In this document: piece after piece, positions 1-64,000 of the stretch | How the letters are laid out: the number at the start of each line of letters is the position of its first letter | How positions within the stretch are numbered: the first letter of the stretch is position 1 | DNA from: an uncultured Bdellovibrionales bacterium | Lineage (GTDB): Bacteria > Bdellovibrionota > Bdellovibrionia > Bdellovibrionales > SG-bin7 | Assembly: GCA_964498095.1 (NCBI GenBank) | Contig: CAZCFY010000007.1 | Location: 114,257-178,256 of the forward strand | Length of the DNA stretch: 64,000 nucleotides | Direction: 5' to 3' | Program-made: the position numbers and the translations under genes | Notes under the pieces: model-generated | The model's database searches: none | What the model saw: only the letters and a program-made list of their open reading frames with translations | What the model was told of the DNA's origin: nothing

Positions 1-591
1 TTTAAAGCGCACGATACTAAATTCAGTTTCCACCATTCCTGGCTCAATATTTGTGACGCGAATATTTGTACCCTCTAAATCCATGCGTAAGCCTTCACTT
101 ATCGCCCGCACCGCAAATTTTGAAGCGCAATAAACGGTGCCCGCCTTATAACTCCAGCGGCCGGCGACGCTGCCAATATTTATTATATGACCGCGCTTCT
201 TTTTTAACATTGCGGGGACTACTAAGCGGGTCATATAGAGAAGGCCTTTAATGTTGGTATCTATCATCTGATCAAAATCTTCTAGGCTTCCGGTTTGAAC
301 GAGATCGCGACCCACCGCTAGTCCAGCATTATTAACAAGTACGGAAACTCGGGGGAGCTTCTTTTCGAGATCTTGAATCGCTCTTTTGACTTCGGACTTC
401 TTGGATACGTCAAAACAAACGGTAATAACCTCATTGGATTTCGCCTTAAGCTTTTTGGCGATTTTTTGCAGGCGATCATCGCGGCGGCCAGTTAATATAA
501 GGTTATACCCATGTTCAGCAAGTAAATGGGCCGTGGCCTCACCAATACCTGCGGTTGCTCCTGTAATAATTGCTAAGTTTCCATTAGCCAT
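1..591 (-). CDS. Short-chain dehydrogenase/reductase (YdfG-like); the C-terminus runs off the window edge
   Basis: My own minus-strand translation from the ATG at 591 gives MANGNLAIITGATAGIGEA (TGxxxGIG), NNAG and YCASK (YxxxK). The frame stays open to base 1. Confidence 0.8.
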   Translation of the reverse strand, partial: MANGNLAIITGATAGIGEATAHLLAEHGYNLILTGRRDDRLQKIAKKLKAKSNEVITVCFDVSKKSEVKRAIQDLEKKLPRVSVLVNNAGLAVGRDLVQTGSLEDFDQMIDTNIKGLLYMTRLVVPAMLKKKRGHIINIGSVAGRWSYKAGTVYCASKFAVRAISEGLRMDLEGTNIRVTNIEPGMVETEFSIVRFK

Positions 592-641
592 GCATCTAAA
601 TTCTTGCCTTAAATTTCTAAAAATGAAAAGAACTTATACAA

Positions 642-1562
642 ATGAATTGGCTAGAAGAAAGTTTTAAGCGGCGTAAGCCTTTATTAGCGAATACAAATGT
701 GTTTCGGGCAATTCACCGCGGTGAAGCTCCTGATTTGGACATAGCGGTGGACATTTACGGCAATTATTTTTGTGCGATGATTTACAGTGGCTCGATTTCC
801 GCGCAGGTTCTCGAAAGAGTCTCCGCCGAATACAGTTGCCGCGGCGGTGTTATCAAGTTTCCACAGAAAGATCCCCACAAACAGGGTTGGGTAAAAGATT
901 TAGAAATCGCTGGCGAGCGACCACCTTCGTGGTTTGAGGTTACGGAAAATAATTTACGCTTTAAAGTTACCTTAACCGAAAAACAACATACGGGACTATT
1001 TTTAGATCAAAGGGACAACCGTGCGTGGGTGCACGCGCTTAGCAAAGATGCTCTCGTCGCCAACTTATTTAGTTATACTTGCTCTTTTTCTGTCGCGGCG
1101 GCCCACGCGGGCGCAAAAAAAATTCATTCCGTGGATATTTCAAAAGCATTTCTGGATTGGGGCAAAGAAAATTTTGTCCTTAATAATTTAAAACCCGAAG
1201 GACATTATTTCTTTGCCGATGATGTTCGCGATTGGCTTGATAGGCGCCTTAAAAATATTGAGCAAGGCAAGGAACCAAAGTTTGATCTCATTATTTGTGA
1301 CCCGCCAAGCTTTGCTCAGGGATCAAAAAATCAGCCGCCATTTAAGGTGGAAAGAGAATGGCCAAACTTGTGCGCGGGAATTTCCAAGATCTTAAATCCT
1401 AACGGAAAAATTTTATTTTCAAATAATCTGCAAGAGCGGCCGGATAAGTTTTTTAAAGATCATATGGCGAAGTTTTTTTCTTTCGAGGAGGTCCCCACGC
1501 AGACCGACTTCGTGGGGACCTTTCACGCCCGCTACTTTAGGGCGTCTCCGCAGAAGCGCTGA
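642..1562 (+). CDS. Class I SAM-dependent methyltransferase, RlmI/RlmK-like (rRNA MTase family)
   Basis: 306-aa ORF with the motifs LFLDQRDNR and ICDPPSFA, typical of this MTase family. Confidence 0.6.
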   Translation: MNWLEESFKRRKPLLANTNVFRAIHRGEAPDLDIAVDIYGNYFCAMIYSGSISAQVLERVSAEYSCRGGVIKFPQKDPHKQGWVKDLEIAGERPPSWFEVTENNLRFKVTLTEKQHTGLFLDQRDNRAWVHALSKDALVANLFSYTCSFSVAAAHAGAKKIHSVDISKAFLDWGKENFVLNNLKPEGHYFFADDVRDWLDRRLKNIEQGKEPKFDLIICDPPSFAQGSKNQPPFKVEREWPNLCAGISKILNPNGKILFSNNLQERPDKFFKDHMAKFFSFEEVPTQTDFVGTFHARYFRASPQKR

Positions 1563-2070
1563 CGGGCGCTTCTTTGGCGACATGACTGGCGTAGAGATAG
1601 CTCTCTAAGCCAATTTTCTCGCTTTTACTGTCTAAGCTCGCCGAACGCTGACAGCGCGTGCGCGAAACTTCGTTTAGCACTTCGTTACAATCAGAATAAG
1701 TCGACGACCGGCAATTTGTCGCGCCTGATGACTGGCAACGACGAAGCGCCTCGTCCGCGGTCTGATAACGGTCATGTCCAATGGCTTGAATACTTACGCT
1801 CTCACCACTGGGACTAGTGCCCTTGGCCGTACAACTATAGGAAACCTCACTACACTTTTGATAGCAGCCCCCGTGTTTTGATAAACACTCGCCACAGCTA
1901 CCATGTCCTCCCCCATGTTCCTCCCAGCCATCATCGTGGGCGTTACAAACGAGGTTTGGACCAGGTCGTTTTGTCGGGTTACGCGAACCCATTGCAAACG
2001 AGGTTGTTGTCATGGTCACAAGTGCAATCATGATTAGTAGCAAATAAGTATAGATGATTTCCCTTTTCAT
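1537..2070 (-). CDS. Secreted cysteine-rich protein of unknown function
   Basis: The internal start MKREIIYTYLLLIMIALVTMTTTSFA looks like a signal peptide. The mature part has about 16 Cys. The 3' end overlaps the convergent MTase gene by 26 nt. Confidence 0.45.
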   Translation of the reverse strand: MKREIIYTYLLLIMIALVTMTTTSFAMGSRNPTKRPGPNLVCNAHDDGWEEHGGGHGSCGECLSKHGGCYQKCSEVSYSCTAKGTSPSGESVSIQAIGHDRYQTADEALRRCQSSGATNCRSSTYSDCNEVLNEVSRTRCQRSASLDSKSEKIGLESYLYASHVAKEAPVSASAETP

Positions 2071-2106
2071 AAGCCCTCCGGAAGGACCTATGAGCAAGGG
2101 ACGTGC

Positions 2107-2865
2107 CTATTTTTTGGAGCCAGAATGGGACTGCCGTTTAAATACTTGGAAATACACCATCGTTGCGAACAAGAGACCCGAAGAAATGAGCGGAACAATA
2201 AATCCCGCGTAGCCCATTTTCAAAAAAGTGAGACTGCCGATGGTGGAACCGACACCAAAAAAAATGATGATTCCAATTCGCATCAAGTTTGCTTTGACTT
2301 CGTCGTCCCTTAAACTTGGTAATTTTTCGCCGTGTAAAACTCTCACGATACCAAGACCGAGATCCGTTGTAATTCCAGTCAAATGAGTCGTACGAACGAC
2401 CGACCTAGAAACTGTGGTTATTGTGCCATTTTGAATTCCGCAGACCATACACAGAAGTGCTAACAGAAAATAGTCATTTTTTATTGTCAGCGGCTCCGCG
2501 AAATCGCCAAAGACGCCTAGTATTCCCGCCAGATATACCACCACTGTGAGGCTGAAAATCAGTCCGAACGTCAAAAAATATTTAGGCTTCTTATGAAGTT
2601 TTATGCGTACATCTACGAGTTCGCCAGCGATAACCGAACCTAAAAGAAAGAACCCGGGAACTACAAGCATTCCCAATGCTCCATTGAAATTGCCGTGGCT
2701 TGCCTCAATACCAAAAAATGTTGCAAACCCCGTGACGTGCGAGACAAAGCGGTGGCAAGCCATAAATCCACCCGTGTTTAAAAACCCCGCCTGAAATGCC
2801 ATGGTCAGCCAGACAAAGTAATTAGACCGAGTGTAGTGAGAAATCGTTTCGTTTCCGTAAAGCAT
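2107..2865 (-). CDS. YoaK/DUF1275-family integral membrane protein
   Basis: 252-aa polytopic ORF. The segment NTGGFMACHRFVSHVTGFATFFG resembles the DUF1275 signature. Confidence 0.55.
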   Translation of the reverse strand: MLYGNETISHYTRSNYFVWLTMAFQAGFLNTGGFMACHRFVSHVTGFATFFGIEASHGNFNGALGMLVVPGFFLLGSVIAGELVDVRIKLHKKPKYFLTFGLIFSLTVVVYLAGILGVFGDFAEPLTIKNDYFLLALLCMVCGIQNGTITTVSRSVVRTTHLTGITTDLGLGIVRVLHGEKLPSLRDDEVKANLMRIGIIIFFGVGSTIGSLTFLKMGYAGFIVPLISSGLLFATMVYFQVFKRQSHSGSKK

Positions 2866-2908
2866 AGTTGTTGTTAATGTAGAGTAAATTATTATAAACT
2901 CTAAATCA

Positions 2909-4060
2909 ATGACGCTATCGAAAAATAAGATTGAGAGACTTTATAAAAAAGCCAAGGGGCCTTATTACCTCTATGACCTTAATGGAATAGCAAAGCGCTG
3001 CAAACAATTTCAGTCGGCCATTAAATTAGGTCGCCTGAGCATTCACTACGCGATGAAGGCCAATGCAAATAAAAAAGTTTTACAGACAATTAGAAAAGCA
3101 GGTTTTGGAATTGATGCGGTATCCGGCGGTGAACTGAAGAGGGCACTAAGCATTGGCTTTAAACCTAAGCAAATCATTTTTTCCGGCGTTGGGAAAACTC
3201 AAACAGAGCTTGAGCTGGCAATTCGCCGGTCAATCAAACAAATCAACATAGAAAGTGTGGAAGAGTTAAAGAGAATTGCGGTATTGACAAAAAGAATCGG
3301 CAAGCGCATCGACATTGGCGTTCGGGTAAATCCCAACATATCAGCTAAGACACATCCTTATATCACAACCGGATTTCACAAAAATAAGTTTGGCGTTGAC
3401 CTCAGTTCCATGAAGGATATCGAAAAAGTACTTAATGAAAATGGCGATCATTTAAGATTCGTCAGCCTATCCATGCATGTTGGTTCTCAGATTCATGATC
3501 TAAAAGTTTTTTCGGATGCGATAAAGAAAGGACTGTTTCTAATCAAAAGCCTAAAAAAACGCGGTTGGCCGATCTCGCGTTTTGATATTGGGGGCGGACT
3601 TGGAATTGATTACCATAAAAATGCAAGTGATGATCGGCGTACTATTGCTCGGTATGGAAAGCTTATCACGCGGCTTCTTATAAATTCAGATTTAGATATT
3701 ATGCTTGAACCGGGACGCGTCCTTGTCGCCCGATTCGGAGCCCTAGTTTCGGAAGTACAGTATATCAAACGAAATCGTTCGCGTACTTTTGCGATATTAG
3801 ATACAGGCTCTCACCATTTAATTCGCCCAGCCCTTTATGGTGCCTATCACCGGATTATTCCGCTGACAAAACGAACCCAGTTCTTTACTTACCAAATTGT
3901 TGGACCACTTTGTGAGTCTTCCGACTTTTTAGCAAATGACCGAAAAATCTCGGAACTTCGGCAGGGGGATTTAGTTGTTATCGCTGACGCCGGAGCCTAT
4001 GGGTATTCAATGGCGTCGACGTATAATCTTCACAAGTTGCCAGAAGAGTATAATTTATAA
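2909..4060 (+). CDS. lysA: PLP-dependent group IV decarboxylase, diaminopimelate-decarboxylase-like
   Basis: HYAMKAN (PLP lysine), GIDAVSGGEL, and the C-terminal GAYGYSMASTYN motif. Confidence 0.65.
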   Translation: MTLSKNKIERLYKKAKGPYYLYDLNGIAKRCKQFQSAIKLGRLSIHYAMKANANKKVLQTIRKAGFGIDAVSGGELKRALSIGFKPKQIIFSGVGKTQTELELAIRRSIKQINIESVEELKRIAVLTKRIGKRIDIGVRVNPNISAKTHPYITTGFHKNKFGVDLSSMKDIEKVLNENGDHLRFVSLSMHVGSQIHDLKVFSDAIKKGLFLIKSLKKRGWPISRFDIGGGLGIDYHKNASDDRRTIARYGKLITRLLINSDLDIMLEPGRVLVARFGALVSEVQYIKRNRSRTFAILDTGSHHLIRPALYGAYHRIIPLTKRTQFFTYQIVGPLCESSDFLANDRKISELRQGDLVVIADAGAYGYSMASTYNLHKLPEEYNL

Positions 4061-4083
4061 GTACTTGACGCAGCATGGACTTG

Positions 4084-4108
4084 AAAAGGTGTCAGGCACC
4101 TTTTTATT
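4084..4108. terminator. Bidirectional rho-independent terminator between convergent genes
   Basis: AAAAGGTG-tcagg-CACCTTTT forms an 8-bp stem flanked by an A-run and a T-run. Confidence 0.5.
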
Positions 4109-5072
4109 GCTCCAAAATATAGGCGAACATTAGGGGTGCGACGATCGAGGCGTCTGACTCTACGATAAATTTCGGTGTCTCGATAGAAAGTTTTCCCCAA
4201 GTAATTTTCTCGTTGGGAACGGCACCAGAGTACGACCCGTAACTTGTGGTGGAGTCACTGATCTGACAGAAATAAGACCATTTCGGAACTTCCTTTTCCA
4301 AATCCTGTTCGAGCATAGGAACAACACAAATGGGGAAGTCACCGGCAATACCGCCACCAATTTGGAAGAAACCAATTCCTTGTTTTGGACAAGCCTTTTG
4401 GTACCAATCTGCCAGTTCAATCATGTAATCAATGCCGGTTTTAACTACGGTGCGATCAACTTTGCCTTCAATGATTCGGCCAGCGAAAATATTTCCTGTT
4501 GTTGAATCTTCCCAACCGGGTACAAACATTGGCAGATTTTTTTGTGCGGCCGCCACCAACCAAGAATCCTTGGGATTAATTTGATAGTCCTTTGCTAAAG
4601 TCTCTTCGCGGATAAGTTTGTAGAGATACTCGTGCGGAAAATTAGCTTTCTTAGCTTTCGTGTTGTCTTGCCAAAGTTTCAAAACGTGATGCTCAATTTT
4701 ACGAATCGCTTCAGCTTCGGGAATACACGTATCAGTCACGCGGTTCAGATGTTTATCTAAAAGTTTCTGCTCATCCTCGGGAGTGAGATCACGGTAATTA
4801 GGAACACGTACATAATGGTCGTGCGCAACAAGATTGTAAATGTCTTCCTCAAGGTTCGCGCCGGTACAAGTGATCGCGTGAACTTTATCCTTACGGATCA
4901 TTTCGGCCAGTGACAATCCCAATTCTCCCGAACTCATGGCGCCGGCCAAAGTCACCATCATTTTACCGCCTTTATCGAGGTGAGTTTTATAACCCTGGGC
5001 AGCGTCCTTTAAAGCGGCGGCGTTGAAGTGACGGTAGTGGTGGTCAATAAATTGAGAAATGGGGCCCTTCAT
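4104..5072 (-). CDS. Deoxyhypusine synthase family protein (homospermidine-synthase-like)
   Basis: 322-aa ORF. The overall pattern (TLAGAMSSGELG, TCTGANLEEDI, GGGIAGDF) is typical of DHS-like proteins. Confidence 0.7.
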   Translation of the reverse strand: MKGPISQFIDHHYRHFNAAALKDAAQGYKTHLDKGGKMMVTLAGAMSSGELGLSLAEMIRKDKVHAITCTGANLEEDIYNLVAHDHYVRVPNYRDLTPEDEQKLLDKHLNRVTDTCIPEAEAIRKIEHHVLKLWQDNTKAKKANFPHEYLYKLIREETLAKDYQINPKDSWLVAAAQKNLPMFVPGWEDSTTGNIFAGRIIEGKVDRTVVKTGIDYMIELADWYQKACPKQGIGFFQIGGGIAGDFPICVVPMLEQDLEKEVPKWSYFCQISDSTTSYGSYSGAVPNEKITWGKLSIETPKFIVESDASIVAPLMFAYILEQ

Positions 5073-5136
5073 AACTAAAACTCCTCGTAAAAGTTAACGG
5101 AGTTATAGCAACAAGCTAATCCCAGTGTCAAACGGG

Positions 5137-5688
5137 CTAATCGAGTTCTTGATCGGGATCGTGATGGTAACGAACATATTCTTCGGTAAAAGCGAGCTTA
5201 TTTCTATCAGTGACCTTATCGACGAAAAGAATTCCATCCAAATGATCAAATTCATGCTGAAAAACAGTCGCCAGAAAGCCATCCCCGTCCATCTTTACTT
5301 CTTTCCCGTGGCGATCTAAGAATTCTATCTTAATTTTTTGCGGTCTTTCTACCCAACCGCGTATACCCGGAACAGATAAGCAGCCTTCCCAAAATCCTTT
5401 GGTCTTTTTATCGATGATAGTAACTTTGGGATTTATACAGACAAGCAACTCCTGCTTTCCCGCGTTTTCATAGCGTTCGCTATTTAAATTAAATTCGATG
5501 ACCGAAATTCTCAATGACTCATGCACTTGCGGAGCCGCAAGACCGACACCGTCATACTCGTGCATGGTTTCGATCATATCATCAATCAGGCGCTGGATCG
5601 CGTCTGAAGCAATATCAGATTTTTTTACTTCTTTGGCCTTCTTGCGCAAAACCGGATGACCCATGCGCGCGACCTTTAAAATTGCCAT
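5137..5688 (-). CDS. def: Peptide deformylase
   Basis: EGCLSVPG and HEFDHLDG motifs. The start was moved to MAILKV; its ATG overlaps the upstream stop as TAATG. Confidence 0.9.
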   Translation of the reverse strand: MAILKVARMGHPVLRKKAKEVKKSDIASDAIQRLIDDMIETMHEYDGVGLAAPQVHESLRISVIEFNLNSERYENAGKQELLVCINPKVTIIDKKTKGFWEGCLSVPGIRGWVERPQKIKIEFLDRHGKEVKMDGDGFLATVFQHEFDHLDGILFVDKVTDRNKLAFTEEYVRYHHDPDQELD

Positions 5689-7259
5689 TAGAACATCTCC
5701 GCTCGCGAATTTTCCCAAGCATGGTGGTAACTGCCGGGAACTTTGCCGTCAAGCAATGACCCCGGAGCTAAGTAATCGTAGGCCTCACCATAGTGGCGAA
5801 CCGTAGAAAAGCTTTCGCGACGGTGAATATGCCAGGGGCGTAATTCACTAGGGTGGGAGAGCCCAGAGGCGGCCAATACTTCTAAGAAGCTTTCTATCGT
5901 ACTGCGATGGTAATTAAATACTCGGGTGGCCTTGTGAGTTGGGTCAAGGCCTCCCATTAAACCCTTGTCTTGCGTCGCCACTCCTGCGGGACAGTGATTG
6001 GAATTGCAGCGCAAAGCTTGAATACAGCCCAAGGCGAACATCATTCCACGCGCTGAATTGCAGAGGTCTGCTCCTAACGCGATCTTGGATAAAATATTAA
6101 ATCCAGTTATGACTTTTCCGCTGACAATGATTTTTAGTTTGTCGCGGATACCCGTGCCAACCAAAGCATTATGAACAAAAATAAGACCGTCATTAAGGGG
6201 CGTTCCCACGGAATTCGAAAACTCTAATGGTGCGGCACCCGTACCACCCTCGCCGCCATCGACGGTAATAAAATCGGGATATATTTTTGTTTTAATCATG
6301 GCTTTAATAACAGAAAACAATTCGCGGCGTTTGCCGACACAAAATTTAAAGCCGACGGGTTTCCCACCCGAGAGGTCGCGCAGTTCCTGTAAAAACTCTA
6401 CCATTTCCACTGGCGTGTTAAAGGCCGTGTGAAAGGGCGGCGAAAAAACCGTTTTGCCCACTTCTACACCGCGAATTTCAGCGATTTCTTTTGATACTTT
6501 TGCCGCCGGCAAAATTCCGCCGTGACCGGGCTTGGCCCCTTGGGACATTTTTAATTCGATCATTTTAACGCTCTCAAGAGTCGCGCGCTCTTTAAACATT
6601 TCGGGATTAAATCTTCCGTCTTTTGTGCGGCAACTAAAGTAGCCTGTTCCCACTTGCCAAACGATGTCGCCCCCTTGCAAGTGAAACGGCGACAGGCCGC
6701 CTTCGCCAGTATTGTGATAGAATTTTCCCATTTTAGCGCCACCGTTTAACGCCATCACAGCATTTTTAGACAAGGCCCCGTAACTCATCGCTGAAATATT
6801 AAATAACGATGCTGAGTAAGGCTTTGAACATTGCGAATTGCCAATTGTCACCCGCGGCTCTTCGTGGAGCATGGGTTTTGGAACCATCGAATGATTAATC
6901 CATTCGTAACCGGGACTGTACATATCCAACTGTGAACCAAAAGGCAGAGTATCAAGATCCTTTTTGGCGCGCTGATAAATCACCGAGCGCTGCGCGCGGC
7001 TAAACGGCTTGCCCTCTTCATAGCTTTCAATAAAATACTGCTGAATTTCGGGACGAATCATTTCGAGTAAATAACGAAAATGACCAACGACAGGAAAGTT
7101 CCGTAAAATCGAATGTCGCGTTTGAAAACAATCCGAAACTCCCACCATAAAAACGGGAATGAGTAAGACAAAACTGTAATAAATGGGCGGCCAAATCAGC
7201 CCCGCGATCCCAACAGTGGCCAAAATCGCAACGGACGTTAACCAAAAGAATTTTCTCAT
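5688..7259 (-). CDS. FMN-binding glutamate synthase family protein (GltB FMN-domain-like) with N-terminal TM helices
   Basis: 523-aa ORF with a hydrophobic N-terminus. It has a central GEGG...GAKPGHGG and a DGGEGGTGAAP pattern. Confidence 0.7.
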   Translation of the reverse strand: MRKFFWLTSVAILATVGIAGLIWPPIYYSFVLLIPVFMVGVSDCFQTRHSILRNFPVVGHFRYLLEMIRPEIQQYFIESYEEGKPFSRAQRSVIYQRAKKDLDTLPFGSQLDMYSPGYEWINHSMVPKPMLHEEPRVTIGNSQCSKPYSASLFNISAMSYGALSKNAVMALNGGAKMGKFYHNTGEGGLSPFHLQGGDIVWQVGTGYFSCRTKDGRFNPEMFKERATLESVKMIELKMSQGAKPGHGGILPAAKVSKEIAEIRGVEVGKTVFSPPFHTAFNTPVEMVEFLQELRDLSGGKPVGFKFCVGKRRELFSVIKAMIKTKIYPDFITVDGGEGGTGAAPLEFSNSVGTPLNDGLIFVHNALVGTGIRDKLKIIVSGKVITGFNILSKIALGADLCNSARGMMFALGCIQALRCNSNHCPAGVATQDKGLMGGLDPTHKATRVFNYHRSTIESFLEVLAASGLSHPSELRPWHIHRRESFSTVRHYGEAYDYLAPGSLLDGKVPGSYHHAWENSRAEMF

Positions 7260-7296
7260 ATCAATAGGTTAAATGAGGAAATTCTTGTCGAGTAGT

Positions 7297-7887
7297 CTAG
7301 GATTTAAAACCCGAAGCGATGAAAAATATTTCCTTACTTTCCTGACGGGTACCCTTGGGTTTTAAGGCGTCAACCGACGAAAAACTAGCCCTTAACATTT
7401 TTCGATAATTCTCAAATTCGCCGCTGTGAAAGAATTTAACGACAAAGGTGCCACCGGGCTTTAATACCTTCTGGGCCGCAAAGAGTGCCATTTCACATAA
7501 AGCCATTGAGCGCGCTTGGTCCGCGGATTTTATTCCCGTGGTCTTTGGTGCCATATCCGAAATAACAACATCGACTTTTGGACCCATGCCATGCTCTTGC
7601 AATAATTTCTCAATATCCGTTTCCTCGATGTCGCCTACGACAAATACAGCGTTAGGAAGCGAAAGCGTAATCGGTGTAAGGTCGATTCCCAAAAGTTTTC
7701 CACTGCCAATTTTTTTGTGAACGTATTGCGACCAAGACCCAGGAGACGCCCCTAAATCTATAACGGTCTGTCCACCTCTAAAAATACGGTGACGGCGGTC
7801 AATTTCTTCGAGTTTATATACCGACCGGGCGACGAAGTTTTCCTGTTTCGCTTTTTTAAAGTAATAATCCTTGGGATTATATGCCAA
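7297..7887 (-). CDS. rlmE: 23S rRNA 2'-O-ribose methyltransferase RlmE/FtsJ
   Basis: ARSVYKLEEID, VIDLGASPGSW and VVISDMAP motifs. Confidence 0.85.
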   Translation of the reverse strand: MAYNPKDYYFKKAKQENFVARSVYKLEEIDRRHRIFRGGQTVIDLGASPGSWSQYVHKKIGSGKLLGIDLTPITLSLPNAVFVVGDIEETDIEKLLQEHGMGPKVDVVISDMAPKTTGIKSADQARSMALCEMALFAAQKVLKPGGTFVVKFFHSGEFENYRKMLRASFSSVDALKPKGTRQESKEIFFIASGFKS

Positions 7888-8715
7888 TTAGAGTTCCTTA
7901 TTAATTTTCTCTCTTAGGCTTACGGCACTTTTTTGAATCGCCGTCTTGTACATGGCTTCGATTTCGTCGTTAAAAACTAATTGTTTGCCAAGATCCGTAC
8001 TACTGTTATCGGAAAAATGCCGTTCGCCCGAGCCGTTTGTTACGTCGGGAGTAGATACAACGACGGCCCCTGACTTAGCAACAATTTTTAGAGAAGATGC
8101 CACGGATGCATAGCAACCCTGGGAGCCTTTTTCGCGGCCTACGGAGTGATCAGGCGCGTAAGCCAGATCCATATCGACAAAAACCACGGCATCTAAGCCA
8201 AGTGCTTCGGTGATTTTTTGTATTTCCTTCATACTAATTCCTCGTTTGATTGCAGAGCTCTGATCGCCGATAGGAACCATCCCTGCGGGAGCGTACCAAC
8301 GACTTAAAAGATCGGAGGCGATACTTCGCCCCGAGGAATAATGTAGTAGGCGCGAAAATTCTTTGTACGCGGGAGAACCAACCACCTTAATCGCCGGCAC
8401 CACCTGCCAACCTTTGATTTTACTGAGTTCTTCCTCAAAAGTATTTAAGCCGTAATCGACCAAGCGAAATCCGCCGGTTTCGGGAATATGAGGTAGGTTT
8501 TGGGACTCAGCTACTTTGCCCGAGATAACGGGCAAAGAGAAAAAGCTAAAACCCTTATCTACTTCTCCCGTGTTATAAATTCCTTGATTGGATTGAATTC
8601 CAATAATCGCTAATTTCTTTACGTTAAACACGTCAGGCTTTTTTACAATGCCGGAACAAGCAGCCGTTAGAAGAAATAAACTAAAAATCAAATTGCGCAT
8701 AAACTTAATTATCAC
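7888..8715 (-). CDS. Lipoprotein of unknown function
   Basis: Signal peptide with a lipobox (LLTAAC). The gene directly abuts rlmE on the same strand. Confidence 0.4.
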   Translation of the reverse strand: MIIKFMRNLIFSLFLLTAACSGIVKKPDVFNVKKLAIIGIQSNQGIYNTGEVDKGFSFFSLPVISGKVAESQNLPHIPETGGFRLVDYGLNTFEEELSKIKGWQVVPAIKVVGSPAYKEFSRLLHYSSGRSIASDLLSRWYAPAGMVPIGDQSSAIKRGISMKEIQKITEALGLDAVVFVDMDLAYAPDHSVGREKGSQGCYASVASSLKIVAKSGAVVVSTPDVTNGSGERHFSDNSSTDLGKQLVFNDEIEAMYKTAIQKSAVSLREKINKEL

Positions 8716-8829
8716 TTGAACAAAAACTTCTTTGAATCCTGGACAGGCGAGAACCCGACCAAGATCTGGTAAATTCTGGTTGTCTGTACAACCACACTAA
8801 ATCCTAGATAATAGGATAGAGGAGAAATT

Positions 8830-9288
8830 ATGGCGGAACAAAACCGGCGAAGTTGGAAAAATATCCTTGTAGATTCACGCTTTCAGCTGACCTACGTTTT
8901 ATACTTCATATCATTTGGATTGATTAGCGCGACTCTAGTCGTGGCTATCATTTCGCACTTTCAGAAAAAGTTTTTCGAACTCGTTATTAATTCCAGCGAA
9001 AAAGATATCTCACCATCGCTATTCTTAGGTTTTAGTTCGATCATGCATGAAATGGCAATTTCGCTCGCAATCTTTGTGGTTCTCTACTCTATTTTTGGCG
9101 TAATTTTAGCTATGTTCCTAAGTCATAAAATCGTGGGGCCCGCCACAGCCATTCGTAAATTTCTCGGAGACCTAAAAGCCGGAAATTATGGCGGTCAACT
9201 TAATCTACGTAAAGGTGATGAGCTAAAGGATCTGGAAAAAGATCTAAATGAGCTTAGTTTACTGCTTAAAGAAAAATTAAAGGGATAA
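8830..9288 (+). CDS. Small membrane protein with a HAMP-like linker
   Basis: Two TM segments followed by GPATAIRKFLGDLKAGNYGGQL...DELKDLEKDLNEL. Confidence 0.4.
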   Translation: MAEQNRRSWKNILVDSRFQLTYVLYFISFGLISATLVVAIISHFQKKFFELVINSSEKDISPSLFLGFSSIMHEMAISLAIFVVLYSIFGVILAMFLSHKIVGPATAIRKFLGDLKAGNYGGQLNLRKGDELKDLEKDLNELSLLLKEKLKG

Positions 9289-10857
9289 GCGCCGTAGGTC
9301 ACTGTTAACGCCCTCTATCGAATAATATTTCAGGCTGCGTATGTAATTATTTGACTGTGTATTGTTGCCGTGACCCGCACTGTAACCCAGAGAAATTAAA
9401 TTGACCATTGGCAACGCCGCCGCTGGAAGTGTCCCAATAATCATTCCGTTTTCAAAAACCGTTACTCCTGAGGCGGAATACGAGAAAGCTACCTTTCTAA
9501 TTCCTCCCAGTGTCCACGCCGTTGTTCCGGTTAAGGTTCTAACGGTTCCGCCAGCGATCACGTCTAAGGTAGTTAAATTGTTCTTCCCGGAAATGTAAAT
9601 TCCATCGGGAACTGCATTGCCAAACTCTCCGTTGGAATAGCCAAAGACGTAAGCATTGCCGCCGTTAGGTGGCAACTCACCGACTACAAATTCAAGCACA
9701 AAAATCCCCTGAGTCGCATCAAAATTTTGTGTTTGGGTGATCTTGGCAAAGTCAGAACCCCGTGTAACGGCGGCAGCTACGGTCGGTATATAACTTGACG
9801 GTTTGTCACCGAGCTCCACCTGCACCCCCCAATAAGCGCCATTTAATAATTCGTTGCCATTGGCATCATTATCAATGGTGAGCTGAATCGTCGCCGCCAA
9901 GGCCGTGCCCGTAATGGAATGGCGCACCCACTTGTCGGTGAGTGGAATTAATTTTGGTGGAGCATTGGTACCCGGAAATTTTAATGTTAAATTTTGCGCT
10001 ACAGCGGCACGGGATTTTGCCCAAAGTGATGCCGTGTAAACGCTATTAATCGTGGCATTAATTATTGCAGAATTCACAAATGTGCCCACAACTGCCTGAA
10101 AGTCGACGTTATCAGCACTCATTAAACCATCTGGGCCTTGTGAACCATTGAGGGCCACAGCCATGACCAGTGGGTCAATGGATCCATAAGCCCATGGCGG
10201 TGCCGCAAGTTCCGAACTTGAAGTAATTAAATTTTGCGATCCACGCTCGATAAATAATCCCAATGCTAAATTTTTTACCGGATCGAACATGAACCGCGGT
10301 GCCGCCGCGATTACGGTTTTTACTTGATTTAAATTATTAACATAGGTGGCAATAGCCATATTGCCGTCATTGCGCGAAAAGTTTAGTAACTGATTATTGT
10401 CGCTACCGTCGACTTTTGCCGTGAGGGTATTTTTTGTAAAATCAAAGTCTACTTTTGCTTCCAAAACTTCAATATCTATTTCTGACTTTTGTCCCTTGGA
10501 GTCAGTAATAGTGATTCGGTTTAACCCAGCACTTGTCGGATTGAAAATTGAACCCGAAAGCAGTAAGGCGTTACCCGTTATTACCGAATAAACATAGGGC
10601 GGAGTACCCGACACGATATAATCACTCACGTTAAGTGCATCGGATCCGATCAACACTGATATTTTTGGCTTCGAGACAGTTACGGCGGTTGGCGGTGGTT
10701 GCTGGACTGGAGTCAGGTCGCCTTGGGACCCAGTTTCTAAGTTTCCTAATTTGCCACAAGCATTGTAGGAAAGTGGCCCGGCGGCGAGCAAAATAGCGCA
10801 AATTGATAAAGTAAGGCGTCTCTGGCCTGGACCCATGGGCCAAGAAAATCGCGACAT
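9277..10857 (-). CDS. Secreted protein with an Ig-like (He_PIG-like) and a LamG/lectin-like region, function unknown
   Basis: Signal peptide/lipobox (YNAC). The GTPPYVYSVITG segment supports the Ig-like call; the domain assignment is weak. Confidence 0.4.
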   Translation of the reverse strand: MSRFSWPMGPGQRRLTLSICAILLAAGPLSYNACGKLGNLETGSQGDLTPVQQPPPTAVTVSKPKISVLIGSDALNVSDYIVSGTPPYVYSVITGNALLLSGSIFNPTSAGLNRITITDSKGQKSEIDIEVLEAKVDFDFTKNTLTAKVDGSDNNQLLNFSRNDGNMAIATYVNNLNQVKTVIAAAPRFMFDPVKNLALGLFIERGSQNLITSSSELAAPPWAYGSIDPLVMAVALNGSQGPDGLMSADNVDFQAVVGTFVNSAIINATINSVYTASLWAKSRAAVAQNLTLKFPGTNAPPKLIPLTDKWVRHSITGTALAATIQLTIDNDANGNELLNGAYWGVQVELGDKPSSYIPTVAAAVTRGSDFAKITQTQNFDATQGIFVLEFVVGELPPNGGNAYVFGYSNGEFGNAVPDGIYISGKNNLTTLDVIAGGTVRTLTGTTAWTLGGIRKVAFSYSASGVTVFENGMIIGTLPAAALPMVNLISLGYSAGHGNNTQSNNYIRSLKYYSIEGVNSDLRRLSL

Positions 10858-10988
10858 GATAACCCTTCCCCTTAAAATATCTTACCAAAGATAAAGAAAT
10901 TTAGAAATTTTATAAAATCGCCTTGCGCCCGTGTTTTGTTTTGAGACAGAATAGTCTCATTTTGAAACACTTTTCTCGAGGAGAATTT

Positions 10989-11627
10989 ATGAAACATTAT
11001 TTGTTAATATTTAGTGCTCTGTCGCTGCTTGCTGGTTGTTCGTCAGATCAAAAAAATACTATGGCGGGAACCGGAATTGGCGCGGCGGCAGGAGCAGCCG
11101 TTGGCGCTATCATCGGTCATCAAAGCGGAAATCGGGATAAGGGCGCTCTCATTGGCGCGGCACTTGGTGCTGGTGTCGGCGGTTATGTTGGAAACCGCAT
11201 GGATAAACAGGCCAAGGAATTAGAAAAGATCGCTGAAACGAAACGAACCGAACAAGGCCTAGTGACCAAACTAAAGAGCGATATCTTGTTTGAAACCGGA
11301 AAAACGGATTTAAAGAACCAGGCCCAAGGTAATCTTACAAAAATGGCAGAAATCATGAAAAAGTATCCTGAGAACGTCCTAACGATCCGCGGATACACTG
11401 ACAACGAGGGTTCAAGCAAAATTAACGAGTCCCTTTCTCAACAAAGAGCTGAAGCGGTAAAAAATTCGTTGGTAGTTGCAGGTCTTCCTGCCTCAACAAT
11501 TTCCACAGTTGGAATGGGCCCCGCGAATCCGGTGGCCGACAACAAGACAAAAGAAGGTCGAAAGCTAAATCGTCGGGTTGAGATCGAGATTACTGTTGAC
11601 CAATCGAAGGTTCCAAAAGAAAAATAG
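10989..11627 (+). CDS. OmpA-family lipoprotein (glycine-zipper N-terminus plus OmpA C-terminal domain)
   Basis: Start at MKHYLLIFSALSLLAGC (lipobox). Gly-zipper GAAAGAAVGAIIG. OmpA motif GYTDNEGS...NRRVEI. Confidence 0.8.
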   Translation: MKHYLLIFSALSLLAGCSSDQKNTMAGTGIGAAAGAAVGAIIGHQSGNRDKGALIGAALGAGVGGYVGNRMDKQAKELEKIAETKRTEQGLVTKLKSDILFETGKTDLKNQAQGNLTKMAEIMKKYPENVLTIRGYTDNEGSSKINESLSQQRAEAVKNSLVVAGLPASTISTVGMGPANPVADNKTKEGRKLNRRVEIEITVDQSKVPKEK

Positions 11628-11634
11628 AATCTAA

Positions 11635-12984
11635 ATGACCGTTGCTCCTCCACCCGAAGAAGTTGCTCCTGCGGAAGCTGAACAGCCACCTTTAACCTTA
11701 TTGGAAAGGTGGCCAAACCTATCTCATGAAGAACGCATAACGGAATTTAAGGCCCTACCCCGCACCGATGCAGAAGAATTATTTTTAAATCTTCACGCTC
11801 CTGAACAAAACGAAATTTATTCGGAATTAACGCCGGCTGAACGCCGCTCTTGGATCCGCATGTTGGCGCCCGACGATGCGGCCGACTTATTACAGTTATT
11901 TCCAGTCGATGACCGCCCTGCCGCGCTCGCCCTACTTGATGACTTTACCCGCCGCGAGGTTGTGGCCCTTCTTGCGTATGCCGAGGACGAAGCGGGGGGC
12001 TTAATGAGCTCGCGCTATATTCGGTTGCGCCCCGATATGTCGGTGGACGAAGCAATTCATTACCTGCGTGCGCAGATGAAAGCCCCGAATATCGAAGTGG
12101 TGTATTATGCTTACGTATTAGACCCTTCACAAAAAATATTGGGTATTGTTTCATTTCGGCAGCTAATGTTAGCTCCGCCAATGAAGGCCGTTCGCGACAT
12201 AATGACTACGGACATTATCGCCATTCCCGAGGACATGGACCAAGAGGAAGTTTCTAAAAAGTTCGCGCAGCACGATCTCATGGCAATTCCAGTTACAGAT
12301 GCCGACATGAAAATGAAAGGTATCATTACCTTTGACGACGTTGTCGATGTTGTTAAAGAAGAAGCTACCGAGGACATTCAAAAACTTGGTGCCGTTCAAG
12401 TTATGGACTCGCCATATTTGCGCACGCCATTTTTTAAGCTTATCCAAAAGCGTGCCGGCTGGCTTATTGTTCTCTTTATTGGCGAAATGTTTACCGCAAC
12501 AGCGATTGGATACTATGAAAGCGAAATTGCCAACGCCGTCGTACTGGCACTTTTTATCCCACTTATTATCAGTAGTGGTGGTAATTCTGGATCCCAGGCT
12601 TCGACTCTTGTTATCCGCTCGTTGGCATTGGGAGAATTGCGGGTCGAAGACTGGAAGAGAATTCTAGTTCGCGAAATATACTCTGGCCTGACTTTAGGAC
12701 TCATGCTTGGACTTATCTGCGCCGCCCGTATTTATCTTTTGCCCGGCCGTGACCAAAATTACGGTGAGCACTACATGCAATTGGGTGTCGCCGTAAGTTT
12801 AAGCGTGGTTTTCGTAGTGCTCTGGGGCGCCACCGTCGGCTCTATGTTACCACTCGGACTGCGCAAATTGAATTTCGACCCCGCAACAGCTTCGGCGCCG
12901 CTGGTTGCGACTCTCGTCGACGTTACTGGGCTTATCATTTATTTTTCGATCGCCAGATTTGTCATGGGCGGCACTCTTTTTTAA
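11635..12984 (+). CDS. mgtE: Magnesium transporter MgtE
   Basis: MgtE N-domain, tandem CBS region and a C-terminal TM domain (IPLIISSGGNSGSQAS, ATLVDVTGL). Confidence 0.9.
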   Translation: MTVAPPPEEVAPAEAEQPPLTLLERWPNLSHEERITEFKALPRTDAEELFLNLHAPEQNEIYSELTPAERRSWIRMLAPDDAADLLQLFPVDDRPAALALLDDFTRREVVALLAYAEDEAGGLMSSRYIRLRPDMSVDEAIHYLRAQMKAPNIEVVYYAYVLDPSQKILGIVSFRQLMLAPPMKAVRDIMTTDIIAIPEDMDQEEVSKKFAQHDLMAIPVTDADMKMKGIITFDDVVDVVKEEATEDIQKLGAVQVMDSPYLRTPFFKLIQKRAGWLIVLFIGEMFTATAIGYYESEIANAVVLALFIPLIISSGGNSGSQASTLVIRSLALGELRVEDWKRILVREIYSGLTLGLMLGLICAARIYLLPGRDQNYGEHYMQLGVAVSLSVVFVVLWGATVGSMLPLGLRKLNFDPATASAPLVATLVDVTGLIIYFSIARFVMGGTLF

Positions 12985-14192
12985 AAGGTATATCCCACTT
13001 CGAGTAAGAATACGGACAAAAATAAATTAAGTTCGCCGTTAAATGTTGTCGTTTGGGCGGCATCTTTATAAGTGAACCCGTGATTTTCCATGGCCGCCGT
13101 ATAGCGGCCCCCCCACGACAGGGAATCAGAGAGTCTTTTATTGATTCCAAAATTTAATTCCAAACCAAGCTTTGGCAAAAGGGAAAAACTATTAAGCTCA
13201 GGGGAGTCATAAGAGACGGGATAAATATAACTTACCATTATGTCATAGAGCCAGCCCTGCGGGTCGCCAAATCTTGAGCCAAAACCAAACGCAACTCCTA
13301 ACATACTATTTTCCAATAAGCTCACCTGGTTAGTTTGATTGATGGACAGAAAAGGAATTTTATGACTTTGTACCCCAGCACGGACACGTGAACCAAGTTT
13401 AGAACTTTTATCTCCCACTCGCCAAAACAAATCCGCACTCAAAATTTGCCAGTTGGCCTTGCCTTTTACTAACGTAAACGGCGGCTCAGCTTGCGAAATT
13501 GCCCCTGGATGAGACTGAAAACTAACGTCCCCCGCCAAATTCTTTCCTTCGTACCCAAGACCCGCGGCCATTGAGGGAAATTGTATGTTTTGAAAGGAAA
13601 GTTCGTTTGTTCCTTCTTGTTTTTGAGTTACTTTTTGATAGTTACCCCCAACACTTAAACGCAAAGTAACGGCGCTAGGTGACGCCGAAGACTTGGTACT
13701 TCGGTCTTTGTCGCGCTCTCGCTCGCCGCGTTCTCGGTCGCGATCACGCTCCCGTTCGTCAGCTTTCGCGACCACGGGCGCAGGGGGTTTTAGAGTTGGC
13801 TTAGGCGACCGCTTTTTGGTTTTTACGTTGAGCTTAGCCGCCGTATCACTAATATCAAAAAGGACCAAAATTGTCTGCGACTCGTCGCCCTTTACAAAAA
13901 CCGGAACCTGTAAGAGACCCTTAGGTAATTTAGTTTTTAAATCAAAAACTCCTCTTTCATCAGCTACAGCCGCCGCGCTTTCCGGACTTAATTTTTTTCC
14001 CTTTTGTGGTCCGCGGATAACTATAACTTTGCTAAGATCAATGCTTATTCTTGCGCCGGGATCCGTTTCCCCCGAAATTAAAATCCGGGCCCGACCCTGA
14101 GCATCCGTACCCTCAAAGACGGGGTCGTACCATTCTATGCCAGCGGCATGAGAAATAGCGGAAATCAGGCTGAGTAATACGAACATGAACAT
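12981..14192 (-). CDS. Secreted/outer-membrane protein: N-terminal Ig/carboxypeptidase-regulatory-like module, RE/RD-rich linker, C-terminal beta-barrel-like region
   Basis: Signal peptide. Linker sequence ERERDRDRERGERERDKDR. The C-terminus has alternating hydrophobic residues and ends in F. Confidence 0.4.
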   Translation of the reverse strand: MFMFVLLSLISAISHAAGIEWYDPVFEGTDAQGRARILISGETDPGARISIDLSKVIVIRGPQKGKKLSPESAAAVADERGVFDLKTKLPKGLLQVPVFVKGDESQTILVLFDISDTAAKLNVKTKKRSPKPTLKPPAPVVAKADERERDRDRERGERERDKDRSTKSSASPSAVTLRLSVGGNYQKVTQKQEGTNELSFQNIQFPSMAAGLGYEGKNLAGDVSFQSHPGAISQAEPPFTLVKGKANWQILSADLFWRVGDKSSKLGSRVRAGVQSHKIPFLSINQTNQVSLLENSMLGVAFGFGSRFGDPQGWLYDIMVSYIYPVSYDSPELNSFSLLPKLGLELNFGINKRLSDSLSWGGRYTAAMENHGFTYKDAAQTTTFNGELNLFLSVFLLEVGYTF

Positions 14193-14330
14193 CCACTTTT
14201 AATCGGCTAAAACTGAAACGTTCTTAAAACTCCCGCGCTCTATTGTTGTTCTCGACTAGACCATAGTCCAACTTCACACCCCGGTACCTCAGATAAGTAC
14301 CGAAATTTCCGATAGAAAAGATGTAAAAGT

Positions 14331-17090
14331 ATGTCCAAAAATCCGAGCCTCAAACCCGGCTCCAAGCTGGGACCTTATGAAATTTTGGAACTCATCGGTA
14401 AAGGTGGGATGGGCGAAGTCTATCAAGCGTACGAAGAATCCCTTGATAGAAAAGTTGCCATAAAAATCATTCCCAAAGAGCTCGCCGATAAAGACCCGGA
14501 AATTGTAAAGCGTTTTGATGCCGAAGGGAAAGTTCTCGCACAGATGAGTCACCCAAACGTCGTGGTGGTGCACAGCCTCGGCCAATACGACGGGATCCAT
14601 TTTCTCACAATGGAGTTCGTTGACGGCCCCTCGCTAAAAGAAAGAATTAAAGAAAGAGTCTTTGATTTAAGCGAAGCTATTCCGCTCTTTCTGCAAATGC
14701 TACAGGGAACGGACGCTTTGCACCGCATGGGAATTATTCACCGCGATTTAAAACCCGCCAATGTTATTTACAAAAAAGACGGCACCATAAAAATCGTGGA
14801 CTTGGGTATTGCTAAAAATACCGAGGATACAAATCCTGAGCTTACAAAAGTCGGCGAAGTGGTTGGCTCGCCGATGTATATGTCACCCGAAGTCGCCTGT
14901 GGCGATCCCGCGACAAAACAATCCGATATCTGGGGACTTGGACTAATTTTTTACGAAATGCTTGTTGGAAAAAATCCCTTCAAGGGAAATTCCCAAGCCA
15001 CCATCTTAAAAAAAATCACGACCACGGATTTAGATTTTCCAAAAGAATATTACGTTAAATATCCCATCGACGTAATTAAGGCCATAAAAAAAATGTGTTC
15101 GCGAAACGCTCCCACTCGTTACGCCTCGATCGCCGAAGCTTATCGAGATTTTGAAGTCATCGCCGAACGCTTTAACCGCAAAGACGTCGGCGACAAAACA
15201 TCATTTGGAATTACTTCTGGTGGTCTTAGTAATACTTCTTCGAAAACAATGCCCATTTATCAACCGCCGCGCAGCCAACCCGTTAATCCCATGCAAACGG
15301 GGTTTTCTAAAACTCGCACAATCCAATCGCGGTCGCAAAAAAACTACAGCGAAGACAACGATGAATCACAATTAAAAATTTATTCCCTACTCTACCTGGC
15401 AGCGGCAGCCATAGGCGTGGTCGTATTCCTTAAATATAAAGACCGCATAGGTGGCGATGTCCCCGAAGTTAAGCCCCCGACTGCTGCCGAAGAATCCAGT
15501 GCTTCTAAGCGGCAGCCTCTTTCCATAACGGTACGATCACCACAAGAAGGAAAAGTACTTTGGGTTGCAAAGAACAACCTTTTCTCCGTGGAATACCAAG
15601 TTTCTGGAACGCTCGGAAATTTTAAAATTCAAATTGCGACCGACTCGATGTTTTCAAACGTAGTAATAGACAAATATTCTCCGCCACGCCCCTTCCAGAC
15701 TTCTGACCTGGAACCCGAGCGCACTTATTTTTTACGCTTTGTTAATCAGGCGGGCGGCGCCACAAGTTACAGTGATACAATTTCATTTTCCATCTCTGCA
15801 AAGGCACCACCGGTTTTGACCTTGCCGACCGAAGACGCTAAATTCGCGATTTCTAATCCACAACTGAATGAGGCCAGCGTAAATTTTGAGTGGAAGCGCA
15901 AAATTTCCATTGACCGTTACCGCTTACAAGTTGCGAAGGACATGGCATTTACCCGGATAATCTTAGATAAGTCCGTTGCCGGCAATCTACTGCCTTCGAC
16001 ACCAATTCCCGCCGGTAATTATTATTGGCGCGTCAGAGCTATTGGCGATAGCCCCATCTCCGAGATGTGGAGCCGCACGCAAGTTTTTACAGTGACAAAG
16101 GCCACCAACCAACCGCAAGTTCAAGTAACCCCGACCTATACGCCGCCACAGCCAAGACCTGCGGAAAAGGTTCCCCTTAAAGCGCCGCAAATAGAAAAAG
16201 CAAAAATTACGACTATGTTAGTTAGCCGCGGTAACACCCGAACACCATCGAGTTACTCGGCCCCCGCCGCTCCAATAATTTCTTGGAACAAAGTGCGTGG
16301 CGCTTCGAACTATTCTGTGCAAATCGCCTCGGATTCAAATTTTGCAAATCTTGTCCTCGACACTTCATCACTTAAAAACTCCTATAAATGGAACGAAGTG
16401 GCTCCGGGGAATTATTTCTTCCGAGTTTACGCGCGAAACAACGAAGGCACCGTCAGCAGCAGCAGCATTACCGGACAAATCGAGGCCTTATTTACCGCTC
16501 CTGATATCGATGGCACTTTCAAAATACTCGAAAAGGGTGAACGTTTCCAGGCTAAGATACGCTGGCGAAAAAATCCTATGGCCCGAGGCTACGCCGTTAA
16601 GCTCAGTGATAATCTGGCGTTCACGAATAATGTAAAAACATTTAAATCTGACGAAGAAACCCTGGATCTTGATTTAGATTCTAATCGGCGCCAATATATT
16701 AAGGTAGCCGTACTTAACGAAAATGGCGAACCGATGAGTCTTTATTCGAAGGCTTCCGTTCTAGTCTTTGACAAAATTCCTCAATTGGATAGTCCCCGAA
16801 TTAACGTTCCTCCGGATGGAACTTCACTTGCCGCCACACCAAGTGCTACCTCTCCCGTTGTGTTTGAGTGGCAAACCACCGGCAAAGCCTCCGCTTATCA
16901 AATTCAATTTGCGCGCGATCCAGATTTTTCTGATGTATTATTTTCTACCCGCGTAAAAGAAAACTTATTAGTTTTTGATAAACGCCTGCCTTCCGGCCGT
17001 ATTTATTGGCGGCTACGCGCCGAAAAAGAAAAAGCCTCATCTCCGTGGACTGGCACCCGAACATTAGAAATTCCCGGGAGAGGTGATTAA
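14331..17090 (+). CDS. Membrane Ser/Thr protein kinase with five extracytoplasmic Ig/FN3-like repeats
   Basis: Kinase motifs GKGGMGEVY, VAIK, HRDLKPAN, DLGIA and SPE. One TM segment (IYSLLYLAAAAIGVVVFL). Five repeats carry Y-x-[VL]-Q-[IV]-A-x-D-x-x-F. Confidence 0.85.
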   Translation: MSKNPSLKPGSKLGPYEILELIGKGGMGEVYQAYEESLDRKVAIKIIPKELADKDPEIVKRFDAEGKVLAQMSHPNVVVVHSLGQYDGIHFLTMEFVDGPSLKERIKERVFDLSEAIPLFLQMLQGTDALHRMGIIHRDLKPANVIYKKDGTIKIVDLGIAKNTEDTNPELTKVGEVVGSPMYMSPEVACGDPATKQSDIWGLGLIFYEMLVGKNPFKGNSQATILKKITTTDLDFPKEYYVKYPIDVIKAIKKMCSRNAPTRYASIAEAYRDFEVIAERFNRKDVGDKTSFGITSGGLSNTSSKTMPIYQPPRSQPVNPMQTGFSKTRTIQSRSQKNYSEDNDESQLKIYSLLYLAAAAIGVVVFLKYKDRIGGDVPEVKPPTAAEESSASKRQPLSITVRSPQEGKVLWVAKNNLFSVEYQVSGTLGNFKIQIATDSMFSNVVIDKYSPPRPFQTSDLEPERTYFLRFVNQAGGATSYSDTISFSISAKAPPVLTLPTEDAKFAISNPQLNEASVNFEWKRKISIDRYRLQVAKDMAFTRIILDKSVAGNLLPSTPIPAGNYYWRVRAIGDSPISEMWSRTQVFTVTKATNQPQVQVTPTYTPPQPRPAEKVPLKAPQIEKAKITTMLVSRGNTRTPSSYSAPAAPIISWNKVRGASNYSVQIASDSNFANLVLDTSSLKNSYKWNEVAPGNYFFRVYARNNEGTVSSSSITGQIEALFTAPDIDGTFKILEKGERFQAKIRWRKNPMARGYAVKLSDNLAFTNNVKTFKSDEETLDLDLDSNRRQYIKVAVLNENGEPMSLYSKASVLVFDKIPQLDSPRINVPPDGTSLAATPSATSPVVFEWQTTGKASAYQIQFARDPDFSDVLFSTRVKENLLVFDKRLPSGRIYWRLRAEKEKASSPWTGTRTLEIPGRGD

Positions 17091-18073
17091 TGGCAAAAAT
17101 CGAAGCCTACCGCTGGACTCCGCTAAAGCCGGGCGACATAATTGATATTGTTGCTCCCGGCTCGGCCATTCCCGAAGATGAATTAGCAAAAATCGGTCAA
17201 TTTCTTAAAAACGCCGGTTTTACTCCGCGCTGTCCAAGTGACCTAATTGCCCCCGAATTATTTTGTTCTAATTCCGACGAAAATCGCGCCCGCCACCTTA
17301 TAACTTCTTTCCATGATCCAAAGTCAAAAGCGGTTTGGTGTTTGCGCAATGGCTATGGCTCTAACCGCGTCATGCCTTTTCTCACTAAAATTACCGCGCC
17401 GAAACGCCCGAAGTTGTTCTTAGGAGCCAGCGATGCTACGCCACTTCACACCTTTATTTCGCAAGCGTGGAAATGGCCAACACTATGGAGCCCGGCTCTT
17501 GACAAAATTGTCAGCGAAACCTTTTCTCCCGCGACCCGCAAGGAAGTAGGAATGATTCTACAGGGCAAGATGCTCGAAATCACTTTTCATAATTTGCGTC
17601 CATTAAATCCCGTCGCCCAATTTAGTAACGAGTTTCAAGGTCCAATTGTGGGCGGCAGTCTCTCTTCACTTTGCTCTTCTGTGGGTACACCCTGGCAATT
17701 AGAGGGGAAGGATTTCATTCTATTATTGGAGGAATCCGGTCTTCGCGCCACACGCATAGACCAATGCATGGAACATTTGTATCAACTCGGGGTCTTTAAG
17801 CGGGCCATTGCGGTGGTTTTTGGATCGTTTCATAAATGCACCGAGTCCGACGGCTCGAGCCTCTGGCCATCAGTTTTAGAGCGTATGGCTAAAAAGTGCG
17901 ATATCCCCTTTGTCTTTGGTATTCCAACCTCCAACACCGGAGGCGATCGACCACTGCCAATTGGTACCAACGCCAGCCTCTTTACGGGTGCGGTAAATAA
18001 ATTGGTTTGCCCGGTAAATGGCTCCGTCGCCGGCGAGGCCTCCTTTAACGGAACCATGTCAAGAGTCAGCTAG
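17090..18073 (+). CDS. LD-carboxypeptidase (peptidase S66 family)
   Basis: IVAPGSAI and GASDAT (nucleophile serine motif). The start overlaps the kinase stop as TAATG. Confidence 0.75.
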   Translation: MAKIEAYRWTPLKPGDIIDIVAPGSAIPEDELAKIGQFLKNAGFTPRCPSDLIAPELFCSNSDENRARHLITSFHDPKSKAVWCLRNGYGSNRVMPFLTKITAPKRPKLFLGASDATPLHTFISQAWKWPTLWSPALDKIVSETFSPATRKEVGMILQGKMLEITFHNLRPLNPVAQFSNEFQGPIVGGSLSSLCSSVGTPWQLEGKDFILLLEESGLRATRIDQCMEHLYQLGVFKRAIAVVFGSFHKCTESDGSSLWPSVLERMAKKCDIPFVFGIPTSNTGGDRPLPIGTNASLFTGAVNKLVCPVNGSVAGEASFNGTMSRVS

Positions 18074-18108
18074 TTGACTCGTCAGCATTTCTAAATTATC
18101 AGAATGGC

Positions 18109-18552
18109 ATGCGTTTTATCCTTACAATTATTTTATTTTTTACGGAAATCAGTTTCGCAAAACCAGTTAACGGAATTTTTGTTCTTTGGCAAAGAAAGCC
18201 CTGCTTACCGAATTCCACTTGCGAAATGCCACAGCCGCTTTCTAATCCCCAGTCTTTCGAATTTAGCTCCTTTGACGGCTCCGCGCCGGGAACTTATCCC
18301 GCGCCATCGGTAACCCGGTCACTTAACGGGTTTAAAATTCATTTAGAGTTTTATACCGTAAATAAGGGTCCGACTCCCTATTATGTAAGCCAAGAGTTTA
18401 TTCTCGACGAGTTTAATGCCGTAGTTGCTCAATGCACACAATACAGCGAGGCAAAAGTGACTTTCTTTTTCCCCGTAGGTTCCTGTTCGGGAATTCACAA
18501 AGAAAAACAAATAGGGATTAGTTTTCTTAAACCCGGGCCGTCTGATAAATAG
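18109..18552 (+). CDS. Small secreted hypothetical protein
   Basis: Signal peptide MRFILTIILFFTEISFA. No recognisable domain. Confidence 0.35.
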   Translation: MRFILTIILFFTEISFAKPVNGIFVLWQRKPCLPNSTCEMPQPLSNPQSFEFSSFDGSAPGTYPAPSVTRSLNGFKIHLEFYTVNKGPTPYYVSQEFILDEFNAVVAQCTQYSEAKVTFFFPVGSCSGIHKEKQIGISFLKPGPSDK

Positions 18553-19141
18553 AATAGTTTTTAAAATGCGCCGGCGTAACGACTTGCGAAAGCCAAGGGT
18601 TTTCCTGCTCAATGAGATCGCGGCAAAGTCTGCCGCGCCCAATAACGATAATTTTTTTTGACTTAGAAACTTCTCCGAGATCAAAGAGAGTTTTGCGCAC
18701 GTCTTGAGGGCTACCGAAATCGTAAATAAAATAAACCTCGGCTAGGGGCAGTGCAAACGCTGCTGCAATAACGTCAGCCCAGATTAATTGCACGTTAGAA
18801 AATTGTTTTAGAACTTTTGCGCCCTCATCGACCCGCGCCTGGACAGCTTCAAAACCGATAAAATTATAAGAGGGAAAACTTTTTCCGATCACATAACCCA
18901 ACCGGCCATAGGCGGCGCCCACGTCGACAAATGTGGATCCTGGTGGCAAATTTAATTTGTGGATTATCTCGTAGAACTCCGAATATGGCGTTTGCAGTAC
19001 ATCTGGTTTTAGCCCGGCCCAAAAATTCTTGCCCGTAGGACTAGCGGTAATATTTTTTTCAATTTCGTCTATTTTTAGACCGAGTTCAGCATCGAGGCGG
19101 GCGGAATTTATTTTAGCTTCATTGTAAGGAACTGTTTCCAT
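18527..19141 (-). CDS. Class I SAM-dependent methyltransferase (family unclear)
   Basis: FVDVGAAYGRLGYVIG resembles SAM-binding motif I. Confidence 0.45.
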   Translation of the reverse strand: METVPYNEAKINSARLDAELGLKIDEIEKNITASPTGKNFWAGLKPDVLQTPYSEFYEIIHKLNLPPGSTFVDVGAAYGRLGYVIGKSFPSYNFIGFEAVQARVDEGAKVLKQFSNVQLIWADVIAAAFALPLAEVYFIYDFGSPQDVRKTLFDLGEVSKSKKIIVIGRGRLCRDLIEQENPWLSQVVTPAHFKNYSIYQTARV

Positions 19142-20015
19142 CGATAATTTTTAACTCAAAGGGATAAATAAAATTTTGTTTATCATCATACCAGCAGAGA
19201 GGGCGGACACCACGTTTTTGCCCGAACCAACGCGAACAGGCGCCGACATCTAAATCAAAATCACTAAGATCCAATGACACCTGCACGGGACACAACGCGC
19301 CGGCAACATAAGTGTCAAGACGGCATTGAGGCGAAGTGTGACCAATATTAAGCGTGGCTGCGATGCGCTTGTCGGGAGTAGTCAATTTTGGTTGTACCGG
19401 GGAATTTTTAATTTCGGCGTTTACCAATCCCATTGTGTAACTCGCCACTAGAGAGCGAACGCAGACTGCAATTTGCTCCCTCTCTTGAAATGAAGTCTCA
19501 CATTCTGCCCTCATTATGGGCGTTACATTCCAATTCGTTAAACTTAGAAATTGCCAATTTGCTTCGGCCGAAAACATTCGCCGCGCACACTTTAGTGTCG
19601 CAAAATAATCGGCTTGGCCCTCAATACTCAAACCATTTTGGTAAAGCGCCACCGGTGCGCCGCCAAGGTGATGGCCGAGTTCATGACAAAAGACGAGAGT
19701 GAGACCGTCCTCCGTCATTCGCGGATGTCTGGCCATCCCTCCCATGACAACGATTTGCCGGCTATTTCCATTAATTGATGCGAAAGCTTGCACCTCGGAA
19801 ACATCCCAAAGATCGGGAATCTCTAATCGCCATCCTCGGCTCTCCATATCAGGTGCAAACTCGCGCATAAACCGCTTGATGATTTTTCGATACTGATCGC
19901 GGGTAATGCCTGAGCCTTCTATAAAGGTCGGTAAGTGCAAGTTGTTTTCAGAAAAGCAATTCGAACTGCCAAAAACAGCGTTTACCGTCATGAGAAAACT
20001 TAATAACAGAGCCAT
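19119..20015 (-). CDS. Secreted zinc metalloprotease-like protein
   Basis: Signal peptide and an HELGHH (HExxH) motif. It overlaps the downstream MTase gene by 23 nt. Confidence 0.5.
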   Translation of the reverse strand: MALLLSFLMTVNAVFGSSNCFSENNLHLPTFIEGSGITRDQYRKIIKRFMREFAPDMESRGWRLEIPDLWDVSEVQAFASINGNSRQIVVMGGMARHPRMTEDGLTLVFCHELGHHLGGAPVALYQNGLSIEGQADYFATLKCARRMFSAEANWQFLSLTNWNVTPIMRAECETSFQEREQIAVCVRSLVASYTMGLVNAEIKNSPVQPKLTTPDKRIAATLNIGHTSPQCRLDTYVAGALCPVQVSLDLSDFDLDVGACSRWFGQKRGVRPLCWYDDKQNFIYPFELKIIDGNSSLQ

Positions 20016-20102
20016 AAACGCAATTTAGCAACGAAATCGCCCCCCCACCCCAAAAACTTTTTTTAATGAAAATTTTTCCGCGCTTTGCTAGCCTAATTAA
20101 GT

Positions 20103-21116
20103 ATGCATAATGTTTTTATGGCGCCCACACGCGTGTTCTTTCCCATGGGAATCTTCTTGGCGGCGGCGGGACTTTATCCTTGGTTATTACAACTCTGGCC
20201 GAATGCTCCTTACCCCATCGACTATCACCGCATGATGATGATTGATGGCTTTGCATTAGCGATTGTGTCGGGCTTGGTATTAAATAATTTCCCCGCCAAG
20301 ACCTGGGAAGTTTATGCGTTAACTACTGCTCTTCTGGCCGCCGCCGCAGCGGCGTCTTTAAGTTGGTTTTCCACTCATTGTTTGGTGGCCGCGCTGGCGG
20401 TTTTACTTTTAATTTTTTCCATCACGAGCCGCAAAACAGAACAGAAAAACTATGTGCTTTTAGCCGGACTTTTTTCCTGGCTACTGAGTCTAATTATTTT
20501 ATCCAATCACTTTGCCGGCGCGGATTTACTTTACGATTGGACAAGTGTCATAGCCGATATTCACTCAAACGGCGCCCTGACTGCCGTTATCCTTGGGCTG
20601 GGGCCTTTAGCGGCTAAGAATTCTCACAAACATCAATTTGTGGCCCTTATCTTATTTTTATCTTCTTTTCTACTAATTCGCTTTTTGCCGTTAGAAACCT
20701 GTCTTGGATTGCGGGCTTTGGCGGTGTCATATTTTTCGGTAGGCGTGTGGCACATCCATAAGCTGCCGGAACAGCGGGACTCCTACAGCTGGGGGTTGTG
20801 GTTGTCGCGCTGGTGTTTTGTATTAGGCTACTTCTTAACGGCAATTTGGAGCACCCAGTATATTCATGCGCTCCACGCCGTACTGGTGGGTGGCATCACG
20901 CTCTTTTTACTCTTACATTCCCATTTCATTCTTACCCGTATAAAATCTTCAAGAAAAGTCACTTGGATTACCGCCGTTATCCTCGGAGGCGCGGCAACGC
21001 GAGTTTTTGCCCCAATAATTCCGCAAATTTATCTGCGTCACTTAGCGTATAGTGCGATCATGTTGTTTTTGGGCCTTGGTATTTGGTTGTGGTCGGCAAA
21101 AACGCATGATAAATAA
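20103..21116 (+). CDS. NnrS-like polytopic membrane protein
   Basis: 337 aa with about 10-12 TM helices. The N-terminus RVFFPMGIFLAAAGLYPWLL is NnrS-like. This is a weak family call. Confidence 0.4.
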   Translation: MHNVFMAPTRVFFPMGIFLAAAGLYPWLLQLWPNAPYPIDYHRMMMIDGFALAIVSGLVLNNFPAKTWEVYALTTALLAAAAAASLSWFSTHCLVAALAVLLLIFSITSRKTEQKNYVLLAGLFSWLLSLIILSNHFAGADLLYDWTSVIADIHSNGALTAVILGLGPLAAKNSHKHQFVALILFLSSFLLIRFLPLETCLGLRALAVSYFSVGVWHIHKLPEQRDSYSWGLWLSRWCFVLGYFLTAIWSTQYIHALHAVLVGGITLFLLLHSHFILTRIKSSRKVTWITAVILGGAATRVFAPIIPQIYLRHLAYSAIMLFLGLGIWLWSAKTHDK

Positions 21117-21121
21117 ATTTT

Positions 21122-21955
21122 ATGATTTCGAGTTCTGACTTAAAATATTTTATGGAACTTGCCAAGACCCAACACGTGTCACGGGCGGCGGAACGGCTGG
21201 GAGTTACTCAACCGGCTTTAAGTTACAGCTTAAACCGCATTGAACAAGATCTGGGAACGCCATTGTTTTTGCGTTCAAAAAAAGGCATCCAACTTACACC
21301 CGCGGGCGAACGATTTTATGAGCAAGCAAAGGTACTGCAACAGCAGTGGGAACAAATTATTAATGCCGTTAGCGACGAGGTAAATGCCCCCCAGGGCGTA
21401 ATCCGCCTAGGCTGTCACACGGCCGTCGCTCAATACACTTTACCTAATTTTTTTCCGCGCTTTTTAAAAAACTATTCAAAGATAAAATTTTATTTATCCC
21501 ACGGCCTTTCGCGCCACATGACTGAGGATGTAATTAGCTCCCGTCTTGATGTCGCGATCGCGGTAAATCCCGTGAGCCATCCCGATCTCGTGATCAAAGA
21601 ACTCTGCAAAGACGAAGTCACGGTTTGGAAAGCCAAGAATTGCGTAAATCCAAACTTACTAATCCATGATCCGAGCCTTTTCCAAACCCAAGATATTTTA
21701 AAAAAGTTAAATGCCCGCGGGCTACAATTTGACAACTTCCTGGAGTCGCCCAGTTTAGAAGTCATCGCGCAGCTAATGGTATCGGGAACTGGATGTGCCA
21801 TTCTCCCCGCCCGGGTCGTAAGTACGTTTACGCACAAGGGTATTGAACAAGTAAAAAACGCTCCCGTATTCAATGATCGCATTTGCCTGGTCTACAAACC
21901 TGAGTTTAAAAAAACCCGGCGCGGCCAGGTTTTTGTCGAAGAGTTTAAGATTTAA
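21122..21955 (+). CDS. LysR-family transcriptional regulator
   Basis: N-terminal HTH (LKYFMELAKTQHVSRAAERLGVTQPALSYSLNRIE) plus a substrate-binding domain. Confidence 0.85.
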   Translation: MISSSDLKYFMELAKTQHVSRAAERLGVTQPALSYSLNRIEQDLGTPLFLRSKKGIQLTPAGERFYEQAKVLQQQWEQIINAVSDEVNAPQGVIRLGCHTAVAQYTLPNFFPRFLKNYSKIKFYLSHGLSRHMTEDVISSRLDVAIAVNPVSHPDLVIKELCKDEVTVWKAKNCVNPNLLIHDPSLFQTQDILKKLNARGLQFDNFLESPSLEVIAQLMVSGTGCAILPARVVSTFTHKGIEQVKNAPVFNDRICLVYKPEFKKTRRGQVFVEEFKI

Positions 21956-22465
21956 TTATTTCTTTAGGTAATAAAAATTAATTTCATCCTGCATGAGCTG
22001 CCGGATTGATTTTGCATTCTTAAAAATATTATCAACCACCCATTTGTTTTCTTCGCGCACTAAGACAAAGCGGATGCGCCTCTTGTAATAGCTCGTATTG
22101 GCTTTCGCTTTGGCACTGGGAAAGACATTAACGCTCACATCGACGGTGCCTGGCTCAATCTCATGGGCGACAAATTCTGAGTTTTCAAAATTTAATTTCG
22201 GATCACTCTCTTGCGTATTGAGATAAATGTCTTTGGACCAGTTCCATTTGCAAACGTCGCTGCCGGGACGAGAAACGCAAGTCTGCTCGTTTAATTTAAC
22301 GAGCTCACCAAATTTTTTCGAAAATGGCGGATTAAAATCGCGGCGGCCATCGAGAAAATCCTCATAAAAGTCAGACATTACGACAACCGCCGGGCGAGAG
22401 TCGCTAACTTGCCAGCCCGTACACCCAGAAGCAAATAAAGAAAAAAGGAGGAGATGAAATTTCAC
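21956..22465 (-). CDS. Lipoprotein of unknown function
   Basis: GTG start overlapping the upstream stop (GTGA). Lipobox LFASGC. Confidence 0.4.
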   Translation of the reverse strand: MKFHLLLFSLFASGCTGWQVSDSRPAVVVMSDFYEDFLDGRRDFNPPFSKKFGELVKLNEQTCVSRPGSDVCKWNWSKDIYLNTQESDPKLNFENSEFVAHEIEPGTVDVSVNVFPSAKAKANTSYYKRRIRFVLVREENKWVVDNIFKNAKSIRQLMQDEINFYYLKK

Positions 22466-22893
22466 TCGTCGTTTTTTTGCAAATCGACCGATAGTTTATC
22501 GATGGCCGCTTTATCTTTGGCCTCGATCTTAAATAACCAGCCGTCACCAAAGGGATCATCGACGATAATCTCTGGTGTTTCGATGGCGGCAGCATTAACT
22601 TCGACAATTGTTCCGTCCACTGGTGCATAGAGATTTATCGGACCATCGTCGGTTTCTATCTCTCCGCAAATCTCATCGGCTTCAACTTCTTCATTTTCAT
22701 TGGGCAAGGTCACTTTTGACGAACTATCGGCGTACTCCACACCTTCGTCGTTTAACCCAACGGTGATAATTTCATCTTCAACCAACAACCAATGATTCCC
22801 CATGAATGTAAGAAGGTCTTTTTCCATAAGATAATGATGTGTGATTTCAATAGTTTTGTCAATTTTCGCAAAAGTTTTAGGCGCCGCCAACAC
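22462..22893 (-). CDS. Glycine-cleavage H-protein-like protein lacking the lipoyl-lysine
   Basis: GcvH-like pattern HWLLVEDE..ITVGL...LYAPVDGTIVEVN...DPFGDGWLFKI. The ESVKA position reads EIETDDG, with no Lys. The likely true start is MEKDLL at 22827. Confidence 0.65.
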   Translation of the reverse strand: MLAAPKTFAKIDKTIEITHHYLMEKDLLTFMGNHWLLVEDEIITVGLNDEGVEYADSSSKVTLPNENEEVEADEICGEIETDDGPINLYAPVDGTIVEVNAAAIETPEIIVDDPFGDGWLFKIEAKDKAAIDKLSVDLQKNDE

Positions 22894-22946
22894 AGAGAGT
22901 GACAGGTCACCAGCATAATGCTATGTCCTTGATTTCATTCACGTTC

Positions 22947-24608
22947 CTAAAGCACGGAGAGGTGGCCGAGTGGTTGAAGGCGCATGCCTGGAACGCATGT
23001 ATGCTCGCAAGGGCATCGGGGGTTCGAATCCCTTCCTCTCCGCCAATTTAGATCTTGCTTCATTTCACTCAAAGTCCGCAGTGGTTTTACTATTTCATAC
23101 CGCACACTTAGACCATCCAAAGTTGGGTTGTAGAGTAGGTCATCCAACAGCAAACGTCGTTCTTCAGGGCTTTGCAATTTCCACAGTGATTCTGCGTTTG
23201 TGGCGAGTTGTAGAATGGTTTTCGCTGTTTCGAGTGCAGCACCGTTTATGTCTAGCTGGGCACGTTCCATCAGATTTGTGAACTGTGCGCGTTCCTGTCT
23301 CACACGCTTGAAGTTTCGCTTGTATGAATCATCATCAAGAATTCCTTGCCGAAAATGTTCATAAATCTGGTCTTCTTCATCTTCCAGCGACTTCAGTGCC
23401 AACTTGTAGTTTTCAATATCGCGCTTGATAGCATTCTGCGCCTTCTTTTCATTTTCATTCAATGCTTCAGCAACCAGTTCGCTGAATTCTTTTGTAATGC
23501 TGATTTGTTGAATTGCAGGTTCAAATTGTTCCATCAATTCTTCTTCCTTTATTCGCATTCCCTTCAGGCTGGAATGGACACCTTTGCCATTGGTGCAGTG
23601 ATAGTATTTGAATACCTTTCGTTCGCCAGTGGCCTTGATGTTCTTCTTGGTGGGGTTGTAAACGACGTGACATCCACATTCAACGTTCGCACACTTCATC
23701 CAGCCGCCACTGAACAGACCATCGGTTTTTTTTGAATATGGGTTTCTGAACCCAAAAGTTTCTTGGACTGTCCAAAACAGTTCGGCGGGGATGAGTCTTT
23801 CGTGTTTTCCTTGGTATTCAGTGCCTTGCCAGTCAAAGCGACAATCATAAAATTTATTTTTCAAGCGTCGATCAATTGTTCCAACATGATAGCTTTTTAT
23901 TTCAGAAGGCTGAATAAAGCCTTCGTCGATGACCTGTCGTCTGACTTCTCGAAGGGAAATCGGATTGCCATTGTGATCTTTCTTTGCCCTAAGTTCAAAT
24001 TCCCGCCGCACCTGTGCAACTACTTTTGGGTTGGGATCAAAAACCACAACTGTGCCACGTCGCTTTTCAAACCCCTTTGAATTTCTGTGTTTCTGATGTG
24101 CATATCCCAATGGAAGATGTGTGCCAGGATGCCAACCTTCTTCGGCCTTAGCCCTGGTCCCATTTTTCACCTTGGTTCCAAGTTCACGGCTGTAGTGTTT
24201 GTTCATTGCTGCATTGATATCACGATTGAAAAACTCTGAATCAGGGCTGTTCTTATGCAAGACTTTGTTGTCCAAAGCATAGTGTAGAATTCTTTTGCCA
24301 AGACGAACTAGATTTTCATTGTCTTCATTGTCTGTCAGGTTTCGCGCTTCCCGATCAGACCGATGATACACATGGTGTTTGATCCCTTGTTTGTCAGCCC
24401 ATTCAACAGCCGCCTTGTATTGCTTTCGCAAACTCGAATCTTTGGCGGACTCAACCAAATAGAAAATCTTGACCAACTGCAAGCCTTTTGATGAACAGTA
24501 TTGCTTCACATCGCGTTCTTGAGTTGAACTCGAAGTGTTGCCTTCCTGTCCAATACTACTGACACGAAGAATTGCGATTGCTTTGTTGTTGCTGGCCGAA
24601 ATTTCCAT
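22947..24608 (-). CDS. Large serine recombinase (integrase); the ORF tail reads antisense through the tRNA
   Basis: N-terminal [10 protein letters not shown] (nucleophile Ser) and SDREARN. Recombinase domain, then a zinc-ribbon CANVECGCH...YYHCTNG and a coiled-coil. AAGGA RBS before the ATG at 24608. The last 32 aa are encoded by tRNA-antisense sequence. Confidence 0.85.
22956..23045 (+). tRNA. tRNA-Ser (anticodon GGA), class II with a long variable arm and encoded CCA
   Basis: Acceptor GGAGAGG/CCTCTCC. Anticodon stem CATGC/GCATG with loop CTGGAAC (GGA at 22990-22992). T-loop TTCGAAT. Total length 90 nt. Confidence 0.9.
23027..23051. repeat. Left direct repeat (att-like) formed by the tRNA-Ser 3' end
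   Basis: AATCCCTTCCTCTCCGCCA (19 nt) is identical to 31644-31662. The match extends to 25 nt with one mismatch (A/C) before TTTAG. Confidence 0.8.
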
Positions 24609-24657
24609 TTTGATCCTTCAGTTTATTAAATTTTCCTTAGAAACTCCATTGTTATCG

Positions 24658-24725
24658 GGTTGTAGAGTGTCTCGCTGTCCCCAATTCCCACGCATTGGTT
24701 TCCTGGTTGTAAAGTGTCTCGGTCC
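24658..24725. promoter_or_regulatory. Two ~20-bp direct repeats immediately upstream of the integrase start
   Basis: GGTTGTAGAGTGTCTCG (24658-) and GGTTGTAAAGTGTCTCG (24705-), 47 bp apart, sit in the 125-bp gap between the zinc-ribbon gene and the integrase. Confidence 0.35.
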
Positions 24726-24733
24726 ACGGCACT

Positions 24734-25090
24734 TCACCAATCAATTTGACCGTTTGCCCTTGCCTTGTCTCTCCACTTGGCAAGCCTTTCAAAAAACTTG
24801 ATTGTCTTCTGAACTTCCCATTTTTCATAGCTTGGGTGCTGAAGAACTTTTTGGACAATAGCTGTCAGGTCATGGCTGGTGATTGAACTTTGGGGTGATG
24901 CTTGTTCAAGCATCGTCTTGCCTGTTCCACCATTCCCCCGCCGTTGTCGTTCTCGCTGCGCCTTGCAGGGCTTGCAGCATGGACCACGACGAACAATGGC
25001 TTCAGCCCTGGCACTGACAATCGGAAAGTCCGATAACACCTTCGATTGGCCGCACACCTTGCATGGTTTTGTATTGTTTTGTTCATCCAA
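24734..25090 (-). CDS. Small four-Cys zinc-ribbon protein (island-encoded), function unknown
   Basis: CKVCG...(24 aa)...CCKPCK followed by a basic stretch. 118 aa. Confidence 0.45.
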   Translation of the reverse strand: MDEQNNTKPCKVCGQSKVLSDFPIVSARAEAIVRRGPCCKPCKAQRERQRRGNGGTGKTMLEQASPQSSITSHDLTAIVQKVLQHPSYEKWEVQKTIKFFERLAKWRDKARANGQIDW

Positions 25091-25193
25091 ACTTCATGTG
25101 ACATCCTTTCCGTCAAAATTGCTTTGATCTTTCGATCCCTGCGCCTGACACCGTTTGTTTATGGCTGAAAGCCATCCGTTTTCCGCAAAACCT

Positions 25194-25628
25194 TTATTTT
25201 CTTAGCTGTGCAAAAATTTTTCTTCGCTGTATTCCGTACTTCACTTTTTCAGAATGTGTTCTCACATCAATGAATTTGGTCTTGGTATTTCGTGCCCAAG
25301 ACAACCATTCACTTCCGCGCTGTGGTTCAACCCAATGGATTTCAAACCCACGTCGCTTGGCTGACTCCACAAATCTTTCAAGAATAATGAATCTTTTGGC
25401 AATTCTGTCTGGACCTGAAACGATGATGTGTCTGACATCACGATACCTGGCTACACCAAAGACTTTTGCACCACGAATAGCTTCGTCAGCCGCTGGATCA
25501 AGGAACATTTTTTCTTTGATTTTCAGCCCTTGTTCTTTGGCATAGGCTGAACAAACGAGAAATTGATTTTTCAGAAGTACTGGATCAATTGAACTAGCTA
25601 CAATCAGTGCATGGTGATTCTTCTTCAT
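25194..25628 (-). CDS. Resolvase catalytic-domain-like protein without a DNA-binding domain (degenerate serine-recombinase paralogue)
   Basis: By eye it aligns to the island resolvase: ALIVASSID vs IAIYIRCSTTEQ, and IIVSGPDRIAKRF..ERFVESAKRRGFEIHWV vs LVVWKLDRLFRSL..LHELGDLGIEFVAL. The Arg preceding the Ser is absent. Confidence 0.5.
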   Translation of the reverse strand: MKKNHHALIVASSIDPVLLKNQFLVCSAYAKEQGLKIKEKMFLDPAADEAIRGAKVFGVARYRDVRHIIVSGPDRIAKRFIILERFVESAKRRGFEIHWVEPQRGSEWLSWARNTKTKFIDVRTHSEKVKYGIQRRKIFAQLRK

Positions 25629-25904
25629 AGAAGAGCTCCATGTCGAAATTCAATGCTGAAGAAAGAATTTGGTTCTGTCAGGGGACTGGAAGAGAATTTG
25701 AATGGTGGTGCTTCGGCTTCAGCCGATACTTCAGTTATTATTGCTTCAATTTTCTTCTCTTTCATAAGGTTACTTTCCTTTCCATTATTCTTATTATTAT
25801 ATGCGGTCGTGGATGCTGGTATATATCGGCTGTCCATCCCGATAGCGATATCGTTAAAAAATGTCGATATGTACCGTTTGGATTAGTCTGTATATATCGA
25901 CACA

Positions 25905-26519
25905 TCATTGTAATAATCCCTGTTCGGAAAGATCATCTTTGCCTTGAGTGGCACTAGCTTTAGCATCAAGAAATCCAACTCGAAGACTTCCGTCCATCAA
26001 ATGATTTTCAACTCCGTCGAATTGCCAGCCAGTATTCAGGTCACGATATTTCCAGGCTTGTTTGTATTTCATTTTCTTTATCTTTCCTGTGCCATTGTTT
26101 TTCAGAATGTAACTTGTCCTAAGTAACCCCAAATCATTGAGACGTTTTAGATAACGACCAATGCAGTCTTTTGACACACCAAAAAAATTCGCAAGTGCTG
26201 CGATCTTATAAGTGCATGGATTCCGTTCGGTGGAACCCTCTTTGTCCCAGCAATGGGAAGCAATCCAAATGAAAAGCAAAATAACTTTTGCTGGCAAACG
26301 ACTTAGAAGGACCAAATTGATGTGTCGATCAGTATCGACATGTTTGTACTGACACCAACGATGTTGTTGTTCTTTTTTTCGTTCTGGAACGCCAACAGCT
26401 TGATATGTTTGTCTAGACGTTTGTTTTTTTACCGGTTTAGATTTTTTGCTGTTCATGGTGATCCGTGCTTCCGTTTGCCGTTGATTGAAGAAATGGCGAC
26501 TCAAGTCCATCGCGTCCAA
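25905..26519 (-). CDS. Winged-helix/HTH DNA-binding protein (candidate replication or regulatory protein of the element)
   Basis: KIAALANFFGVSKDCIGRYLKRLNDLGLLR is an HTH-like segment. The N-terminus is basic. Confidence 0.5.
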   Translation of the reverse strand: MDAMDLSRHFFNQRQTEARITMNSKKSKPVKKQTSRQTYQAVGVPERKKEQQHRWCQYKHVDTDRHINLVLLSRLPAKVILLFIWIASHCWDKEGSTERNPCTYKIAALANFFGVSKDCIGRYLKRLNDLGLLRTSYILKNNGTGKIKKMKYKQAWKYRDLNTGWQFDGVENHLMDGSLRVGFLDAKASATQGKDDLSEQGLLQ

Positions 26520-26712
26520 GAATTTTCAAAATCCTTGCGCGAACATTTGGCCAAGATGGTTCATGTCCATAAGCCGTGTGAATGATGTCTAGAATTTGTT
26601 TTCGTGCAATTTTGAGTTTGGTGTGTAGTAACTCAAAATCAGTATGCTGATCCGTTGCCATGTGCCGACTCGCTATCTCAATAGGCTTTTGCCCATTGGT
26701 CTTCAGTTCCAA
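26437..26712 (-). CDS. Hypothetical small protein (island)
   Basis: 91-aa ORF co-directional with the downstream wHTH gene. No recognisable motif. Confidence 0.3.
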   Translation of the reverse strand: MELKTNGQKPIEIASRHMATDQHTDFELLHTKLKIARKQILDIIHTAYGHEPSWPNVRARILKILGRDGLESPFLQSTANGSTDHHEQQKI

Positions 26713-27171
26713 TAGCGATTATTCACTACTGGTTTTCCTGAAGACTGCGGCGGATAGTTGCCAGTCAGGGGACGAACACAATCAACAAACAACAAGTGAT
26801 TGGCTTTGCGCCAATCCTATCCCTTTTGTCTCAGCGGTATTGATAGCCAAACAAATCGGCCATGTCAATAAAGTTCAATAATATCAATATGTTATACGTT
26901 GTTATACAGACATAAGTGTTTGAACTTAAAGGGAATGATCGAGTTATTGCCCAGCATTAAATGGGCACTTCTGAAGGATCAGTGGTCAGATTTTTTCAGA
27001 AAAAGAAAACAAATTTTTGAAATGGACGTGACCGCAATGCGGGACATGTTTTGGCTGAAGCGGCTTAGATACACCGTGGGGTTGCCGTGCGCCTTTATTG
27101 TGGGAGTATTCAATAAATTCGATACCCACCCCCACATTTATTTAGAAATCATTCTAGGTTCCAGCGAACGT

Positions 27172-27390
27172 TCAAGGTCGCTTCCGTTTATCTTTTGGTT
27201 GCGAGAGTCGTGTGCGAACGTATTGATCCAAGGCTGTTGCGGCGATGTCACTGACCGTCCAGCCGTCACGATCCGCAATTTTATCTATTTGAGACAGCAA
27301 TGCTTCAGGAAGTCGCCAAGCAATGAGTCGCTTTGGTCCTTTTGAAAAAGTCTTAGGTGGAAGAGTTTTCATATCTACTTTATAGCACAA
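27172..27390 (-). CDS. Ribbon-helix-helix (CopG/Arc-like) DNA-binding protein
   Basis: RLIAWRLPEALLSQIDKIADRDGWTVSDIAATALDQYV has the RHH beta-alpha-alpha pattern. The start may be MKTLPP at 27372. Confidence 0.55.
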   Translation of the reverse strand: MCYKVDMKTLPPKTFSKGPKRLIAWRLPEALLSQIDKIADRDGWTVSDIAATALDQYVRTRLSQPKDKRKRP

Positions 27391-27404
27391 CCCTGATTCA
27401 AGTT

Positions 27405-27421
27405 GCTATACGTTGTATAGC
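27405..27421. promoter_or_regulatory. Palindromic operator-like site between the divergent RHH and resolvase genes
   Basis: GCTATAC-GTT-GTATAGC has perfect 7-bp arms. An extra TATAGCA half-site lies at 27381-27387. Confidence 0.4.
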
Positions 27422-27452
27422 AATAAATAACAACATGTGTTATGCTGTGTGA

Positions 27453-28055
27453 ATGAAATCGGGAAGAATAAAAAGGATTGCCATATACATCCGCTGTTCA
27501 ACAACTGAACAAGACACTTCAATGCAATTGCACGATCTTCAGGAATTCACAAAGGCAAGGGGATGGTTAGTTCATAAGGTATATGAAGACTATGCTTCGG
27601 GAACGACTGCTAATCGCAAGGCACTGAAGGAAATGCTTCAAGATGCAAAACAGCGCAAGTTCGATGTCCTAGTAGTTTGGAAGTTGGATCGGCTATTCAG
27701 AAGTCTTCGAGACATGGTGACGACGCTGCACGAACTTGGGGATCTTGGAATTGAGTTCGTGGCACTTCGGGATCAAGTCGATTTGACCACGGCTTCAGGT
27801 CGCCTGATGACACACATGCTTTCAGCCTTTGCAGAATTTGAGGCATCATTGATTCGTGGTCGAGTGGTTGCTGGCTTAGAATCAGCACGAAGGCGCGGCC
27901 AGCGTTTGGGAAGACCAAGGCTGCGAGACGATGACAAGATTCGGTCCTTGCGCCACCAAGGACTGTCAGAACGCCAAATTGCAATCCGACTTGGGATTTC
28001 TAGGGGTGCTGTTCAGCGGTCGCTGCGAGTGGATTCAAAACCCATTCAAGGCTGA
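27453..28055 (+). CDS. Small serine recombinase (resolvase/invertase, Hin/Tn3-resolvase family)
   Basis: IAIYIRCSTTEQ, VVWKLDRLFRSL and a C-terminal HTH (GLSERQIAIRLGISRGAVQR). Confidence 0.9.
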   Translation: MKSGRIKRIAIYIRCSTTEQDTSMQLHDLQEFTKARGWLVHKVYEDYASGTTANRKALKEMLQDAKQRKFDVLVVWKLDRLFRSLRDMVTTLHELGDLGIEFVALRDQVDLTTASGRLMTHMLSAFAEFEASLIRGRVVAGLESARRRGQRLGRPRLRDDDKIRSLRHQGLSERQIAIRLGISRGAVQRSLRVDSKPIQG

Positions 28056-28216
28056 TCTTCCAAGTGACCGAAATTCCAAGGTCTGGATCACAGTATTTTG
28101 CTGGATTCAAAACTGAAGTTTTCGATCCATCGTTCCGCACAAATGTATAACAGGCTGTAACATACTCTGAAATAGTCGGCTCCAATCACCACGATCATTT
28201 CAAAAACGATTCACCC

Positions 28217-28574
28217 GAAACATTGCAACGTCAGCATGTTATGTTTGGCTGACAATCGTGTTTCATGTATTCCAAAAAAAAATGATTTTGGATCACCCCT
28301 AAACATGCTTTTATGTTTGGTCCAATTTAATGGCGAAAAGTGGTCGTATCAATAGGGCTTGGGGTGCCCTGTTTTGCTGTTCTTCCTTGGGGAAAAGCAT
28401 GTTTCGTTATGTTTTGAACATGAACGATCAAACATGCGAAACATGTCAAAGCGTATCCCCACATGGCACCTACTTATACCCCCATTCAAACATAAAAATC
28501 CATGTTTGGTGTAAGGGGGTTTCGGGGGGCTTTATAGGGGGACTTCGAATCAACAGAACATGTTTTATGTTTGG
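28217..28574. repeat. Iteron-like array: eight or more copies or half-copies of CATGTTT/ATGTTTGG in both orientations, in non-coding DNA
   Basis: CATGTTATGTTTGG 28235-28248. CATGCTTTTATGTTTGG 28304-28320. CATGTTTCGTTATGTTTTG 28398-28416. Inverted CATGTTTCGCATGTTTG 28429-28445. CAAACAT/CATGTTTGG 28487-28509. CATGTTTTATGTTTGG 28559-28574. Confidence 0.6.
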
Positions 28575-28622
28575 TTGGTTCTTTTTGTTTGTAGCTTGCC
28601 AAGTACTAAAATCGCAGCATGG

Positions 28623-29288
28623 TTACGCTTGAATCAGTTGGCACTCACCAGCGCCAATAACTTCTGGTGAATACCTATCGAGAGTAAAGCTGCCGTCTTT
28701 TCTGGTTGCAGAGAACAAAAGTGGCATTTCAAAGTTTCCACAAGTATTTCGAATTTCATTTGAGTTTTTATTTCTGGGCGGATGAAGCTGAAAGTTGTCG
28801 CTTTTAATTTCACCGGCAACTCGTTGCTTGTACCACTTTGCACATATTGATCGAAATACTCGGTCTTTGTCCGTTCTCACACACCAGATTCGACATCTCT
28901 TATTTCCAGTATTGGGTTCGTCATCCCACAGCACGAAATAGATATGGGGAATGTCATCGAGTGCGGATACGCTGAGATCTTTTCGCGATGTTTCCGATTT
29001 TCGGCCAGAAGGAATAACTCCATTGAAGCGAGGAGTATCAATTGCTTCCCAACAATTTGCGGCTTTTACGTCAGATCCATCTTCAAGGTCTGAGCCTTTT
29101 TTTTGAGCAAGTCCCTTTTTTCCTGTCAGTACTGAAACAAGGATTTGAGACCATGCTCTCGAATCACTTGGAATGGGTTGGCCGTATTTGTTAGCTAGAG
29201 GATGTACTTCATAAAATGCTTTGTGATGGGTGTTCAGAAGTCGGATAGCTTCGGATATGTTTTCTGGTTGTGATCCTCTAGGTGGCAT
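28623..29288 (-). CDS. Putative type II restriction endonuclease (PD-(D/E)xK, PvuII-like core)
   Basis: WSQILVSVLTGKKGLAQKKGSDLEDGSDVKAAN parallels the PvuII segment [33 protein letters not shown], which I recalled from memory. The gene is divergent from the adjacent MTase. Confidence 0.55.
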   Translation of the reverse strand: MPPRGSQPENISEAIRLLNTHHKAFYEVHPLANKYGQPIPSDSRAWSQILVSVLTGKKGLAQKKGSDLEDGSDVKAANCWEAIDTPRFNGVIPSGRKSETSRKDLSVSALDDIPHIYFVLWDDEPNTGNKRCRIWCVRTDKDRVFRSICAKWYKQRVAGEIKSDNFQLHPPRNKNSNEIRNTCGNFEMPLLFSATRKDGSFTLDRYSPEVIGAGECQLIQA

Positions 29289-29416
29289 ACGACCACTGGT
29301 CGGAATTTTGCTAACATTTCTGAAGGACTTAACTCATCGCAAAAATTTCGGATGCGGATCGTGATCCATATACAAGGCTTAGATATTGGTCTAGGCTTTT
29401 CACAAACGAGGTAACC

Positions 29417-31318
29417 ATGACCAAGGTAAACAACTTAGAAAAGCATCTACTAGAATTTGCAGACTATATTTATGCACACACCGCGCTAAAGCCCATGTCT
29501 AAAACGTTATTTTTTGTTTCTAGACTTCTTCTGGTGATGAAGCACTCCTCAAAATTGAACAAAGCAATTGAAATGGGTAGATCACCGTCAATTGACGAGT
29601 TGGTTAAGGAATATAACTTAGTCAGAAAAAAGTTCTCGCTCAATGAAGACGACTACGACCTAACTCAAGTACTCACTGATATTGAGCCTCAACTTGAAAT
29701 GGTTTTGAGTTTTCTGGTGAAAATCCACCAATTATCTGCCGACTTTGACGTATTAGGGCTAGCCTTCAACTCATTGTTAAGAGGGAAGTTTGAGGCGGGA
29801 GAAGGACTGGGCACTCATTTGACCCCAGAAGAGGTCGTTGTTCCAACTATTGAAATGGCGATAAGTGCGATGGATAAGAAGGCGCTCAAAGGGCTTCTAT
29901 CGGAAAAAAGCGAGCTAATTGCCGGAGACATTACAGGGGGAACAGGGAGATTCATGTTCCACCTAGTAAAAGCACTGGAGAAGAAGAAAAACGCCTCGCT
30001 TTCGATTATAAATAAAGTATTCCTTTATGACCAATCAAAAATTCACACTGAGTTTTGCGAAATAAATTTTCTCTTAGAGAGTGAGTTCAAGCCGAAGTGT
30101 TACTGTGTTTCTGATTCACTGACCAGCTCCGCACTTGATAAACATAAGGGCAAGTTCGCGCTGTTGCTGACTAACCCACCATTCGGAGTGAATAAGTATT
30201 CTTACAGTGAAATGGTTAAGAATCATTTTAACGAGAAGATTCTAAAGTTTTTCAATTTCAATGTCGCCGGTGCCACGATTGATCCGGCTTGGTTATTTAT
30301 TGTTAAAAACTTGGATTTATTAGCTGACGGCGGAGTGCTTGGGATTGTTTTGCCAAACGGAATCGCCCATTCAGAGGAGTTGATTCGCTTGTTTAATAGC
30401 TATGAGACATTGAACCAAGTCGAACTTTCTGTGTGTGGAGTATTTTCTTTGCCCACTGTGACCTTTGCCCTTGGCGGCACCGTCGCGAAAACCACAGTGC
30501 TTCTAATTGGCAAGAATACCGAATTCAAAAAGCTGGCAACGGCAACAGTTGAACATATCGGTTTTGAGAAAAGTGGCAATAAGCGCACCGAATCTGTGCA
30601 TGGAAATCAGCTTATGGACGTTGCAAAAGAGTTTATTGCGGGTGAAAATAGCAAATTGTTAACGTGGTCAGATAGCTGGAGAGATTTTGCAAGACTCTCC
30701 CCAGATTTAATCCAATTCAAATCTAGAAAAAATCAGAATAGTTCATTGGAAATGGAATCGCTTGAGAGCCTTGTGTCCCACAGGAGAGACTTTGGTAAAA
30801 TTCAAAAAAACTCTCAATCGAAGCATCTACACATTTCAATTCTTGATATTGATGAAACCGGACTAATTGATGTGAGATCTTGTTTGGCGCAAGCACCTGT
30901 TACACAGCCACTTGTTTGTGAGCCAGGAGATATTTTGGTATCTTGCTTGAACCCAAATATTTGGAGAGCGACGTTCATTCCAGAATTGCCTAATACAACT
31001 TGGACTTGTAGCCCTGAATTTGCTGTCCTAAAGCCTAAAAAGATCGGCCAGCTTCATTCAGCTAAGTTATTCCTTTTGATTCAACAACACGCTGTTAGAA
31101 GCCAAGTTGTTTCCTTAGGAAGAGGGACATCTTCAAGCAGACAGAGAGTGAAGAAAACAGATCTTAACCATGTCGATGTGCCTATTCTGTCCTTAGCGGA
31201 TACAACGGTTAAAAACTTTCTAAAAAGTCGAATGGATTTTTATAAAAACAGAATGACGGAACTAGAGTTTATGCGTGAATTGAGTGCGGGTTCTGCTGTG
31301 GAATTGAGTCTGAGCTAA
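29417..31318 (+). CDS. N6-adenine DNA methyltransferase (gamma class) with a C-terminal target-recognition region
   Basis: Motif I GDITGGTGRFMF precedes motif IV LLLTNPPFGV. 633 aa. Confidence 0.85.
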   Translation: MTKVNNLEKHLLEFADYIYAHTALKPMSKTLFFVSRLLLVMKHSSKLNKAIEMGRSPSIDELVKEYNLVRKKFSLNEDDYDLTQVLTDIEPQLEMVLSFLVKIHQLSADFDVLGLAFNSLLRGKFEAGEGLGTHLTPEEVVVPTIEMAISAMDKKALKGLLSEKSELIAGDITGGTGRFMFHLVKALEKKKNASLSIINKVFLYDQSKIHTEFCEINFLLESEFKPKCYCVSDSLTSSALDKHKGKFALLLTNPPFGVNKYSYSEMVKNHFNEKILKFFNFNVAGATIDPAWLFIVKNLDLLADGGVLGIVLPNGIAHSEELIRLFNSYETLNQVELSVCGVFSLPTVTFALGGTVAKTTVLLIGKNTEFKKLATATVEHIGFEKSGNKRTESVHGNQLMDVAKEFIAGENSKLLTWSDSWRDFARLSPDLIQFKSRKNQNSSLEMESLESLVSHRRDFGKIQKNSQSKHLHISILDIDETGLIDVRSCLAQAPVTQPLVCEPGDILVSCLNPNIWRATFIPELPNTTWTCSPEFAVLKPKKIGQLHSAKLFLLIQQHAVRSQVVSLGRGTSSSRQRVKKTDLNHVDVPILSLADTTVKNFLKSRMDFYKNRMTELEFMRELSAGSAVELSLS

Positions 31319-31356
31319 ACTATTTCGACCGCTTCATTCGCTTTGAACCGAGCGGC

Positions 31357-31385
31357 TGGGCACGGCTTGGGCACATGATGGGCAC
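31357..31385 (+). repeat. Three TGGGCAC direct repeats at exact 11-bp phasing
   Basis: TGGGCAC at 31357-31363, 31368-31374 and 31379-31385, about 260 bp inside the right end of the element. Confidence 0.5.
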
Positions 31386-31496
31386 GAAATCGAGTGCGGC
31401 CATGAATGTTCAGAAACAATGTGATTGCAAGGGGTTGGTTAGGCAGCATGTGATAGGCAATCATTCCGAAAGCTGTCTATTCGTGTCCGCCAAAAT

Positions 31497-31527
31497 AAAA
31501 AAGCTCACTGAAGGTGGGCTTTTTTTA
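31497..31527 (+). terminator. Rho-independent terminator downstream of the MTase
   Basis: AGCTCAC-tgaag-GTGGGCT forms a stem with one G-U pair, flanked by an A-run and a T7 run. Confidence 0.5.
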
Positions 31528-31643
31528 TTTTGTTGGCAAGGTAGCGATAAGAACTCAGACGAGGGGTTCGATCAAAATAGCACAATGCTATTTTGGCGCG
31601 TAGCCTTGAGCGGAGCGAAAGGTCGAGGGCAGGAGCCCGAGAC

Positions 31644-31668
31644 AATCCCTTCCTCTCCGCCACTTTAG
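31644..31668. repeat. Right direct repeat (att-like), a copy of the tRNA-Ser 3' end
   Basis: AATCCCTTCCTCTCCGCCAcTTTAG. The sequence upstream of it is not tRNA-like. Confidence 0.8.
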
Positions 31669-31814
31669 CCACAATCGGCCTTAATAATTTGGTCTACTAT
31701 GACTATTCCTTCTTATTTTGAGACACTTGCGTGTGCCATATAAGGTAATTTTTTTTACGGGCTTAATTCAAAATAGAAACCAGGTTCATGAATTTTTTAA
31801 ATCGTTAGATAGGA

Positions 31815-33002
31815 TTGTTTACGAGGAATGTATTTAAAGTAACAGCTCCATTACTAGCATTTGTTTTATTTGGCAGCCCCTCTTTAGTTTGGGGTAAAGC
31901 ACCCGAATTAGAAAAGAAACTGAAACATTATAATAGCCCTGAAAGAGTGGGCCGAAGACAATTTAATCAGTATGTTCTTGAACTCGAATCACGCACCTCA
32001 TCGCTGGCTCCGCAAGACGAAGAGCGGTTCCTAAAAGAGTCGGTCGAACGAAAAATCTATAAGTCTAAAGAGAAAGCGAAGGAGGCCCTGGAAGCGCTAA
32101 AAGGACGACTTAAAGTTAGATTAGCGAGTCTTAAAACGCAAATTGGCTTCACCACTAGCGCAAGTCCGACTCTCAAGCCATACGAAAATAGTGGTCCAAC
32201 CAGAAATACCATTGGCTTTAGCAAAGCGGCAGATCCGACCCCGATTCGCTCCTCAAGCGATGAATTATTGAAAGAGCCTCATAAGGTCGGCTTTAACGTG
32301 ACAACCGATAAGGAGAGTCAAGCTCCATCGCCGACTCTTCCGCAATATATTAATTCAATGAAAATAGAACCAAAGGCCATAGCTATTAACGTCGACCCAA
32401 CGGCTTTACAGGCGGAGCTGGCGGCAGACCCAGCGAACAAATCTAAACCTATTCACGAAATGGTAAGACGTCTTTTTAATATATTGCCTTCAGAAAACTG
32501 GCCGCGCATTTACGTACTCAGCGAAGGTCATAAGCCTACACCCCCGGAATCTTTAAAATATAGTACTATGACGATAAAAGAGCTTTCCTCCGAGGTAACC
32601 ATTGGCGAGGTTTTTAAAAAGACGATTCAATGGATTGGAAAGGCTAAGAACGTGACATTTAGAATACCTCTTGAGGGGCTGACTCCTGAAAAAATAGATA
32701 CGATTTTTAATACCGCAAAAGGTGAAAAAGGCCCCGCAGGAAGTGGTGCAAAAACGCTTGGGGGATTTTTGACTTCCCTAGTGATGGCAACGAGTGCAGA
32801 GGTGTTAGCCCAGGAAGTTGATCAAAATCACTCCGTAACAGAGGCAGGTTCGTTAGTCGAAAGAACGTTCGGAATTGCCTTTGGTGATCTTGGCAAACCT
32901 ATGGTAGATTTTGGGCAATCTGCTGGTGATCTCATTGGAGATTCCGGCAAATATATTTATCGCCAGCTTCGGCCCGCCGCAAAACCGTCAGAGGCGAAAT
33001 AA
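31815..33002 (+). CDS. Secreted hypothetical protein
   Basis: TTG start, signal peptide (APLLAFVLFGSPSLVWG), no recognisable domain. Confidence 0.4.
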   Translation: MFTRNVFKVTAPLLAFVLFGSPSLVWGKAPELEKKLKHYNSPERVGRRQFNQYVLELESRTSSLAPQDEERFLKESVERKIYKSKEKAKEALEALKGRLKVRLASLKTQIGFTTSASPTLKPYENSGPTRNTIGFSKAADPTPIRSSSDELLKEPHKVGFNVTTDKESQAPSPTLPQYINSMKIEPKAIAINVDPTALQAELAADPANKSKPIHEMVRRLFNILPSENWPRIYVLSEGHKPTPPESLKYSTMTIKELSSEVTIGEVFKKTIQWIGKAKNVTFRIPLEGLTPEKIDTIFNTAKGEKGPAGSGAKTLGGFLTSLVMATSAEVLAQEVDQNHSVTEAGSLVERTFGIAFGDLGKPMVDFGQSAGDLIGDSGKYIYRQLRPAAKPSEAK

Positions 33003-33052
33003 TTTGGAGCCGCTAATAATAGCTACTGGAATAGTACTCGCCTCGGCTTCTA

Positions 33053-34663
33053 CTAGTGGGCCCACGTTTCTATTTTCCTTAAGGAAATATCAAAGCGCTG
33101 TTGGGGAATAGGGTAATCAAAAATCCAAACCTTGATTTCTTCAGAGAGTTCAATGTCAGCATTTAAACTCTGTCCCTGGCCTGCAGCGTGAAGAGCAGAA
33201 AGCTCGTAACAGGCCTTGATGGCGCGAAGTACGTTTTCATGTCGTGACGGATTATCACTCCAACGAAAGAGCCGTAAACCTTCTAAGGCCATCCATTCGT
33301 CAGCAGCGACTTCGCTTGAACCCCTTTTGGCATGTCCAACTTCATGAAGCAGCATCGCAATTAAAGCTTCGTACGAATATGGAATTGGTCCCGCTGATAA
33401 GGTAATACCACGTGTAGGGTGCCAACTTCCGCCGGTGCGCTGGCCGTTGTCGTCCCAACTTAAAGTGATGCTAGTGCCAAACTGCGTCTGAATCTGCTTA
33501 ATCGCCCTCTCTGCAATTTCGCGCGTAAGTAGGGGCATGTCTTCTGGCTTTCTCAGACCAAGTTCTTTCGGCCTACTTATTATTTCATTTATTTCTCTAC
33601 CTAAGACTTTTCTTGAATATGTGGTTTTAGACTCCTGTACGTAATTCGCGAGGGACCGCAGTAAAGTTGGCAACCCCCCTCGTCGCTTTATCTCCTCGTC
33701 CAGTGCCTTACCTAATGGCTCAGGCGCATGCATTCGGAAGATTGCTAAAAAGAGATAAGCATCGACAACACTAAGAAAGCGTTCGTAATAAAATTTTCCA
33801 CTGAGTGCCCCTTGTTTTTCCATGGCGTCCTGAAGGACCTTTGCGAAGCTCTGCCGGCCTGAGTAAAACCATTTGGTTAACAATCCGTCCTGTAATTCAA
33901 GAGCAAAAGAGCGCAGTGTTTTTGCTAAGACTTCGTAAAAATTTGCTTGAGATCGTAGAGAATACATTGTGCGGGCCATTAATAAGCCCGCCATATATGG
34001 ATCTGTAGTTGGAACCTTTCCAAACGAACCATTAACTAAGTTATCTGCCGAAGCCTGATTAATGGTATCAAATCTATCGGCGTAATAAGAATTTGATTTT
34101 TCTGATTTGTCCTCGTCGCTCACGCCACGAAGATCCCGCATAGGTTGACCTAAAACTACATCTGAGTAACCCGCAGCTCTTCTGCTTTCGCCAAGGTAAC
34201 CTAACCGCGACGTTAGTGCAGAAAGGAGGTCCGCAAGCCCCTCAATAATAGATTTGTGACTATCTATTGGCACTTTAAAAAGTGAGGTCATTGTCAGGTA
34301 AGCTAGCTCTCGATACAGAATTGTTCGATCAGATAAGTTCAATGTAACGCCAGAAACATTAATCACCGGTGATTTGCCAGTAGTGGACGCCTCCACGTGA
34401 TCGTTGTCGCCAGACACTTTGTCGAAAGTTATCGACTCAGGAGTAACCGAAGTCCAACCCAAAGATTTCAATTTGGAAAAAAAGGTGCGCGTCTCGTTAC
34501 GCAACCAGGCCTTCTCGCCTGCTGAAAAAACTCCTGGCTCAGTAAGAATCACATGTGGTTCAGCGCTCCCATAAAAAAGAGTACCGCAAATGTTGGAATT
34601 TGCCACGAAAGGAATTGCAATCAAGACGCAGATTTTTAGCCGCAGCCTTCGCATAAGGTTCAT
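33053..34663 (-). CDS. Secreted protein with a C-terminal HExxH (HEVGH) metalloprotease-like motif
   Basis: Start set at MNLMRRLRLKICVLIAIPFVANS (signal peptide), which avoids overlap with the upstream ORF. HEVGH lies near the C-terminus. Confidence 0.45.
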   Translation of the reverse strand: MNLMRRLRLKICVLIAIPFVANSNICGTLFYGSAEPHVILTEPGVFSAGEKAWLRNETRTFFSKLKSLGWTSVTPESITFDKVSGDNDHVEASTTGKSPVINVSGVTLNLSDRTILYRELAYLTMTSLFKVPIDSHKSIIEGLADLLSALTSRLGYLGESRRAAGYSDVVLGQPMRDLRGVSDEDKSEKSNSYYADRFDTINQASADNLVNGSFGKVPTTDPYMAGLLMARTMYSLRSQANFYEVLAKTLRSFALELQDGLLTKWFYSGRQSFAKVLQDAMEKQGALSGKFYYERFLSVVDAYLFLAIFRMHAPEPLGKALDEEIKRRGGLPTLLRSLANYVQESKTTYSRKVLGREINEIISRPKELGLRKPEDMPLLTREIAERAIKQIQTQFGTSITLSWDDNGQRTGGSWHPTRGITLSAGPIPYSYEALIAMLLHEVGHAKRGSSEVAADEWMALEGLRLFRWSDNPSRHENVLRAIKACYELSALHAAGQGQSLNADIELSEEIKVWIFDYPIPQQRFDISLRKIETWAH

Positions 34664-34716
34664 CCTCGTCCGCATGTGTTCAAGAAGGGTGCCAATGTTA
34701 AAAAAGATGGCAGGAA

Positions 34717-35049
34717 TTAATTCTGTACCTCTTCCAAAAGTTTTATGTCGTCGCTGCATTTGGGGGTTAAGCGAATTGTAGTCTGGCAATTTTCCACTAT
34801 GGTATTAACGCCATCTTCCGAATATACTAAACCTCCAAGGTGTTCCATCTTAAGAGTGCCGTCAGAATACTGTCTGTAAAAAACAGCATATTCCGCAAGC
34901 GTTGGAGAGTCTTCAATCGGAAAGCAGAGGCAATATTTTTTGATGAGTTTAGGTTTTGAAACTGGATCTTTGGATTCAGGATGGGCAAACAGGTTCAACG
35001 AGTAAAGCAGCCCAAAAATGACCGTAAGTTGTCCTATAGATTTCATCAT
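34717..35049 (-). CDS. Small secreted hypothetical protein
   Basis: Signal peptide MMKSIGQLTVIFGLLYSLNLFA. 110 aa. Confidence 0.35.
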   Translation of the reverse strand: MMKSIGQLTVIFGLLYSLNLFAHPESKDPVSKPKLIKKYCLCFPIEDSPTLAEYAVFYRQYSDGTLKMEHLGGLVYSEDGVNTIVENCQTTIRLTPKCSDDIKLLEEVQN

Positions 35050-35285
35050 GGCTCCAATTTCATGTCGTTAATGACCGTATTTATATAACTGAAGACAAGA
35101 TTTTTTATCTTTATTTTGGCACGATTCCAATAAATCACGCCCGTAGGTGACCCCTAAAATACAGTGCCAACACCCTTTACTTTGCTGGGGGTTAATCGTC
35201 TCTGAGTTACGCGCTTCATGGTGGGCGCCGTGTCCATTGACTAACAACTTCTTCTCAGTATGATTTATTCATTATTATAGAAGCT

Positions 35286-35831
35286 ATGGTAAATTCTTTT
35301 CTTTTGGTTTTTGTCAGTGAAATGGGTGATAAAACTCAGCTCCTTGCGCTCGTTCTCGCCGCACGGTTTCGCAAGCCAGTTCCTATTATGTTGGGAATTT
35401 TGGTAGCAACACTTTTAAATCATGCCCTCGCAAGCTATGCGGGGGCTTTAGTCACAAATTACGTTTCCGCCGAGGTATTAAAGTGGATACTTGCCCTAAC
35501 GTTCATCGGCTTTGGATTGTGGATGTTGATGCCCGATAATGATGAGGGGTTTGAAGACAAACATGGTTGGGGACCATTTTTGACAACCACAGTGGCCTTC
35601 TTTTTTGCGGAGATGGGCGACAAAACTCAATTGGCTACTGTCGCACTCGGCGCCAAATATGCCGCTCCCATTATGGTGACTGTTGGGACGACTTTAGGAA
35701 TGTTGGGTGCTGACGGACTTGCCGTAATTTTTGGTCACAAGTTTACCGAAAGAGTTCCGATGAAATTGGTTCACAGAATAGCTAGTGCACTGTTTATTTT
35801 ATTTGGTATTGGGATTCTCGTAGGCTTCTAG
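35286..35831 (+). CDS. UPF0016/GDT1 (TMEM165) family cation (Mn2+/Ca2+) transporter
   Basis: Two E-x-G-D-K-T-Q motifs (SEMGDKTQ and AEMGDKTQ) in a 6-TM protein. Confidence 0.8.
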   Translation: MVNSFLLVFVSEMGDKTQLLALVLAARFRKPVPIMLGILVATLLNHALASYAGALVTNYVSAEVLKWILALTFIGFGLWMLMPDNDEGFEDKHGWGPFLTTTVAFFFAEMGDKTQLATVALGAKYAAPIMVTVGTTLGMLGADGLAVIFGHKFTERVPMKLVHRIASALFILFGIGILVGF

Positions 35832-35850
35832 CGGGCGCGCCCGACAGCAA

Positions 35851-36318
35851 TTGGCACGGTACTTTCATAGTAGTTTCCCCGGTATGCTGGAACGCTCTAT
35901 AGACAAATGTAGACTGATTTTACTATTCATTTTTTTGACAGTGGCCGCAAATTGTTTTGCTGAAAGCGAATGTCCCGGCTTGTTTAAAAGTACAATTACC
36001 ATCTATAAAGGCATAACTCGTCCGCCAAATAAAGTTTCCTTTGATTTGAGCGGGTTTTCTAAATCTGAACTCTGGTTTTCTCGGGATCTTGATACCGCTC
36101 GCAGTTTCGCCCGAAACGAGAGGGAACCCGGAACAGTTCTTGAGTTGGAGATTCCTGCCAAGTTTTTTTCCCCTGTGTACTTGTCTCCCGATGGCACTAT
36201 AAGTACGCATGAAGTTCCGAACCTTCTCCGGTATCTTAAACGTATCGGTATTACAAAAGGGGGAAAAATAAAGTGGATTTCGCGCGAAGAGGCCCGCAAG
36301 CTGGGCTTTTTAAAGTAG
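35851..36318 (+). CDS. Hypothetical secreted protein
   Basis: 155-aa ORF with a hydrophobic N-terminal segment. No motif recognised. Confidence 0.3.
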   Translation: MARYFHSSFPGMLERSIDKCRLILLFIFLTVAANCFAESECPGLFKSTITIYKGITRPPNKVSFDLSGFSKSELWFSRDLDTARSFARNEREPGTVLELEIPAKFFSPVYLSPDGTISTHEVPNLLRYLKRIGITKGGKIKWISREEARKLGFLK

Positions 36319-36329
36319 GGAAGTTAACT

Positions 36330-37304
36330 ATGAGAAAAATTATTTTTACCCTCATGTCTTTACTCTCGGTAGTAACTCACGCCAGTGAAGTGGGTCGGCC
36401 GCTCTGGCAGCACAAGCCACCACCAATTCAGATAGAGCCTAATATTGATATCGACATTAAGGTGGAACATCACTTCGCATTTAACAACGATGTTGCCATA
36501 CATTATGCGGCCCTGGGTTCTGGTCCTCTAATGGTTATGATTCATGGATTCCCCGACTACTGGTACACCTGGCGAAATCTGATGGCACAATTTTCTAAAA
36601 CCCATCGCGTGGTAGCGCTTGATTTACGCGGATACAATCTCAGCGATAAACCCGTCGGCAAAGAAAATTATGACGTTAAATTCTTGATGGGTGATATTGC
36701 CGCCGTAATTAAACACGAAGGTGCAAAAAGGGCGACCATCATTGGTCATGATTGGGGCGCAGCACTTTCCTGGGTCTTTGCGATGGTAAAACCCGAGATG
36801 GTAAATGGCCTGGTTGTACTAAATATTCCCCATCCTTCGAATACGCGCCGCGAGCTCTTAAAGCAAAATAAAGAACAAATGGTTGCCAGTAAATATGCGA
36901 TAGATTTCGCCAAAGGCGCCGGCAACAATCTCACACCGGAAGATCTCGTCTATTGGGTTCAGCATCCTGAAATTAAAAATCGATATCTGACGGCGTTCAG
37001 AGACTCAAGTATAATCGGAATGATGAATTATTATATTCAAAACTACCCCTCTACTCCCGAAAAAGCCGCCATTGACCCTTTTGCGAATGCGAAGGTTTAT
37101 TGTCCTGTTCTCTACATACATGCCTATAATGATCATCATGTCGCACGCGCCACGGTGTTGGGGTCAGAAACTAAATTGCAGGACCCTAGTAAGTTTACAC
37201 CTGTTTTTGTAGAAGGTGGCGGACATTTTACTTACCACAACTTGCCGAACTTTGTTAGTTATCATATTGAGCGTTGGCTGCGAAAAAACAACCTGCATCG
37301 TTGA
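36330..37304 (+). CDS. Alpha/beta hydrolase (epoxide-hydrolase-like), secreted
   Basis: Start at MRKIIFTLMSLLSVVTHA. HGFPDYWYTWR and the GHDWGA nucleophile elbow. Confidence 0.8.
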   Translation: MRKIIFTLMSLLSVVTHASEVGRPLWQHKPPPIQIEPNIDIDIKVEHHFAFNNDVAIHYAALGSGPLMVMIHGFPDYWYTWRNLMAQFSKTHRVVALDLRGYNLSDKPVGKENYDVKFLMGDIAAVIKHEGAKRATIIGHDWGAALSWVFAMVKPEMVNGLVVLNIPHPSNTRRELLKQNKEQMVASKYAIDFAKGAGNNLTPEDLVYWVQHPEIKNRYLTAFRDSSIIGMMNYYIQNYPSTPEKAAIDPFANAKVYCPVLYIHAYNDHHVARATVLGSETKLQDPSKFTPVFVEGGGHFTYHNLPNFVSYHIERWLRKNNLHR

Positions 37305-37315
37305 CCTCTACTAAT

Positions 37316-37336
37316 GGGCCCTCACCGGCCCTTTTT
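37316..37336 (+). terminator. Rho-independent terminator
   Basis: GGGCC-ctcacc-GGCCC followed by TTTTT. Confidence 0.5.
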
Positions 37337-37429
37337 GTCACACCATCCAACCTTTAGACAGACCACTATTCATCATTTGATTTGAACATGGCCCACGGTT
37401 TGCTGATACCGTACCTAGGTGGAAATCTT

Positions 37430-39076
37430 ATGAAAATGTTTTTATCTTTACTTATCGTCATTGGACTCTTCAATGCAAAGATTATTGCTGTAGCCGCTGA
37501 ACGTGATTCCGAAAAAAGTTATTACAAAATTCTCGGAATCAACCCCAACGCCAGTCACGACGAAATCCAAAGTGCCTATCGAAAGCAAGTTAAAGATCAT
37601 CATCCGGATTTATTTTCCACCCTTGAAGAAAAAAATCGCCATGAAGAAATCTTGAAATCCATTAACGAAGCCTACGAAGTACTTTCTGATCCCGAGGCGC
37701 GAAACGGTTATAATTCAAAGTTACGGGCAGATTTTTCGGAAAATCATCAGGCTAAGTCCACTATTCACTCGATCCAAGATCTGGAAATGCAGATTGCCCG
37801 GGTTAGAGTCGCTAATACGGAGAATGACATAATTAGCGAGCTTAACAAGCTGGATGAGTTTGGCGGCCTAATTTATTCCGACTATGACGCCTTTAAATTT
37901 TTCTATTCCGCAATGAAATCTATGACGGAAGCCGGCAAATTTAGTTATTTGAGTACGGCCCAGGTGTTATTATCAATTACTGAATCCTGGACTTACGCGG
38001 AATATCTAACCGGCGAGAATACTCTTGATTGGGATAGCTTACACACGGGTATTATTAAGCGCCTAATTCTCAATGGCTTTAGCTTATCAGATGTTTTAGC
38101 AATGTTAGGAAAAACCTCTGCTACCGCAGACATGAGTTATTTGCATCAAGCACTCGGTGCATTCCGAGCTCATGCCCCCTTTCCTTCGCGGATGCGTCGG
38201 CCCTATGATATCAAATTTCTTACTATTGGCCCCATATTCGAAGCCTTGTTCAAAACAAAACAAATTGCGACCTACGAGCAATATGTAACTACCGTGGCTG
38301 TCATGAAAGAGGCTGTTAAAGGTTTGGATTTGGATCATCCCTTGCGCTACTCGTTACGGGATAAAGTCCAATACGTAATCCCCTTCGTCGAAAAAATGAA
38401 TTTCTCTGAACTCCTAGATCTAACCTATATGGTAGACCTAAATCCCATCGAAGAGTTGGCGGTTATGGAAACCATTCTTGAAACTCAACACCAAACAAAT
38501 CGGCTGACACCTATAGAGTTGGGAATGCTATTAGTAAACTTAATTGGAAACGCTTTCACATCCGGCTCCTTTAACGAAATTTCTTTTGCTGGATATGGCT
38601 TATCGGAAATGTCGAAATACGTCGCAATGCATAGAGGCTATGATGTGACTTATTTGCGAAAGGCCGTGGGGAACCACGAAGACCCTGATATTATACGTGA
38701 TCGGGTGCTGTCATCTTTTTTAAAAAGCGACATAGTCGATCTACTGACACGTTATAAAGATTTAATTTCAAAATTGAATTTAAGCGGAGACGACTGGCAG
38801 AAAATCGAACATGATTTAAACATGTTTTTTGGCTCCGGAGTGAAGTTGGAGAAAATGCGACTTACATACTTCGCTTCGAAACAAATCACGGCAGAAAATA
38901 TATTTTTAAGGTTCCGTCACGCGCTAGGGGTTCAATCTCTCTATAAGGCCAGAGCTTCTTGGACTTCATTCTTGCCAAGAATCACCTTTGCGCCACCGCC
39001 TCCTCGTCCTCAAATAGCGGTGACACAAAAAGCCCTACCGATCCCTCTTCACTTTCGCTGCGAAAGGCTTTTTTAA
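37430..39076 (+). CDS. Membrane-anchored or secreted J-domain protein
   Basis: Start at MKMFLSLLIVIGLFNA. J domain YYKILGI...HHPD. No DnaJ zinc-finger or C-terminal domain. Confidence 0.65.
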   Translation: MKMFLSLLIVIGLFNAKIIAVAAERDSEKSYYKILGINPNASHDEIQSAYRKQVKDHHPDLFSTLEEKNRHEEILKSINEAYEVLSDPEARNGYNSKLRADFSENHQAKSTIHSIQDLEMQIARVRVANTENDIISELNKLDEFGGLIYSDYDAFKFFYSAMKSMTEAGKFSYLSTAQVLLSITESWTYAEYLTGENTLDWDSLHTGIIKRLILNGFSLSDVLAMLGKTSATADMSYLHQALGAFRAHAPFPSRMRRPYDIKFLTIGPIFEALFKTKQIATYEQYVTTVAVMKEAVKGLDLDHPLRYSLRDKVQYVIPFVEKMNFSELLDLTYMVDLNPIEELAVMETILETQHQTNRLTPIELGMLLVNLIGNAFTSGSFNEISFAGYGLSEMSKYVAMHRGYDVTYLRKAVGNHEDPDIIRDRVLSSFLKSDIVDLLTRYKDLISKLNLSGDDWQKIEHDLNMFFGSGVKLEKMRLTYFASKQITAENIFLRFRHALGVQSLYKARASWTSFLPRITFAPPPPRPQIAVTQKALPIPLHFRCERLF

Positions 39077-39079
39077 GGT

Positions 39080-41107
39080 TTACCGGCCACTCGCAAAAAA
39101 ATCGCCAAAGTCGTGATAGTCGTCATAGGGACGGCAATCGTTGGGCGCTACCGTCGAAGCGACAGCCGGATTGCGCATGGAACATTGCCCATCCCAAGTG
39201 TGATTTACTTCTATCGAGCGCCAATTATAAGGAGGCATGTTGACGTTGGTATTTTTTATCCGCAACGAATTATCCACCCACACCATGATAATGCCATCTT
39301 GTGAGGTGGTCGTAGTGCTACGACGGAAGTAAACTTCAACCCTATGCCATTGTCCCTCTAACACTGCTGCGCCGTTAACATTGGGTAAAAAGACAAGTGA
39401 CGCGGAATCTGCGCAGTCACCATAAGCATTCGGGATATGACAGTTGTTAACGTTGGCGGCTTGGAGAAAAATATCGACAACGCGCCCGCCATTATTAGAA
39501 CCGTAAAAATGTGAGCCCCATAAACCGACGGCATTAGGTTTATCGGAAGTAAAGAAAACCAACTTGTTGGCGCCATTGTTATACCCACCAAATGGAGAAC
39601 TCGGACGCCACGTGAATTCATAGTAAATTTCTGACCGTGGATCATGAAAGCACTCTAGCACTGTGCCGCCAACAGTTGAGTAAGCAGGCTTTATCATTCG
39701 CACGATCCCAGAGGGAGATGTCGGTTCTGAACTATCATTCATTAAGATAGCTCCACCTTGCGGATAGTAGTCATAACATCCAGGTCCTGTTTTGCTCGAA
39801 AAATTATGATGGACCAATTGGGTAAAACCTTGTGGTTGGTTAGGAAGCAATCCCACCCCCGAGAACACCGGTGGCGGCGCGCTCACAACGGGAGCGGTTG
39901 TTGTCGGCGCAGGCTCCGTGCTTGTCGTTGTGGGTGTGGGCGCCGGCGCAGATTGCGAGGTACCAGTGATGGCCAAGCGCACATCATTAAGGGTTTGGCC
40001 GTTAATCAATTTTGTCATGTAATTATTGGCTTCAGCGTCGGAAGCGTTACGCTTATAAACCTGCTGAAAGAGAATATTGATGTTATTGCTGCTCTCATTT
40101 GTCGTAGCTAAATAGGCGCGAATATCCTGCAGAGAGAATCCCTGAGTATCAATAGCCGCTACCCACCGGCTCAGTTCAGTGGTGCTTGGCGCTCTTTCAA
40201 AAAGATCCTGAAACATACTTTTAATTTTTCCCTCTGTAGTGTTGGTATAGATCGGTGTTGGTTCTGGCGCGGGCGCAGGGGCGGGCTCAGTTGTTGGGGG
40301 TGGAATACTTGCGGGGGCACGATCCGGCTGAGGTGCTAATGTAGTGCCGGAAATATTTGCTTTAACATCGGTAAGTGTATAACCACCGCTTAACAATTTT
40401 TGATAACTACTTACTTGCTCTGCCGATGGATAGCTGCCCTTTATGCTAAGATACAGGTCGCGAACAATAATTTGCGCCCGCCCCGTAAACGCCAGCTCGT
40501 ATCGCACTTTTTCGATGGAATATGCTCCTGAACGCAACTGCGCTACATAGTACGCTTCCTCAGTCGGAATATTGTAACCAAATATATTTAGGTATGTTTG
40601 TGCTATGATCTGCTCAGGTGTTCCTTGAGGAACCGATGGCGCCGTAGTCGTAGTTGTGGTTGTGGTTGTGGTTGCGGGAGCAGGTGCGGGAGAAATGATA
40701 CCAGTAATTTTCGCTCTAATATCGGCTAAGCTCGCTCCATTTATTAGTTCAGACATTCGGCTATAAGCTTCGGCGTCTGTCGCCGGCCTTTTGTACGCAA
40801 TTTGATAAATTTTATCTATATTGGTTCGACTTTCATTGGTTGTTGCTAAATAAGCCCGAATATCTTGTGCAGAAAATCCCTGTGAATCGATGGCCGTAAC
40901 CCAGCGACTCAACTCCGTTGCGCTTGGAGCCCTCTCATAGAGGCTCTGAAACATTCCCGTAATTACCGAATCGCTGGTGGATAGCGAAAAGTTTAAAATC
41001 CGAAAACTCGGCTGATTGTTGCTCAAACTCGAAGAGGAATTTGTATTACAACCTGAAATTGGGAAAACAAATAGAAAATAGAGCAATAGTGATAATTGAC
41101 GCTTCAT
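39080..41107 (-). CDS. Lipoprotein with duplicated DUF4214-like repeats, Thr/Pro linkers and a C-terminal lectin/jelly-roll-like domain
   Basis: Lipobox ISGC. Two ~90-aa repeats (MFQSLYERAPSATELSRWVTAIDSQGFSAQDIRAYLATTNES and MFQDLFERAPSTTELSRWVAAIDTQGFSLQDIRAYLATTNES). A T9 run. Confidence 0.5.
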   Translation of the reverse strand: MKRQLSLLLYFLFVFPISGCNTNSSSSLSNNQPSFRILNFSLSTSDSVITGMFQSLYERAPSATELSRWVTAIDSQGFSAQDIRAYLATTNESRTNIDKIYQIAYKRPATDAEAYSRMSELINGASLADIRAKITGIISPAPAPATTTTTTTTTTAPSVPQGTPEQIIAQTYLNIFGYNIPTEEAYYVAQLRSGAYSIEKVRYELAFTGRAQIIVRDLYLSIKGSYPSAEQVSSYQKLLSGGYTLTDVKANISGTTLAPQPDRAPASIPPPTTEPAPAPAPEPTPIYTNTTEGKIKSMFQDLFERAPSTTELSRWVAAIDTQGFSLQDIRAYLATTNESSNNINILFQQVYKRNASDAEANNYMTKLINGQTLNDVRLAITGTSQSAPAPTPTTTSTEPAPTTTAPVVSAPPPVFSGVGLLPNQPQGFTQLVHHNFSSKTGPGCYDYYPQGGAILMNDSSEPTSPSGIVRMIKPAYSTVGGTVLECFHDPRSEIYYEFTWRPSSPFGGYNNGANKLVFFTSDKPNAVGLWGSHFYGSNNGGRVVDIFLQAANVNNCHIPNAYGDCADSASLVFLPNVNGAAVLEGQWHRVEVYFRRSTTTTSQDGIIMVWVDNSLRIKNTNVNMPPYNWRSIEVNHTWDGQCSMRNPAVASTVAPNDCRPYDDYHDFGDFFASGR

Positions 41108-41223
41108 AAGTCCCCCCGAATACCTAGTTTAAAATTTTATACCGTGTTAACTTATCGCTCTTTTGGCAAACATAGATCGCCCCTACTATTTTTTTACGTC
41201 CCACTTTGAGCCATGGACGCAAT

Positions 41224-41856
41224 CTATTTCGCTTGCCTCGGTAATTTTTTTTCGACGCCTATTGCGATTTCGGCAGTTTTGGCATTTTCCGGTTCGTCAC
41301 TTCTGAACCGAAAAGCGCAGTGGTATTTTTTTGGCTTTTTTAGCTCGGTAAAATTTTTAGTTAAATATCTAAATTTTTCTTCATAAAAAACTTCTTCTAT
41401 TTCATCTGCCTCATCAGTTACTAAACTGAGCTTTTGTTCAACTTCGGGAGTGAAAGCGTAGGGAGAAGGCCCGGGGGAAATGGTTTGTGTTAAAATATAT
41501 CGATGTTTACCAGCCTGAGAGTCATCCGTGCTTGCACGAAGTGCTCCGGGCCGACGCAAATAGTAAATTTCGGCCGCTGGCTTGTTGTTTATCAAAATTT
41601 CAAAGGTATACCCGCGCGAAGCACTTTTGTAAGCGCGAAAGCTGCATTTCTTACTGCCACTTGCTGAGCCTGAAGCATCATGAACAACGGTCCCACCCTC
41701 GAGATCAACACGTGCGTCTCCGGACTTAGCAAAGAAAATGCGGCTTTGCGCCTCTTTCTCTCCGATTTGAACGCGACTATTAAAAGGGTCTGAAACCGCT
41801 TTTTCAGGTGGGTTAGCAAACAAATGGCTGGTAAAAATAATCAAACTTATAAGCAT
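41224..41856 (-). CDS. Secreted hypothetical protein
   Basis: N-terminal hydrophobic leader, 210 aa, no motif recognised. Confidence 0.35.
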   Translation of the reverse strand: MLISLIIFTSHLFANPPEKAVSDPFNSRVQIGEKEAQSRIFFAKSGDARVDLEGGTVVHDASGSASGSKKCSFRAYKSASRGYTFEILINNKPAAEIYYLRRPGALRASTDDSQAGKHRYILTQTISPGPSPYAFTPEVEQKLSLVTDEADEIEEVFYEEKFRYLTKNFTELKKPKKYHCAFRFRSDEPENAKTAEIAIGVEKKLPRQAK

Positions 41857-42043
41857 GCTAAATTATACCCAAACCTAAAGGCCCAATCGGGATTGCCGAG
41901 AAAAAAATACAATTGATCCGCAATTCTAAATGATCAATTAGGATAAAGTCGCGCCAGTCATTTAAGCTCGCTGACAAAATGCCAGGGTTGGACCTTTGTG
42001 CCCGTTAAGAAATTGTGAAGATAAAAGTGCGAAAATGATTTAA

Positions 42044-44017
42044 TTGTCACAATTGATTCCGGTCGGTTACACACTAAGAGTGGAAAAGAAACTCGCAAAT
42101 GTAATAACCAAGGCTGGCACTCTCTTGGTGGGTGCGGAAGCACTTTCATTTTTAATCATTTGGATTTTCTTCCCGGAGTACAAAGAGTTTTCCGCCGTGA
42201 CGATGAAAGCGAATACTTCGCTCGCGTTCCTACTGATCAGCATTTCTATTTGGTTATTGCGTCGCGGCCCCGACAAGACTGGAAATTTTTTTGCTTGGAC
42301 CGTCCTGTTCATCGCGACACTAACAAATTTGGAATATATTTTTGATATAAATCTCGGCATAGATGAGATCATAGTTTCTGACTTTCCTAATACGGAGAGC
42401 GTGATGTTCCTAGGGCGCATGTCACCAATTGCCTCTCTGTGTTTAACCTTTGTCTCCGCAGCTCTACTCACTTTGGACACGAAACCACTGCGCCACTGGC
42501 ATTGGCCCACATTCTTTTTATTTCCGGTCTGGTTAATTTCGTTTCTTGCTATTGTTGGTTACGCCTACGGCGTAACGTCCTTTTATAAACTCGGTCCCTT
42601 TATTCGCATTTCTCTGCCCACGGCTCTTTCTCTAAATTTGATTTCCTTTATAATACTTTCCTCGCGTCCCTCGTTGGGTCCTCTTTCTATTTTATATAGT
42701 CCGGGTTTTGGGGGCATGACAGCCCGCCGCGTTTTGCCGTCATTATCGGTTTTGCCTGTCTTTTTGGGATGGCTACGCATTCAAGCGCAGCACTTAGGAT
42801 ATATCGATCTTTACTCCGGTGTCGCGGTCCTTGTTGTGGTGCTCACGGTTTTATTTTGCTTCATTGTTGGCTTTCACGCCGTAAAACTTGACAGTCTCGA
42901 CGCCGAAAGAGAACGCTCACGTATCGACTTAGAAAAAACAGCACGGCGTTTTGCCGCAATTTTTAATCACGCGCCGACGGCCTTTGCACTTTTTCGTGAA
43001 AGCGATGGCGCCTTTGTCGACGTCAATGATGCGTGGATCGAGCACTTCGGTTATTCTAAAGCCGAAGTGCTTGGGAAAACCACTCGCGACTTTAAGTGGT
43101 ATGTCGACGAGAATGAACGCCAGAGACTCTATGAGGTTTACCGGCGCGACGGATTCGTGAGAAATTTTGAAACGAAGGTGTATAACGGCGTCGGACAAGT
43201 TCTTATAGTTTCTAACAGTGTACACAAAGTTGAAATCGAAGGAGAGAAATTCGTCCTCGGCGCTCTTGAAGACGTGACAGAATTGCGAAAGTTAGCTGAC
43301 TCTCTTGCGGCAGCCGTTCAAGTTCGCGACGAGTTTATGTCGATCGCCTCGCACGAACTAAAGACACCGATCACTTCTTTAAAACTGCAGTTACAAATGT
43401 TACAGCGCGCGGTCAAGGTCGAACAAAATGTTGTTCCCAACGCCGAACGACTTGCCAAAACTCTCAGTGTTACGAATCGGCAAATCCAAAGACTTGAAGG
43501 TCTTGTCGAAGAGCTTCTCGATGTTTCTCGGGTACGCACCGGTAAGCTTTCTCTGCATTTCGAGAAATTTAACTTATCGAGCCTCGTGTCCGAAGTCGTT
43601 GATCGCCTCGCTTCACAACTTTCCGAAGCAAAAATTGAAGTTAATTACGAAGTTGAGCCCGAAGTTGCTGGCTCTTGGGACCGCAGCCGCATTGATCAGG
43701 TGATCGTAAACTTACTAAATAACGCCATAAAATACGCGGCCGGAGAGCCGATCTTGCTAAAAGTTAAAAATGCCGGAGATCGCGCTCTGTTGGCGGTTGC
43801 CGACGGTGGGCCGGGAATTCCATCCGAAAAACAACAGCTGATTTTTGAACGTTTTGAGCGAGCTACCCAGAACAAAAGTATACCGGGTTTAGGGATTGGT
43901 CTATTTCTGGTTAAGCAAATTGTCGAGGAACACCAGGGAAATATTTCCGTAAAAAGTGACTTAGGGAAGGGCGCCGTTTTTGAAGTCGTCCTGCCAAAAC
44001 ATGAGGTAATGGCATGA
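42044..44017 (+). CDS. Sensor histidine kinase (polytopic N-terminus, PAS, HisKA, HATPase_c)
   Basis: SHELKTPITSL H-box, N-box NLLNNAIKY, G-boxes DGGPGI and GLGIGL. Confidence 0.85.
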   Translation: MSQLIPVGYTLRVEKKLANVITKAGTLLVGAEALSFLIIWIFFPEYKEFSAVTMKANTSLAFLLISISIWLLRRGPDKTGNFFAWTVLFIATLTNLEYIFDINLGIDEIIVSDFPNTESVMFLGRMSPIASLCLTFVSAALLTLDTKPLRHWHWPTFFLFPVWLISFLAIVGYAYGVTSFYKLGPFIRISLPTALSLNLISFIILSSRPSLGPLSILYSPGFGGMTARRVLPSLSVLPVFLGWLRIQAQHLGYIDLYSGVAVLVVVLTVLFCFIVGFHAVKLDSLDAERERSRIDLEKTARRFAAIFNHAPTAFALFRESDGAFVDVNDAWIEHFGYSKAEVLGKTTRDFKWYVDENERQRLYEVYRRDGFVRNFETKVYNGVGQVLIVSNSVHKVEIEGEKFVLGALEDVTELRKLADSLAAAVQVRDEFMSIASHELKTPITSLKLQLQMLQRAVKVEQNVVPNAERLAKTLSVTNRQIQRLEGLVEELLDVSRVRTGKLSLHFEKFNLSSLVSEVVDRLASQLSEAKIEVNYEVEPEVAGSWDRSRIDQVIVNLLNNAIKYAAGEPILLKVKNAGDRALLAVADGGPGIPSEKQQLIFERFERATQNKSIPGLGIGLFLVKQIVEEHQGNISVKSDLGKGAVFEVVLPKHEVMA

Positions 44018-44445
44018 AGAGAAAGATTCTGGTTGTCGAAGACGACAAAGATATTTTGATGACTCTTAAAGAATTGCTAGAAATGGAAGGCTTTGAGGCC
44101 GACGTGGCAATTAATGGTAAGGAAGCACTTAATAAACTGCGCGCCGCAAACGATTTACCTGAATTAATCATACTCGACTATTCCATGCCGGTCATGGATG
44201 CTCCTGCATTTAAAATTGAACAAGAGAATGATTCCCGAATTAAACACATTCCACTTATTTTAGTAACCGCCAACGCTGCCCCTGATCACACTAAAAGCAA
44301 GATAAACGCCCGTGCCTTTCTGCGAAAGCCACTGGATATAGAAGATTTTATTAATACGGTTAAATCTTGCTTACCGGCTTTTGCGGCGGTTTTGTATGCC
44401 TTGCTGAAGAGTATTTTGTCTGGCGCGGGCACGCTCCTGACGTAA
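44014..44445 (+). CDS. Single-domain response regulator (receiver)
   Basis: KILVVEDD...LIILDYSMP...RKP pattern. The start overlaps the HK stop by 4 nt. Confidence 0.85.
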   Translation: MKRKILVVEDDKDILMTLKELLEMEGFEADVAINGKEALNKLRAANDLPELIILDYSMPVMDAPAFKIEQENDSRIKHIPLILVTANAAPDHTKSKINARAFLRKPLDIEDFINTVKSCLPAFAAVLYALLKSILSGAGTLLT

Positions 44446-45096
44446 CTGTTGAAAAACCCTGTTTTTAACCTGTACGGGGTGATCCGTCGTATCGCGGAGG
44501 AATTCAAATCTTTTTGCCTCTTGACGTTGAGCGCGCGCAAACGCCCGTCGGCCGCCAAGTAATTGCATGAAGTGCCCCGGTGGAACTTTTATGGCATCCC
44601 GAATTTTGCGTCCCGTCCCGCGTTGGCCTAAACTCACTTCGCCGCCGAAAGTAGTTACTTCCGTCCGCATTTCCTTTTCCTGGTGCTCAACTAAAAAGTC
44701 AGTGCCCCTCACTCCAATAACACCCGACGGAGTAGAAATTTGAAATCCCTGAAGATCTTCTTTTTTATATTTCTGATTAACCAAAGAGCGGACCGAGCCA
44801 TAATTTAAATAAAATAAACTCCATTTCTTTCCCGCGTCCGCATCAAACTCATATTCCATAAAACCCATCTTAGTATTCGAGTTCAGATTAACAACATTAT
44901 CGTCAATGAGAATAACTTGGAGTCGCGAGTTATCACCAGTAACGGCAACGTCATTGACCCGGACCCTGTCGTTTTCCTGCGCGTTCTTTTCGTTGATTTT
45001 AACATCGCCAAAAACGTAAGTGACTACGCCAATAATATCCGCGGCGAAAGCAAAGCCAGCACTTAAAAAAGTGAATAAAAAAAGCATTTTTCGCAT
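44371..45096 (-). CDS. FecR-domain secreted protein
   Basis: Signal peptide. The FecR-like segment is GVVTYVFGDVKIN...VTGDNSRLQVILIDDNVVNLNSNTKM. Confidence 0.55.
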   Translation of the reverse strand: MRKMLFLFTFLSAGFAFAADIIGVVTYVFGDVKINEKNAQENDRVRVNDVAVTGDNSRLQVILIDDNVVNLNSNTKMGFMEYEFDADAGKKWSLFYLNYGSVRSLVNQKYKKEDLQGFQISTPSGVIGVRGTDFLVEHQEKEMRTEVTTFGGEVSLGQRGTGRKIRDAIKVPPGHFMQLLGGRRAFARAQRQEAKRFEFLRDTTDHPVQVKNRVFQQLRQERARARQNTLQQGIQNRRKSR

Positions 45097-45105
45097 TTTA
45101 AAAAT

Positions 45106-46599
45106 TTAACTACTCTTTGGTAGTTCCGAAATCGGCGCCTCTTTTAGTTCTTTACCATTGTACATGTAAATGCGGCGCTCACCGTCCATTACAGTAACGA
45201 GGTTAACAGGTCTTCCCCAAACGGAAAATAGGTTAGCCATCGTGTCAGACATATAGTTGGGCTGCATATCCACACCTTCGTGAAGGTGGTTTAACAAAAG
45301 CTCGCCCCGGTTTTCAAAATTGGCGTCTTCGATTTGAATAATCGGCTGCCCGAAATTTGTAAGGTGAAACAAGAACTGCTTCTTTATGGCGCCAAAATTT
45401 CGAGTTTCGATTTCATAGTGACCCGTGCGTGGATTATGTTTGTAAACAAACATTTTGTTCTTAACGCAAAATTCCTCGGTTAAAAACTCATCAATAAATG
45501 TGACGTCATTGTAGTTACGCCGAACCTCAAAAATCTTCTCTCGTCCCAGGCCAAGCTTCTTATCCCAGCTTTGCTTAAGCTTTATGTCTTCACATTCATT
45601 CCACTCTTTGCCAAACTGACCTTTATTCCAACGCTCCTCGATATCTCGGAAAAGCTCAATACCGACTTTGTAGGGGTTAAATCCCGTCGGCGACATGGCC
45701 ATCGTGCCGCTATGATGATCGGCATAATCCACAACTTCCGCGCTGGTCACAACGTCGCTAGTCATAATTTTTGAATGCCAATAACTAGCCCAGCCTTCAT
45801 TCATGATTTTCGTCATGCCCTGTGGGGCAAAATAGTAAGCTTCATCACGAATTATAGACATAACCTCTTGCTGCCAATTCTTTAATGGCGCGTTGTAAAT
45901 TAAGAACAAGAGAATGTCGCGCTCTGCTCGCGCCGGAAATTTTGCCAGCTGTTGGCGCTTACTCACTTCGCGCTGCTGTTGCTCTTTAATAAACTGAGGT
46001 GGATTAATGTATTCGTCCATATAGTCGCGGTCGACTTTAAACTTTTGATCCGAAATGGACTCGTCTTCCTGAGAACTTTCGCTTTTTGACGGAACGTAAG
46101 GACTGTAGCGGTCAATTAAGTTTTCCAAACTCAAACACAAGTCCACAAAGTTTTCCACCTCCTCGATGCCATAGCGGTCGATAAAGCGGCGGATCTTTGT
46201 GGCGTTATTAGCCATTACATCCATCATTTTGCGGTTTGTTTTGGAAAACCACTGGTTATTTTTAAAAAAGTCGCAATGGCCGTAGACATGGGCCATCACC
46301 AGCTTTTGATCTACAAAGAGATTTCCTTCCATTAAGTAGGCGTAACAAGGGTCCGTGTTTATGACCATTTCGTAAATTTTGGAGAGCCCATATTCGTAAC
46401 CCTTTGAGAGCTGCTCATATTCCATACCAAATCGCCAATGCGGATAGCGGACTGGAAATCCCCCGCGCGCGGCGAATTGATTCATTTGATCATAGGTGAT
46501 TACTTCGAAAACAGTTTCGAAAAAGTCGAGCCCATAACTGCGCGCAATTTTTTCTATTTTTACGCGTTCTTTTTCTAGTTCGGGAGGTAACACGCCCAT
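45106..46599 (-). CDS. spoVR: SpoVR family protein
   Basis: 497 aa. Typical SpoVR sequence and its position downstream of yeaH-like and prkA. Confidence 0.9.
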   Translation of the reverse strand: MGVLPPELEKERVKIEKIARSYGLDFFETVFEVITYDQMNQFAARGGFPVRYPHWRFGMEYEQLSKGYEYGLSKIYEMVINTDPCYAYLMEGNLFVDQKLVMAHVYGHCDFFKNNQWFSKTNRKMMDVMANNATKIRRFIDRYGIEEVENFVDLCLSLENLIDRYSPYVPSKSESSQEDESISDQKFKVDRDYMDEYINPPQFIKEQQQREVSKRQQLAKFPARAERDILLFLIYNAPLKNWQQEVMSIIRDEAYYFAPQGMTKIMNEGWASYWHSKIMTSDVVTSAEVVDYADHHSGTMAMSPTGFNPYKVGIELFRDIEERWNKGQFGKEWNECEDIKLKQSWDKKLGLGREKIFEVRRNYNDVTFIDEFLTEEFCVKNKMFVYKHNPRTGHYEIETRNFGAIKKQFLFHLTNFGQPIIQIEDANFENRGELLLNHLHEGVDMQPNYMSDTMANLFSVWGRPVNLVTVMDGERRIYMYNGKELKEAPISELPKSS

Positions 46600-47697
46600 T
46601 TACTTTCCCTTTCCTAAAAAGTCTTTAATGGAATCAACTATTTTTTCCCGGCTGGGGATCCGGCTAGTGACAAGGACTTCCGAGTTAGGAAATTCACGCT
46701 CTAAATCTTTTAAAAACTGGCCGCTTCCGTATTTACTTTCCACCTGCCCATAACCAAACATATTTACGCGCGGAAAAAAGAAGTCTTTAATTAAATTTAA
46801 GCAAAGCCGGGTGTCCTCGCCGCTCCAATTGTCCCCGTCACTAAAGTGAAAAGGATATATATTCCAGCGATCCAAGGGGTATTCATCATCAATTATTTTT
46901 TGACAAAGCTTATACGCAGAACTGATAAGCGTGCCGCCCGACTCGCTTGTGCTAAAAAAAGTTTTCTCGTCGACTTCTTTCGCCGAAGCGTCGTGGATAA
47001 TAAAACGTGTTTCGAGCCCTTTATAATGACGCTTTAACCAAGCATTGATCCAAAAACTTTCCAGGCGAACGATTTCTTTTTGTTCATCACCCATGGAGCC
47101 TGAAACGTCCATCATATAAATGACGACGGCACTGGCTTCGGGCTTAACAACCGTCTTAAATGAGCGGTAGCGAAAATCCCGTCGGATGGGAACAACAATG
47201 GGATCATCCGGATTATAAGTGCCCGAAGCTATCGAACGCTTTAACGCTTCTTTGTAAGAGGCTTTAAAATGCCTAAGTCCTTCCGGTCCCACCGGCGCTA
47301 ATCCTGAATATTTTATTTTCGTGATATCGGTTTGCTTGTTACCCTTGGGCTGAATGCGCGGAAGCTGCAACTCTTCACCTAAAATGTCGGCTAGATCTTC
47401 AAGCTGAACATCTATTTCTAAAATATGTTCGCCCGGAGAATCACCCGCTTGGCCAGCGCCGGGCCCTTGTTCACCATCGACCGCATCGCCGGGCCCACCC
47501 TGTCCCTGGCCAACCCCGCCACTTTGCTTGGGTCCATATTTAAAACGCGGAATATCGATCTGCGGGATGGGGATTTTTACGAAATCCTTTTCCTGCCTTC
47601 CGATCATTTCGCCATGGGTAATATATTTCTTGAAGTTCTCTTTTATCTTCCCACGGACGATCTGCTTAAACCTGTTATGGTCTTCTCGTATACTCAT
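46600..47697 (-). CDS. yeaH: YeaH/YhbH (DUF444) family protein
   Basis: Gly/Gln-rich loop plus a vWA-like C-terminus. The start overlaps the prkA stop (TAATG). Confidence 0.85.
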
Positions 47698-49775
47698 TAT
47701 TTATTTTTTACGTCTCCACGGGCAAAAATGCTGGCCACATACTGAAGAACATCGTTAGCTGAAACCTCGTCATATCCAAAATCCTTAATAAGACGGGATT
47801 TCACGATATCGATTTTCTCTTGCGTATCTTTATCCACGACACTCGAAACCAGAGAGTTCAATTTGATAGAGTCTTTTTGGTCCTCAAAAAGCTTTAATTC
47901 AAAGGCCTTATGCAGTCTCTCGTTTGTGCGGTAATCAAAACGCTTACCGTCCAAAGACAGGTGACCGATATGCCCCATGATTTCCCGGCGAAAATCGTCC
48001 TTGCGTGATTCGGGAATATCTATTTTTTCCTCAATCGAACGCATTAGCCGCTCGTTTGGTTCCTCATCTTGGCCGGTAAATTGATTGCGTACTTTTTCCC
48101 GTTGAGTATACGCCTTGACATTATCGATATAGTTACCGCAAAGCCGCGCTAAAGCGCCTTCGTCGGCACTAATCGCCCGCTGCACTTCCGCTTTTATAAT
48201 GTCTTCATATTCCTGCTTAACGACGGCTAATAATTCTTTAAACTCATTTTTAATTTCGTCATTAGAAATGAGTGAGTGATTTTTTAAACCGGCGTCAAGT
48301 TCATTGAGAACCATGAAGGGATTTACTGAACCCTTATTCATTTGTTGCGCAAACACGATCGCGTTAGAAAGCTTATCCTGAATATAGCGTGGAGAGATTC
48401 CCTCTAAGCCTTCGCGCTTGGCTTCTTTTCTGAGTTCTTTGACGTTATCTTCGGTAAAGTTTGGCAATGTCTTTCCATTATAGAGTTTTAATTTTTGAAT
48501 CCGCGTAAGATTTGCTTTCTTAGGTTTCTCTAAGCGCGTAAGTACGGCCCACATCGCAGCCATTTCGATAGTATGTGGAGCAATACTAATTCCGCGCAAT
48601 TTGCGCGAATTAAAATCCTTTTTGTAAATTTGAATTTCGTCGTTCCATTTGGTGATGTAAGGAATGTCGATTTTCACGGTACGGTCGCGAAGCGCTTCCA
48701 TAAATTCGTTGTCTTGAAGTTTGCGGTACTCGGGCTCATTGGTATGACCGATAATTACTTCATCAATATGGGTTTGCGCAAATTTCTTGGGCTTTACTCT
48801 GTGCTCTTGCGAAGCTCCCAGTAAATCATATAAGAACGCTACATCTAGTTTTAACACTTCCACGAATTCAATCATTCCGCGGTTGGCAACATTAAACTCA
48901 CCGTCGAAGTTAAACGCGCGGGGGTCTGAATCCGACCCATACTCCGCAATTTTACGGTAATTGATATCACCGGTTAACTCGGTGCTGTCCTGATTTTTTT
49001 CATCTTTAGGCTGGAATGTCCCGATTCCGACGCGGTCGGCCTCGCTTAGAATTAAGCGGTGAACTTTGACGTGCCCAAGAACTTTTGTAAGGTCACCCTC
49101 GTAGCGATTCATAAGCTGCGTGAAGATGTAACGGCTAGGCGGACTTAATTCACCTTCCAAAGTTATGCGAAAGTCCCCTTTGTAACCACGATTTAGCTCT
49201 TCCAAAAACTTTGGCCGCAATTCGTGTGGGATAAGTAGTAGCGGCTCTTCGTGCATCGGACTGGCGAAAGCACGATTACCTTTTCCAAACAACCATTCGT
49301 TTTCACCATTGGGATCAACCCAATCAAATGTGTAGAGTGCTCCGCCATCGGTTTTAGAGTAGCGCTCGACTCCCTGTTTTAACAGACGGCAAATTGTTGA
49401 CTTGGCACTTCCTACCGGTCCATGCAGCAGGATAACGCGTTTTTCGGTTCCATAACCAAGGGCGGCGGACCGAAGAACGTTAATTAATTTCATGATCGGC
49501 ACATCCAAACCGAACACGGCATCCTTTCCGTTATTTTCATCGTCATTAAAAAAGTGGTAACGGATGACTTGCTTTTTCGTATCAACATAATCGGCTTTGC
49601 CTTTTTCCATGATCATGTCGTACATGCGCTGAAACGCATTGCGAGTCACTTTTGGATTATTTTTCACGATGTTGAGGTATTCGTCGAAACTTCCGCTCCA
49701 GCTTAGGTCACGGAATTTTTCGCGGTCGTTCCAATCTTTTAGTAGCCCCTGAAGACTTATTCTTGAATCGGCCAT
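47697..49775 (-). CDS. prkA: PrkA family serine protein kinase (AAA+ N-domain)
   Basis: 692 aa. Walker [12 protein letters not shown]. Conserved prkA-yeaH-spoVR order. Confidence 0.9.
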
Positions 49776-49986
49776 ATCCTCTCCTTGGATGTTAAAAGGA
49801 CCTCTATATTATTATGCCCTTTTGCCAACATTTCCGCAAATCTACGCCAGACTATTTCCCTTCTTGAATTAACCGATCCAAAAAAGTTATGTCTCATTTT
49901 GACTCGCGTCTAACACTACTCATGGCAAAACTTATGACTGGTATTAGAGGGAACAAAGGTGACAACACCTTTGTCCAGCGGCGCCC

Positions 49987-50724
49987 TTACAATCGTTTGA
50001 ACCCTTTGGGCACCGGAAGGTTAAAAGTTTTTTCAGAAAAACTCTCATCGGGTGAAAACTTACCGAAAATCAATTTCATTATGTAACCTTCACCACTAAT
50101 AACGACTGTCTTCTCTTGGCCATCACGCTCGGTGACTTCAAGTGATATTTTGTTTTCCTGATTTTCACATTTCTGCAAAAATCCCCGGCCATCCGAACTG
50201 CAAATCCACCCGACCGCGTTTATGGATTCATCAAACAGAATTGCTGGCAGCATTCGTAAATCTACTGGAACGCCAAAAACATCGCGCGACAAAACTTCCT
50301 TTGAACTTTGACCTTCCCTAAATTCTTTTTTCTTTATTAGGAGTGCCTGGTAAGAGTCATTGTTCACGACAATACTAGCTAAATGAATTCCCATGATGGC
50401 TTTAACGTCAGCCCGCACTTTCTTTTCCGCTTTTATGGCCTTGAAATTTACCGTGAGTGTATGATTTTTATTTTTTGCCTTGTCTTCGATTTCTATCTTC
50501 GATTGCCATTTTCCCGCATTCACCGCGCGAAAATCAAATGGCGGCTTGGGTGCCGATGGACACGCCGTTAACAGAAATGCGAAAAGATAATATTTACTTA
50601 GATTTACGAGAAGCCGGGAGTCGCTCTTTAGATGTCTGGGCGTCCAAGGCCATGAGCTTAGTTTTAATTTTTGCCACTTGGCTCTCATTTTTTTCCAGCT
50701 CCAATGCCTTTTTGTACATGACAC
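49987..50724 (-). CDS. Lipoprotein, possibly LolB/DUF4292-like; start uncertain
   Basis: Lipobox FLLTAC. The only in-frame ATG starts (50724 and 50688) overlap the upstream TPR gene by 95 nt or more. Confidence 0.35.
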   Translation of the reverse strand: MSCTKRHWSWKKMRAKWQKLKLSSWPWTPRHLKSDSRLLVNLSKYYLFAFLLTACPSAPKPPFDFRAVNAGKWQSKIEIEDKAKNKNHTLTVNFKAIKAEKKVRADVKAIMGIHLASIVVNNDSYQALLIKKKEFREGQSSKEVLSRDVFGVPVDLRMLPAILFDESINAVGWICSSDGRGFLQKCENQENKISLEVTERDGQEKTVVISGEGYIMKLIFGKFSPDESFSEKTFNLPVPKGFKRL

Positions 50725-52459
50725 GGGCCTTGTTTGTCATTTGATTCTTAAAGTAGGCGTCGCCTAAGTGCTCGGCAATAATGCTTTCATCGCCACGCAA
50801 TTTAAACGCTAGTTCTAAGGTTTTTATCGCTTCGGTCACGCGCCCTTGTTTAAATAAAGTCCAACCTAACGTATCTAAAATATAACCATCTTCAGGCTCG
50901 ATCTCCGAAGCGCGACGGGCCATTGCCTCGGCTTGATCGAGTAAGCGATTTTGATCGGCATACGTGTACGCGACATAGTTTAATGCTTGCGCGTGATCGG
51001 GATTAACCTCTAATACTTTATTCATTTCGTCGATGGTCTGATCGACCTTGCCAATTTTATCGTAAAGTGTACCCAGCAAAAAGCGCAGGTCCGTATTATT
51101 TGGAAAGCGTTCAACGCCTTCCTTTATTACCACCATCGCCTGCTCGTAGTCTTTGTTTTCACTCAATAAGGCGGCAAGCGAACTGTAAAATTGCGGAACA
51201 TCCTTACGAATCTTAAGCGCTTCCTTTAAAACCGAAAGGGCCTTGTCTTTTTTGTCTACGACCCGGTAGCTGTGCGCTTGCAATACGACAGCCTGAAGAT
51301 AAAGTGGACTCGAAGCCGGCACTTGTTCAAAATGCTTTATCGCGGCATCGTAGTTGCCTTTTTCCATATAAACCGCCGCCAAGAAGTACCTTACTTTATC
51401 GGAATCAGGTACCCGCGCTAAGAGTTTTTCTAGTTGAGAAATGGCGGCGTCATATTTCTTCTGCGTAAACAGAATATGCGCCATCTTTAGTAATACATTG
51501 AGATCGTCGGGATCAGATTCAGCGGCGATTTCGAATTGCTGGTAAGCAAGTTCAAATTTCTCCTGATCCATATAAAGTGGAGCCAAAACTTCCGCGACAT
51601 TGGCATTGGGCCCATGCCGGTCTTGAAAGGCGGCCAGAAGTTCTACGGCCCTTTTGACATTATTTTTATTTTGATAGACGGCCGCTAACGCCAATACCGC
51701 ATCAGAAAAATCGGGTTTTACACCGAGAGCTTTTTCAAATGCTTTTTCCGCTTGCTCCATGGACTTCGGTGTATTTTGTTGAGCGCGAATTCGGCCAACG
51801 TAATACCAAGCTAAATAGGTATTCGGGAATTTTTTATTTTTTGTGAGTCCTTCAAAGTAACGAACGGCCTCATCGTACTTGCCTTCTTCCGCCAGCAAAG
51901 CGCCAATATAAAGTTGTGCGTCAGCATTTTCGGGTTCAATGGCTCGCGCCTCTTCGTACTGCAGGCGCGCCTTATCGTACATTTTCATCGACGAGTACAT
52001 GGCGCCCAAAAGAAATCTGGTATCCAATGTTTTTGGATCCATTTTTACCGAAGTTTCGGCGTACTCGATAGCTTCGGCAATTAAACCCATGCGGACATAT
52101 TCTTTGGCCAGTCTAAAATACACAGTCGGAGAATCGGGATCATAGACTAGAGTGTGGCGGAATTCTTCGACCGCCTTTTCGCTTTGCCCCTCATTGGCAT
52201 AAGTCTCTCCCATTGCAAAGTGGTAGTCCGCTTGCGATCGTCGCGCCATGGGATCAGCTTCGGAATTCGAAAATTCCGCCGGTGGATTCGTGGGAGATTT
52301 TTTTACTGCTTTTGCGCCAACAGCGGATGCGCCTTCTTCGTCGGAAGAAAGTCTCTCGAAAGTAGCGCATGCCCCGAGCCCAATCATCGTGATTGTCAGT
52401 AGCCCCTTAAGGCAAGATTTCATAACACCCGCTTTCAAACAGCGAGAATTCACTCTCAA
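50594..52459 (-). CDS. TPR-repeat lipoprotein
   Basis: Lipobox IGLGAC followed by more than 12 TPR-like repeats. Confidence 0.7.
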   Translation of the reverse strand: MRVNSRCLKAGVMKSCLKGLLTITMIGLGACATFERLSSDEEGASAVGAKAVKKSPTNPPAEFSNSEADPMARRSQADYHFAMGETYANEGQSEKAVEEFRHTLVYDPDSPTVYFRLAKEYVRMGLIAEAIEYAETSVKMDPKTLDTRFLLGAMYSSMKMYDKARLQYEEARAIEPENADAQLYIGALLAEEGKYDEAVRYFEGLTKNKKFPNTYLAWYYVGRIRAQQNTPKSMEQAEKAFEKALGVKPDFSDAVLALAAVYQNKNNVKRAVELLAAFQDRHGPNANVAEVLAPLYMDQEKFELAYQQFEIAAESDPDDLNVLLKMAHILFTQKKYDAAISQLEKLLARVPDSDKVRYFLAAVYMEKGNYDAAIKHFEQVPASSPLYLQAVVLQAHSYRVVDKKDKALSVLKEALKIRKDVPQFYSSLAALLSENKDYEQAMVVIKEGVERFPNNTDLRFLLGTLYDKIGKVDQTIDEMNKVLEVNPDHAQALNYVAYTYADQNRLLDQAEAMARRASEIEPEDGYILDTLGWTLFKQGRVTEAIKTLELAFKLRGDESIIAEHLGDAYFKNQMTNKARVMYKKALELEKNESQVAKIKTKLMALDAQTSKERLPASRKSK

Positions 52460-52536
52460 CTGTCTAATTATTTATCGGTGCAAAAACCCCAGAGCTTTAA
52501 ATTTTTAAGTGCTATTTTGAAGGCTTAGACCAATTA

Positions 52537-53016
52537 CTATTTATTGATAATATCAATCTTTTTGATGTAGCCGAGATCATCGCCAATAAAGTTATAACTA
52601 CCGCTTGTGATCTGACTTAGGTTGAGGCCAGAAATTTTCGTCTCAATATGAACGTTTTTTCCGCCCGAAAGTAAAACGAGGAATGCGGTTCTTCCTTGTT
52701 CGTCCCGAAAATATTTGTAGGCATAAGGGCGACCCCACGGATCTAAACCAATAATACCTTCGGGGCGCAAAGTTGCAGCTTTGGGGTCCAGTTTTACAGA
52801 AGCTGGTCCCCGAGATGGGCGATTTTGGGAAATTGGGTCAACTCCCGCCATCTGGGTGGCGAGCGCGGCCAGGTTCCGGTTTGTACGGTCAACCTTGTAC
52901 CCCTTGACCTCCGTAAAAATGACACCCAGGGCAAATTTTATGGAAAAGAGACACAGCACCAATGATGCAATTATTTCAACTGTCCTAACTTGAGAGCTTC
53001 CAGAGCCAGCATTCAT
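52537..53016 (-). CDS. GspG-like pseudopilin-domain protein with a degenerate N-terminus
   Basis: DPWGRPYAYKY resembles the T2SS GspG motif. The N-terminus has a hydrophobic helix but no canonical G-F-T-L-I-E prepilin site. Confidence 0.45.
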   Translation of the reverse strand: MNAGSGSSQVRTVEIIASLVLCLFSIKFALGVIFTEVKGYKVDRTNRNLAALATQMAGVDPISQNRPSRGPASVKLDPKAATLRPEGIIGLDPWGRPYAYKYFRDEQGRTAFLVLLSGGKNVHIETKISGLNLSQITSGSYNFIGDDLGYIKKIDIINK

Positions 53017-53165
53017 GCCTAGACTATCGGCTAGTTTAAGGAAAACTTTATCTATATCCAGGGGGGCAATTAACCGTCTCTGTTTGCCAAAGTGTCCCTA
53101 TTTTTGAGATGTTAACAGCTTGTGTCTATAATAATTGCAATTCAATTCCACGGGGTTTTCATCAC

Positions 53166-53195
53166 TTGACAGGCCGTGCCGACCGCAGCTATTGT
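53166..53195 (+). promoter_or_regulatory. Candidate sigma70-type promoter for phaR
   Basis: TTGACA (53166-53171), an 18-nt spacer, then TATTGT (53190-53195). This rests on sequence match only. Confidence 0.25.
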
Positions 53196-53249
53196 CTCGG
53201 CGAAATGAATAAAAAAGGTGTAAAAACCTTTTAAAATGGGAGATTCCAT

Positions 53250-53798
53250 ATGGGGGGAAATCCAGTGCAAAATCAACCAAATACCTCAGTACCGAGCAAC
53301 GCAAAGGTAAGTGGTAAAACCAAGATTATTAAGCGTTACCAAAACCGTAAGCTCTACGACACTCAGCAAAGCTGTTACGTAACTTTGGACGATATCGCCA
53401 AAATGATTCGCAACAACGAAGAAGTTATGGTGATTGATAATAAATCGAAAAACGACATTACGGCTGCAACACTAACTCAAATTATTTTCGAATCTGAAAA
53501 GAAAGCTTCTCACTATGCTCCGCTTTTCACACTTCGCGAAATTATTCAGCACGGCAACGGAAGCATCTCAAATTTCTTAGCGAAACTGGGCGCTTTCCCG
53601 AAAGAGTACATGACAAAAACTACTCCTTACAAAGAGCCTGTGACTGAAGCAAAACCGGCTTTCGAAGACATTAAACAAACTCTTGAAAACCGCGTAGCAA
53701 GTGCTGCAGAGAAAACGGCTTCTGAAATGAATAACGAAGGCTTCCGTGAAGATGATACTCCAAGCCTTCCTTCTTCAAACAAGAGCTTAAATAACTAA
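53250..53798 (+). CDS. phaR: Polyhydroxyalkanoate synthesis regulator PhaR
   Basis: IKRYQNRKLYDTQQSCYVTLDDIAKMI...DITAATLTQIIFESE. GGGAGA RBS 6 nt before the ATG. Confidence 0.8.
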   Translation: MGGNPVQNQPNTSVPSNAKVSGKTKIIKRYQNRKLYDTQQSCYVTLDDIAKMIRNNEEVMVIDNKSKNDITAATLTQIIFESEKKASHYAPLFTLREIIQHGNGSISNFLAKLGAFPKEYMTKTTPYKEPVTEAKPAFEDIKQTLENRVASAAEKTASEMNNEGFREDDTPSLPSSNKSLNN

Positions 53799-53824
53799 GT
53801 TTAAATTTATTTAATCAGACTTTG

Positions 53825-53863
53825 AAAACCCTTGGTAGCCAACTATCAAGGGTTTTTTATTTT
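53825..53863 (+). terminator. Rho-independent terminator of phaR
   Basis: AAAACCCTTG-(12 nt)-CAAGGGTTTT followed by a T-run. Confidence 0.55.
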
Positions 53864-53922
53864 TTAGGTAACAGTTCCCTTTCCTCGATGCGACACATCG
53901 AGGAAAGGGAACTGTTACCTAA
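53864..53922. repeat. Perfect inverted repeat: 27-bp arms with a 5-nt loop
   Basis: TTAGGTAACAGTTCCCTTTCCTCGATG-cgaca-CATCGAGGAAAGGGAACTGTTACCTAA. I verified the arms base by base. Confidence 0.9.
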
Positions 53923-53962
53923 ACTTGGAACTCTTGATATTTTGGGGGTTCGAGGAGGCGTT

Positions 53963-54499
53963 ATGCGATTAATTTTGGCCATGTTATTAACGGTGATTTC
54001 AACATCGGCGTTCGCGATTGACGAAGGCGATATCCGTGTTGGCGTAATTGGGGGAAACAACAATTTGTTGGGTGACGTGGGCGACGGGGGGCACAATACG
54101 CTTTCTACAGGCGCGATCTTCGCCTACCAACTTCTGGATGATATCGCCTTCAACGTGATTTATTTAACGAGCAAACATGAATTTATCGCAGTTCAAAAGC
54201 ATACTAATCTATCCCTCGGGGTTGACTACTACACCGGAGGGGACGGCACGATAGCGTACCATCTTTCGGGCGGAGCATGTACGATCAGTAATAGCTTCAC
54301 CACTTCATCATTTGATGGCAATGCAATGTGCTTATATGCCGGCGGCGGAATTGATTTTCAAATACAGTCAAATTTTCTTTTTGGTTTAAAAGCTAAATAC
54401 AATAAAGCTTTTGAAACCACCGGCCCCACGGGCGCGAAAAACGTACAAGACTCTATCGACGTATTCGCTGCCGTGGAATTTGTATTCGGCAAAAAATAA
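53963..54499 (+). CDS. Small outer-membrane beta-barrel protein (OmpW/opacity-porin-like)
   Basis: Start at MRLILAMLLTVISTSAFA, preceded by GAGGAGG. The C-terminal end carries an aromatic residue (VEFVFGKK). Confidence 0.5.
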   Translation: MRLILAMLLTVISTSAFAIDEGDIRVGVIGGNNNLLGDVGDGGHNTLSTGAIFAYQLLDDIAFNVIYLTSKHEFIAVQKHTNLSLGVDYYTGGDGTIAYHLSGGACTISNSFTTSSFDGNAMCLYAGGGIDFQIQSNFLFGLKAKYNKAFETTGPTGAKNVQDSIDVFAAVEFVFGKK

Positions 54500-55642
54500 T
54501 TAGCGCGAACTAAACACAAACGGGTATTGAACCTGACCAATCATTCCTGCCGGGGGTTTTGGGAATCTTAGGCCCTTAATAATATTCGCTGTGCAATTAG
54601 CAACATCGCGATCACCTAAGGTACTTCTATCACTTAGGGCTCTGGCGGCCCCAACGCTGCCATTTTCTAAAATCTGCCACTGGATCACCACCTTCCCGGC
54701 GATAGTCTGATCCTGGTTTAGCTTCATTTCGTAACACGCGCGAATCTCTGATAAATGACTCTTAATTACCTGCCGAATGGCTTCCTTATCCATAAATCCG
54801 GGAATGGATTCGTCACCACTACCCCTAGAGATTTCGGCGGAATTTTTGTCTATGGACCCGGCGCGGGCAATACCAATTGGGCCGCGGCCAACACCGGGTA
54901 AGTTTACTTTTAAATCTCCGGTGCTATAACTTCCTCCGCCGGAGCCAGTTCCCGTTTCTTTAAAAGCTCTAGCACCTACAAAACCACGTGGTTGAGAACT
55001 TTTTATTTGATCGCGCGCTGTTTCCAGAGAGTCTTTTAATAAGCGATCTTTTCCTCCCAAACCCAAGTTGTTGCCCAGTAGCTTCAGAATACCCGCATTA
55101 TTTGGATCAATTTTTTTGGTTGAGGGCTTTGGCGTGGTATTTGTACCTTCGGACTGGCGAACAACAGAAATTTGCTTTGGGAAGTCGATAGTCACAACAG
55201 CGTCTGCCAAATTTGGGGCTGGCTCTTCAGTAAGATCAAACGTCAGAAAGAAAATGTACAAAGTAATGAGTAAGGAAAATATAAATGTTCTACTTTCCGC
55301 AGAATTAAAATTGAAAAGCGGCGACACATCCGCCTTATAACTTGCGGGAACCACGCCAATTTCAATATTAAAGGGTGACGACGGCACATCCAGATTTAGC
55401 CTTTCAGAGTTTCCCTTTTCTTGACCGCTTAAAAAATAATTCTTGCCGTCAAAACCGTAGACCTCAACGCCGCCATTGATTTTCATAAAGCGGTGCTTCT
55501 CGTAAATTGGCTGACCCGGCAAAAAGATATCGCAGTGGTTTTGATTTCCAGCATAAACTTCGCCCTGGGGCTGGAAATGATAAGCCTGAACAACGACGTC
55601 TTGCCAATAGACAAGCACCTCGACGGACTTTCCCGTTAACAT
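54500..55642 (-). CDS. AgmX/PglI C-terminal-domain protein (TonB-C-like)
   Basis: C-terminus MDKEAIRQVIKSHLSEIRACYE...GKVVIQWQI...CTANIIKGLRFPKPP...VQYPFVF. Confidence 0.6.
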   Translation of the reverse strand: MLTGKSVEVLVYWQDVVVQAYHFQPQGEVYAGNQNHCDIFLPGQPIYEKHRFMKINGGVEVYGFDGKNYFLSGQEKGNSERLNLDVPSSPFNIEIGVVPASYKADVSPLFNFNSAESRTFIFSLLITLYIFFLTFDLTEEPAPNLADAVVTIDFPKQISVVRQSEGTNTTPKPSTKKIDPNNAGILKLLGNNLGLGGKDRLLKDSLETARDQIKSSQPRGFVGARAFKETGTGSGGGSYSTGDLKVNLPGVGRGPIGIARAGSIDKNSAEISRGSGDESIPGFMDKEAIRQVIKSHLSEIRACYEMKLNQDQTIAGKVVIQWQILENGSVGAARALSDRSTLGDRDVANCTANIIKGLRFPKPPAGMIGQVQYPFVFSSR

Positions 55643-55723
55643 GGTACCTCCTTGAGTAGTTGGTAATAATTAACGGTCCCAAGTAGAATTTATTAGAAAT
55701 AATTTTTTTATAAATACTCTTAG

Positions 55724-56779
55724 CTACTTAGATATGAAAATGATGGGTAAAGAATAAGTACCGGATTGTTTATTCGCGTGCGAAATGTTTTTGGTCAAGA
55801 CATCCACCGCGCAGGCATTTAACTGCTTAAAAGCCTCATCTTTATTATCGCTTTTAACCGTTTCCACTTGGCCCGCATTCTTAAATTTAACCTCGAAATT
55901 GAATTTAACTTTCTCAGGAAAACTTTCGCGGCGGTGCTGGTGCAGGCAGGCGATAAGTAATGGTGTCGCCTCATCGGTGCCAGCGAAGATATTGGAAGTG
56001 TCGGGACGATACTCGATTGTCAGTTCAGATTCCATGGGAACGACCCGACCCACTTTTTTACTTTCGACACCCTTGTCCAGCATAGCGGCGGACGACTTTG
56101 GTTCTATTGCTTTGGATTTTGCGGCTTTCATTTGAGCAAGGGCCCCCATATTTCCGCGATGGCTTATCGCAGCACCGGCACCTCCGCCCGCATCTCCGCC
56201 GGCCGAGAGATAGGAAGTCGGCGCGCCCTCTGGCCTAACGCCCTCAGACGATCGGGGCGCAATGTCGGCTGTGGCCACCGCGTCGGCCATTGCTGCGGGA
56301 GCTTCAACGGCTCCAATGGCTTGGACGGACTCCTTCATTGGTGCGGACTCTTTGGCCCGCGTTGGTGGCTCCATCCTTTTTTCTTCTACCTTAGCAACTT
56401 CAATCTCTTGAACTGGCGCGGCCTTATTCTGCACTTCTTCTTGTTGAATTAATCGTGGTTGAATTAGCGCGATCACACCCACCAAAATCAAAATGGACGC
56501 AAAGGATAAGCCGATCTTAGGCGAAAAAAGGCTTTTCCAAAAACTCGGCGCCCTTTCGCAATATAATTTTTTGTTTATGGCTTGGCGATGTTTGGGATCA
56601 AGTTCAAACTGCGGAACCCGTGAAAACTCGCCGTGGATTGCGGCTAAGAATTTTTTTTGTTCTTCCACTTGCGCTAGTAGATCAGAATTATGAAAAAGTT
56701 CTTTTTCGAACGCCGCCTTTTCTGCGGCCGACAGTTCATTAAGCAAATAGGCGGTTATGCGATAATCACTCTTTCCCAT
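55724..56779 (-). CDS. Anti-sigma factor (single TM segment, periplasmic domain)
   Basis: The N-terminus ITAYLLNELSAAEKAAFEKELFHNSDLLAQVEE is anti-sigma-like. The start overlaps the sigma stop (TGATG). Confidence 0.5.
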   Translation of the reverse strand: MGKSDYRITAYLLNELSAAEKAAFEKELFHNSDLLAQVEEQKKFLAAIHGEFSRVPQFELDPKHRQAINKKLYCERAPSFWKSLFSPKIGLSFASILILVGVIALIQPRLIQQEEVQNKAAPVQEIEVAKVEEKRMEPPTRAKESAPMKESVQAIGAVEAPAAMADAVATADIAPRSSEGVRPEGAPTSYLSAGGDAGGGAGAAISHRGNMGALAQMKAAKSKAIEPKSSAAMLDKGVESKKVGRVVPMESELTIEYRPDTSNIFAGTDEATPLLIACLHQHRRESFPEKVKFNFEVKFKNAGQVETVKSDNKDEAFKQLNACAVDVLTKNISHANKQSGTYSLPIIFISK

Positions 56780-57285
56780 CAGCCGCCTCCTTTCTTAACT
56801 TTCTCTTTTAATTTTTGTACGGCTTCATGAAGAATGAACCCAACATTGGTAACTGTATAGCCGGTAATTTCACTGATTTCCTTATAACTAAGTTCATCAT
56901 TAAATTTTAGTCTTAAAACTTCTTGATGTTTGGCATCTAATTTAGAGATTTCACGCAGCATAATTGTCATACTCTGTTGGTCCGCCAGGCTCGTTTCCGC
57001 ACTGGCCGTCTCATCCTGCACGGCGCCTTCTTGACCCTCGCCAAAAATATCTACCTTTTTCTCGCGCCGCCAAATATCGATCGCGGCATTACGGCAAACC
57101 CGATAAAGCCATTGGGGTAATAGCTTTTCTATTTGTGCCGGATCTTCATCTATTAACTTCATAAATGCCTCTTGTACGACGTCTTTGGCGCGCTCCTCGT
57201 CACGCAGAATTCCGAAAGTATAGCGTATCAGATCGGAACTCGATTTTTTAATCCAGTAGTTTACCAAGTCGGCCTTTTTGCTCAC
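56779..57285 (-). CDS. ECF (sigma-70 family) RNA polymerase sigma factor
   Basis: Region 2 (DVVQEAFMKL...WLYRVCRNAAIDIWRR) and region 4 HTH (LSYKEISEITGYTVTNV). Confidence 0.85.
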   Translation of the reverse strand: MSKKADLVNYWIKKSSSDLIRYTFGILRDEERAKDVVQEAFMKLIDEDPAQIEKLLPQWLYRVCRNAAIDIWRREKKVDIFGEGQEGAVQDETASAETSLADQQSMTIMLREISKLDAKHQEVLRLKFNDELSYKEISEITGYTVTNVGFILHEAVQKLKEKVKKGGG

Positions 57286-57381
57286 CCCTTCTATTCTACG
57301 TATTCCTTAGGATTTTATTAGAAAAAAAGTTTTTCCTAATAACTTTTGCGGCCAACCGTTGAACATGAAAAGGAGGACTGT

Positions 57382-59277
57382 ATGAAAGCCTTAAGTCTAG
57401 CAGGAATTTTATTAACTATTACAATGTCTTACACTCCCACACTGGAGGCCCGCAAAATGGTCGCTCATCGTCAAAATGCGGCCATCGCTTTAAAAAGTTT
57501 CGGCAGTTGCCAAGCTTTGGGTGAACATCTGCAAAAAGAATTTCTATCTTATTACTCCCACTACGAGCATTGCCCTCACTGCTTTTATGCGGCGGAGGAC
57601 TCCATGATGAATGCCGGGGCGCCCTCAAGGGCCAAATCCGCCGAGCTCGCCGCTCCGGCAGCCATCGGTTCGCGGGCGAGTCAAGGCGCCGGTGGGGACG
57701 TTGAAGCTAAGTCGGTGGTCAGGACAAATAACCAAGTTGCCAACGTTGATGAAGCCGACTTTGTAAAGTTTGACGGCAAATTTATTTATCAATTGCATGG
57801 CAACCAACTAAAAATTATTAAATCGTGGCCGGCAAATTCGCTGAACATGCTTGCGACCATCGGAATTCAGGGAGCCCCGCGAGAACTGCTAATCGAGCAA
57901 AACCGCGCGATCGTAATTTCGCAAAACGGCAGTAGTTCCTTAATCACTGTTCTTGATACCCAAAATAAAAGCTCTCCTAGCGTTGAGGTACAATTTGAAG
58001 TTCCCGGCAATTACGTAACGGCCCGAAAAATTGGCTCCACTTTGCGAATCATCAGCAATGACCTTAATGTGCGCTTAAATAGACAGGCCCTCCCACCCGA
58101 AAGTAATGGCTGGCTTACCAACACAACTCCGGCAGCCAATGTCTCCGCTAAAGATTTGCTAAATATTCAACCCACCGTCCGCATAGTTGGAGGATTGCGC
58201 ACCAACATGGACATTCTTGAAGACTGTAAACACGTTTACACTCCCGAGAAATCCATCTCTGGACAAATGACCCGCCTTATTACCATCGACTTAAAAAATC
58301 GCCGCTATTCCGAAGCGCTCGCGTTCTTAAACCCTGAAACAGTTTATGCCTCCGAATCGGCGATCTATATTGCACAACAAGGCTGGGATGCGCAGCAATT
58401 TACGGCGATCCACAAATTTTCTGTTAACGCAGAAAGGCCCATAGGGTACGCCGCGTCTGGAAAAGTAAACGGGCAACTTATTAATCAATTTGCTATGGAT
58501 GAACACAAAGGCTATTTGCGTACGGCGACCAATGGTACCGAGCAAATCACGACAGGAATTTTTAATAAGTCGACAACTTGGGAAACCGTAAATAAAGTTC
58601 AAGTACTGAAACAGAATGGCCAAACTTTAGAGGTGGTCGGTCGGTCGCAAAATTTGGCCAAAGGTGAACGCCTTTACAGCGCCCGCTTTGACGGTGATAA
58701 GGGTTACTTAGTTACCTTTCGCCAAGTCGATCCACTTTTTACCATGGACCTTTCTAACCCTCGCAGCCCCCGGATGGTTGGCGAGCTTAAGATTCCCGGT
58801 TTTTCCACTTACATCCATATGCTGGGTAATAACCACTTACTTACAATCGGTCAGGATGCTGACGAGAAAACCGGCCGTGCTAAAGGTTTAAAGCTTTCTG
58901 TTTTTGACGTGAGTAATTTCGCCAAACCTAAAGAAGTAAAAAGCCTAATTTTTAATTCTTCGGTATCTTCAGAGGCTACTTACGAACACAAGGCGTTTAG
59001 TTTCTACGACGACAAAGGTGTTCTAGCGATTCCAGTTTCTGGTTATGTGAACGGCAGCCAACGTAGCTCGGTATTACTTTTCAAAGTCAGTACCAAGGAG
59101 ATCGCTTCCAGCGGGGAAATGGCGATGAGCGAAATGAACGGTGTGCGACGCAGCTTCTTTGCCGACGACATCATCTATGCTATCGGCGGAAGCGGTGTTA
59201 AGGCCGCGAACTTAAATAATCCCGCGAGCCCAATAGCGACACTACTATTTGAAAGCCGCTTGGCAACGGGATGGTAG
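57382..59277 (+). CDS. Secreted beta-propeller-domain protein (Beta_propel-type)
   Basis: AGGAGG RBS before the ATG at 57382. Signal peptide. TNNQVANVDEADFVKFDGKFIYQL is typical of this family. Confidence 0.6.
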   Translation: MKALSLAGILLTITMSYTPTLEARKMVAHRQNAAIALKSFGSCQALGEHLQKEFLSYYSHYEHCPHCFYAAEDSMMNAGAPSRAKSAELAAPAAIGSRASQGAGGDVEAKSVVRTNNQVANVDEADFVKFDGKFIYQLHGNQLKIIKSWPANSLNMLATIGIQGAPRELLIEQNRAIVISQNGSSSLITVLDTQNKSSPSVEVQFEVPGNYVTARKIGSTLRIISNDLNVRLNRQALPPESNGWLTNTTPAANVSAKDLLNIQPTVRIVGGLRTNMDILEDCKHVYTPEKSISGQMTRLITIDLKNRRYSEALAFLNPETVYASESAIYIAQQGWDAQQFTAIHKFSVNAERPIGYAASGKVNGQLINQFAMDEHKGYLRTATNGTEQITTGIFNKSTTWETVNKVQVLKQNGQTLEVVGRSQNLAKGERLYSARFDGDKGYLVTFRQVDPLFTMDLSNPRSPRMVGELKIPGFSTYIHMLGNNHLLTIGQDADEKTGRAKGLKLSVFDVSNFAKPKEVKSLIFNSSVSSEATYEHKAFSFYDDKGVLAIPVSGYVNGSQRSSVLLFKVSTKEIASSGEMAMSEMNGVRRSFFADDIIYAIGGSGVKAANLNNPASPIATLLFESRLATGW

Positions 59278-59781
59278 TTATCTAAGGCCAGTCCGTTTTT
59301 TAAAGTACCCCATGAGCTTCCAATAGGAAGTGTGAAAGCCTTCCTCAACCATTTCTTTAAGCGCGTCCTCGGGCTGCCATTTTTGAACGAGGACGCGATA
59401 CAATCCGATAATTAATCCCGTTCGATCTTCGCCATAATGACAGTGCACGAGCACGGGGTGATTTCTTGGATCCGCCATAATCGTCAAAATTTCATTTACT
59501 TCTCTATCAATCGGATCTTTATACCAAGCCATCGGACTTGAAAGAAAATTTACCCCCAACTGTTTAGCGAGGCGGGCTTCGGCGGTTATATATTTATCCT
59601 TGTTTTCTAGATTTATGATCGTTCGAATGCCGTGGGTTTTCTGTGCCCAGGCAAGCTGATTGCCTTCGGGCCTGCCGCTACGATAGACGCCGTCAGCTAC
59701 TCTTAAGAAGTGATCGATTTGCTCATTGGCAAAAATATTTCCAGAAAATAAAATCAAGAATGAGAATAAAATCCCTTTCAC
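59278..59781 (-). CDS. Secreted dual-specificity/tyrosine phosphatase-like protein
   Basis: CX5R active-site loop HCHYGEDRTG. Signal peptide present. Confidence 0.7.
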   Translation of the reverse strand: MKGILFSFLILFSGNIFANEQIDHFLRVADGVYRSGRPEGNQLAWAQKTHGIRTIINLENKDKYITAEARLAKQLGVNFLSSPMAWYKDPIDREVNEILTIMADPRNHPVLVHCHYGEDRTGLIIGLYRVLVQKWQPEDALKEMVEEGFHTSYWKLMGYFKKRTGLR

Positions 59782-59887
59782 TAAAAAACTCCTTTTTTGC
59801 CATCAGTCCTTACTAGAGCTATCCAATCAGAGTTTTAAAAATATTCCCACAAAAAAATAATTAGAATTTCGTATGGGACAAATGCTG

Positions 59888-61168
59888 TTAACGCACTGAG
59901 CGCCAATTTACGAATGTAAACTTCCTCGGCCTTACTTCCACCCGCATTTGTGGCATAGATTCGCCGCTGGGTTGATGATTTTCGGTAAACCCTTGAGCTG
60001 TTACATTATATTTCCCGGCGGGAACACGCAACCGAGCGATCTGAAAGGACTCAGGAAGAGTTGACCAGTGACGGGTGTCCGCTTGATCAGCGACGCGCAT
60101 TACCACATAAGCCAAATTTCCTAAGCCTTCATTACGCTGACGAATTTGATCGGCCGCCACCGCTTTTACGACGTGGGCCCCCAAGCGCTTGGCTACTAAC
60201 TCACCCATCTGGTCGTTAAATGTCTTTATTGTTACATCGCTAATATTATAAATTTCCGAACTCGGCGAGGGCGGAAAATTATCCACTATTAAATTCGCGC
60301 GTTGAGTTTGCGAAAAAGACGCAAACAACATTGGGAAGCTAAAATTTTGTGGATTCGGGCGCTTCACGGGTCCCCAGCCTTGTTGGTATATGAGGACAAT
60401 TTCACCGTAATTTTTCTCATCCCACTCTTTACGCCAGGTCACTTCGGGAAATTCTTTTTGCCATTTCTTTAAAGCCTCGTCGCGTTTTGCTTTTTTGGCC
60501 AAACGGATGAGGTCTTCGCGCAACAAAGGTATATCGGGATTTAATTTATACGTTTCTTCGTAATCAATGTAAGCGTCATCCCACTTTCCCCCCGACTCCC
60601 ACACCATCGCCGATAGATAGCGCGCCAAAGGACTTTGCGCGTAAGGAAGATTGGCCTCATTTTTATATTTAATTAATTTTTCATTCAGACGGCGCGCTTC
60701 CACAGTGGCCTCATCCAGCTCGCCTAGCATCAAATAATTTATCGCGGAAAACGCATTGATCAGAACTTTTTCGTAATGCTCGCCTTTGTATTGAACCATG
60801 CCTTCGTTAAACAATAACGAACCCGTGATTCGCGAAATACTATGATAGTCATTGATTGCCGACATTTTATCGGCCTTTTGAAAAACCTGATTACTCTTCT
60901 TAAAATCACCGGCTAATTGCAAAGCCGTGCCGTACTCCAAAAGATAAACTAACTGATCGTCGTTTTCTTTACTGGCCAGAGGTTCAAGAGACTGGGCGGC
61001 GGACTCGTAATTTCCATTAACGATGCCCGCCCGCGCTACTCCCACCTTCATTTGATGAGTCGCGCAGCCCGAAATGAGAACTAGCGCGATAAAAAGGAAA
61101 CTTAATTTAGAGGCCAATTCGTTTCTTTTTAAAGAGTTTACGCAACTGATCTTGTCCCGTCCATTCAA
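59888..61168 (-). CDS. TPR-like lipoprotein downstream of the LpoB-like gene
   Basis: Lipobox LISGC. The start is uncertain because the ORF overlaps the upstream gene by 62 nt. Confidence 0.4.
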   Translation of the reverse strand: MNGRDKISCVNSLKRNELASKLSFLFIALVLISGCATHQMKVGVARAGIVNGNYESAAQSLEPLASKENDDQLVYLLEYGTALQLAGDFKKSNQVFQKADKMSAINDYHSISRITGSLLFNEGMVQYKGEHYEKVLINAFSAINYLMLGELDEATVEARRLNEKLIKYKNEANLPYAQSPLARYLSAMVWESGGKWDDAYIDYEETYKLNPDIPLLREDLIRLAKKAKRDEALKKWQKEFPEVTWRKEWDEKNYGEIVLIYQQGWGPVKRPNPQNFSFPMLFASFSQTQRANLIVDNFPPSPSSEIYNISDVTIKTFNDQMGELVAKRLGAHVVKAVAADQIRQRNEGLGNLAYVVMRVADQADTRHWSTLPESFQIARLRVPAGKYNVTAQGFTENHQPSGESMPQMRVEVRPRKFTFVNWRSVR

Positions 61169-61718
61169 CTAAGTTCGTGCGCAAGTTAGTTAAATTTAAT
61201 GTCACTTTGTAATAAACAGTTTTATCACTGCCAACTTCTTTAGTAATCGAATCCAAGCGGCCGTTTAAAATGTAATCCGCGCCGACTTGTCCGCCTTTAG
61301 ATTTTTTAGTGGCATCATCCATATTGCCGGCGCCTTGGTACTCATATTCCGCAGCGACATCCTCGCGGGCTTCCTTATCGACAAAAGCCACCCGGCCGGA
61401 GTTCGTAAGCTCTACGCGGACCATGTCCATGACCGATTGAGTATCAATATGCTCGCTAGTTTTATTTTGTAACTGAGTAACCATGATTACCGGCGGTTTC
61501 TTAGAGGTCGAAATGGACCGGTGGTTTGTTAAATTACCCACAAGTTTTTGTACAATTTTTTGCATGTCGGTTTCAGACCACTGATCATCCAAAGTATTTT
61601 CGGCCTCGACGTTTTTGTCATAATCACCTTTGGTAAAAGCTTTCGGCCCGCAACCGCTCAGAAATCCAAGCACGGACGTTAAAGAAAATAGGGTTACAAA
61701 AATCTTCGCTAATTTCAT
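61107..61718 (-). CDS. LpoB/COG3417-like lipoprotein (penicillin-binding-protein activator family)
   Basis: Lipobox LSGC. The LpoB-like pattern is VTQLQNKTSEHIDTQSVMDMVRVELTNSGRVAFV...GADYILNGRL. Confidence 0.55.
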   Translation of the reverse strand: MKLAKIFVTLFSLTSVLGFLSGCGPKAFTKGDYDKNVEAENTLDDQWSETDMQKIVQKLVGNLTNHRSISTSKKPPVIMVTQLQNKTSEHIDTQSVMDMVRVELTNSGRVAFVDKEAREDVAAEYEYQGAGNMDDATKKSKGGQVGADYILNGRLDSITKEVGSDKTVYYKVTLNLTNLRTNLVEWTGQDQLRKLFKKKRIGL

Positions 61719-61844
61719 TTATTGCTCCTGTTTTTATGGAGTCTCCATGGTAACCAAAAATGCGACCGGTAGGCAAGGTGCCCGCCGGGTCACGGATGAC
61801 CCGCTCCATGGGTTTAGAAACCGCAGCTAGACTACGCATCTATT

Positions 61845-62264
61845 TTGCAGGCAGGCAGCCTCGTGGAACGCTTATTATCGAGCCAAAAGGCCAGTGAAAT
61901 GCTGCGGCAGCTTTTTGATCCCCAGGTAGAGGAAGTTCGGGTGATTGCCTTAGGAAGCGACAAATCCGTCATAAACCACGCTTGCATTTTTCGTGGTACG
62001 AGCGACGCCTGTTTGTTTCATCCCCGAGATGTTTTTCGTTTTGCCATTTTAAACTGTGCCTCGGGATTTATTCTTTCCCACAATCATCCGTTCACGTCAT
62101 CCCAGCCATCTCCCGACGATATTTTAGCTACACAAAGAATATTAAAAAATTCCAAGCTTATGGCCATAGAACTCGTCGATCACATTATAATTGGTAAAAC
62201 GGATTTCTTTAGTTTTGCCGATCGGCAATTACTGGGGCGAAGGCCCCACCGGATAAGCTCTTAA
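61845..62264 (+). CDS. RadC-like JAB/MPN domain protein (short form)
   Basis: HNHPFTSSQPSPDD (JAMM-like H-x-H...S..D). Only 139 aa, so the N-terminal HhH part is absent. Confidence 0.7.
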   Translation: MQAGSLVERLLSSQKASEMLRQLFDPQVEEVRVIALGSDKSVINHACIFRGTSDACLFHPRDVFRFAILNCASGFILSHNHPFTSSQPSPDDILATQRILKNSKLMAIELVDHIIIGKTDFFSFADRQLLGRRPHRISS

Positions 62265-62777
62265 ATTTTTATCAATGCGAATTTCAATGCCGTCACGACG
62301 GGCGTTTTCCTGCAGCTGACGAATAAATTCCCGTTGTAAGCGCTCATTTTCAAACTGTTCTTCTTGGCGGCGGCGAATTTCCGCTTGCACATGATCCTCG
62401 GGAGTATAAACGTCAAAATCTCGCACGCGTTTTTCTTCTTCAAAGCGCCAGGCTTGTTCTTGTTGCGCATCCAGTCCCGGCCATTGCGATTCATTTTTTA
62501 TATTCGGGTGATTCAACCCACGGCGGGCCTCGCGGCGGTTTTTTTCGTTATCAACCTGCATTTCTTCGTGCATTTTTTTTAAATAGAGCGAGCGGTAATA
62601 GCGATCCGCTTTATCCTCTTTAAAACTGGAATTTTCTATTTGACCAGCTTTAGGAAGCGGTTTTGTTGCTTTTGGGCCCTTTGATAACAAATAAAATGAG
62701 ACAATCCCCATGAGGAGAATAAGGATGGATAAAGTAACATTGTTATTCTTCGGAACCATACATGGGCTTATCGGCAA
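62229..62777 (-). CDS. Membrane-anchored, highly charged hypothetical protein
   Basis: One TM segment followed by an E/R/K/Q-rich region. Confidence 0.35.
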   Translation of the reverse strand: MPISPCMVPKNNNVTLSILILLMGIVSFYLLSKGPKATKPLPKAGQIENSSFKEDKADRYYRSLYLKKMHEEMQVDNEKNRREARRGLNHPNIKNESQWPGLDAQQEQAWRFEEEKRVRDFDVYTPEDHVQAEIRRRQEEQFENERLQREFIRQLQENARRDGIEIRIDKNLRAYPVGPSPQ

Positions 62778-62792
62778 AACCCAGCAATCTCA

Positions 62793-64000
62793 TTAGGGGA
62801 CAAGGGCGATTAAATCCTCAATGATTTTATAAGCTTCTGCGGTGTTTTGGTCGTATGTTGGTTTCTCTTGACCTACCCTTCGGGCCTGAGAGCGTCTGTT
62901 GAGTTCCGCGATCACTTTTTCTTTATTTGGAATCAGTGAAAAATTTGCGGGCAGACTCGACGGAACGGTCGGAGCCGAGAGTACGTGCGGATAATCTTTT
63001 TCAAACCGGGGAGGATTGCCAGACTCTAAAACTACATCGGCCTTCACACCATCAATTTGTGGTGAACGGCCTGAGGGAGTAAAATAAAGTGCGATGGTTA
63101 AAACCAAAGCCACATCCGGTCCAAGTGCCTGCTGGGTCTGTACTGAACCCTTTCCGTAAGTTTGTGGATCGCCGACAACTATGGCGCGGCCATAATCCTG
63201 AAGTGATCCACTAAGTAGTTCGGAGGCACTTGCAGAATATGAGTCGGTTAACACTACGAGGGGTCCATCCCAAACGGGCTGACTTCCGCTGGGGATATTT
63301 AAATCTTCGCGCTCGCGGTTAGTAATTTTGCTCACCCCCGGTCCCGGCTTAACGAAAAGACCAAGGATACCTACTGCGTCGTTCAAACTACCGCCACCGT
63401 TATCTCGTAGGTCGATGATCATACCGGCAAGTGTGGTTGATTTTTTTAAATTTAATATTGCTTGTCGCAGTTGATTTTCCGAGTCGACAAAAAAACTAGA
63501 AAATTTAACGTGGGCAATTTTTCCTTTTGGCGAGTCAACGACCTTAATGTCGATATTATAAGTGCCAGCCTCAATTTTATCGCGCTTAACATTGGTTTCG
63601 AACTTCTCGCCTTTCCTCAAGACCTTTAAAGCCACCTCGGTTCCAATTGGTCCTCTAAATACGTCGCCAATGGTTTGCGGGTCAGCGCCCGACAGAGAAT
63701 ACCAATATTTTTTGCGCTTTACTAATTTTGGTAAAGTTTCGCGAAGCTCTGCCGTCGATACGTGCGTTACGACATCGCCTTCCTGAAGGCCGGCCCTTAC
63801 AGCAGGGCCACCGGCAATTAAATTTCTTATAAAAAGGCCGTTCTGATCAATGGTAAAGACTGCACCAACTCCTCCAAAACTTGATTTTAATCCCCCATAC
63901 CTTTTGCTGACATCTGAACCCAAGAGCAAATCGGAATGTGGATCCAGTCCATTGATGAAAGCCTTTGCAATAATCGCTGGAAGGTTTCGGTTGTCCAGTG
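62793..64000 (-). CDS. ctpA: Carboxy-terminal processing (S41) peptidase with a PDZ domain; the N-terminus lies beyond the window
   Basis: DLRDNGGGSL, TDSYSASASE and TYGKGSVQ. The frame stays open upstream of the annotated TTG (..FINGLDPHSDLL..) to base 64000. Confidence 0.85.
   Translation of the reverse strand, partial: LDNRNLPAIIAKAFINGLDPHSDLLLGSDVSKRYGGLKSSFGGVGAVFTIDQNGLFIRNLIAGGPAVRAGLQEGDVVTHVSTAELRETLPKLVKRKKYWYSLSGADPQTIGDVFRGPIGTEVALKVLRKGEKFETNVKRDKIEAGTYNIDIKVVDSPKGKIAHVKFSSFFVDSENQLRQAILNLKKSTTLAGMIIDLRDNGGGSLNDAVGILGLFVKPGPGVSKITNREREDLNIPSGSQPVWDGPLVVLTDSYSASASELLSGSLQDYGRAIVVGDPQTYGKGSVQTQQALGPDVALVLTIALYFTPSGRSPQIDGVKADVVLESGNPPRFEKDYPHVLSAPTVPSSLPANFSLIPNKEKVIAELNRRSQARRVGQEKPTYDQNTAEAYKIIEDLIALVP

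Follow-up and report, generated by a model that had tools for sequence, protein, structure and literature searches.

An 8,447-bp element appears to have been placed at the extreme 3' end of a tRNA-Ser(GGA) gene by its own large serine recombinase (LSR). The attachment site of the free form (attP) very probably lies within the 3' coding end of the LSR gene itself, whose last 16 codons would be cut off on integration. In the window, the whole stretch of 64,000 nucleotides that was analysed, the element with one copy of a 7-bp core would occupy positions 23039-31485 or 23046-31492. The earlier note had described an 8.6-kb element at 23027-31668. The element at tRNA-Ser(GGA) stands, but its extent is revised: with 8,447 bp ending at the 31492 core, the first interval takes in an extra 151 bp and what is probably an older tRNA fragment.

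The analysis supports an integrated element of foreign composition at tRNA-Ser(GGA). The target gene is intact (22956-23045, plus strand, attL side; ARAGORN; Rfam RF00005, 58.7 bits) and is the sole Rfam match over 20-35 kb. In a k-mer profile of the kind suggested earlier, tetranucleotide distance peaks exactly over 22-32 kb (z 2-3.3). GC content is 0.4295 inside the interval and 0.4535 and 0.4467 in the flanks, a dip of about 2 points and not the 28-37% versus 47% that had been claimed.

The LSR gene (22947-24608, minus strand) encodes 553 aa in its integrated form and is assigned by Pfam, PHROG and 203 homologues. Pfam Resolvase matches with an E of 1.6e-9 (PF00239, 38.5 bits against a cut-off of 23.3) and the PHROG_95 integrase covers residues 5-499 (E 1.2e-39), in agreement with the earlier view that the integrase is a serine and not a tyrosine recombinase. 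The Recombinase domain (PF07508) scores 19.8 bits, just under its 21.1 cut-off, and is precomputed for many homologues; there are also weak Ccr matches. Residues R15 and S17 of the catalytic domain are kept and are invariant across 51 relatives. In the homologue alignment C306, C311 and C338 (with H345) are invariant and C313 is nearly so, and PF13408 is recorded for only two homologues. Identity to phage integrases is only 20-26% (50,697 phage records), and relatives of the LSR are also present on viral contigs of 16-47 kb.

At its 3' end the LSR ORF continues into the tRNA gene on the opposite strand. The element encodes residues 1-522, the final ~31 residues being antisense tRNA, and the CCA end is read as TGG to give W522, which is invariant in the homologue alignment. 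The attL core, TCCGCCA (23039-23045; 3 nt of acceptor stem, the discriminator and CCA), is set by a homology break: similarity at the DNA level to the LSR gene of L028, which is 91% identical, ends at window position 23039, exactly after TGGCGGA. The attR core, again TCCGCCA (31486-31492), is set by the start of a conserved LSR-tail block, where homology between elements begins exactly at TGGCGG. The severed LSR 3' end lies at attR (31439-31492, minus strand) and encodes WRTRIDSFRNDCLSHAA followed by a stop. If the ORF is followed as far as TGGCGGA (23039-23045), switched to the second copy of this heptamer (31486-31492) and read on along the minus strand from 31485, it ends in this tail and its product has 538 aa. 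The severed fragment of 18 codons is intact and in frame when rejoined, and both 7-bp cores are identical. Its product closely resembles the native tails of P0024 (WRARVDDFITDCLAHAA), P0066 (WRPHLDAFRTELSRFAA), P0081 (WRREVADFRTECLNYAV) and other relatives without a tRNA fusion. Because the rejoined tail matches native C-termini, attP is placed inside the integrase gene.

Among related loci, LSR, TGGCGG and tail are contiguous in one ORF on DNA in L031 and L030, and a six-frame search for the tail motif across the window and 31 loci found these two contiguous cases only. Otherwise the tails were orphans, all located at the distal ends of LSR elements (window 31492, two in L002 and two in L028), with no false positives. 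The ends of the L002 and L028 elements have only TGGCGG(A/G) in common. The crossover probably falls inside the TCCGCCA core; when the reconstructed attB and attP were scanned for dyad symmetry, it was weak, with no convincing centre. The rejoined 538-aa LSR was absent from a 15-billion-protein collection.

In the proposed mechanism, the free circle would carry the LSR gene uninterrupted, with its 538-aa product. Recombination within TGGCGG, the antisense of the tRNA ...CCGCCA, would transfer the terminal 16 codons to the distal end of the element (31439-31492). The gene body would then be fused to antisense tRNA, yielding the 553-aa form while the tRNA stays intact, and excision would rebuild the full LSR gene.

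Relatives of the integrase and mobility of the element

The C-termini of 120 LSR homologues comprise 63 long antisense-tRNA tails, 16 short ones and 17-20 native tails; roughly two thirds of these homologues have antisense-tRNA C-terminal ends. The long tails carry the motif W..[DE][SL]N, which is the T-loop read backwards. On DNA, the LSR frame was seen to enter the tRNA gene, with its CCA end (TGG) translated as W, at tRNA-Ser(GGA) (L001), Ser(GCT) (L002), Ala(TGC) (L017) and Val(GAC) (L021), and genes for tRNA-Leu and tmRNA adjoin more distant LSR relatives. Among about 23 native tails, 8 end in -AA (HAA, LAA, FAA, WAA). The host lineage of the element has Bdellovibrionota-like relatives.

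From these sequence comparisons we tentatively suggest that the LSR may be a member of a broad, apparently undescribed bacterial clade specialised on the 3' ends of tRNA and tmRNA genes, with attP in its own 3' coding end and a fixed register (CCA as Trp). The loss of a conserved native tail (...DxFRTxCLxxAA, often ssrA-like) and the gain of arbitrary residues from antisense tRNA might then be a built-in switch of integrase stability or activity between the free and integrated states, helping to set directionality or copy control. We hold this possibility to be well short of probable.

The same tRNA is occupied in other genomes. A related genome (GcvH 93% and LysR 74% identical) carries a 60%-identical LSR at this tRNA with other cargo (AlpA, DUF927), and a third relative carries an LSR there too. 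Exact-protein look-ups of the flank genes (GcvH-like, LysR and a 395-aa protein) found no sister assemblies on record. In a LysR scan of genome contigs, the contig of the nearest relative (SG_bin7) stops exactly at the tRNA with no empty site visible, and a GcvH scan of metagenomes returned occupied or broken sites only. The empty site predicted in the earlier note (tRNA followed by CTTTAGCC...) had 0 exact matches in metagenome contigs, a null that is uninformative because close relatives of the genome are scarce. On the right flank, the 395-aa protein has no homologue, so that the right-hand start of chromosomal homology is not mappable. Since neither an empty site nor a circular junction of this exact element was found, nor an excised form, its mobility can only be inferred, and comparison with relatives suggests that it may be mobile.

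The absence of an excised form or empty site from these searches would also suit an element that was integrated by the LSR, is now immobile, and is kept as a fixed defence islet with its restriction-modification (R-M) system. Once integrated, the LSR gene is without its native tail and overlaps an expressed tRNA gene in antisense, and relatives are decaying in place, with an LSR that is truncated (L028), apparently frameshifted (L013) or adjoined by an IS (L030). Against such immobility, the LSR ORF retains its full length and its catalytic residues; this intact ORF, the severed tail, still in frame, and the identical cores favour a recent event or maintained function. We consider permanent fixation unlikely.

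Cargo of the element

The cargo would consist of a self-contained MamI-type R-M cassette, a ribbon-helix-helix (RHH) and small resolvase/invertase module with three related sites, a winged-helix (wHTH) protein and two further ORFs. A scan of the 11 interval ORFs of at least 49 aa (Pfam, PHROGs) gave no match to a tyrosine integrase (Phage_integrase) or to conjugation or phage structural families, and capsid, terminase, tail and primase/helicase families were matched by 0 of the 11. The only transposase-family matches came from the small resolvase, whose serine-recombinase core and HTH resemble PHROG 'transposase' families and NCBIfam IS607 (55 bits, under the 110-bit cut-off). The statement that the interval holds no tyrosine integrase, transposase, conjugation or phage structural gene is thus borne out for these ORFs, as is the presence of RHH, wHTH and zinc-ribbon proteins.

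The zinc-ribbon gene (24734-25090, minus strand) lies immediately upstream of the LSR gene and encodes 118 aa with a CxxC...CxxC motif and a C-terminal WRDxARANGQIDW. Homologues occupy the same position in L004 (55%) and L001 (28%), elements that differ in cargo. This protein appears to be the likeliest cofactor or regulator of the LSR and is a candidate directionality factor.

Three serine-recombinase genes had been counted in the interval, of which two, the LSR and the small resolvase, are supported. The third (25194-25628, minus strand; 144 aa, predicted alpha/beta) is resolvase-like only below threshold, with a Pfam Resolvase E of 0.02 (15.4 bits, cut-off 23.3) and an hhalign probability of 2.7%. 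Its low-confidence AF2 model matched generic flavodoxin-like folds only (Foldseek), and BLASTP gave no support for a recombinase. The small serine recombinase (27453-28055, plus strand; 200 aa) is a resolvase/invertase with HTH_7 (Pfam E 7.7e-44; PHROG DNA invertase E 3.8e-57). Divergent from it is the gene of a 72-aa CopG-like RHH protein (27172-27390, minus strand; Pfam RHH_5 E 1.8e-5), and the promoter gap between the two contains the palindrome TTGCTATACGTTGTATAGCAA (27403-27423), to which sites at 26884-26910 (plus) and 28142-28166 (minus) are related. The wHTH protein (25905-26519, minus strand; 204 aa, HTH_36) is predicted to bind DNA, and the 5' end of its ORF is overlapped by a 91-aa ORF without a family match (26437-26712, minus strand).

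The R-M pair recognised earlier forms a discrete cassette (28590-31325). It comprises a MamI-family REase (28623-29288, minus strand; RE_MamI E 8.9e-42) and an N6 MTase with an HsdS-like TRD in its C-terminal region (29417-31318, plus strand; N6_Mtase E 2e-12), and the adjacency of the two genes places it among Type II R-M systems. The cassette is 90.7% identical over 2,733 bp to one in L027, in an unrelated context. Before it lies a non-coding cluster (28239-28574) of five TTATGTTT(GG) and six CATGTTT motifs at spacings of ~65-96 bp, which holds 5 of the 7 window copies of TTATGTTT. The cluster is real, but the description of it as an iteron-like array is weakened by its irregular, non-tandem layout; TRF finds nothing there, and the cluster is absent from all other loci compared.

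The earlier note had called this content plasmid-like. An integrative plasmid, in whose excised circle the wHTH protein would initiate autonomous replication and the cluster at 28.2-28.6 kb would act as iterons, is doubtful in our view. The wHTH protein has weak matches to PHROG 428 and 270, which are wHTH families of phage replication initiators (E about 1e-4), one of its relatives has a weak Rep3_N match and another a weak Phage_rep_O match, two repeated motifs sit in a 537-bp non-coding tract, and the small resolvase could resolve multimers. However, no Rep family was matched above threshold, and the 19 members of the wHTH family are small (100-200 aa), with generic HTH matches and stray sub-threshold Rep matches. 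The motifs (TTATGTTTGG) are irregularly spaced, non-tandem and missing from related elements, partition, primase and helicase genes are lacking, and neither the element DNA nor the wHTH protein had a match in 72,556 plasmids. The plasmid-like character is accordingly unproven.

The outer tRNA fragment

The 19 nt at the 3' end of tRNA-Ser(GGA), AATCCCTTCCTCTCCGCCA, occur exactly twice, at 23027-23045 and 31644-31662 (0 of 100 shuffles gave two matches), and the repeat lengthens to 25 nt with one mismatch, so that the displaced fragment spans 31644-31668 (plus strand). Both the exact recurrence and its extension had been noted before and were recovered; the role of att site implied for the repeat was not supported. 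With the cut-off LSR tail located at 31439-31492, the 19-nt repeat is very unlikely to serve the LSR as att site, and the LSR junctions would be the two 7-bp TCCGCCA cores. The outer repeat is found ~151-152 bp beyond the attR core, across a spacer at 31493-31643.

Just past the native LSR stop, TRF finds three GTGCCCA repeats with 11-bp spacing (31353-31386, minus strand), and L031 has an analogous array of four GTTCCCG. A bidirectional terminator-like hairpin (31497-31525) lies outside the LSR element; apart from it, promoter and terminator scans stayed at background level. A search for T-arm-like debris in 31493-31643 gave nothing significant (48 of 500 shuffles). The outer fragment was probably left behind as attR by an earlier island that had used this tRNA, a case of tandem accretion. 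The sequence TTTAG (5 nt after the outer repeat) resembles the LSR-side arm, which would be a coincidence if the older island was unrelated.

It is very unlikely that the whole of 23046-31643 is a single unit with the 19-nt repeat as its att core, integrated and excised as such by the LSR: the exact repeat is beyond chance, it gives the classic signature of a tDNA with a displaced fragment, and in a circle joined at the repeat the LSR ORF would stop after 24 codons, just ahead of the terminator hairpin, but the resulting tail (WRRGRDCLGLLPSTFRSAQGYAPK) would be unlike all native tails, an intact tail-coding block starting exactly at TGGCGG would be left unused 150 bp off, serine-recombinase elements usually have very short flanking repeats (PMC5704250), L002 and L028 share only the TGGCGG(A/G) at both ends, and no dyad symmetry was found around the 19-nt block.

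Relation to known systems

With its resolvase domain, a recombinase domain just under the cut-off, a putative Cys-rich zinc-ribbon region and its length, the LSR resembles phage and island LSRs of ~520-540 aa (phiC31, Bxb1, A118 and TP901-1; CcrA/B/C of SCCmec). It would also share with the phiC31-type and SCCmec integrases a short core common to the att sites and a small accessory gene adjoining int. Their targets are protein-coding genes, whereas those considered here are the 3' ends of tRNA and tmRNA genes. The attP of the classic serine integrases is not known to lie within the integrase gene; here, unlike in phiC31-type integrases, it would lie inside the integrase ORF and the C-terminus would be altered on integration.

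Like the tDNA islands of Islander, the element sits at a tRNA 3' end with the tRNA intact, the integrase adjoining it, variable cargo and probable tandem accretion. In Islander islands the integrase is a tyrosine recombinase and the displaced tRNA fragment is tens of nt long, while here the enzyme is a serine recombinase and the shared core is very probably 7 nt. Of the Islander signature, the intact tDNA, the displaced fragment and the integrase between them are all present, but the fragment lies ~152 bp outside the LSR junction and no tyrosine integrase was found in the 11 ORFs scanned. According to the Islander database paper of 2015, serine integrases are not known to use tRNA genes (PMC4383910), and serine integrases at tDNAs fall outside this rule, in keeping with the earlier description of the architecture as uncommon for a tRNA-associated island.

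Alteration of a gene product by integration has precedents. In SSV1-type 'suicidal' integrases attP is likewise inside coding sequence and the product is changed, but these tyrosine recombinases are reported from archaea exclusively and have their genes interrupted well within the coding sequence, whereas here a bacterial serine recombinase would lose only its last 16 codons. In the integration-dependent immunity of mycobacteriophage BPs and its relatives, attP lies in the 3' end of a gene and integration alters the C-terminus of the protein; the tail of the free form is an ssrA-like degron, and the integrase too bears a C-terminal proteolysis signal (PMC4557955). The split gene of BPs is the repressor and its integrase a tyrosine recombinase, while here the split gene would be that of the integrase itself. 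The -AA endings of 8 of ~23 native LSR tails can be set beside the BPs degron, a degron role here being putative. The Tycheposons of Prochlorococcus are also small, tRNA-associated and site-specific with modular cargo, and 27 of 937 carry a large serine recombinase, with small serine recombinases among their genes (bioRxiv 10.1101/2020.12.28.424599). Tycheposons are, however, defined by a tyrosine-recombinase clade and belong to another host lineage, and many carry polymerases, primases and helicases, none of which are present here. As far as could be found, an att site in an integrase gene has been described for archaeal tyrosine integrases, with the mycobacteriophage repressor as a further split gene, and not for serine integrases.

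The locus illustrates that an obvious long tRNA repeat can mislead, the true boundary being marked by the orphaned tail of the integrase gene. Genome engineering makes wide use of serine integrases because of their short att sites and independence of host factors, and for a clade targeting conserved tRNA 3' ends many bacteria would already contain natural landing sites. Such a clade would also amend the rule, built into Islander and similar finders, that only tyrosine integrases use tDNAs (PMC4383910). For the integrase family itself, an att site inside the integrase gene would provide a physical read-out of the integration state within the protein.

Attachment sites and ends of the element

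The only tRNA gene in the window, tRNA-Ser(GGA) (22956-23045, + strand; ARAGORN and Rfam), is overlapped by the gene of a large serine recombinase (LSR; 22947-24608, - strand). The LSR reading frame has no stop codon before the tRNA: the tRNA's CCA is read as TGG (Trp522) and is followed by about 31 codons of antisense tRNA. DNA homology to the 91%-identical LSR gene of L028, one of 31 compared loci, ends precisely after TGGCGGA (window 23039). At the other end of the interval, a minus-strand block (31472-31492) starts TGGCGGACACGAATAGACAGC and runs on to ~31368. Conserved counterparts of this distal block stand at the far ends of other LSR elements, with two copies in L028/L029 and two in L002/L003, and the homology begins precisely at TGGCGG.

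Joining the LSR reading frame to the distal block at TGGCGGA restores a native-type tail, as found in homologues not fused to a tRNA, and a stop codon, for a total of 538 aa. The rejoined tail closely matches that of the homologue P0024 (WRARVDDFITDCLAHAA) and agrees with the native-tail consensus. LSR and tail are contiguous in the DNA of L031 and L030, and scanning the window and the 31 loci for the tail motif in all six frames returned only these two contiguous cases and orphan tails, severed from their gene, in the window, L002 and L028. Together, the homology breaks and the restored tail place attP, by sequence comparison, within the LSR gene, at its 3' end. On integration the last 16 LSR codons were shifted to 31439-31492, and the element measures 8,447 bp when the 7-bp core TCCGCCA is counted once (23039-31485 or 23046-31492). 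The junction of the excised circle would read ...GAAATGAAGCAAGATCTAAAT-TGGCGGA-CACGAATAGACAGCTTTCGG..., and the repaired chromosomal site ...CCTTCCTCTCCGCCA-AAATAAAAAAGCTCACTG.... Crossover probably falls inside TGGCGG, because the base 5' of TGG in the LSR arm is a conserved T and because, in L002, L028 and L031, core position 7 (A or G) follows the distal arm. Candidates for the non-palindromic crossover dinucleotide are TG and GG; a symmetry scan of the att region found no clear centre.

Just past the native LSR stop lie short direct repeats in helical phase (three copies of GTGCCCA, 11-bp spacing, 31353-31386). The architecture is conserved in L031, a relative 54% identical, with four copies of GTTCCCG past its native stop (~1715-1760), and the repeats are perhaps a binding site for a regulator or directionality factor. 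L028 (GCA_963852775.1, 3.92-Mb contig) carries an element graveyard near tRNA-Ser(TGA) (8392-16326), in the order two orphan LSR tails, a truncated LSR, a tyrosine-integrase gene cluster and the tRNA. This truncated LSR lacks its N-terminus, and beyond TGGCGGA its 3' end continues into sequence that is not tRNA.

The earlier note had placed the boundary at an exact repeat of the 3'-terminal 19 nt of the tRNA. That repeat exists, as one further copy at 31644-31662 that lengthens to 25 nt with one mismatch, and two matches arose in 0 of 100 shuffles. The copy is 152 bp further out than the LSR attR, beyond a spacer (31493-31643) that holds a strong, bidirectional terminator-like hairpin (31497-31525; 13-bp stem, A-tract and T-tract). 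The repeat is probably an attR scar left by an older island that had used this tRNA, even if this leaves unexplained why the TTTAG that follows it resembles the LSR-side arm; L002 and L028 show tandem scars, each having two orphan tails. Recombination at the repeat itself would join 31643 to 23046 and leave an empty site reading tRNA-CTTTAGCCACAATCGG. However, a circle closed in this way gives the LSR a tail resembling no relative's and leaves the true tail unused though intact, so the boundary moves inward to TCCGCCA.

Support for mobility of the 8,447-bp element comes from comparison. In a related genome (GcvH 93%, LysR 74% identical), the same tRNA adjoins a 60%-identical LSR with other cargo (AlpA, DUF927), and in a third relative an LSR, apparently frameshifted, is likewise found there. 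The contig of the nearest GTDB genome ends precisely at the tRNA, and the searches made found no empty site or circular form.

Gene content, composition and the plasmid question

Mean GC is 0.4295 inside the interval, compared with flank values of 0.4535 and 0.4467. Of all 8.6-kb stretches in the window, the one with the lowest GC begins at 23401, and tetranucleotide distance to the remaining sequence of the window reaches z = 2-3.3 precisely across 22-32 kb. The interval is therefore foreign by composition. The GC drop first noticed from hand counts is real, but at only ~2 points it is far smaller than those counts implied.

Besides the LSR, the - strand encodes a 118-aa zinc-ribbon protein with four Cys (24734-25090), a 144-aa protein without assigned function (25194-25628), a 204-aa HTH_36 winged-helix (wHTH) protein (25905-26519), a 91-aa ORF (26437-26712), a CopG-like RHH protein (27172-27390) and a MamI-family REase (28623-29288). 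The + strand encodes a 200-aa resolvase/invertase (27453-28055) and an N6 methyltransferase with an HsdS-like C-terminal region (29417-31318). As first described, no tyrosine integrase, conjugation protein or phage structural family was matched by any of the 11 interval ORFs scanned. The only transposase-family matches are to the serine-recombinase core and HTH of the small resolvase, which scores 55 bits against NCBIfam IS607 (cut-off 110). The 144-aa protein had been counted as a third serine recombinase. Its Pfam Resolvase match is under cut-off (E 0.02, 15.4 bits), hhalign against the LSR profile gives a probability of 2.7%, though in the correct register, and its AF2 model (low confidence, pLDDT 58.7) matches generic flavodoxin-like folds only; none of these supports the assignment.

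The zinc-ribbon gene (protein C-terminus WRDxARANGQIDW) is kept directly upstream of the LSR across elements with differing cargo. Its product is the leading candidate for a regulator or directionality factor. The restriction-modification pair, correctly recognized at the outset, forms a discrete, self-contained 2.7-kb cassette (28590-31325) that is 90.7% identical to L027, a Logan contig (223-2954), where its neighbours are ASCH and GAF-cyclase genes and no island backbone. The cassette borders showed no flanking repeats.

Three related ~22-bp sites with the core TGTTATAC / TTGCTATACGTTGTATAGCAA lie at 26884-26910 (+), 27403-27423 and 28142-28166 (-). The outer two are inverted relative to each other and bracket the RHH and small resolvase/invertase genes (~1.26 kb). 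The site between them forms a palindrome in the promoter gap that these genes share. Possible roles are as operators, as res sites, or as the termini of a Hin-like invertible segment. Immediately to the right of the island, a secreted-looking 395-aa protein (31815-33002) found only itself among 5.8 billion proteins.

The plasmid-like character proposed earlier is unproven. Neither the element DNA nor the wHTH protein matched the plasmid collection. The wHTH family is very rare: a set of 1.84 billion representatives contains 19 relatives at E up to 1e-3, all except two of them ~100-200 aa long, and Rep3_N and Phage_rep_O appear among these relatives only as stray weak matches. The array described as iteron-like is a genuine local motif cluster: five of the seven window copies of TTATGTTT fall within 28239-28574, together with six copies of CATGTTT. 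Its spacing is irregular, TRF finds no tandem repeats there, and none of the related loci contains the motif. A replicating circle in which the wHTH protein would bind the TTATGTTTGG motifs is likewise unproven.

A recombinase family often fused to antisense tRNA

Fusion of the LSR to antisense tRNA is a family trait. Trp522 does not vary across the family alignment. When the best 120 of 203 LSR homologues are sorted by their ends, 63 carry the tail W..(D/E)(S/L)N..., the T-loop read backwards, 16 carry short antisense tails such as WRRE or WRRG, and 17-20 carry the conserved native tail W-R-x-x-(L/V/I)-D-x-F-R-T-x-C-L-x-x-A-A. In-frame entry was checked on DNA for tRNA-Ser(GGA) in L001, Ser(GCT) in L002, Ala(TGC) in L017 and Val(GAC) in L021, and LSRs with only 24% identity adjoin tRNA-Leu(TAG) and a tmRNA gene. 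On two viral contigs from one metagenome (L024, 11459-11539; L025, 11460-11858), LSRs with an identical C-terminal ...NLLNCLKSHK adjoin, one a tRNA-Leu(TAG) gene and the other a tmRNA gene, reflecting either one enzyme with two targets or a very recent target switch.

By its domain content, the LSR is classed as a large serine integrase, although it shares only 20-26% identity with the integrases of the phage collection. According to a review of integrative mobilizable elements (IMEs; PMC5704250), the repeats that flank serine-recombinase elements are very short, and insertion usually interrupts a protein gene. A minority of Tycheposons carry large serine recombinases, but that class is defined by other features. 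An att site within a gene is known from archaeal SSV-type tyrosine integrases (PMC8371274) and from the repressor of mycobacteriophage BPs, which loses an ssrA-like degron on integration (PMC4557955). Because 8 of ~23 native LSR tails end in -AA, the BPs analogy invites the idea that integration may likewise remove a degron.

No paper describing this LSR clade was found in the literature, and large serine-integrase catalogues may already hold it. LSR relatives are also present on IMG/VR viral contigs of 16-47 kb, so the integration module is used by islands and probably by phages as well. The finding is real; its original boundary and plasmid reading require correction, and the element is more interesting than the earlier note first described.

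Follow-up and report, generated by a model that had tools for sequence, protein, structure and literature searches.

A common working rule assigns tRNA and tmRNA genes to tyrosine integrases and has serine integrases cut inside protein-coding genes. Enzymes of the large serine recombinase (LSR) class recombine attP with attB without host factors and need a directionality factor for excision, and serine integrases are the preferred tools for the insertion of large cargo. The integrase of myxophage Mx8 targets the end of a tRNA gene. Structural work on the LI/A118 integrase and its attP is said to place the outer motif of attP 5 bp further from the centre of the site than that of attB. A 2026 survey linked RNA targets and long cores to tyrosine enzymes (PMC13626063), and a long repeat at a tRNA 3′-end insertion is classically taken as the mark of a tyrosine integrase (PMC4383910). 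The serine integrases of the rumA-targeting streptococcal ICEs carry the att site within the integrase gene, where exchange at the 3′ end alters both the length and the sequence of the C-terminus, and the direct repeats of these elements span 2–21 bp (PMC4701971). For Mx8, the same article summarizes an attP within the integrase gene and a replacement of the C-terminus upon integration that leaves the altered enzyme less active (PMC4701971).

Here, we analysed a 64-kb stretch of DNA (hereafter, the window) that carries an 8,447-bp island which, on our reading of the sequence as a whole, was likely inserted by its own LSR at the extreme 3′ end of a tRNA-Ser(GGA) gene. This LSR and its relatives share with the large serine integrases of phages (Listeria A118/LI, Bxb1, and PhiC31) the order of domains, namely, catalytic, recombinase, and zinc ribbon with coiled coil, as well as the short common cores and, among the relatives, an attP outer motif located 5 bp further out, but target the 3′ ends of tRNA and tmRNA genes instead of protein-coding genes, with an attP that appears to lie inside the reading frame of the integrase itself. 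As in the rumA ICEs, the att site falls within a serine integrase gene and the C-terminus is swapped; those elements, however, disrupt the protein-coding rumA and belong to Firmicutes, whereas here the tRNA is restored and the tail that becomes detached is a conserved peptide. Mx8 offers the same combination of an attP in the integrase gene and C-terminal replacement, but its enzyme belongs to the unrelated tyrosine recombinase family, with different chemistry and site architecture. Islander-type tRNA/tmRNA islands, which depend on tyrosine integrases, likewise insert at the tRNA 3′ end, carry the displaced end, leave the tRNA intact, place the integrase gene next to the tRNA, and have integrase clades that follow the target; in contrast, the enzyme here is a serine recombinase and the displaced fragment is 6–10 nt long rather than tens of nucleotides. 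The staphylococcal CcrA/B/C proteins are also large serine recombinases associated with short direct repeats at the end of a conserved housekeeping gene, but differ in target and host phylum. Although CcrA/B/C are the best NCBIfam matches of the window LSR, the scores (30.9 and 25.3 bits) are far under the cut-offs (900 and 700), such that neither the equivalog score nor the rlmH (orfX) 3′ end that would mark a Ccr cassette chromosome recombinase is found here.

The recombinase and its target tRNA

The tRNA-Ser(GGA) gene (22956..23045, plus strand) is intact, as judged by ARAGORN and Rfam (RF00005, 58.7 bits), and its 3′ part would serve as the B arm of the attachment site. The minus strand carries the LSR in its integrated form (22947..24608, 553 aa), of which residues 1–520 (23049–24608) are native, the codons of the core overlap attL, and tRNA antisense supplies the final 34 codons. 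The ORF has no stop codon inside the island, a feature overlooked in the first-pass annotation of this DNA.

The identification of the ORF beside the tRNA as an LSR, already made in that annotation, is borne out by several independent comparisons. Pfam returns Resolvase at 1.6e-9 (PF00239, 38.5 bits against a cut-off of 23.3) and Recombinase at 1e-3 (PF07508, 19.8 bits against a cut-off of 21.1); the Pfam zinc-ribbon model gives no match on the window LSR. The family profile matches the C-terminal domain of the A118/LI integrase (6dnw, 3.7e-10, positions 245–504), and a Foldseek comparison of the AlphaFold model retrieves full-length serine integrases (9dxd, Bxb1 9iu2, PhiC31 9rah, and 4kis; best E = 5e-16), with identity to the matched phage integrases of only 11–18%. 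The catalytic domain displays the Arg-x-Ser motif and D-R-x-x-R pocket of large serine recombinases, R15 and S17 being nearly invariant and D85, R86, and R89 invariant (22 homologues). In the model, beta strands at 314–338 and long helices at 373–455, together with the invariant C306, C311, and C338, fit a Recombinase domain and, after it, a zinc ribbon into which a coiled coil is inserted.

Displaced copies of the tRNA end, 8 bp at 31486–31493 and an outer 19-nt fragment at 31644–31662, coexist with the intact tRNA-Ser(GGA). The locus displays the hallmark of a tRNA-targeting island, namely, insertion at the tRNA 3′ end, a regenerated tRNA, and a displaced fragment at the far end. The LSR side holds cargo genes, comprising restriction-modification, primase, and HTH regulators, and the tRNA side holds housekeeping genes; the same syntenic tRNA locus in a related host carries a different LSR element.

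Association of the LSR family with tRNA and tmRNA ends

Our survey of relatives covered islands and phages of Bdellovibrionota. A tRNA or tmRNA gene lies on the opposite strand, 3–20 nt past the end of the homologue match, in 29 of 43 genome loci. The targets comprise tRNAs for Ser (4 anticodons), Glu, Arg (3), Leu (4), Ala, Val, and Asp, that is, at least 15 tRNA species by anticodon from seven amino acids, and tmRNA. An open frame and a conserved Met codon that precedes TGG, antisense to CCA, by exactly 18 nt recur in 33 of 36 loci, and given this fixed register, the LSR frame reads into the antisense of the tRNA CCA end. Trp occupies the TGG position in most homologous proteins (101 of 120), and in 52 the T-loop-antisense residues D/E/G-S/L-N come next. 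LSR clades follow the target, with separate Ser, Leu, Glu, and Arg-ACG clades. Two LSRs that are 87% identical sit on tmRNA and on tRNA-Ala, the ends of which share only TGGTGGAG, and an LSR 95% identical to that of the window sits on a different tRNA-Ser(GGA) allele, with the last 10 nt alone in common. The first-pass annotation had proposed that its view would fall if homologues of this LSR always targeted unrelated sites; instead, the family is found at tRNA and tmRNA ends.

Other relatives end in a non-tRNA tail (W-R-x-x-L/V-D-D/E-F-R-T...). These are located within phage genomes of 33–40 kb, flanked on either side by phage genes, and, judging from this sequence context, are the free attP form. 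Three viral contigs in which an LSR lies amid phage genes without a tRNA (L061–L063) were left out as clean attP examples because the TGG is one nucleotide out of register. Our literature search found no described tRNA-targeting serine integrase; prior mention in TIGER (Mageeney 2020) or in the large LSR catalogues is possible.

The inner core and the restored C-terminus

The attL core (23039..23046) comprises the final 7 nt of the tRNA and one further nucleotide; this 8-mer, TCCGCCAA, recurs identically as the attR core at the inner site (31486..31493), giving a core-to-core island length of 8,447 bp (~23047–31493). Directly after the attR core, the plus strand carries a terminator-like hairpin with a 13-pair stem and a T-run (31497..31525), which would have followed the tRNA before insertion, on the B′ side. 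The 8-bp core by itself is statistically weak, and the case depends on the C-terminus that the inner site restores. Reconstruction and a peptide-motif scan identify the P arm of attP (31439..31492, minus strand) as the segment encoding the native C-terminus of the LSR: joining the LSR gene to the inner site yields a 538-aa protein ending in WRTRIDSFRNDCLSHAA. The restored tail (...NWRTRIDSFRNDCLSHAA and stop) aligns without gaps, and at the same length, with that of P0019 (WRARVDDFITDCLAHAA and stop), and is likewise gap-free against the native C-termini of phage-form relatives, which come from free phage genomes.

The peptide-motif scan also located far ends in four other islands (L002, L005, L025, and L052), with cores of 6–10 bp, all within the last 6 nt of the tRNA; the rate was 6 matches in 351 kb of upstream sequence compared to 1 in 829 kb of control. 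The core intersection over the five islands is TGGCG(G/C). On this comparative evidence, 31486–31493 with its 8-bp core, rather than the long repeat considered below, is the working junction of the island. Such a short common core is what would be anticipated of large serine recombinases, for which a 2-bp crossover suffices; the crossover would fall within CGCCA/TGGCG, where we infer the exact dinucleotide to lie.

Other searches for far ends were less productive. Exact and near-exact repeat searches in the 10-kb flanks of ~32 related loci yielded weak 9–12-nt matches only. An enrichment test on 9-mers spanning TGG, with 23 upstream and 6 downstream, is only suggestive, and a scan for a TGG-anchored core combined with GAAC at +24..26 found no enrichment (2 in 276 kb upstream compared to 7 in 747 kb of controls), the sole convincing match being that in L025. 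When viral sequences were scanned with the 14-nt tRNA-Glu end for the far end of provirus L060, the matches listed included generic tRNA sequences. A GGCGAAATGAA repeat in L054, considered as a B′ arm, turned out to consist of ribosome-binding sites and start codons.

The metagenome and viral scans revealed neither an empty attB nor an excised circle of the window element: with the 25-nt core, the former yielded six tRNA-Ser genes, all unrelated, and neither an empty site nor a circle junction, and the latter gave no matches. Exact-sequence look-ups returned no record for the window LSR or the right-flank protein. Because the right-flank protein has no homologue besides itself, the flanking gene being unique to this genome, no empty site could be reached via the flank. 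Mobility and the exact junction are therefore read from comparison. Judged in this way, the island was almost certainly placed at the tRNA-Ser(GGA) 3′ end by its own LSR.

Spacing of the arms and the present state of the element

We compared attP and attB spacing on one arm per site. Among relatives, and counted from TGG, GAAC begins at +20 in all 34 tRNA arms and at +25 in all 6 attP-type arms. The P arm of the window contains the T-loop-like CTTTCGGAA, a near but inexact match, ~5 bp further from the core than the TTCGAAC of the tRNA. At +25 it reads CGGAA, where relatives carry GAAC or TAAC, so that the window element may be partly decayed. In the P′ arm, third-position identity, as a measure of synonymous-site conservation, is 0.72 compared to 0.39–0.60 upstream, a weak signal over 8 positions. 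Among the points that weigh against our reading, dyad scoring, which covered the attP and attB reconstructed on the long repeat, placed no clear symmetric centre within the core.

Among the alternatives that we considered, the one that fares best holds that the element is a dead remnant, with the LSR inactivated by the C-terminal replacement and the decay of the P arm, and the island now fixed. The integrated ORF without the conserved tail, the degenerate P-arm motif, and the failure of the metagenome and viral scans to recover an excised or empty form all speak in its favour. However, the conserved 520-aa body is intact, with all catalytic residues kept, both 8-bp cores are identical, and the tail swap is the normal integrated state across the family; we consider such inactivation rather unlikely, if well within reason. 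This alternative is about whether the element is active now rather than how it arose, and can stand alongside insertion of the island by its LSR.

The long repeat and other candidate integrases

The first-pass annotation built its delimitation of the island on a 19–25-bp direct repeat. The repeat is real, with 24 of 25 positions matching between 23027–23051 and 31644–31668, 19 of them exact, against a chance expectation of 0.01 in the window; its far copy (31644..31668), composed of 19 nt of the tRNA 3′ end and xTTTAG, nevertheless lies 150 nt outside the real junction. If the island extended to this repeat (23046–31668), the attP of the LSR would have 19–25 bp of tRNA identity and the inner 8-bp site would be coincidental. 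Apart from an identity far above chance, this delimitation can draw on a match that runs 5/6 nt past CCA into P′-arm-like sequence, a weak T-loop-like TCTCGGGC 4 nt further out than in the tRNA, and the ~22 nt of tRNA-like sequence that L026 retains at a site without a tRNA. Joined there, however, the LSR acquires an unrelated tail, ...WRRGRDCLGLLPSTFRSAQGYAPK (CLGLLPSTFRSAQGYAPK), without the family motif or C-terminus, whereas joining at the inner site gives back precisely the conserved tail of 17 residues; furthermore, short cores and the +25 motif characterize the four other islands and the phage attP sites, and the tRNA allele occupied by the 95%-identical LSR is different from position 11 inwards. 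Neither GAAC nor GGAC is present at +25 of the long-repeat arm. We thus regard a junction at the long repeat as improbable. As had been suggested, this LSR inserts at the tRNA 3′ end, but via a short core (8 bp here and 6–10 bp elsewhere) and not an attP of long identity. Because the long repeat is 150 nt outside the real junction and fails to restore the family C-terminus, the attP (31600–31668 joined to 23046–23100) and attB (tRNA end plus 31669–31720) previously put forward for recombination assays would be the wrong substrates.

The long repeat was probably left behind by a previous insertion at this tRNA, the integrase for which is no longer present; the earlier proposal of a lost integrase is plausible for this putative relic, but not for the island itself, which would have been inserted by its LSR. 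A relic reading leaves the match of 5/6 nt past CCA to chance or to T-rich tRNA trailers.

A further alternative is that a tyrosine integrase, lost or encoded elsewhere, made the insertion and that the LSR is a passenger that came to lie beside the tRNA by chance. This would account for the classical combination of tRNA 3′-end insertion and long repeat (PMC4383910), and the island of one relative (L050) encodes a short, 203-aa tyrosine recombinase (PF00589) 4 kb upstream of the LSR. Yet the fixed register of the LSR–tRNA fusion in 33 of 36 independent loci, across ~16 target genes, the correspondence between LSR clades and their targets, and the presence of a tRNA-end core within the LSR gene in the phage-form attP are all at odds with a passenger role. 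In line with the first-pass annotation, our scans revealed no tyrosine recombinase: Phage_integrase (PF00589) is found neither in the 47 ORFs of at least 170 aa in the 64-kb window nor in the smaller island ORFs scanned, and no tyrosine recombinase was found in islands L051, L052, L054, and L055. The enzyme that would define a tyrosine-integrase island was accordingly not found, and we give this origin of the island very little credence; for the outer relic only, a tyrosine integrase may have been responsible.

The claim that the LSR is the only candidate holds in that the LSR appears to be the integrase, but the island encodes a second serine recombinase, a 200-aa resolvase/invertase with HTH_7 (27453..28055, plus strand; Pfam Resolvase 7.7e-44), all NCBIfam matches of which are far under cut-off. 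That this intact small enzyme moves the island, as could be imagined given that in some surveyed island elements the sole recombinase lacks the Recombinase domain (PMC12424338), is barely credible, given that the gene is missing from most related islands (a similar gene is present in L054 and absent from L051, L052, and L055) and adjoins neither junction, and that the junction geometry is bound to the LSR gene itself.

A model of the attachment sites

With insertion by the LSR as the preferred reading, the attachment sites can be modelled as follows. The attP would be situated inside the 3′ end of the integrase gene, with a P′ arm corresponding to the final ~25 nt of the conserved coding sequence (...LSEMKQDLN), a core, TGGCGGA, that specifies Trp-Arg and is antisense to ...TCCGCCA of the tRNA, and a P arm coding for the last ~15 conserved residues of the enzyme. 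The attB would consist of the tRNA end and its trailer. Strand exchange is predicted inside the last ~6 nt of the tRNA (CGCCA), and the tRNA would be regenerated because these nucleotides are identical in attP. The two sites would be distinguished by spacing, as in other LSRs: the T-loop of the tRNA (TTCGAAC) probably represents the zinc-ribbon-domain motif on the B arm, with a T-loop-like motif 5 bp outward on the P arm, and the 3′ strand of the acceptor stem would set the tRNA specificity of each clade. Integration would cut the integrase gene, so that the integrated copy has a tRNA-antisense tail and the native C-terminus is gone. The predicted circle junction is ...CTGTCTATTCGTGTCCGCCAATTTAGATCTTGC... 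for attP, and the predicted empty attB junction is ...CTCTCCGCCAAAATAAAAAAGCTCAC....

The gene, the tRNA fusion throughout the family, the cores, the restored C-terminus, and the 5-bp shift can be read directly from sequence; which protein domain would read which motif, and any functional effect of the tail swap, we infer from this arrangement. Generalizing to the Bdellovibrionota LSR clade, we tentatively suggest, as a conjecture with somewhat less than even prospects, that crossover at the CCA end, an acceptor-strand code, and a T-loop zinc-ribbon motif are common to its members, and that the C-terminal peptide encoded across attP acts as a sensor of integration state that helps set direction: being encoded across attP, the peptide would be removed by integration and restored by excision. 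The splitting of the integrase gene upon integration may thus be a simple form of directionality control, by analogy with the precedents of Mx8 and the rumA ICEs.

As a whole, these conclusions on tRNA-targeting LSRs, drawn by sequence analysis, would mean that a coherent LSR clade does the job of tyrosine integrases through LSR chemistry. Comparison yields a site model that is open to experiment, with a crossover in the CCA-proximal 6 nt, a T-loop outer motif, and a 5-bp difference in attP spacing. Where island-finding programs pair tRNA fragments with tyrosine integrases alone, such elements will be overlooked or wrongly delimited, and it is because of this pairing that the earlier boundary was 175 bp off. 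Furthermore, the specificity seemingly shifts between tRNAs via a few acceptor-stem bases, which would provide natural material for retargeting serine integrases to conserved, non-disruptive sites.

Other genes of the island

Just upstream of the LSR, on the same strand, lies a 118-aa partner gene (24734..25090, minus strand), the product of which has a Cys-rich N-terminus and the C-terminal motif ...WRDxARxxGQIDW. The partner has no Pfam, PADLOC, or NCBIfam match; its C-terminal motif is also encoded immediately upstream of the LSR in L001–L005, L019, L030, L040, L050, L051, L052, and L054, and the protein may be an accessory or directionality factor. A cargo and regulatory block (25194..27390) follows, with a 144-aa ORF of no named family (25194–25628), a 204-aa HTH_36 protein (25905–26519), and a 72-aa RHH/CopG-like protein (27172–27390), all on the minus strand, the latter two with weak Pfam matches. 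Beyond the small resolvase, a MamI-like endonuclease (28623–29288, minus strand; Pfam RE_MamI 8.9e-42, PADLOC REase_II 9e-15) and an N6-adenine methyltransferase (29417–31318, plus strand; Pfam N6_Mtase 2e-12, PADLOC MTase_II 6.5e-20) identify 28623..31318, by these profile matches, as type II restriction-modification cargo.

A large serine recombinase reading into tRNA-Ser(GGA)

Here, we found that the gene adjoining the only tRNA detected in the window by ARAGORN, tRNA-Ser(GGA) at 22956-23045 (+), on which Rfam concurs (58.7 bits), is a genuine large serine recombinase (LSR), passing every structural test. The 553-aa product of the ORF at 22947-24608 (-) matches the Pfam Resolvase domain (1.6e-9) and, at a borderline level, the Recombinase domain; a profile built from 22 homologues aligns with the Listeria A118/LI integrase (6dnw) across the recombinase, zinc-ribbon and coiled-coil region (3.7e-10); and the AlphaFold model (mean pLDDT 79.6) matches full-length serine integrases (9dxd, 9dxh, Bxb1 9iu2, PhiC31 9rah and 4kis; best E = 5e-16). 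Among the aligned homologues, D85, R86, R89 and three cysteines of the zinc ribbon never vary, and R15 and S17 almost never do. These matches and catalytic residues bear out the first-pass annotation, which had described a clear LSR beside the tRNA; equally, its statement that a tyrosine recombinase is absent holds for the 47 ORFs of at least 170 aa in the window and for the smaller island ORFs scanned, none of which contains a tyrosine-recombinase domain. Ccr identity was ruled out, the NCBIfam scores of 25-31 bits being well under the cut-offs of 700-900. The integrated ORF, in a feature missed by the first-pass annotation, has no stop codon within the island, and its final 34 codons are tRNA antisense.

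An LSR family associated with tRNA ends

A protein search recovered 205 relatives, of which the few with source names belong to Bdellovibrionota. Their aligned C-termini read W-R-x-x-x-D-S-N-P..., where the Trp codon, TGG, is CCA read in antisense and D-S-N corresponds likewise to the T-loop GTTCGAATC. Rather than always occupying unrelated sites, an outcome considered in the first-pass annotation, the homologues abut a tRNA or tmRNA on the opposite strand, beginning 3-20 nt past the end of the protein match, in 29 of 43 genome loci; the remaining loci are mostly cut by contig ends or carry an attP-type arm. When 36 loci were anchored on the tRNA end, the frame was open and a conserved Met codon lay exactly 18 nt before TGG in 33, and Trp occupies the TGG position in 101 of 120 homologous proteins. 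Housekeeping genes lie past the tRNA, and the LSR side of the related loci holds cargo, including restriction-modification systems, DUF927 primase, AlpA and HTH regulators. A chance origin of this association is not credible. At one locus (L037, ~9307-9360), ~37 nt of tRNA-like antisense sequence, comprising the T arm and part of the next stem and not called by ARAGORN, follow the LSR; the tRNA here may have decayed, or a longer fragment may have been displaced.

The targets are Ser (GGA, GCT, CGA, TGA), Glu, Arg (ACG, TCT, TCG), Leu (CAA, CAG, GAG, TAA), Ala, Val, Asp and tmRNA, and the integrase clades go with their target tRNAs. LSRs of the tRNA-Ser clade are 58-95% identical, and the isoacceptors they target have the common end TGGCGGAG; separate clades correspond to Leu, Glu and Arg-ACG. 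A pair of LSRs with 87% identity resides at a tmRNA (L019, 11564-11912) and at tRNA-Ala(GGC) (L030, 11564-11639), targets with nothing in common beyond TGGTGGAG at the 3' terminus and the spacing of the T-loop, evidently a natural target switch that followed the tRNA-Ala-like acceptor end of tmRNA. Within the tRNA-Ser clade, an LSR 95% identical to that of the window adjoins a tRNA-Ser(GGA) allele matching the window tRNA over the last 10 nt only. A related host has the identical tRNA and the same gene order (GCV_H, LysR, Peptidase_S66, Pkinase, MgtE); there, the locus is held by another element, and the LSR of that element shares 58% identity with that of the window. The different LSR element at the syntenic tRNA-Ser(GGA) locus of a related host (L051, 159-3195) encodes AlpA together with a DUF927 primase-helicase of 925 aa. 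P4-like satellite islands, for which a tyrosine integrase is the norm, have this same gene set.

The attP site lies within the LSR gene

The C-terminus of many homologues, instead of being tRNA antisense, is a conserved peptide, W-R-x-x-(L/V)-D-(D/E)-F-R-T-x-C-L.... Two proteins with this tail, P0111 and P0103, are encoded within 33-40-kb phage genomes, evidently unintegrated, in which terminase, lysozyme, SSB and methylase genes occupy both flanks of the LSR gene. With phage genes on both sides and no tRNA, the LSR frame therefore crosses attP, such that the P arm encodes the native C-terminus. The motif GAAC starts 20 nt from TGG in all 34 tRNA arms and 25 nt from it in all 6 clean attP-type arms (L184, L186, L012, L029, L031, L038), as illustrated by TGGCGTCCCCAC-TGGGATGACTTTCGAACC in L184 versus TGGCGTCCCCAC-GGGGATTCGAACC in tRNA-Glu. 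In structural work on LI integrase and attP, the outer motif is reportedly 5 bp further out in attP than in attB half-sites, which is how LSRs are said to distinguish the sites. In four loci (L012, L029, L031 and L038, with the contigs of L012 and L031 exceeding 600 kb), the attP-type arm directly follows the LSR without a tRNA; these elements may have inserted at secondary sites, be nested in other elements, or have been assembled in their excised form.

The far end of the island and the long repeat

A search for sequence resembling the tRNA end located a second site, GTG-TCCGCCAA-AAT at 31486-31493, with 8 bp identical to 23039-23046. When joined to what lies left of this inner site, the LSR gene encodes a 538-aa protein, the tail of which aligns without gaps and at equal length with native phage-form tails (e.g., WRARVDDFITDCLAHAA-stop in P0019). 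The P-arm motif of the window is imperfect. When the tail peptide was sought on the correct strand, in searches reaching ~10 kb, far ends were found in four other islands, L002 (11.5 kb), L005 (9.6 kb), L025 (11.3 kb) and L052 (10.2 and 11.0 kb), with 6 hits in 351 kb of upstream sequence versus 1 in 829 kb of control sequence. The common cores in these islands span 6-10 bp, and what all cores share is TGGCG(G/C), corresponding to the last 6 nt of the tRNA, so that we infer a crossover within CGCCA. The 8-bp core together with the restored tail thus points to an LSR element of 8,447 bp, at about 23047-31493. The inner core is immediately followed on its right by AAAT and a hairpin resembling a terminator (31497-31525), as in a tRNA trailer. 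Metagenome and viral scans and look-ups of the LSR and a flank protein yielded neither an empty site nor an excised circle for this element.

The direct repeat at the tRNA 3' end, from which the first-pass annotation had reconstructed the insertion, is present (23027-23051 and 31644-31668; 24 of 25 positions match, chance expectation 0.01). It does not, however, behave as the working junction: it lies 150 nt outside the inner one, no family tail is encoded in its inner flank, which also lacks GAAC or GGAC at +25, and joining the repeat to the LSR gene gives ...WRRGRDCLGLLPSTFRSAQGYAPK-stop, devoid of the family motif that the inner 8-bp site restores. A weak TCTCGGGC occurs at the repeat, 4 nt further out than the T-loop motif of the tRNA. 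The observation behind the claim is real and more interesting than first stated, with the long repeat only a bystander, probably a tRNA fragment displaced by an earlier, mostly lost insertion. Its maker may have been a tyrosine integrase or another LSR, and the relic reading gives no explanation for the additional match at 5 of 6 nt past CCA. Such stacking of insertions occurs in this family: in L052, two successive P-arm-type far sites (525 and 1390), 865 nt apart and both encoding family tails (WRTRLDEFLTAC... and WRARVDEFLTAC...), lie upstream of one LSR island, a pattern suggestive of elements that were stacked, or replaced one another, at a single tRNA-Ser(GCT). The 150-nt spacer (31494-31643) contains more tRNA-like scraps, the T-arm-like GAGGGGTTCGATCAAAAT (31561-31578) and ATTTTGGCGCG (31590-31600), which is like an inverted tRNA end, as though remnants of former attachment sites had accumulated there.

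Mechanism and relation to known systems

The fold, fixed fusion register, target-tracking clades, short cores, restored C-terminus and 5-bp shift are all legible in the sequences. In the mechanism that we propose, the zinc-ribbon domain would read the T-loop and the recombinase domain the acceptor strand, the central dinucleotide would lie within TGGCGG, and loss of the tail upon integration would alter activity. Past the likely DNA half-site, from +33 on, the tail is conserved as protein (Cys-Leu) with varying codons, which suggests that it matters to the enzyme.

Placement of attP inside the integrase gene, with the C-terminus swapped by integration, is shared with the rumA-targeting streptococcal ICEs, in which the att site lies in the serine integrase gene (PMC4701971), and, according to the same source, with the Mx8 tyrosine integrase. 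In the literature, the use of tRNA and tmRNA genes as targets is treated as a trait of tyrosine integrases; a 2026 provirus survey associates long cores and RNA targets with these enzymes (PMC13626063), and, according to reviews, serine-recombinase elements enter the interior of genes and have very short repeats (PMC5704250). The literature searched contains no described tRNA-targeting LSR clade, with an earlier mention possible in TIGER 2020 or in large LSR catalogues.

Island cargo

The LSR, presented in the first-pass annotation as the sole candidate integrase, is a true LSR but shares the island with a small serine recombinase of 200 aa (resolvase/invertase with HTH_7 by Pfam; 27453-28055, +), a similar gene being present in L054 (4961-5623) and absent from L051, L052 and L055. 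A type II restriction-modification pair (28623-31318) consists of an endonuclease resembling MamI and an N6-adenine methyltransferase of 633 aa, the C-terminal region of which is specificity-like. Just upstream of the LSR, a 118-aa ORF (24734-25090, -), whose N-terminus is rich in Cys and whose C-terminus carries the motif WRDKARANGQIDW (WRDxARxxGQIDW), has no match in Pfam, PADLOC or NCBIfam; in 12 or more related loci, a small ORF ending in this motif directly precedes the LSR, and the 118-aa product may be an accessory or directionality factor. In L050, a 203-aa tyrosine recombinase (5738-6349, -) beside a ParB_N gene, 4 kb upstream of an LSR 79% identical to that of the window, may be the dimer-resolution module of that element. 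The PrkA/DUF444/SpoVR trio in the host flank (45106-49775, -) is ordinary and unrelated to the island.

Follow-up and report, generated by a model that had tools for sequence, protein, structure and literature searches.

A multi-copy array of putative protein sites on an integrated element of an uncultured Bdellovibrionales bacterium, possibly the replication origin of its excised circle

The PLE of Vibrio cholerae is an integrated element with a large serine recombinase (LSR); its small initiator has no helicase, and its non-coding origin is rich in repeats (PMC7145576). Its initiator RepA, of the RepA_N family, has a winged-helix DNA-binding domain with neither helicase nor primase, and its origin is built of repeats of several types, among them semi-palindromic units with inverted sub-repeats that meet at an A tract (PMC7145576). 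SGI1 is an integrated island carrying an iteron oriV (PMC7433901). Here we describe an array of short repeated sites on an 8.6-kb element which is inserted in tRNA-Ser and flanked by 25-nt direct repeats. The element lies in a 64-kb stretch of DNA (the window, whose first letter is position 1), and numbers with the prefix L denote the loci compared with it. As in PLE, the element is integrated, uses a large serine recombinase and has a small putative initiator (wHTH) with no helicase or primase, and its CAAACAT-AAAAATCC-ATGTTTG at 28487-28508 may be compared with the semi-palindromic units of PLE. It differs from PLE in that the top Pfam families of wHTH do not include RepA_N and PDB gives no RepA sequence match, and in having shorter (8-9 bp) and more numerous sites, whose arrangement changes from one relative to the next; a helper phage is not known. 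The borders, genes and main intergenic region of the element are given below.

23027-23051, plus strand: attL, the left direct repeat, at the 3' end of tRNA-Ser(GGA) (22956-23045)
22947-24608, minus strand: large serine recombinase (integrase)
25905-26519, minus strand: wHTH protein of 204 aa with HTH_36, the putative binder of the array
27172-27390, minus strand: RHH (CopG-like) protein, divergent from the resolvase
27405-27421: palindrome in the promoter region shared by RHH and resolvase
27453-28055, plus strand: small serine recombinase (resolvase) of 200 aa, whose closest solved structure is Gin invertase
28056-28622: gap of 567 bp, a convergent 3'-3' intergenic region which contains the array
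28593-31325: cargo cassette for restriction-modification (MamI-like endonuclease and N6 methyltransferase)
28623-29288, minus strand: MamI-like endonuclease
29417-31318, plus strand: N6 methyltransferase
31644-31668, plus strand: attR, the second copy of the 25-nt repeat, 24/25 identical

The gap is bordered by the end of the resolvase gene (plus strand) at 28055 and that of the nuclease gene (minus strand) at 28623. It was initially annotated as lying between resolvase and nuclease, which holds for its position, but the nuclease is unrelated cargo of a separate cassette. This cassette is 90.7% identical to that of L001, where the surroundings differ, and the homology begins 18 bp past the last array site. 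The possibility that the array is a piece of the restriction-modification cassette was rejected because the cassette homology starts at 28593, beyond the array. Integrase arm sites were also rejected, since the same type of array is found in relatives with a serine integrase and in relatives with a tyrosine integrase; the array lies more than 3 kb from the att sites. The integrase shares 91% identity with L002/L003 over positions 23039-24372. The element encodes neither helicase nor primase nor polymerase, and a search of the plasmid database by blastn with 24600-29400 gave no match.

The array and the other marks of the gap, together with one site outside it, are as follows.

28218-28574, both strands: ATGTT-core array of 15-16 sites in five clusters, consensus YATGTTTNG
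28218-28249: cluster 1, AAACAT (a minus-sense site) and then CATGTT-ATGTTTGG
28299-28321: cluster 2, AAACAT-GCTTTT-ATGTTTGG, with inverted sub-repeats flanking a T/A run
28395-28447: cluster 3, five sites in a large imperfect dyad, CATGTTTCG-TT-ATGTTTTGAACATG ... TCAAACATGCGAAACATG
28485-28509: cluster 4, CAAACAT-AAAAATCC-ATGTTTG
28556-28575: cluster 5, GAACATGTTTT-ATGTTTGGT
28274-28282, plus strand: A9 tract, within the most AT-rich 30-mers of the gap
28453-28461, plus strand: GTATCCCCA island, non-ATGTT, common to the L019 gap
28515-28541, plus strand: G5, G6 and G5 runs
27045-27058, plus strand: outlying site CATGTTTTGGCTGA in the RHH-wHTH intergenic region

All the motif features listed by the initial annotation were found where it had placed them, including the inverted copy at 28429-28445, the split palindrome CAAACAT-N8-ATGTTTG at 28487-28508, the half-sites at 28218 and 27045-27058, the A9 tract and the three G runs. 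Two copies of its composite motif, CATGTTATGTTTGG at 28235 and CATGTTTTATGTTTGG at 28559, are exact, whereas those at 28304 (CATGCT-TTT-ATGTTTGG) and 28398 (CATGTT-TCGTT-ATGTTTTG) are present with one mismatch each. The cluster 2 word TTTTATGTTTGGT recurs exactly at 28563.

The array is real and non-random. At the rate of the rest of the window, 0.39 copies of ATGTTT would be expected on both strands of the gap and 12 are found (Poisson P ~2e-14); four of the seven window copies of ATGTTTGG also fall there. All five matches to the pattern CATGYT-N0-6-ATGTTT fall in the gap, where 0.12 would be expected over the full 64 kb; 0/100 shuffles reached five. The consensus YATGTTTNG was derived from position frequencies of 15 array sites, with C/T at -1 in 14/15, T at +1 in 12/15 and G at +3 in 11/15, and at all three positions these differ from 138 background ATGTT sites. 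The sites measure 8-9 bp, occur in both orientations and are irregularly placed, with spacers of 0-12 bp within pairs and 67-112 bp between clusters.

Iteron origins (R6K, pPS10, RK2 and the SGI1 oriV) resemble this arrangement in their multi-copy intergenic sites, a candidate winged-helix binder encoded by the element and a nearby A/T stretch. The proposal that the array is iteron-like did not stand in its classical form, as the hallmarks of such an origin (phased 17-22-bp repeats, a Rep_3-type two-winged-helix protein, a DnaA box) are absent. Classical iterons are direct repeats of 17-22 bp in helical phase, whereas the array has short sites of mixed orientation and irregular spacing, and nowhere at least three such direct repeats. 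The element has no Rep_3 or RepA_C protein; a two-winged-helix initiator (Rep_3 / Rep3_N+C) is lacking, with Rep3_N matched in 1/17 members of the wHTH family (E 5e-4). No DnaA box TTATCCACA with up to one mismatch occurs in 28056-28622, and in place of a DnaA box with an AT-rich unwinding element there is one short 30-mer of 80% A+T near the A9 tract, the AT-rich stretch (28259-28290) being short.

It was also considered that the gap has no dedicated function and holds a decayed gene, a hidden small gene, a non-coding RNA or a chance repeat, which we regard as very improbable. An ORF of 100 aa (28330-28632) does cover part of the gap, and the fold z-scores of the gap are about -3.5. This ORF found no match in the protein family search, the matching frame of L019 has two stops in 84 codons, and no genes are called in the L019 and L023 gaps; a hidden gene at 28330-28632 was rejected on the family search and the L019 stops. 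The initial annotation had asked whether the gap would prove to be a conserved coding gene in homologues, and on the same two results it is not coding. The z-scores (-3.4 and -3.6) are symmetric between the strands, which is the expectation for DNA palindromes, so the gap is not an RNA; Rfam covariance models gave no match at E <= 1 in 24000-30000, and in the whole window they matched tRNA only. A chance repeat is further opposed by the enrichment and by the keeping of the motif in loci with flanks that blastn does not align. Mini-ORFs ('MFG') that would start at ATGTTTGG were rejected as well, since both strands carry sites and ATG is missing from the L024 version, AAGTTT.

Those relatives that bear a name all come from metagenome-assembled genomes of Bdellovibrionota, and no contig of any relative is circular. 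L019 has the gene order of the window (LSR, HTH_36 protein, a resolvase with 65% identity and then a gap), and its gap holds 11 ATGTT against 0.7 expected, among them CATGTTTTCATGTTTGG. The two gaps have no similarity by blastn, and in the MAFFT alignment identity is concentrated on the sites. Downstream of its resolvase L023 has 7 AACAT against 0.6 expected, and L024/L025 have an AAGTTT version of the array, with 10 AAGTTT in 400 bp and the same sub-architectures as the window (AAGTTT-TG-AAACTT and AAACTT-AAAATTC-AAGTTT, the latter mirroring cluster 4). In both L024 and L025 a divergent promoter gap holds the array, and a distance of ~2 kb with three genes separates it from the resolvase. The arrangement of sites varies as well, being mostly direct pairs in L019 and isolated sites in L023. 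Position and motif of the array are kept in the relatives although the surrounding DNA is not alignable by blastn, and the array can be described as a non-coding, multi-copy cluster of putative protein sites borne by a mobile element and retained among its relatives, much as first annotated.

The distribution of the array was compared with that of the neighbouring genes. A profile of the wHTH family run against the ORFs of 106 loci matched only L019, L023, L024, L025 and L026, and of the five hexamer arrays that are strongest in 858 kb, four belong to the window, L024, L025 and L019. The resolvases of L020-L022 are 60% identical to that of the window with a near-same recognition helix, and these loci have neither wHTH nor array; L023 and L024 have both, with resolvases merely 34-38% identical to that of the window. 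Over four independent wHTH loci, the presence of the array goes with that of the wHTH family, and not with that of the resolvase subfamily, RHH, integrase type or cargo. Metagenome contigs scanned with the resolvase gave 80 loci of up to 53% identity, used as negative controls, none of them with wHTH or an ATGTT array; in genome contigs the best match was 45% identical and no related element turned up. Two candidate binders had been named in the initial annotation. The wHTH protein is retained, as its presence tracks the array across loci, while RHH appears to be a poor candidate, having a 45% identical homologue in L021, where no array is found. RHH probably regulates the promoter region that it shares with the resolvase.

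Beside the array lies what may be the target of the small recombinase, and two features belong here.

28102-28129: gix-like palindrome of 28 bp, TGGATTCAAAAC-TGAA-GTTTTCGATCCA, outside the ATGTT array
28030-28041, plus strand: a further copy of the palindrome arm, single and direct, which lies 72 bp upstream within the resolvase gene (3' end)

This palindrome is a candidate crossover site of the small recombinase. Its arm GGATYNAAAAC has three exact copies (28031, 28103 and 28118). A strict automated scan of 42 resolvase loci for the palindrome with a third copy, at up to one mismatch, returned L020 only and missed the window itself, so this layout was recognised by eye, and only in the window, L018, L019, L020 and L023. 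A reading of orf144 as a degenerate resolvase domain was not supported.

That the array consists of extra, res II/III-like binding sites for the small recombinase itself is scarcely credible, even though it is directly downstream of the recombinase gene and ATTCAAACAT and GATCAAACAT are loosely like the palindrome arm GGATTCAAAAC. The subsites of a res site share the recombinase half-site, and here the arm (GGATYNAAAAC) and the array motif (YATGTTTNG) differ. In L023 the motif is still ATGTT while the recombinase is 38% identical and its palindrome arm is different (CACCCAAAACA), and L020-L022, with their near-identical recognition helix, have no array, so that the sites do not co-vary with the recombinase lineage (L023 and L024 against L020-L022). 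A length of 350 bp with ~15 sites also exceeds any known res.

Accessory sequences of resolution are known from Tn3/gamma-delta (res II-III), from Sin res with Hbsu and from cer/psi with ArgR/PepA/ArcA. By analogy with ArgR/PepA at cer and Hbsu at Sin res, a wHTH-array complex might wrap the DNA beside 28102-28129 and impose selectivity on resolution, a reading which we consider unlikely. The array adjoins a crossover-type palindrome of a recombinase and its length of a few hundred bp suits wrapping; in the window, L019 and L023 it starts within ~90 bp of the palindrome, sites flank the palindrome, the clusters are 67-112 bp apart, and wHTH loci always also carry a small serine recombinase. 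Against these points, the array motif is unlike the recombinase half-site, the L024/L025 array is detached from the resolvase, the same-subfamily resolvases of L020-L022 keep the palindrome layout without array or wHTH, and the wHTH gene belongs to the operon of the integrase and does not accompany the resolvase.

The wHTH family is rare, with 19 representatives among 1.84 billion proteins and members of 130-200 aa. A word-index protein search with the wHTH protein returned only itself and one with the family alignment returned four proteins; the exact sequences of the window resolvase and wHTH are not on record. By tblastn no homologue was found in 72,556 plasmids or 50,697 phages, and viral contigs scanned with two wHTH proteins gave no match. 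The AF2 model has one wHTH and a beta-rich C-terminal part. PHROG matches of the family are to replication initiation proteins (phrog_270 in 11/17 members, phrog_428 in 9/17), a DnaD-like loader (8/17, best 2e-9) and O-like proteins (5/17), and its Pfam matches include HTH_36 (13/17) and Phage_rep_O (2/17); the top fold matches in BFVD are RepL, replisome organizer, RepA and O. Among annotated proteins the family is related only to phage initiators (lambda O, the SPP1 G38P 'replisome organizer', DnaD-like), whose N-terminal origin-binding domains give its best annotated matches; these are weak and confined to the generic winged-helix part. RepA_N gave no Pfam match among the top families, and PDB RepA was absent by sequence and from the top 50 fold matches. 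In contrast to the phage initiators, the wHTH proteins have no C-terminal part for helicase-loader interaction, and no helicase-loading, primase or helicase domain was found in the family; the array is also not inside or beside the wHTH gene.

The PDB fold matches are ArsR/MarR-like only, all at E > 0.03. Regulators of ArsR/MarR/Lrs14 type are the PDB fold and sequence neighbours of wHTH, and they bring in another reading, an operator array through which wHTH represses or silences transcription (cargo read-through, an unannotated transcript, or excision and maintenance genes) with replication uninvolved. We hold it to be unlikely, but still worth some weight. The L024/L025 array fills a divergent promoter gap with one site just before the start codon of an XRE-type gene, and lone outlying sites precede the wHTH gene and occur in the promoter region of RHH and resolvase. 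In L019, L023 and the window, however, the array is between convergent gene ends with no obvious regulatory target, the window gap holds just one weak promoter-like match, and ~15 sites in 350 bp far exceed the needs of an operator.

Many short sites in both orientations in a non-coding region are also what type Ib, II and III centromeres look like. In the omega heptads of pSM19035, parC/ParR, tubC/TubR and pSK1 Par the repeats are contiguous or regularly phased and stand beside the binder gene, and most such systems need a partner NTPase. The array is like them in its short direct and inverted sites, its many copies and its co-occurrence with a small dedicated DNA-binding protein, here a candidate. 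It might then serve segregation or anchoring as a centromere-like site bound by wHTH, in a partition system without its own NTPase of the kind of single-protein Par of pSK1, which seems to us distinctly unlikely. The sites are irregular and lie 1.7 kb from the wHTH gene, and no ParA/ParM/TubZ-type domain was found in any ORF of the 8.6-kb element, so the usual pair of an NTPase gene and an adjacent centromere-binding protein is lacking. Partition moreover presupposes a replicon, and no other origin candidate is seen.

Our preferred reading, held tentatively and at a little under even confidence, is that the array is a cis site bound by wHTH, probably the replication origin of the excised circle. 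We infer that the element may replicate at all, that wHTH would bind the array and that this binding would start replication. The large serine recombinase would first excise the element at the 25-nt repeats. The wHTH protein would then bind ~15 YATGTTTNG sites; as their spacing is not fixed, it would probably do so in the form of monomers or of dimers that are loosely coupled. The resulting nucleoprotein complex over ~350 bp would distort or open the A/T-rich stretch at ~28259-28290 and recruit replication proteins of the host or a helper, since the element encodes no helicase, primase or polymerase of its own. The small serine recombinase, acting on its own palindrome at 28102-28129, would resolve multimers, and RHH would regulate the divergent promoter. 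The conservation of a small recombinase, with one palindromic site in each element, would fit multimer resolution of a replicating circle.

It is possible, though doubtful, that the wHTH family and its dispersed 8-9-bp YA(T/A)GTTT sites form a previously unrecognised minimal replicon that serves small tRNA/tmRNA-integrated elements of Bdellovibrionota-like bacteria. The circles would then replicate on host or helper machinery alone, and site specificity would co-evolve with the protein (ATGTT vs AAGTT). If wHTH and array are a working replicon, they would define a new and very small initiator family and, in a little-studied group, a family of plasmid-like integrative elements, may offer a native vector backbone for such organisms, and would join the few integrated elements that carry a helicase-less initiator and an origin of non-canonical type (PLE, SGI1). 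Should the array prove to be a resolution accessory site or a centromere, it would still be a clean example of a protein and its dedicated site, with a one-base shift of specificity from relative to relative. Either outcome would be of moderate, specialist interest and no surprise.

Semi-palindromic units with inverted sub-repeats converging on poly-A are found in the window at 28302-28317, 28489-28506 and 28557-28571, and L024 has one. The L024 array, by its place in a divergent promoter gap, would suit an operator equally. Runs of at least four G or C number 8 in the gap against 1.9 expected, and the L019 gap is likewise enriched.

The array is carried by an integrated element of 8.6 kb, in which the order is large serine recombinase (LSR, the integrase), HNH-like ORF, orf144, winged-helix protein (wHTH), CopG-like protein (RHH), small serine recombinase (resolvase), array and restriction-modification cargo. 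The main features are as follows.

22956-23045, tRNA-Ser(GGA) gene
23027-23051, 25-nt direct repeat at the tRNA-Ser 3′ end
31644-31668, second copy of the repeat (24/25 identical); the two copies bound the element
22947-24608, minus strand, LSR
25905-26519, minus strand, wHTH
27172-27390, minus strand, RHH
27453-28055, plus strand, resolvase
28056-28622, gap of 567 bp, with the array at 28218-28574
28623-29288, minus strand, MamI-like restriction endonuclease

The gap which the initial annotation placed between the resolvase and nuclease genes is bounded by the stop codons of both, and is thus a convergent intergenic region. It contains 12 ATGTTT hexamers against 0.39 expected (Poisson P ~2e-14) and 4 of the 7 window copies of ATGTTTGG, while the composite CATGYT-N0-6-ATGTTT has five matches, all in the gap, with 0.12 expected for the whole 64 kb; the multi-copy array is therefore real, and an array without function is highly improbable. 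All the array elements listed in the initial annotation were found, although, of its four composite copies, those at 28304 and 28398 are one base off the motif proposed there. Alignment of the 15 ATGTT-core sites gave the consensus YATGTTTNG, with flanking-base preferences that the window's 138 background ATGTT sites lack. The units at 28302-28317, 28489-28506 and 28557-28571 are built of inverted sub-repeats that face one another around an A/T run, and the stretch around the A9 tract next to the sites is 80% A+T. Beside the ATGTT sites the gap has a second component, made of GTATCCCCA and G or C runs of at least 4 (8 against 1.9 expected, window 28296-28541).

Other identities of the gap were considered and rejected. 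The gap is not a hidden gene: Pfam, PHROG and NCBIfam gave no match to the 100-aa ORF at 28330-28632 or to the smaller ORFs, and the corresponding frame in the gap of L019, a related locus, carries two stop codons, so the weak peptide similarity of the two gaps reflects shared DNA words; the gap is non-coding as first described. No known RNA matched, and the predicted folding z-scores (-3.4 and -3.6) are equal on the two strands, as DNA-level palindromes produce. The gap is also not part of the restriction-modification genes, whose homology to contig L001 does not reach the array, ending 18 bp past its last site.

Relatives with an array were found among the 106 compared loci. The closest resolvase with usable context (P0014, 65% identical to that of the window) is that of L019, where the gene order is the same: LSR overlapping a tmRNA gene, HTH_36 protein, resolvase, 482-bp gap and convergent gene. 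The HTH_36 protein there is distantly homologous to the wHTH (29% identity over 96 aa, pairwise E 6e-12). The two gaps have no similarity by blastn, yet that of L019 has 11 ATGTT (0.7 expected), CATGTTTTCATGTTTGG among them, and in a MAFFT alignment the conserved islands fall on the ATGTT sites, on GTATCCCCA and on a hairpin past the resolvase stop. In L023, with an LSR, the wHTH relative P0136 and a resolvase only 38% identical to that of the window, seven AACAT lie downstream of the resolvase (0.6 expected). L024 and L025, from Bdellovibrionota metagenome-assembled genomes, have the wHTH relative P0138, a tyrosine integrase and 10 AAGTTT/AAACTT within a 400-bp intergenic gap. Here two sub-architectures of the window recur with one base changed, AAGTTT-TG-AAACTT for ATGTTT-TG-AACAT and AAACTT-AAAATTC-AAGTTT for AAACAT-AAAAATCC-ATGTTT. 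The arrangement of the sites changes from relative to relative. As side observations, the L019 array shares GTATCCCCA with the window and is also enriched in G/C runs of 4-6 (8 against 2.2 expected, L019 7213-7491), and G runs occur in the L023 array (L023 6454-6464).

The wHTH family is rare (1.84 billion proteins include 19 representatives), and its profile, run against every ORF in the 106 loci (858 kb), matched only L019, L023, L024, L025 and L026. Of the five strongest hexamer arrays across the 858 kb, four belong to the window (12), L024/L025 (10) and L019 (9); other high-scoring hexamers were an AACCCG repeat in L008 and G+C-rich hexamers in Actinomycetota loci. Three loci (L020, L021, L022) have resolvases 60% identical to that of the window with nearly the same recognition helix and have neither wHTH nor array, while L023 and L024 have both, though their resolvases are only 34-38% identical; that the sites are the resolvase's own subsites is scarcely credible. 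L021 has an RHH homologue (45% identical) yet no array, and integrase type and cargo vary among the array loci. Among the proteins compared, only the wHTH therefore occurs in step with the array. This linkage, from four independent wHTH loci, is suggestive rather than conclusive, and of the two binders proposed in the initial annotation the wHTH is the likely one and the RHH is not.

In the AF2 model of the wHTH (mean pLDDT 79) a single winged helix lies between a basic, disordered N-terminus and a C-terminal part rich in beta structure. Sequence and fold searches of PDB gave just generic ArsR/MarR-like matches (all E > 0.03), and among predicted viral structures the top-ranking entries carry the annotations RepL, replisome organizer, RepA and O protein (best E 5.6e-4, low TM-scores). 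The PHROG matches of the family were consistent: two groups of replication initiation proteins were hit by 11 and 9 of the 17 members, DnaD-like loaders by 8 (best 2e-9) and O-like initiators by 5. Pfam matches were HTH_36 (13/17), Phage_rep_O (2) and Rep3_N (1). From these matches, which span the winged helix only, the DNA-binding domain may be the kind with which initiators bind origins. No homologue was found in plasmid or phage collections.

The best-supported reading from these comparisons is that the array would be an assembly site of the wHTH and a cis-acting maintenance locus of the element. More precisely, the array may be the replication origin of the excised circle, the likeliest of the readings considered though somewhat short of an even chance. 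In favor of an origin are the initiator-like binding domain, the many sites in a non-coding convergent gap beside an A/T-rich stretch, the conserved resolvase, accompanied in each element by a single palindromic site, a pairing compatible with the resolving of multimers of a replicating circle, and precedents in integrated elements, namely PLE, with a helicase-less initiator and a repeat-rich non-coding origin (PMC7145576), and SGI1, with an iteron origin (PMC7433901). The three units of the window, with inverted sub-repeats meeting at an A/T run, resemble in form the iterons described for RepA_N (PMC7145576). Against it, the gap has no DnaA box, the array has no phased long iterons and is arranged differently in every relative, PDB sequence and Pfam searches gave no Rep_3 or RepA_N membership, the element encodes no replication enzymes, and no relative is a circular contig. 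The interpretation in the initial annotation, an iteron-like origin or a partition site, is partly supported; the array fails the tests defining classical iteron origins, and a centromere, with the same sites in a non-coding gap, is unlikely. The L024 array, which occupies a divergent promoter gap at 2 kb distance from the resolvase, also counts against an origin; an operator array is unlikely, and an accessory site for resolution, for which the window array lies next to the resolvase, is quite unlikely. Arrays of sites for element-encoded winged-helix proteins are already known; what is new is the tie to a rare, unannotated family together with the failed iteron tests, so the array is filed as a variant of a known feature.

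The resolvase, whose nearest solved structure is Gin invertase (E 2e-26), appears to have a site of its own, with a motif distinct from the ATGTT motif of the array.

28102-28129, 28-bp palindrome TGGATTCAAAAC-TGAA-GTTTTCGATCCA, directly past the resolvase stop
28030-28041, third, direct copy of the arm, 72 bp upstream within the resolvase gene 3′ end
L018 ~665-692; L019 ~7113-7139; L020 7013-7023, 7085-7110; L023 6625-6650, 6712-6724: palindromes or arms in relatives

The three-copy layout is also present in L018, L019, L020 and L023 with an arm sequence unlike in each locus (GGACCCAAAAC in L019, TATCGAAAAC in L020 with the 72-bp spacing again, CACCCAAAACA in L023), and all three copies change together from locus to locus. 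The arm resembles the hix/gix half-site TTATCNAAAACC. The palindrome is likely the crossover site of the resolvase and the third copy an accessory half-site.

Promoter-like signals were also recorded.

Window 26890-26907, 27405-27421, 27437-27452; L019 6427-6448, 8550-8570; L023 7772-7792: promoter-like repeats or palindrome

Tandem TGTTATAC repeats, extended -10-like with 10-12-bp pitch, occur in all three loci. The resolvase ATG lies 7 nt past TGTTATGCT, so that its mRNA may be leaderless. Between the RHH and resolvase genes, the perfect palindrome GCTATAC-GTT-GTATAGC is a likely RHH operator. A 148-aa ORF (26899-27345, plus strand) without family match begins at a TGTTATAC tandem and overlaps the RHH gene by 174 bp; it is probably spurious, though rightward transcription antisense to the RHH gene may occur.

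The integrase module shares 91% identity with that of L002/L003, whose cargo differs, so the element is a mosaic; its middle (24372-28592) has no counterpart in the databases searched. The cassette at 28593-31325, a MamI-like endonuclease and N6 methyltransferase, is 90.7% identical to Logan contig L001 (4036-6767), where its neighbours are unrelated chromosomal genes, of the ASCH and GAF-guanylate cyclase types; the homology ends sharply, 30 bp beyond the endonuclease stop and 7 bp beyond the other stop codon. The pair is a mobile restriction-modification cassette.

The identity shared over 25 nt is unusually long for a large serine recombinase. As the integrase ORF crosses attL and enters the tRNA gene, excision would alter the C-terminus of the protein, and the L019 relative is placed likewise in the tmRNA gene (L019 2179-2530 and 2401-4275). 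Near attR, three GGGCAC repeats of 11-bp pitch (31358-31385) lie in a non-coding stretch (31369-31492). This stretch is kept in two copies (80% and 73%) beside the L002/L003 integrase (L002 9100-9223, 8392-8516), and a role related to the integrase or an RDF is possible for it. Next comes a strong intrinsic terminator (~31497-31528).
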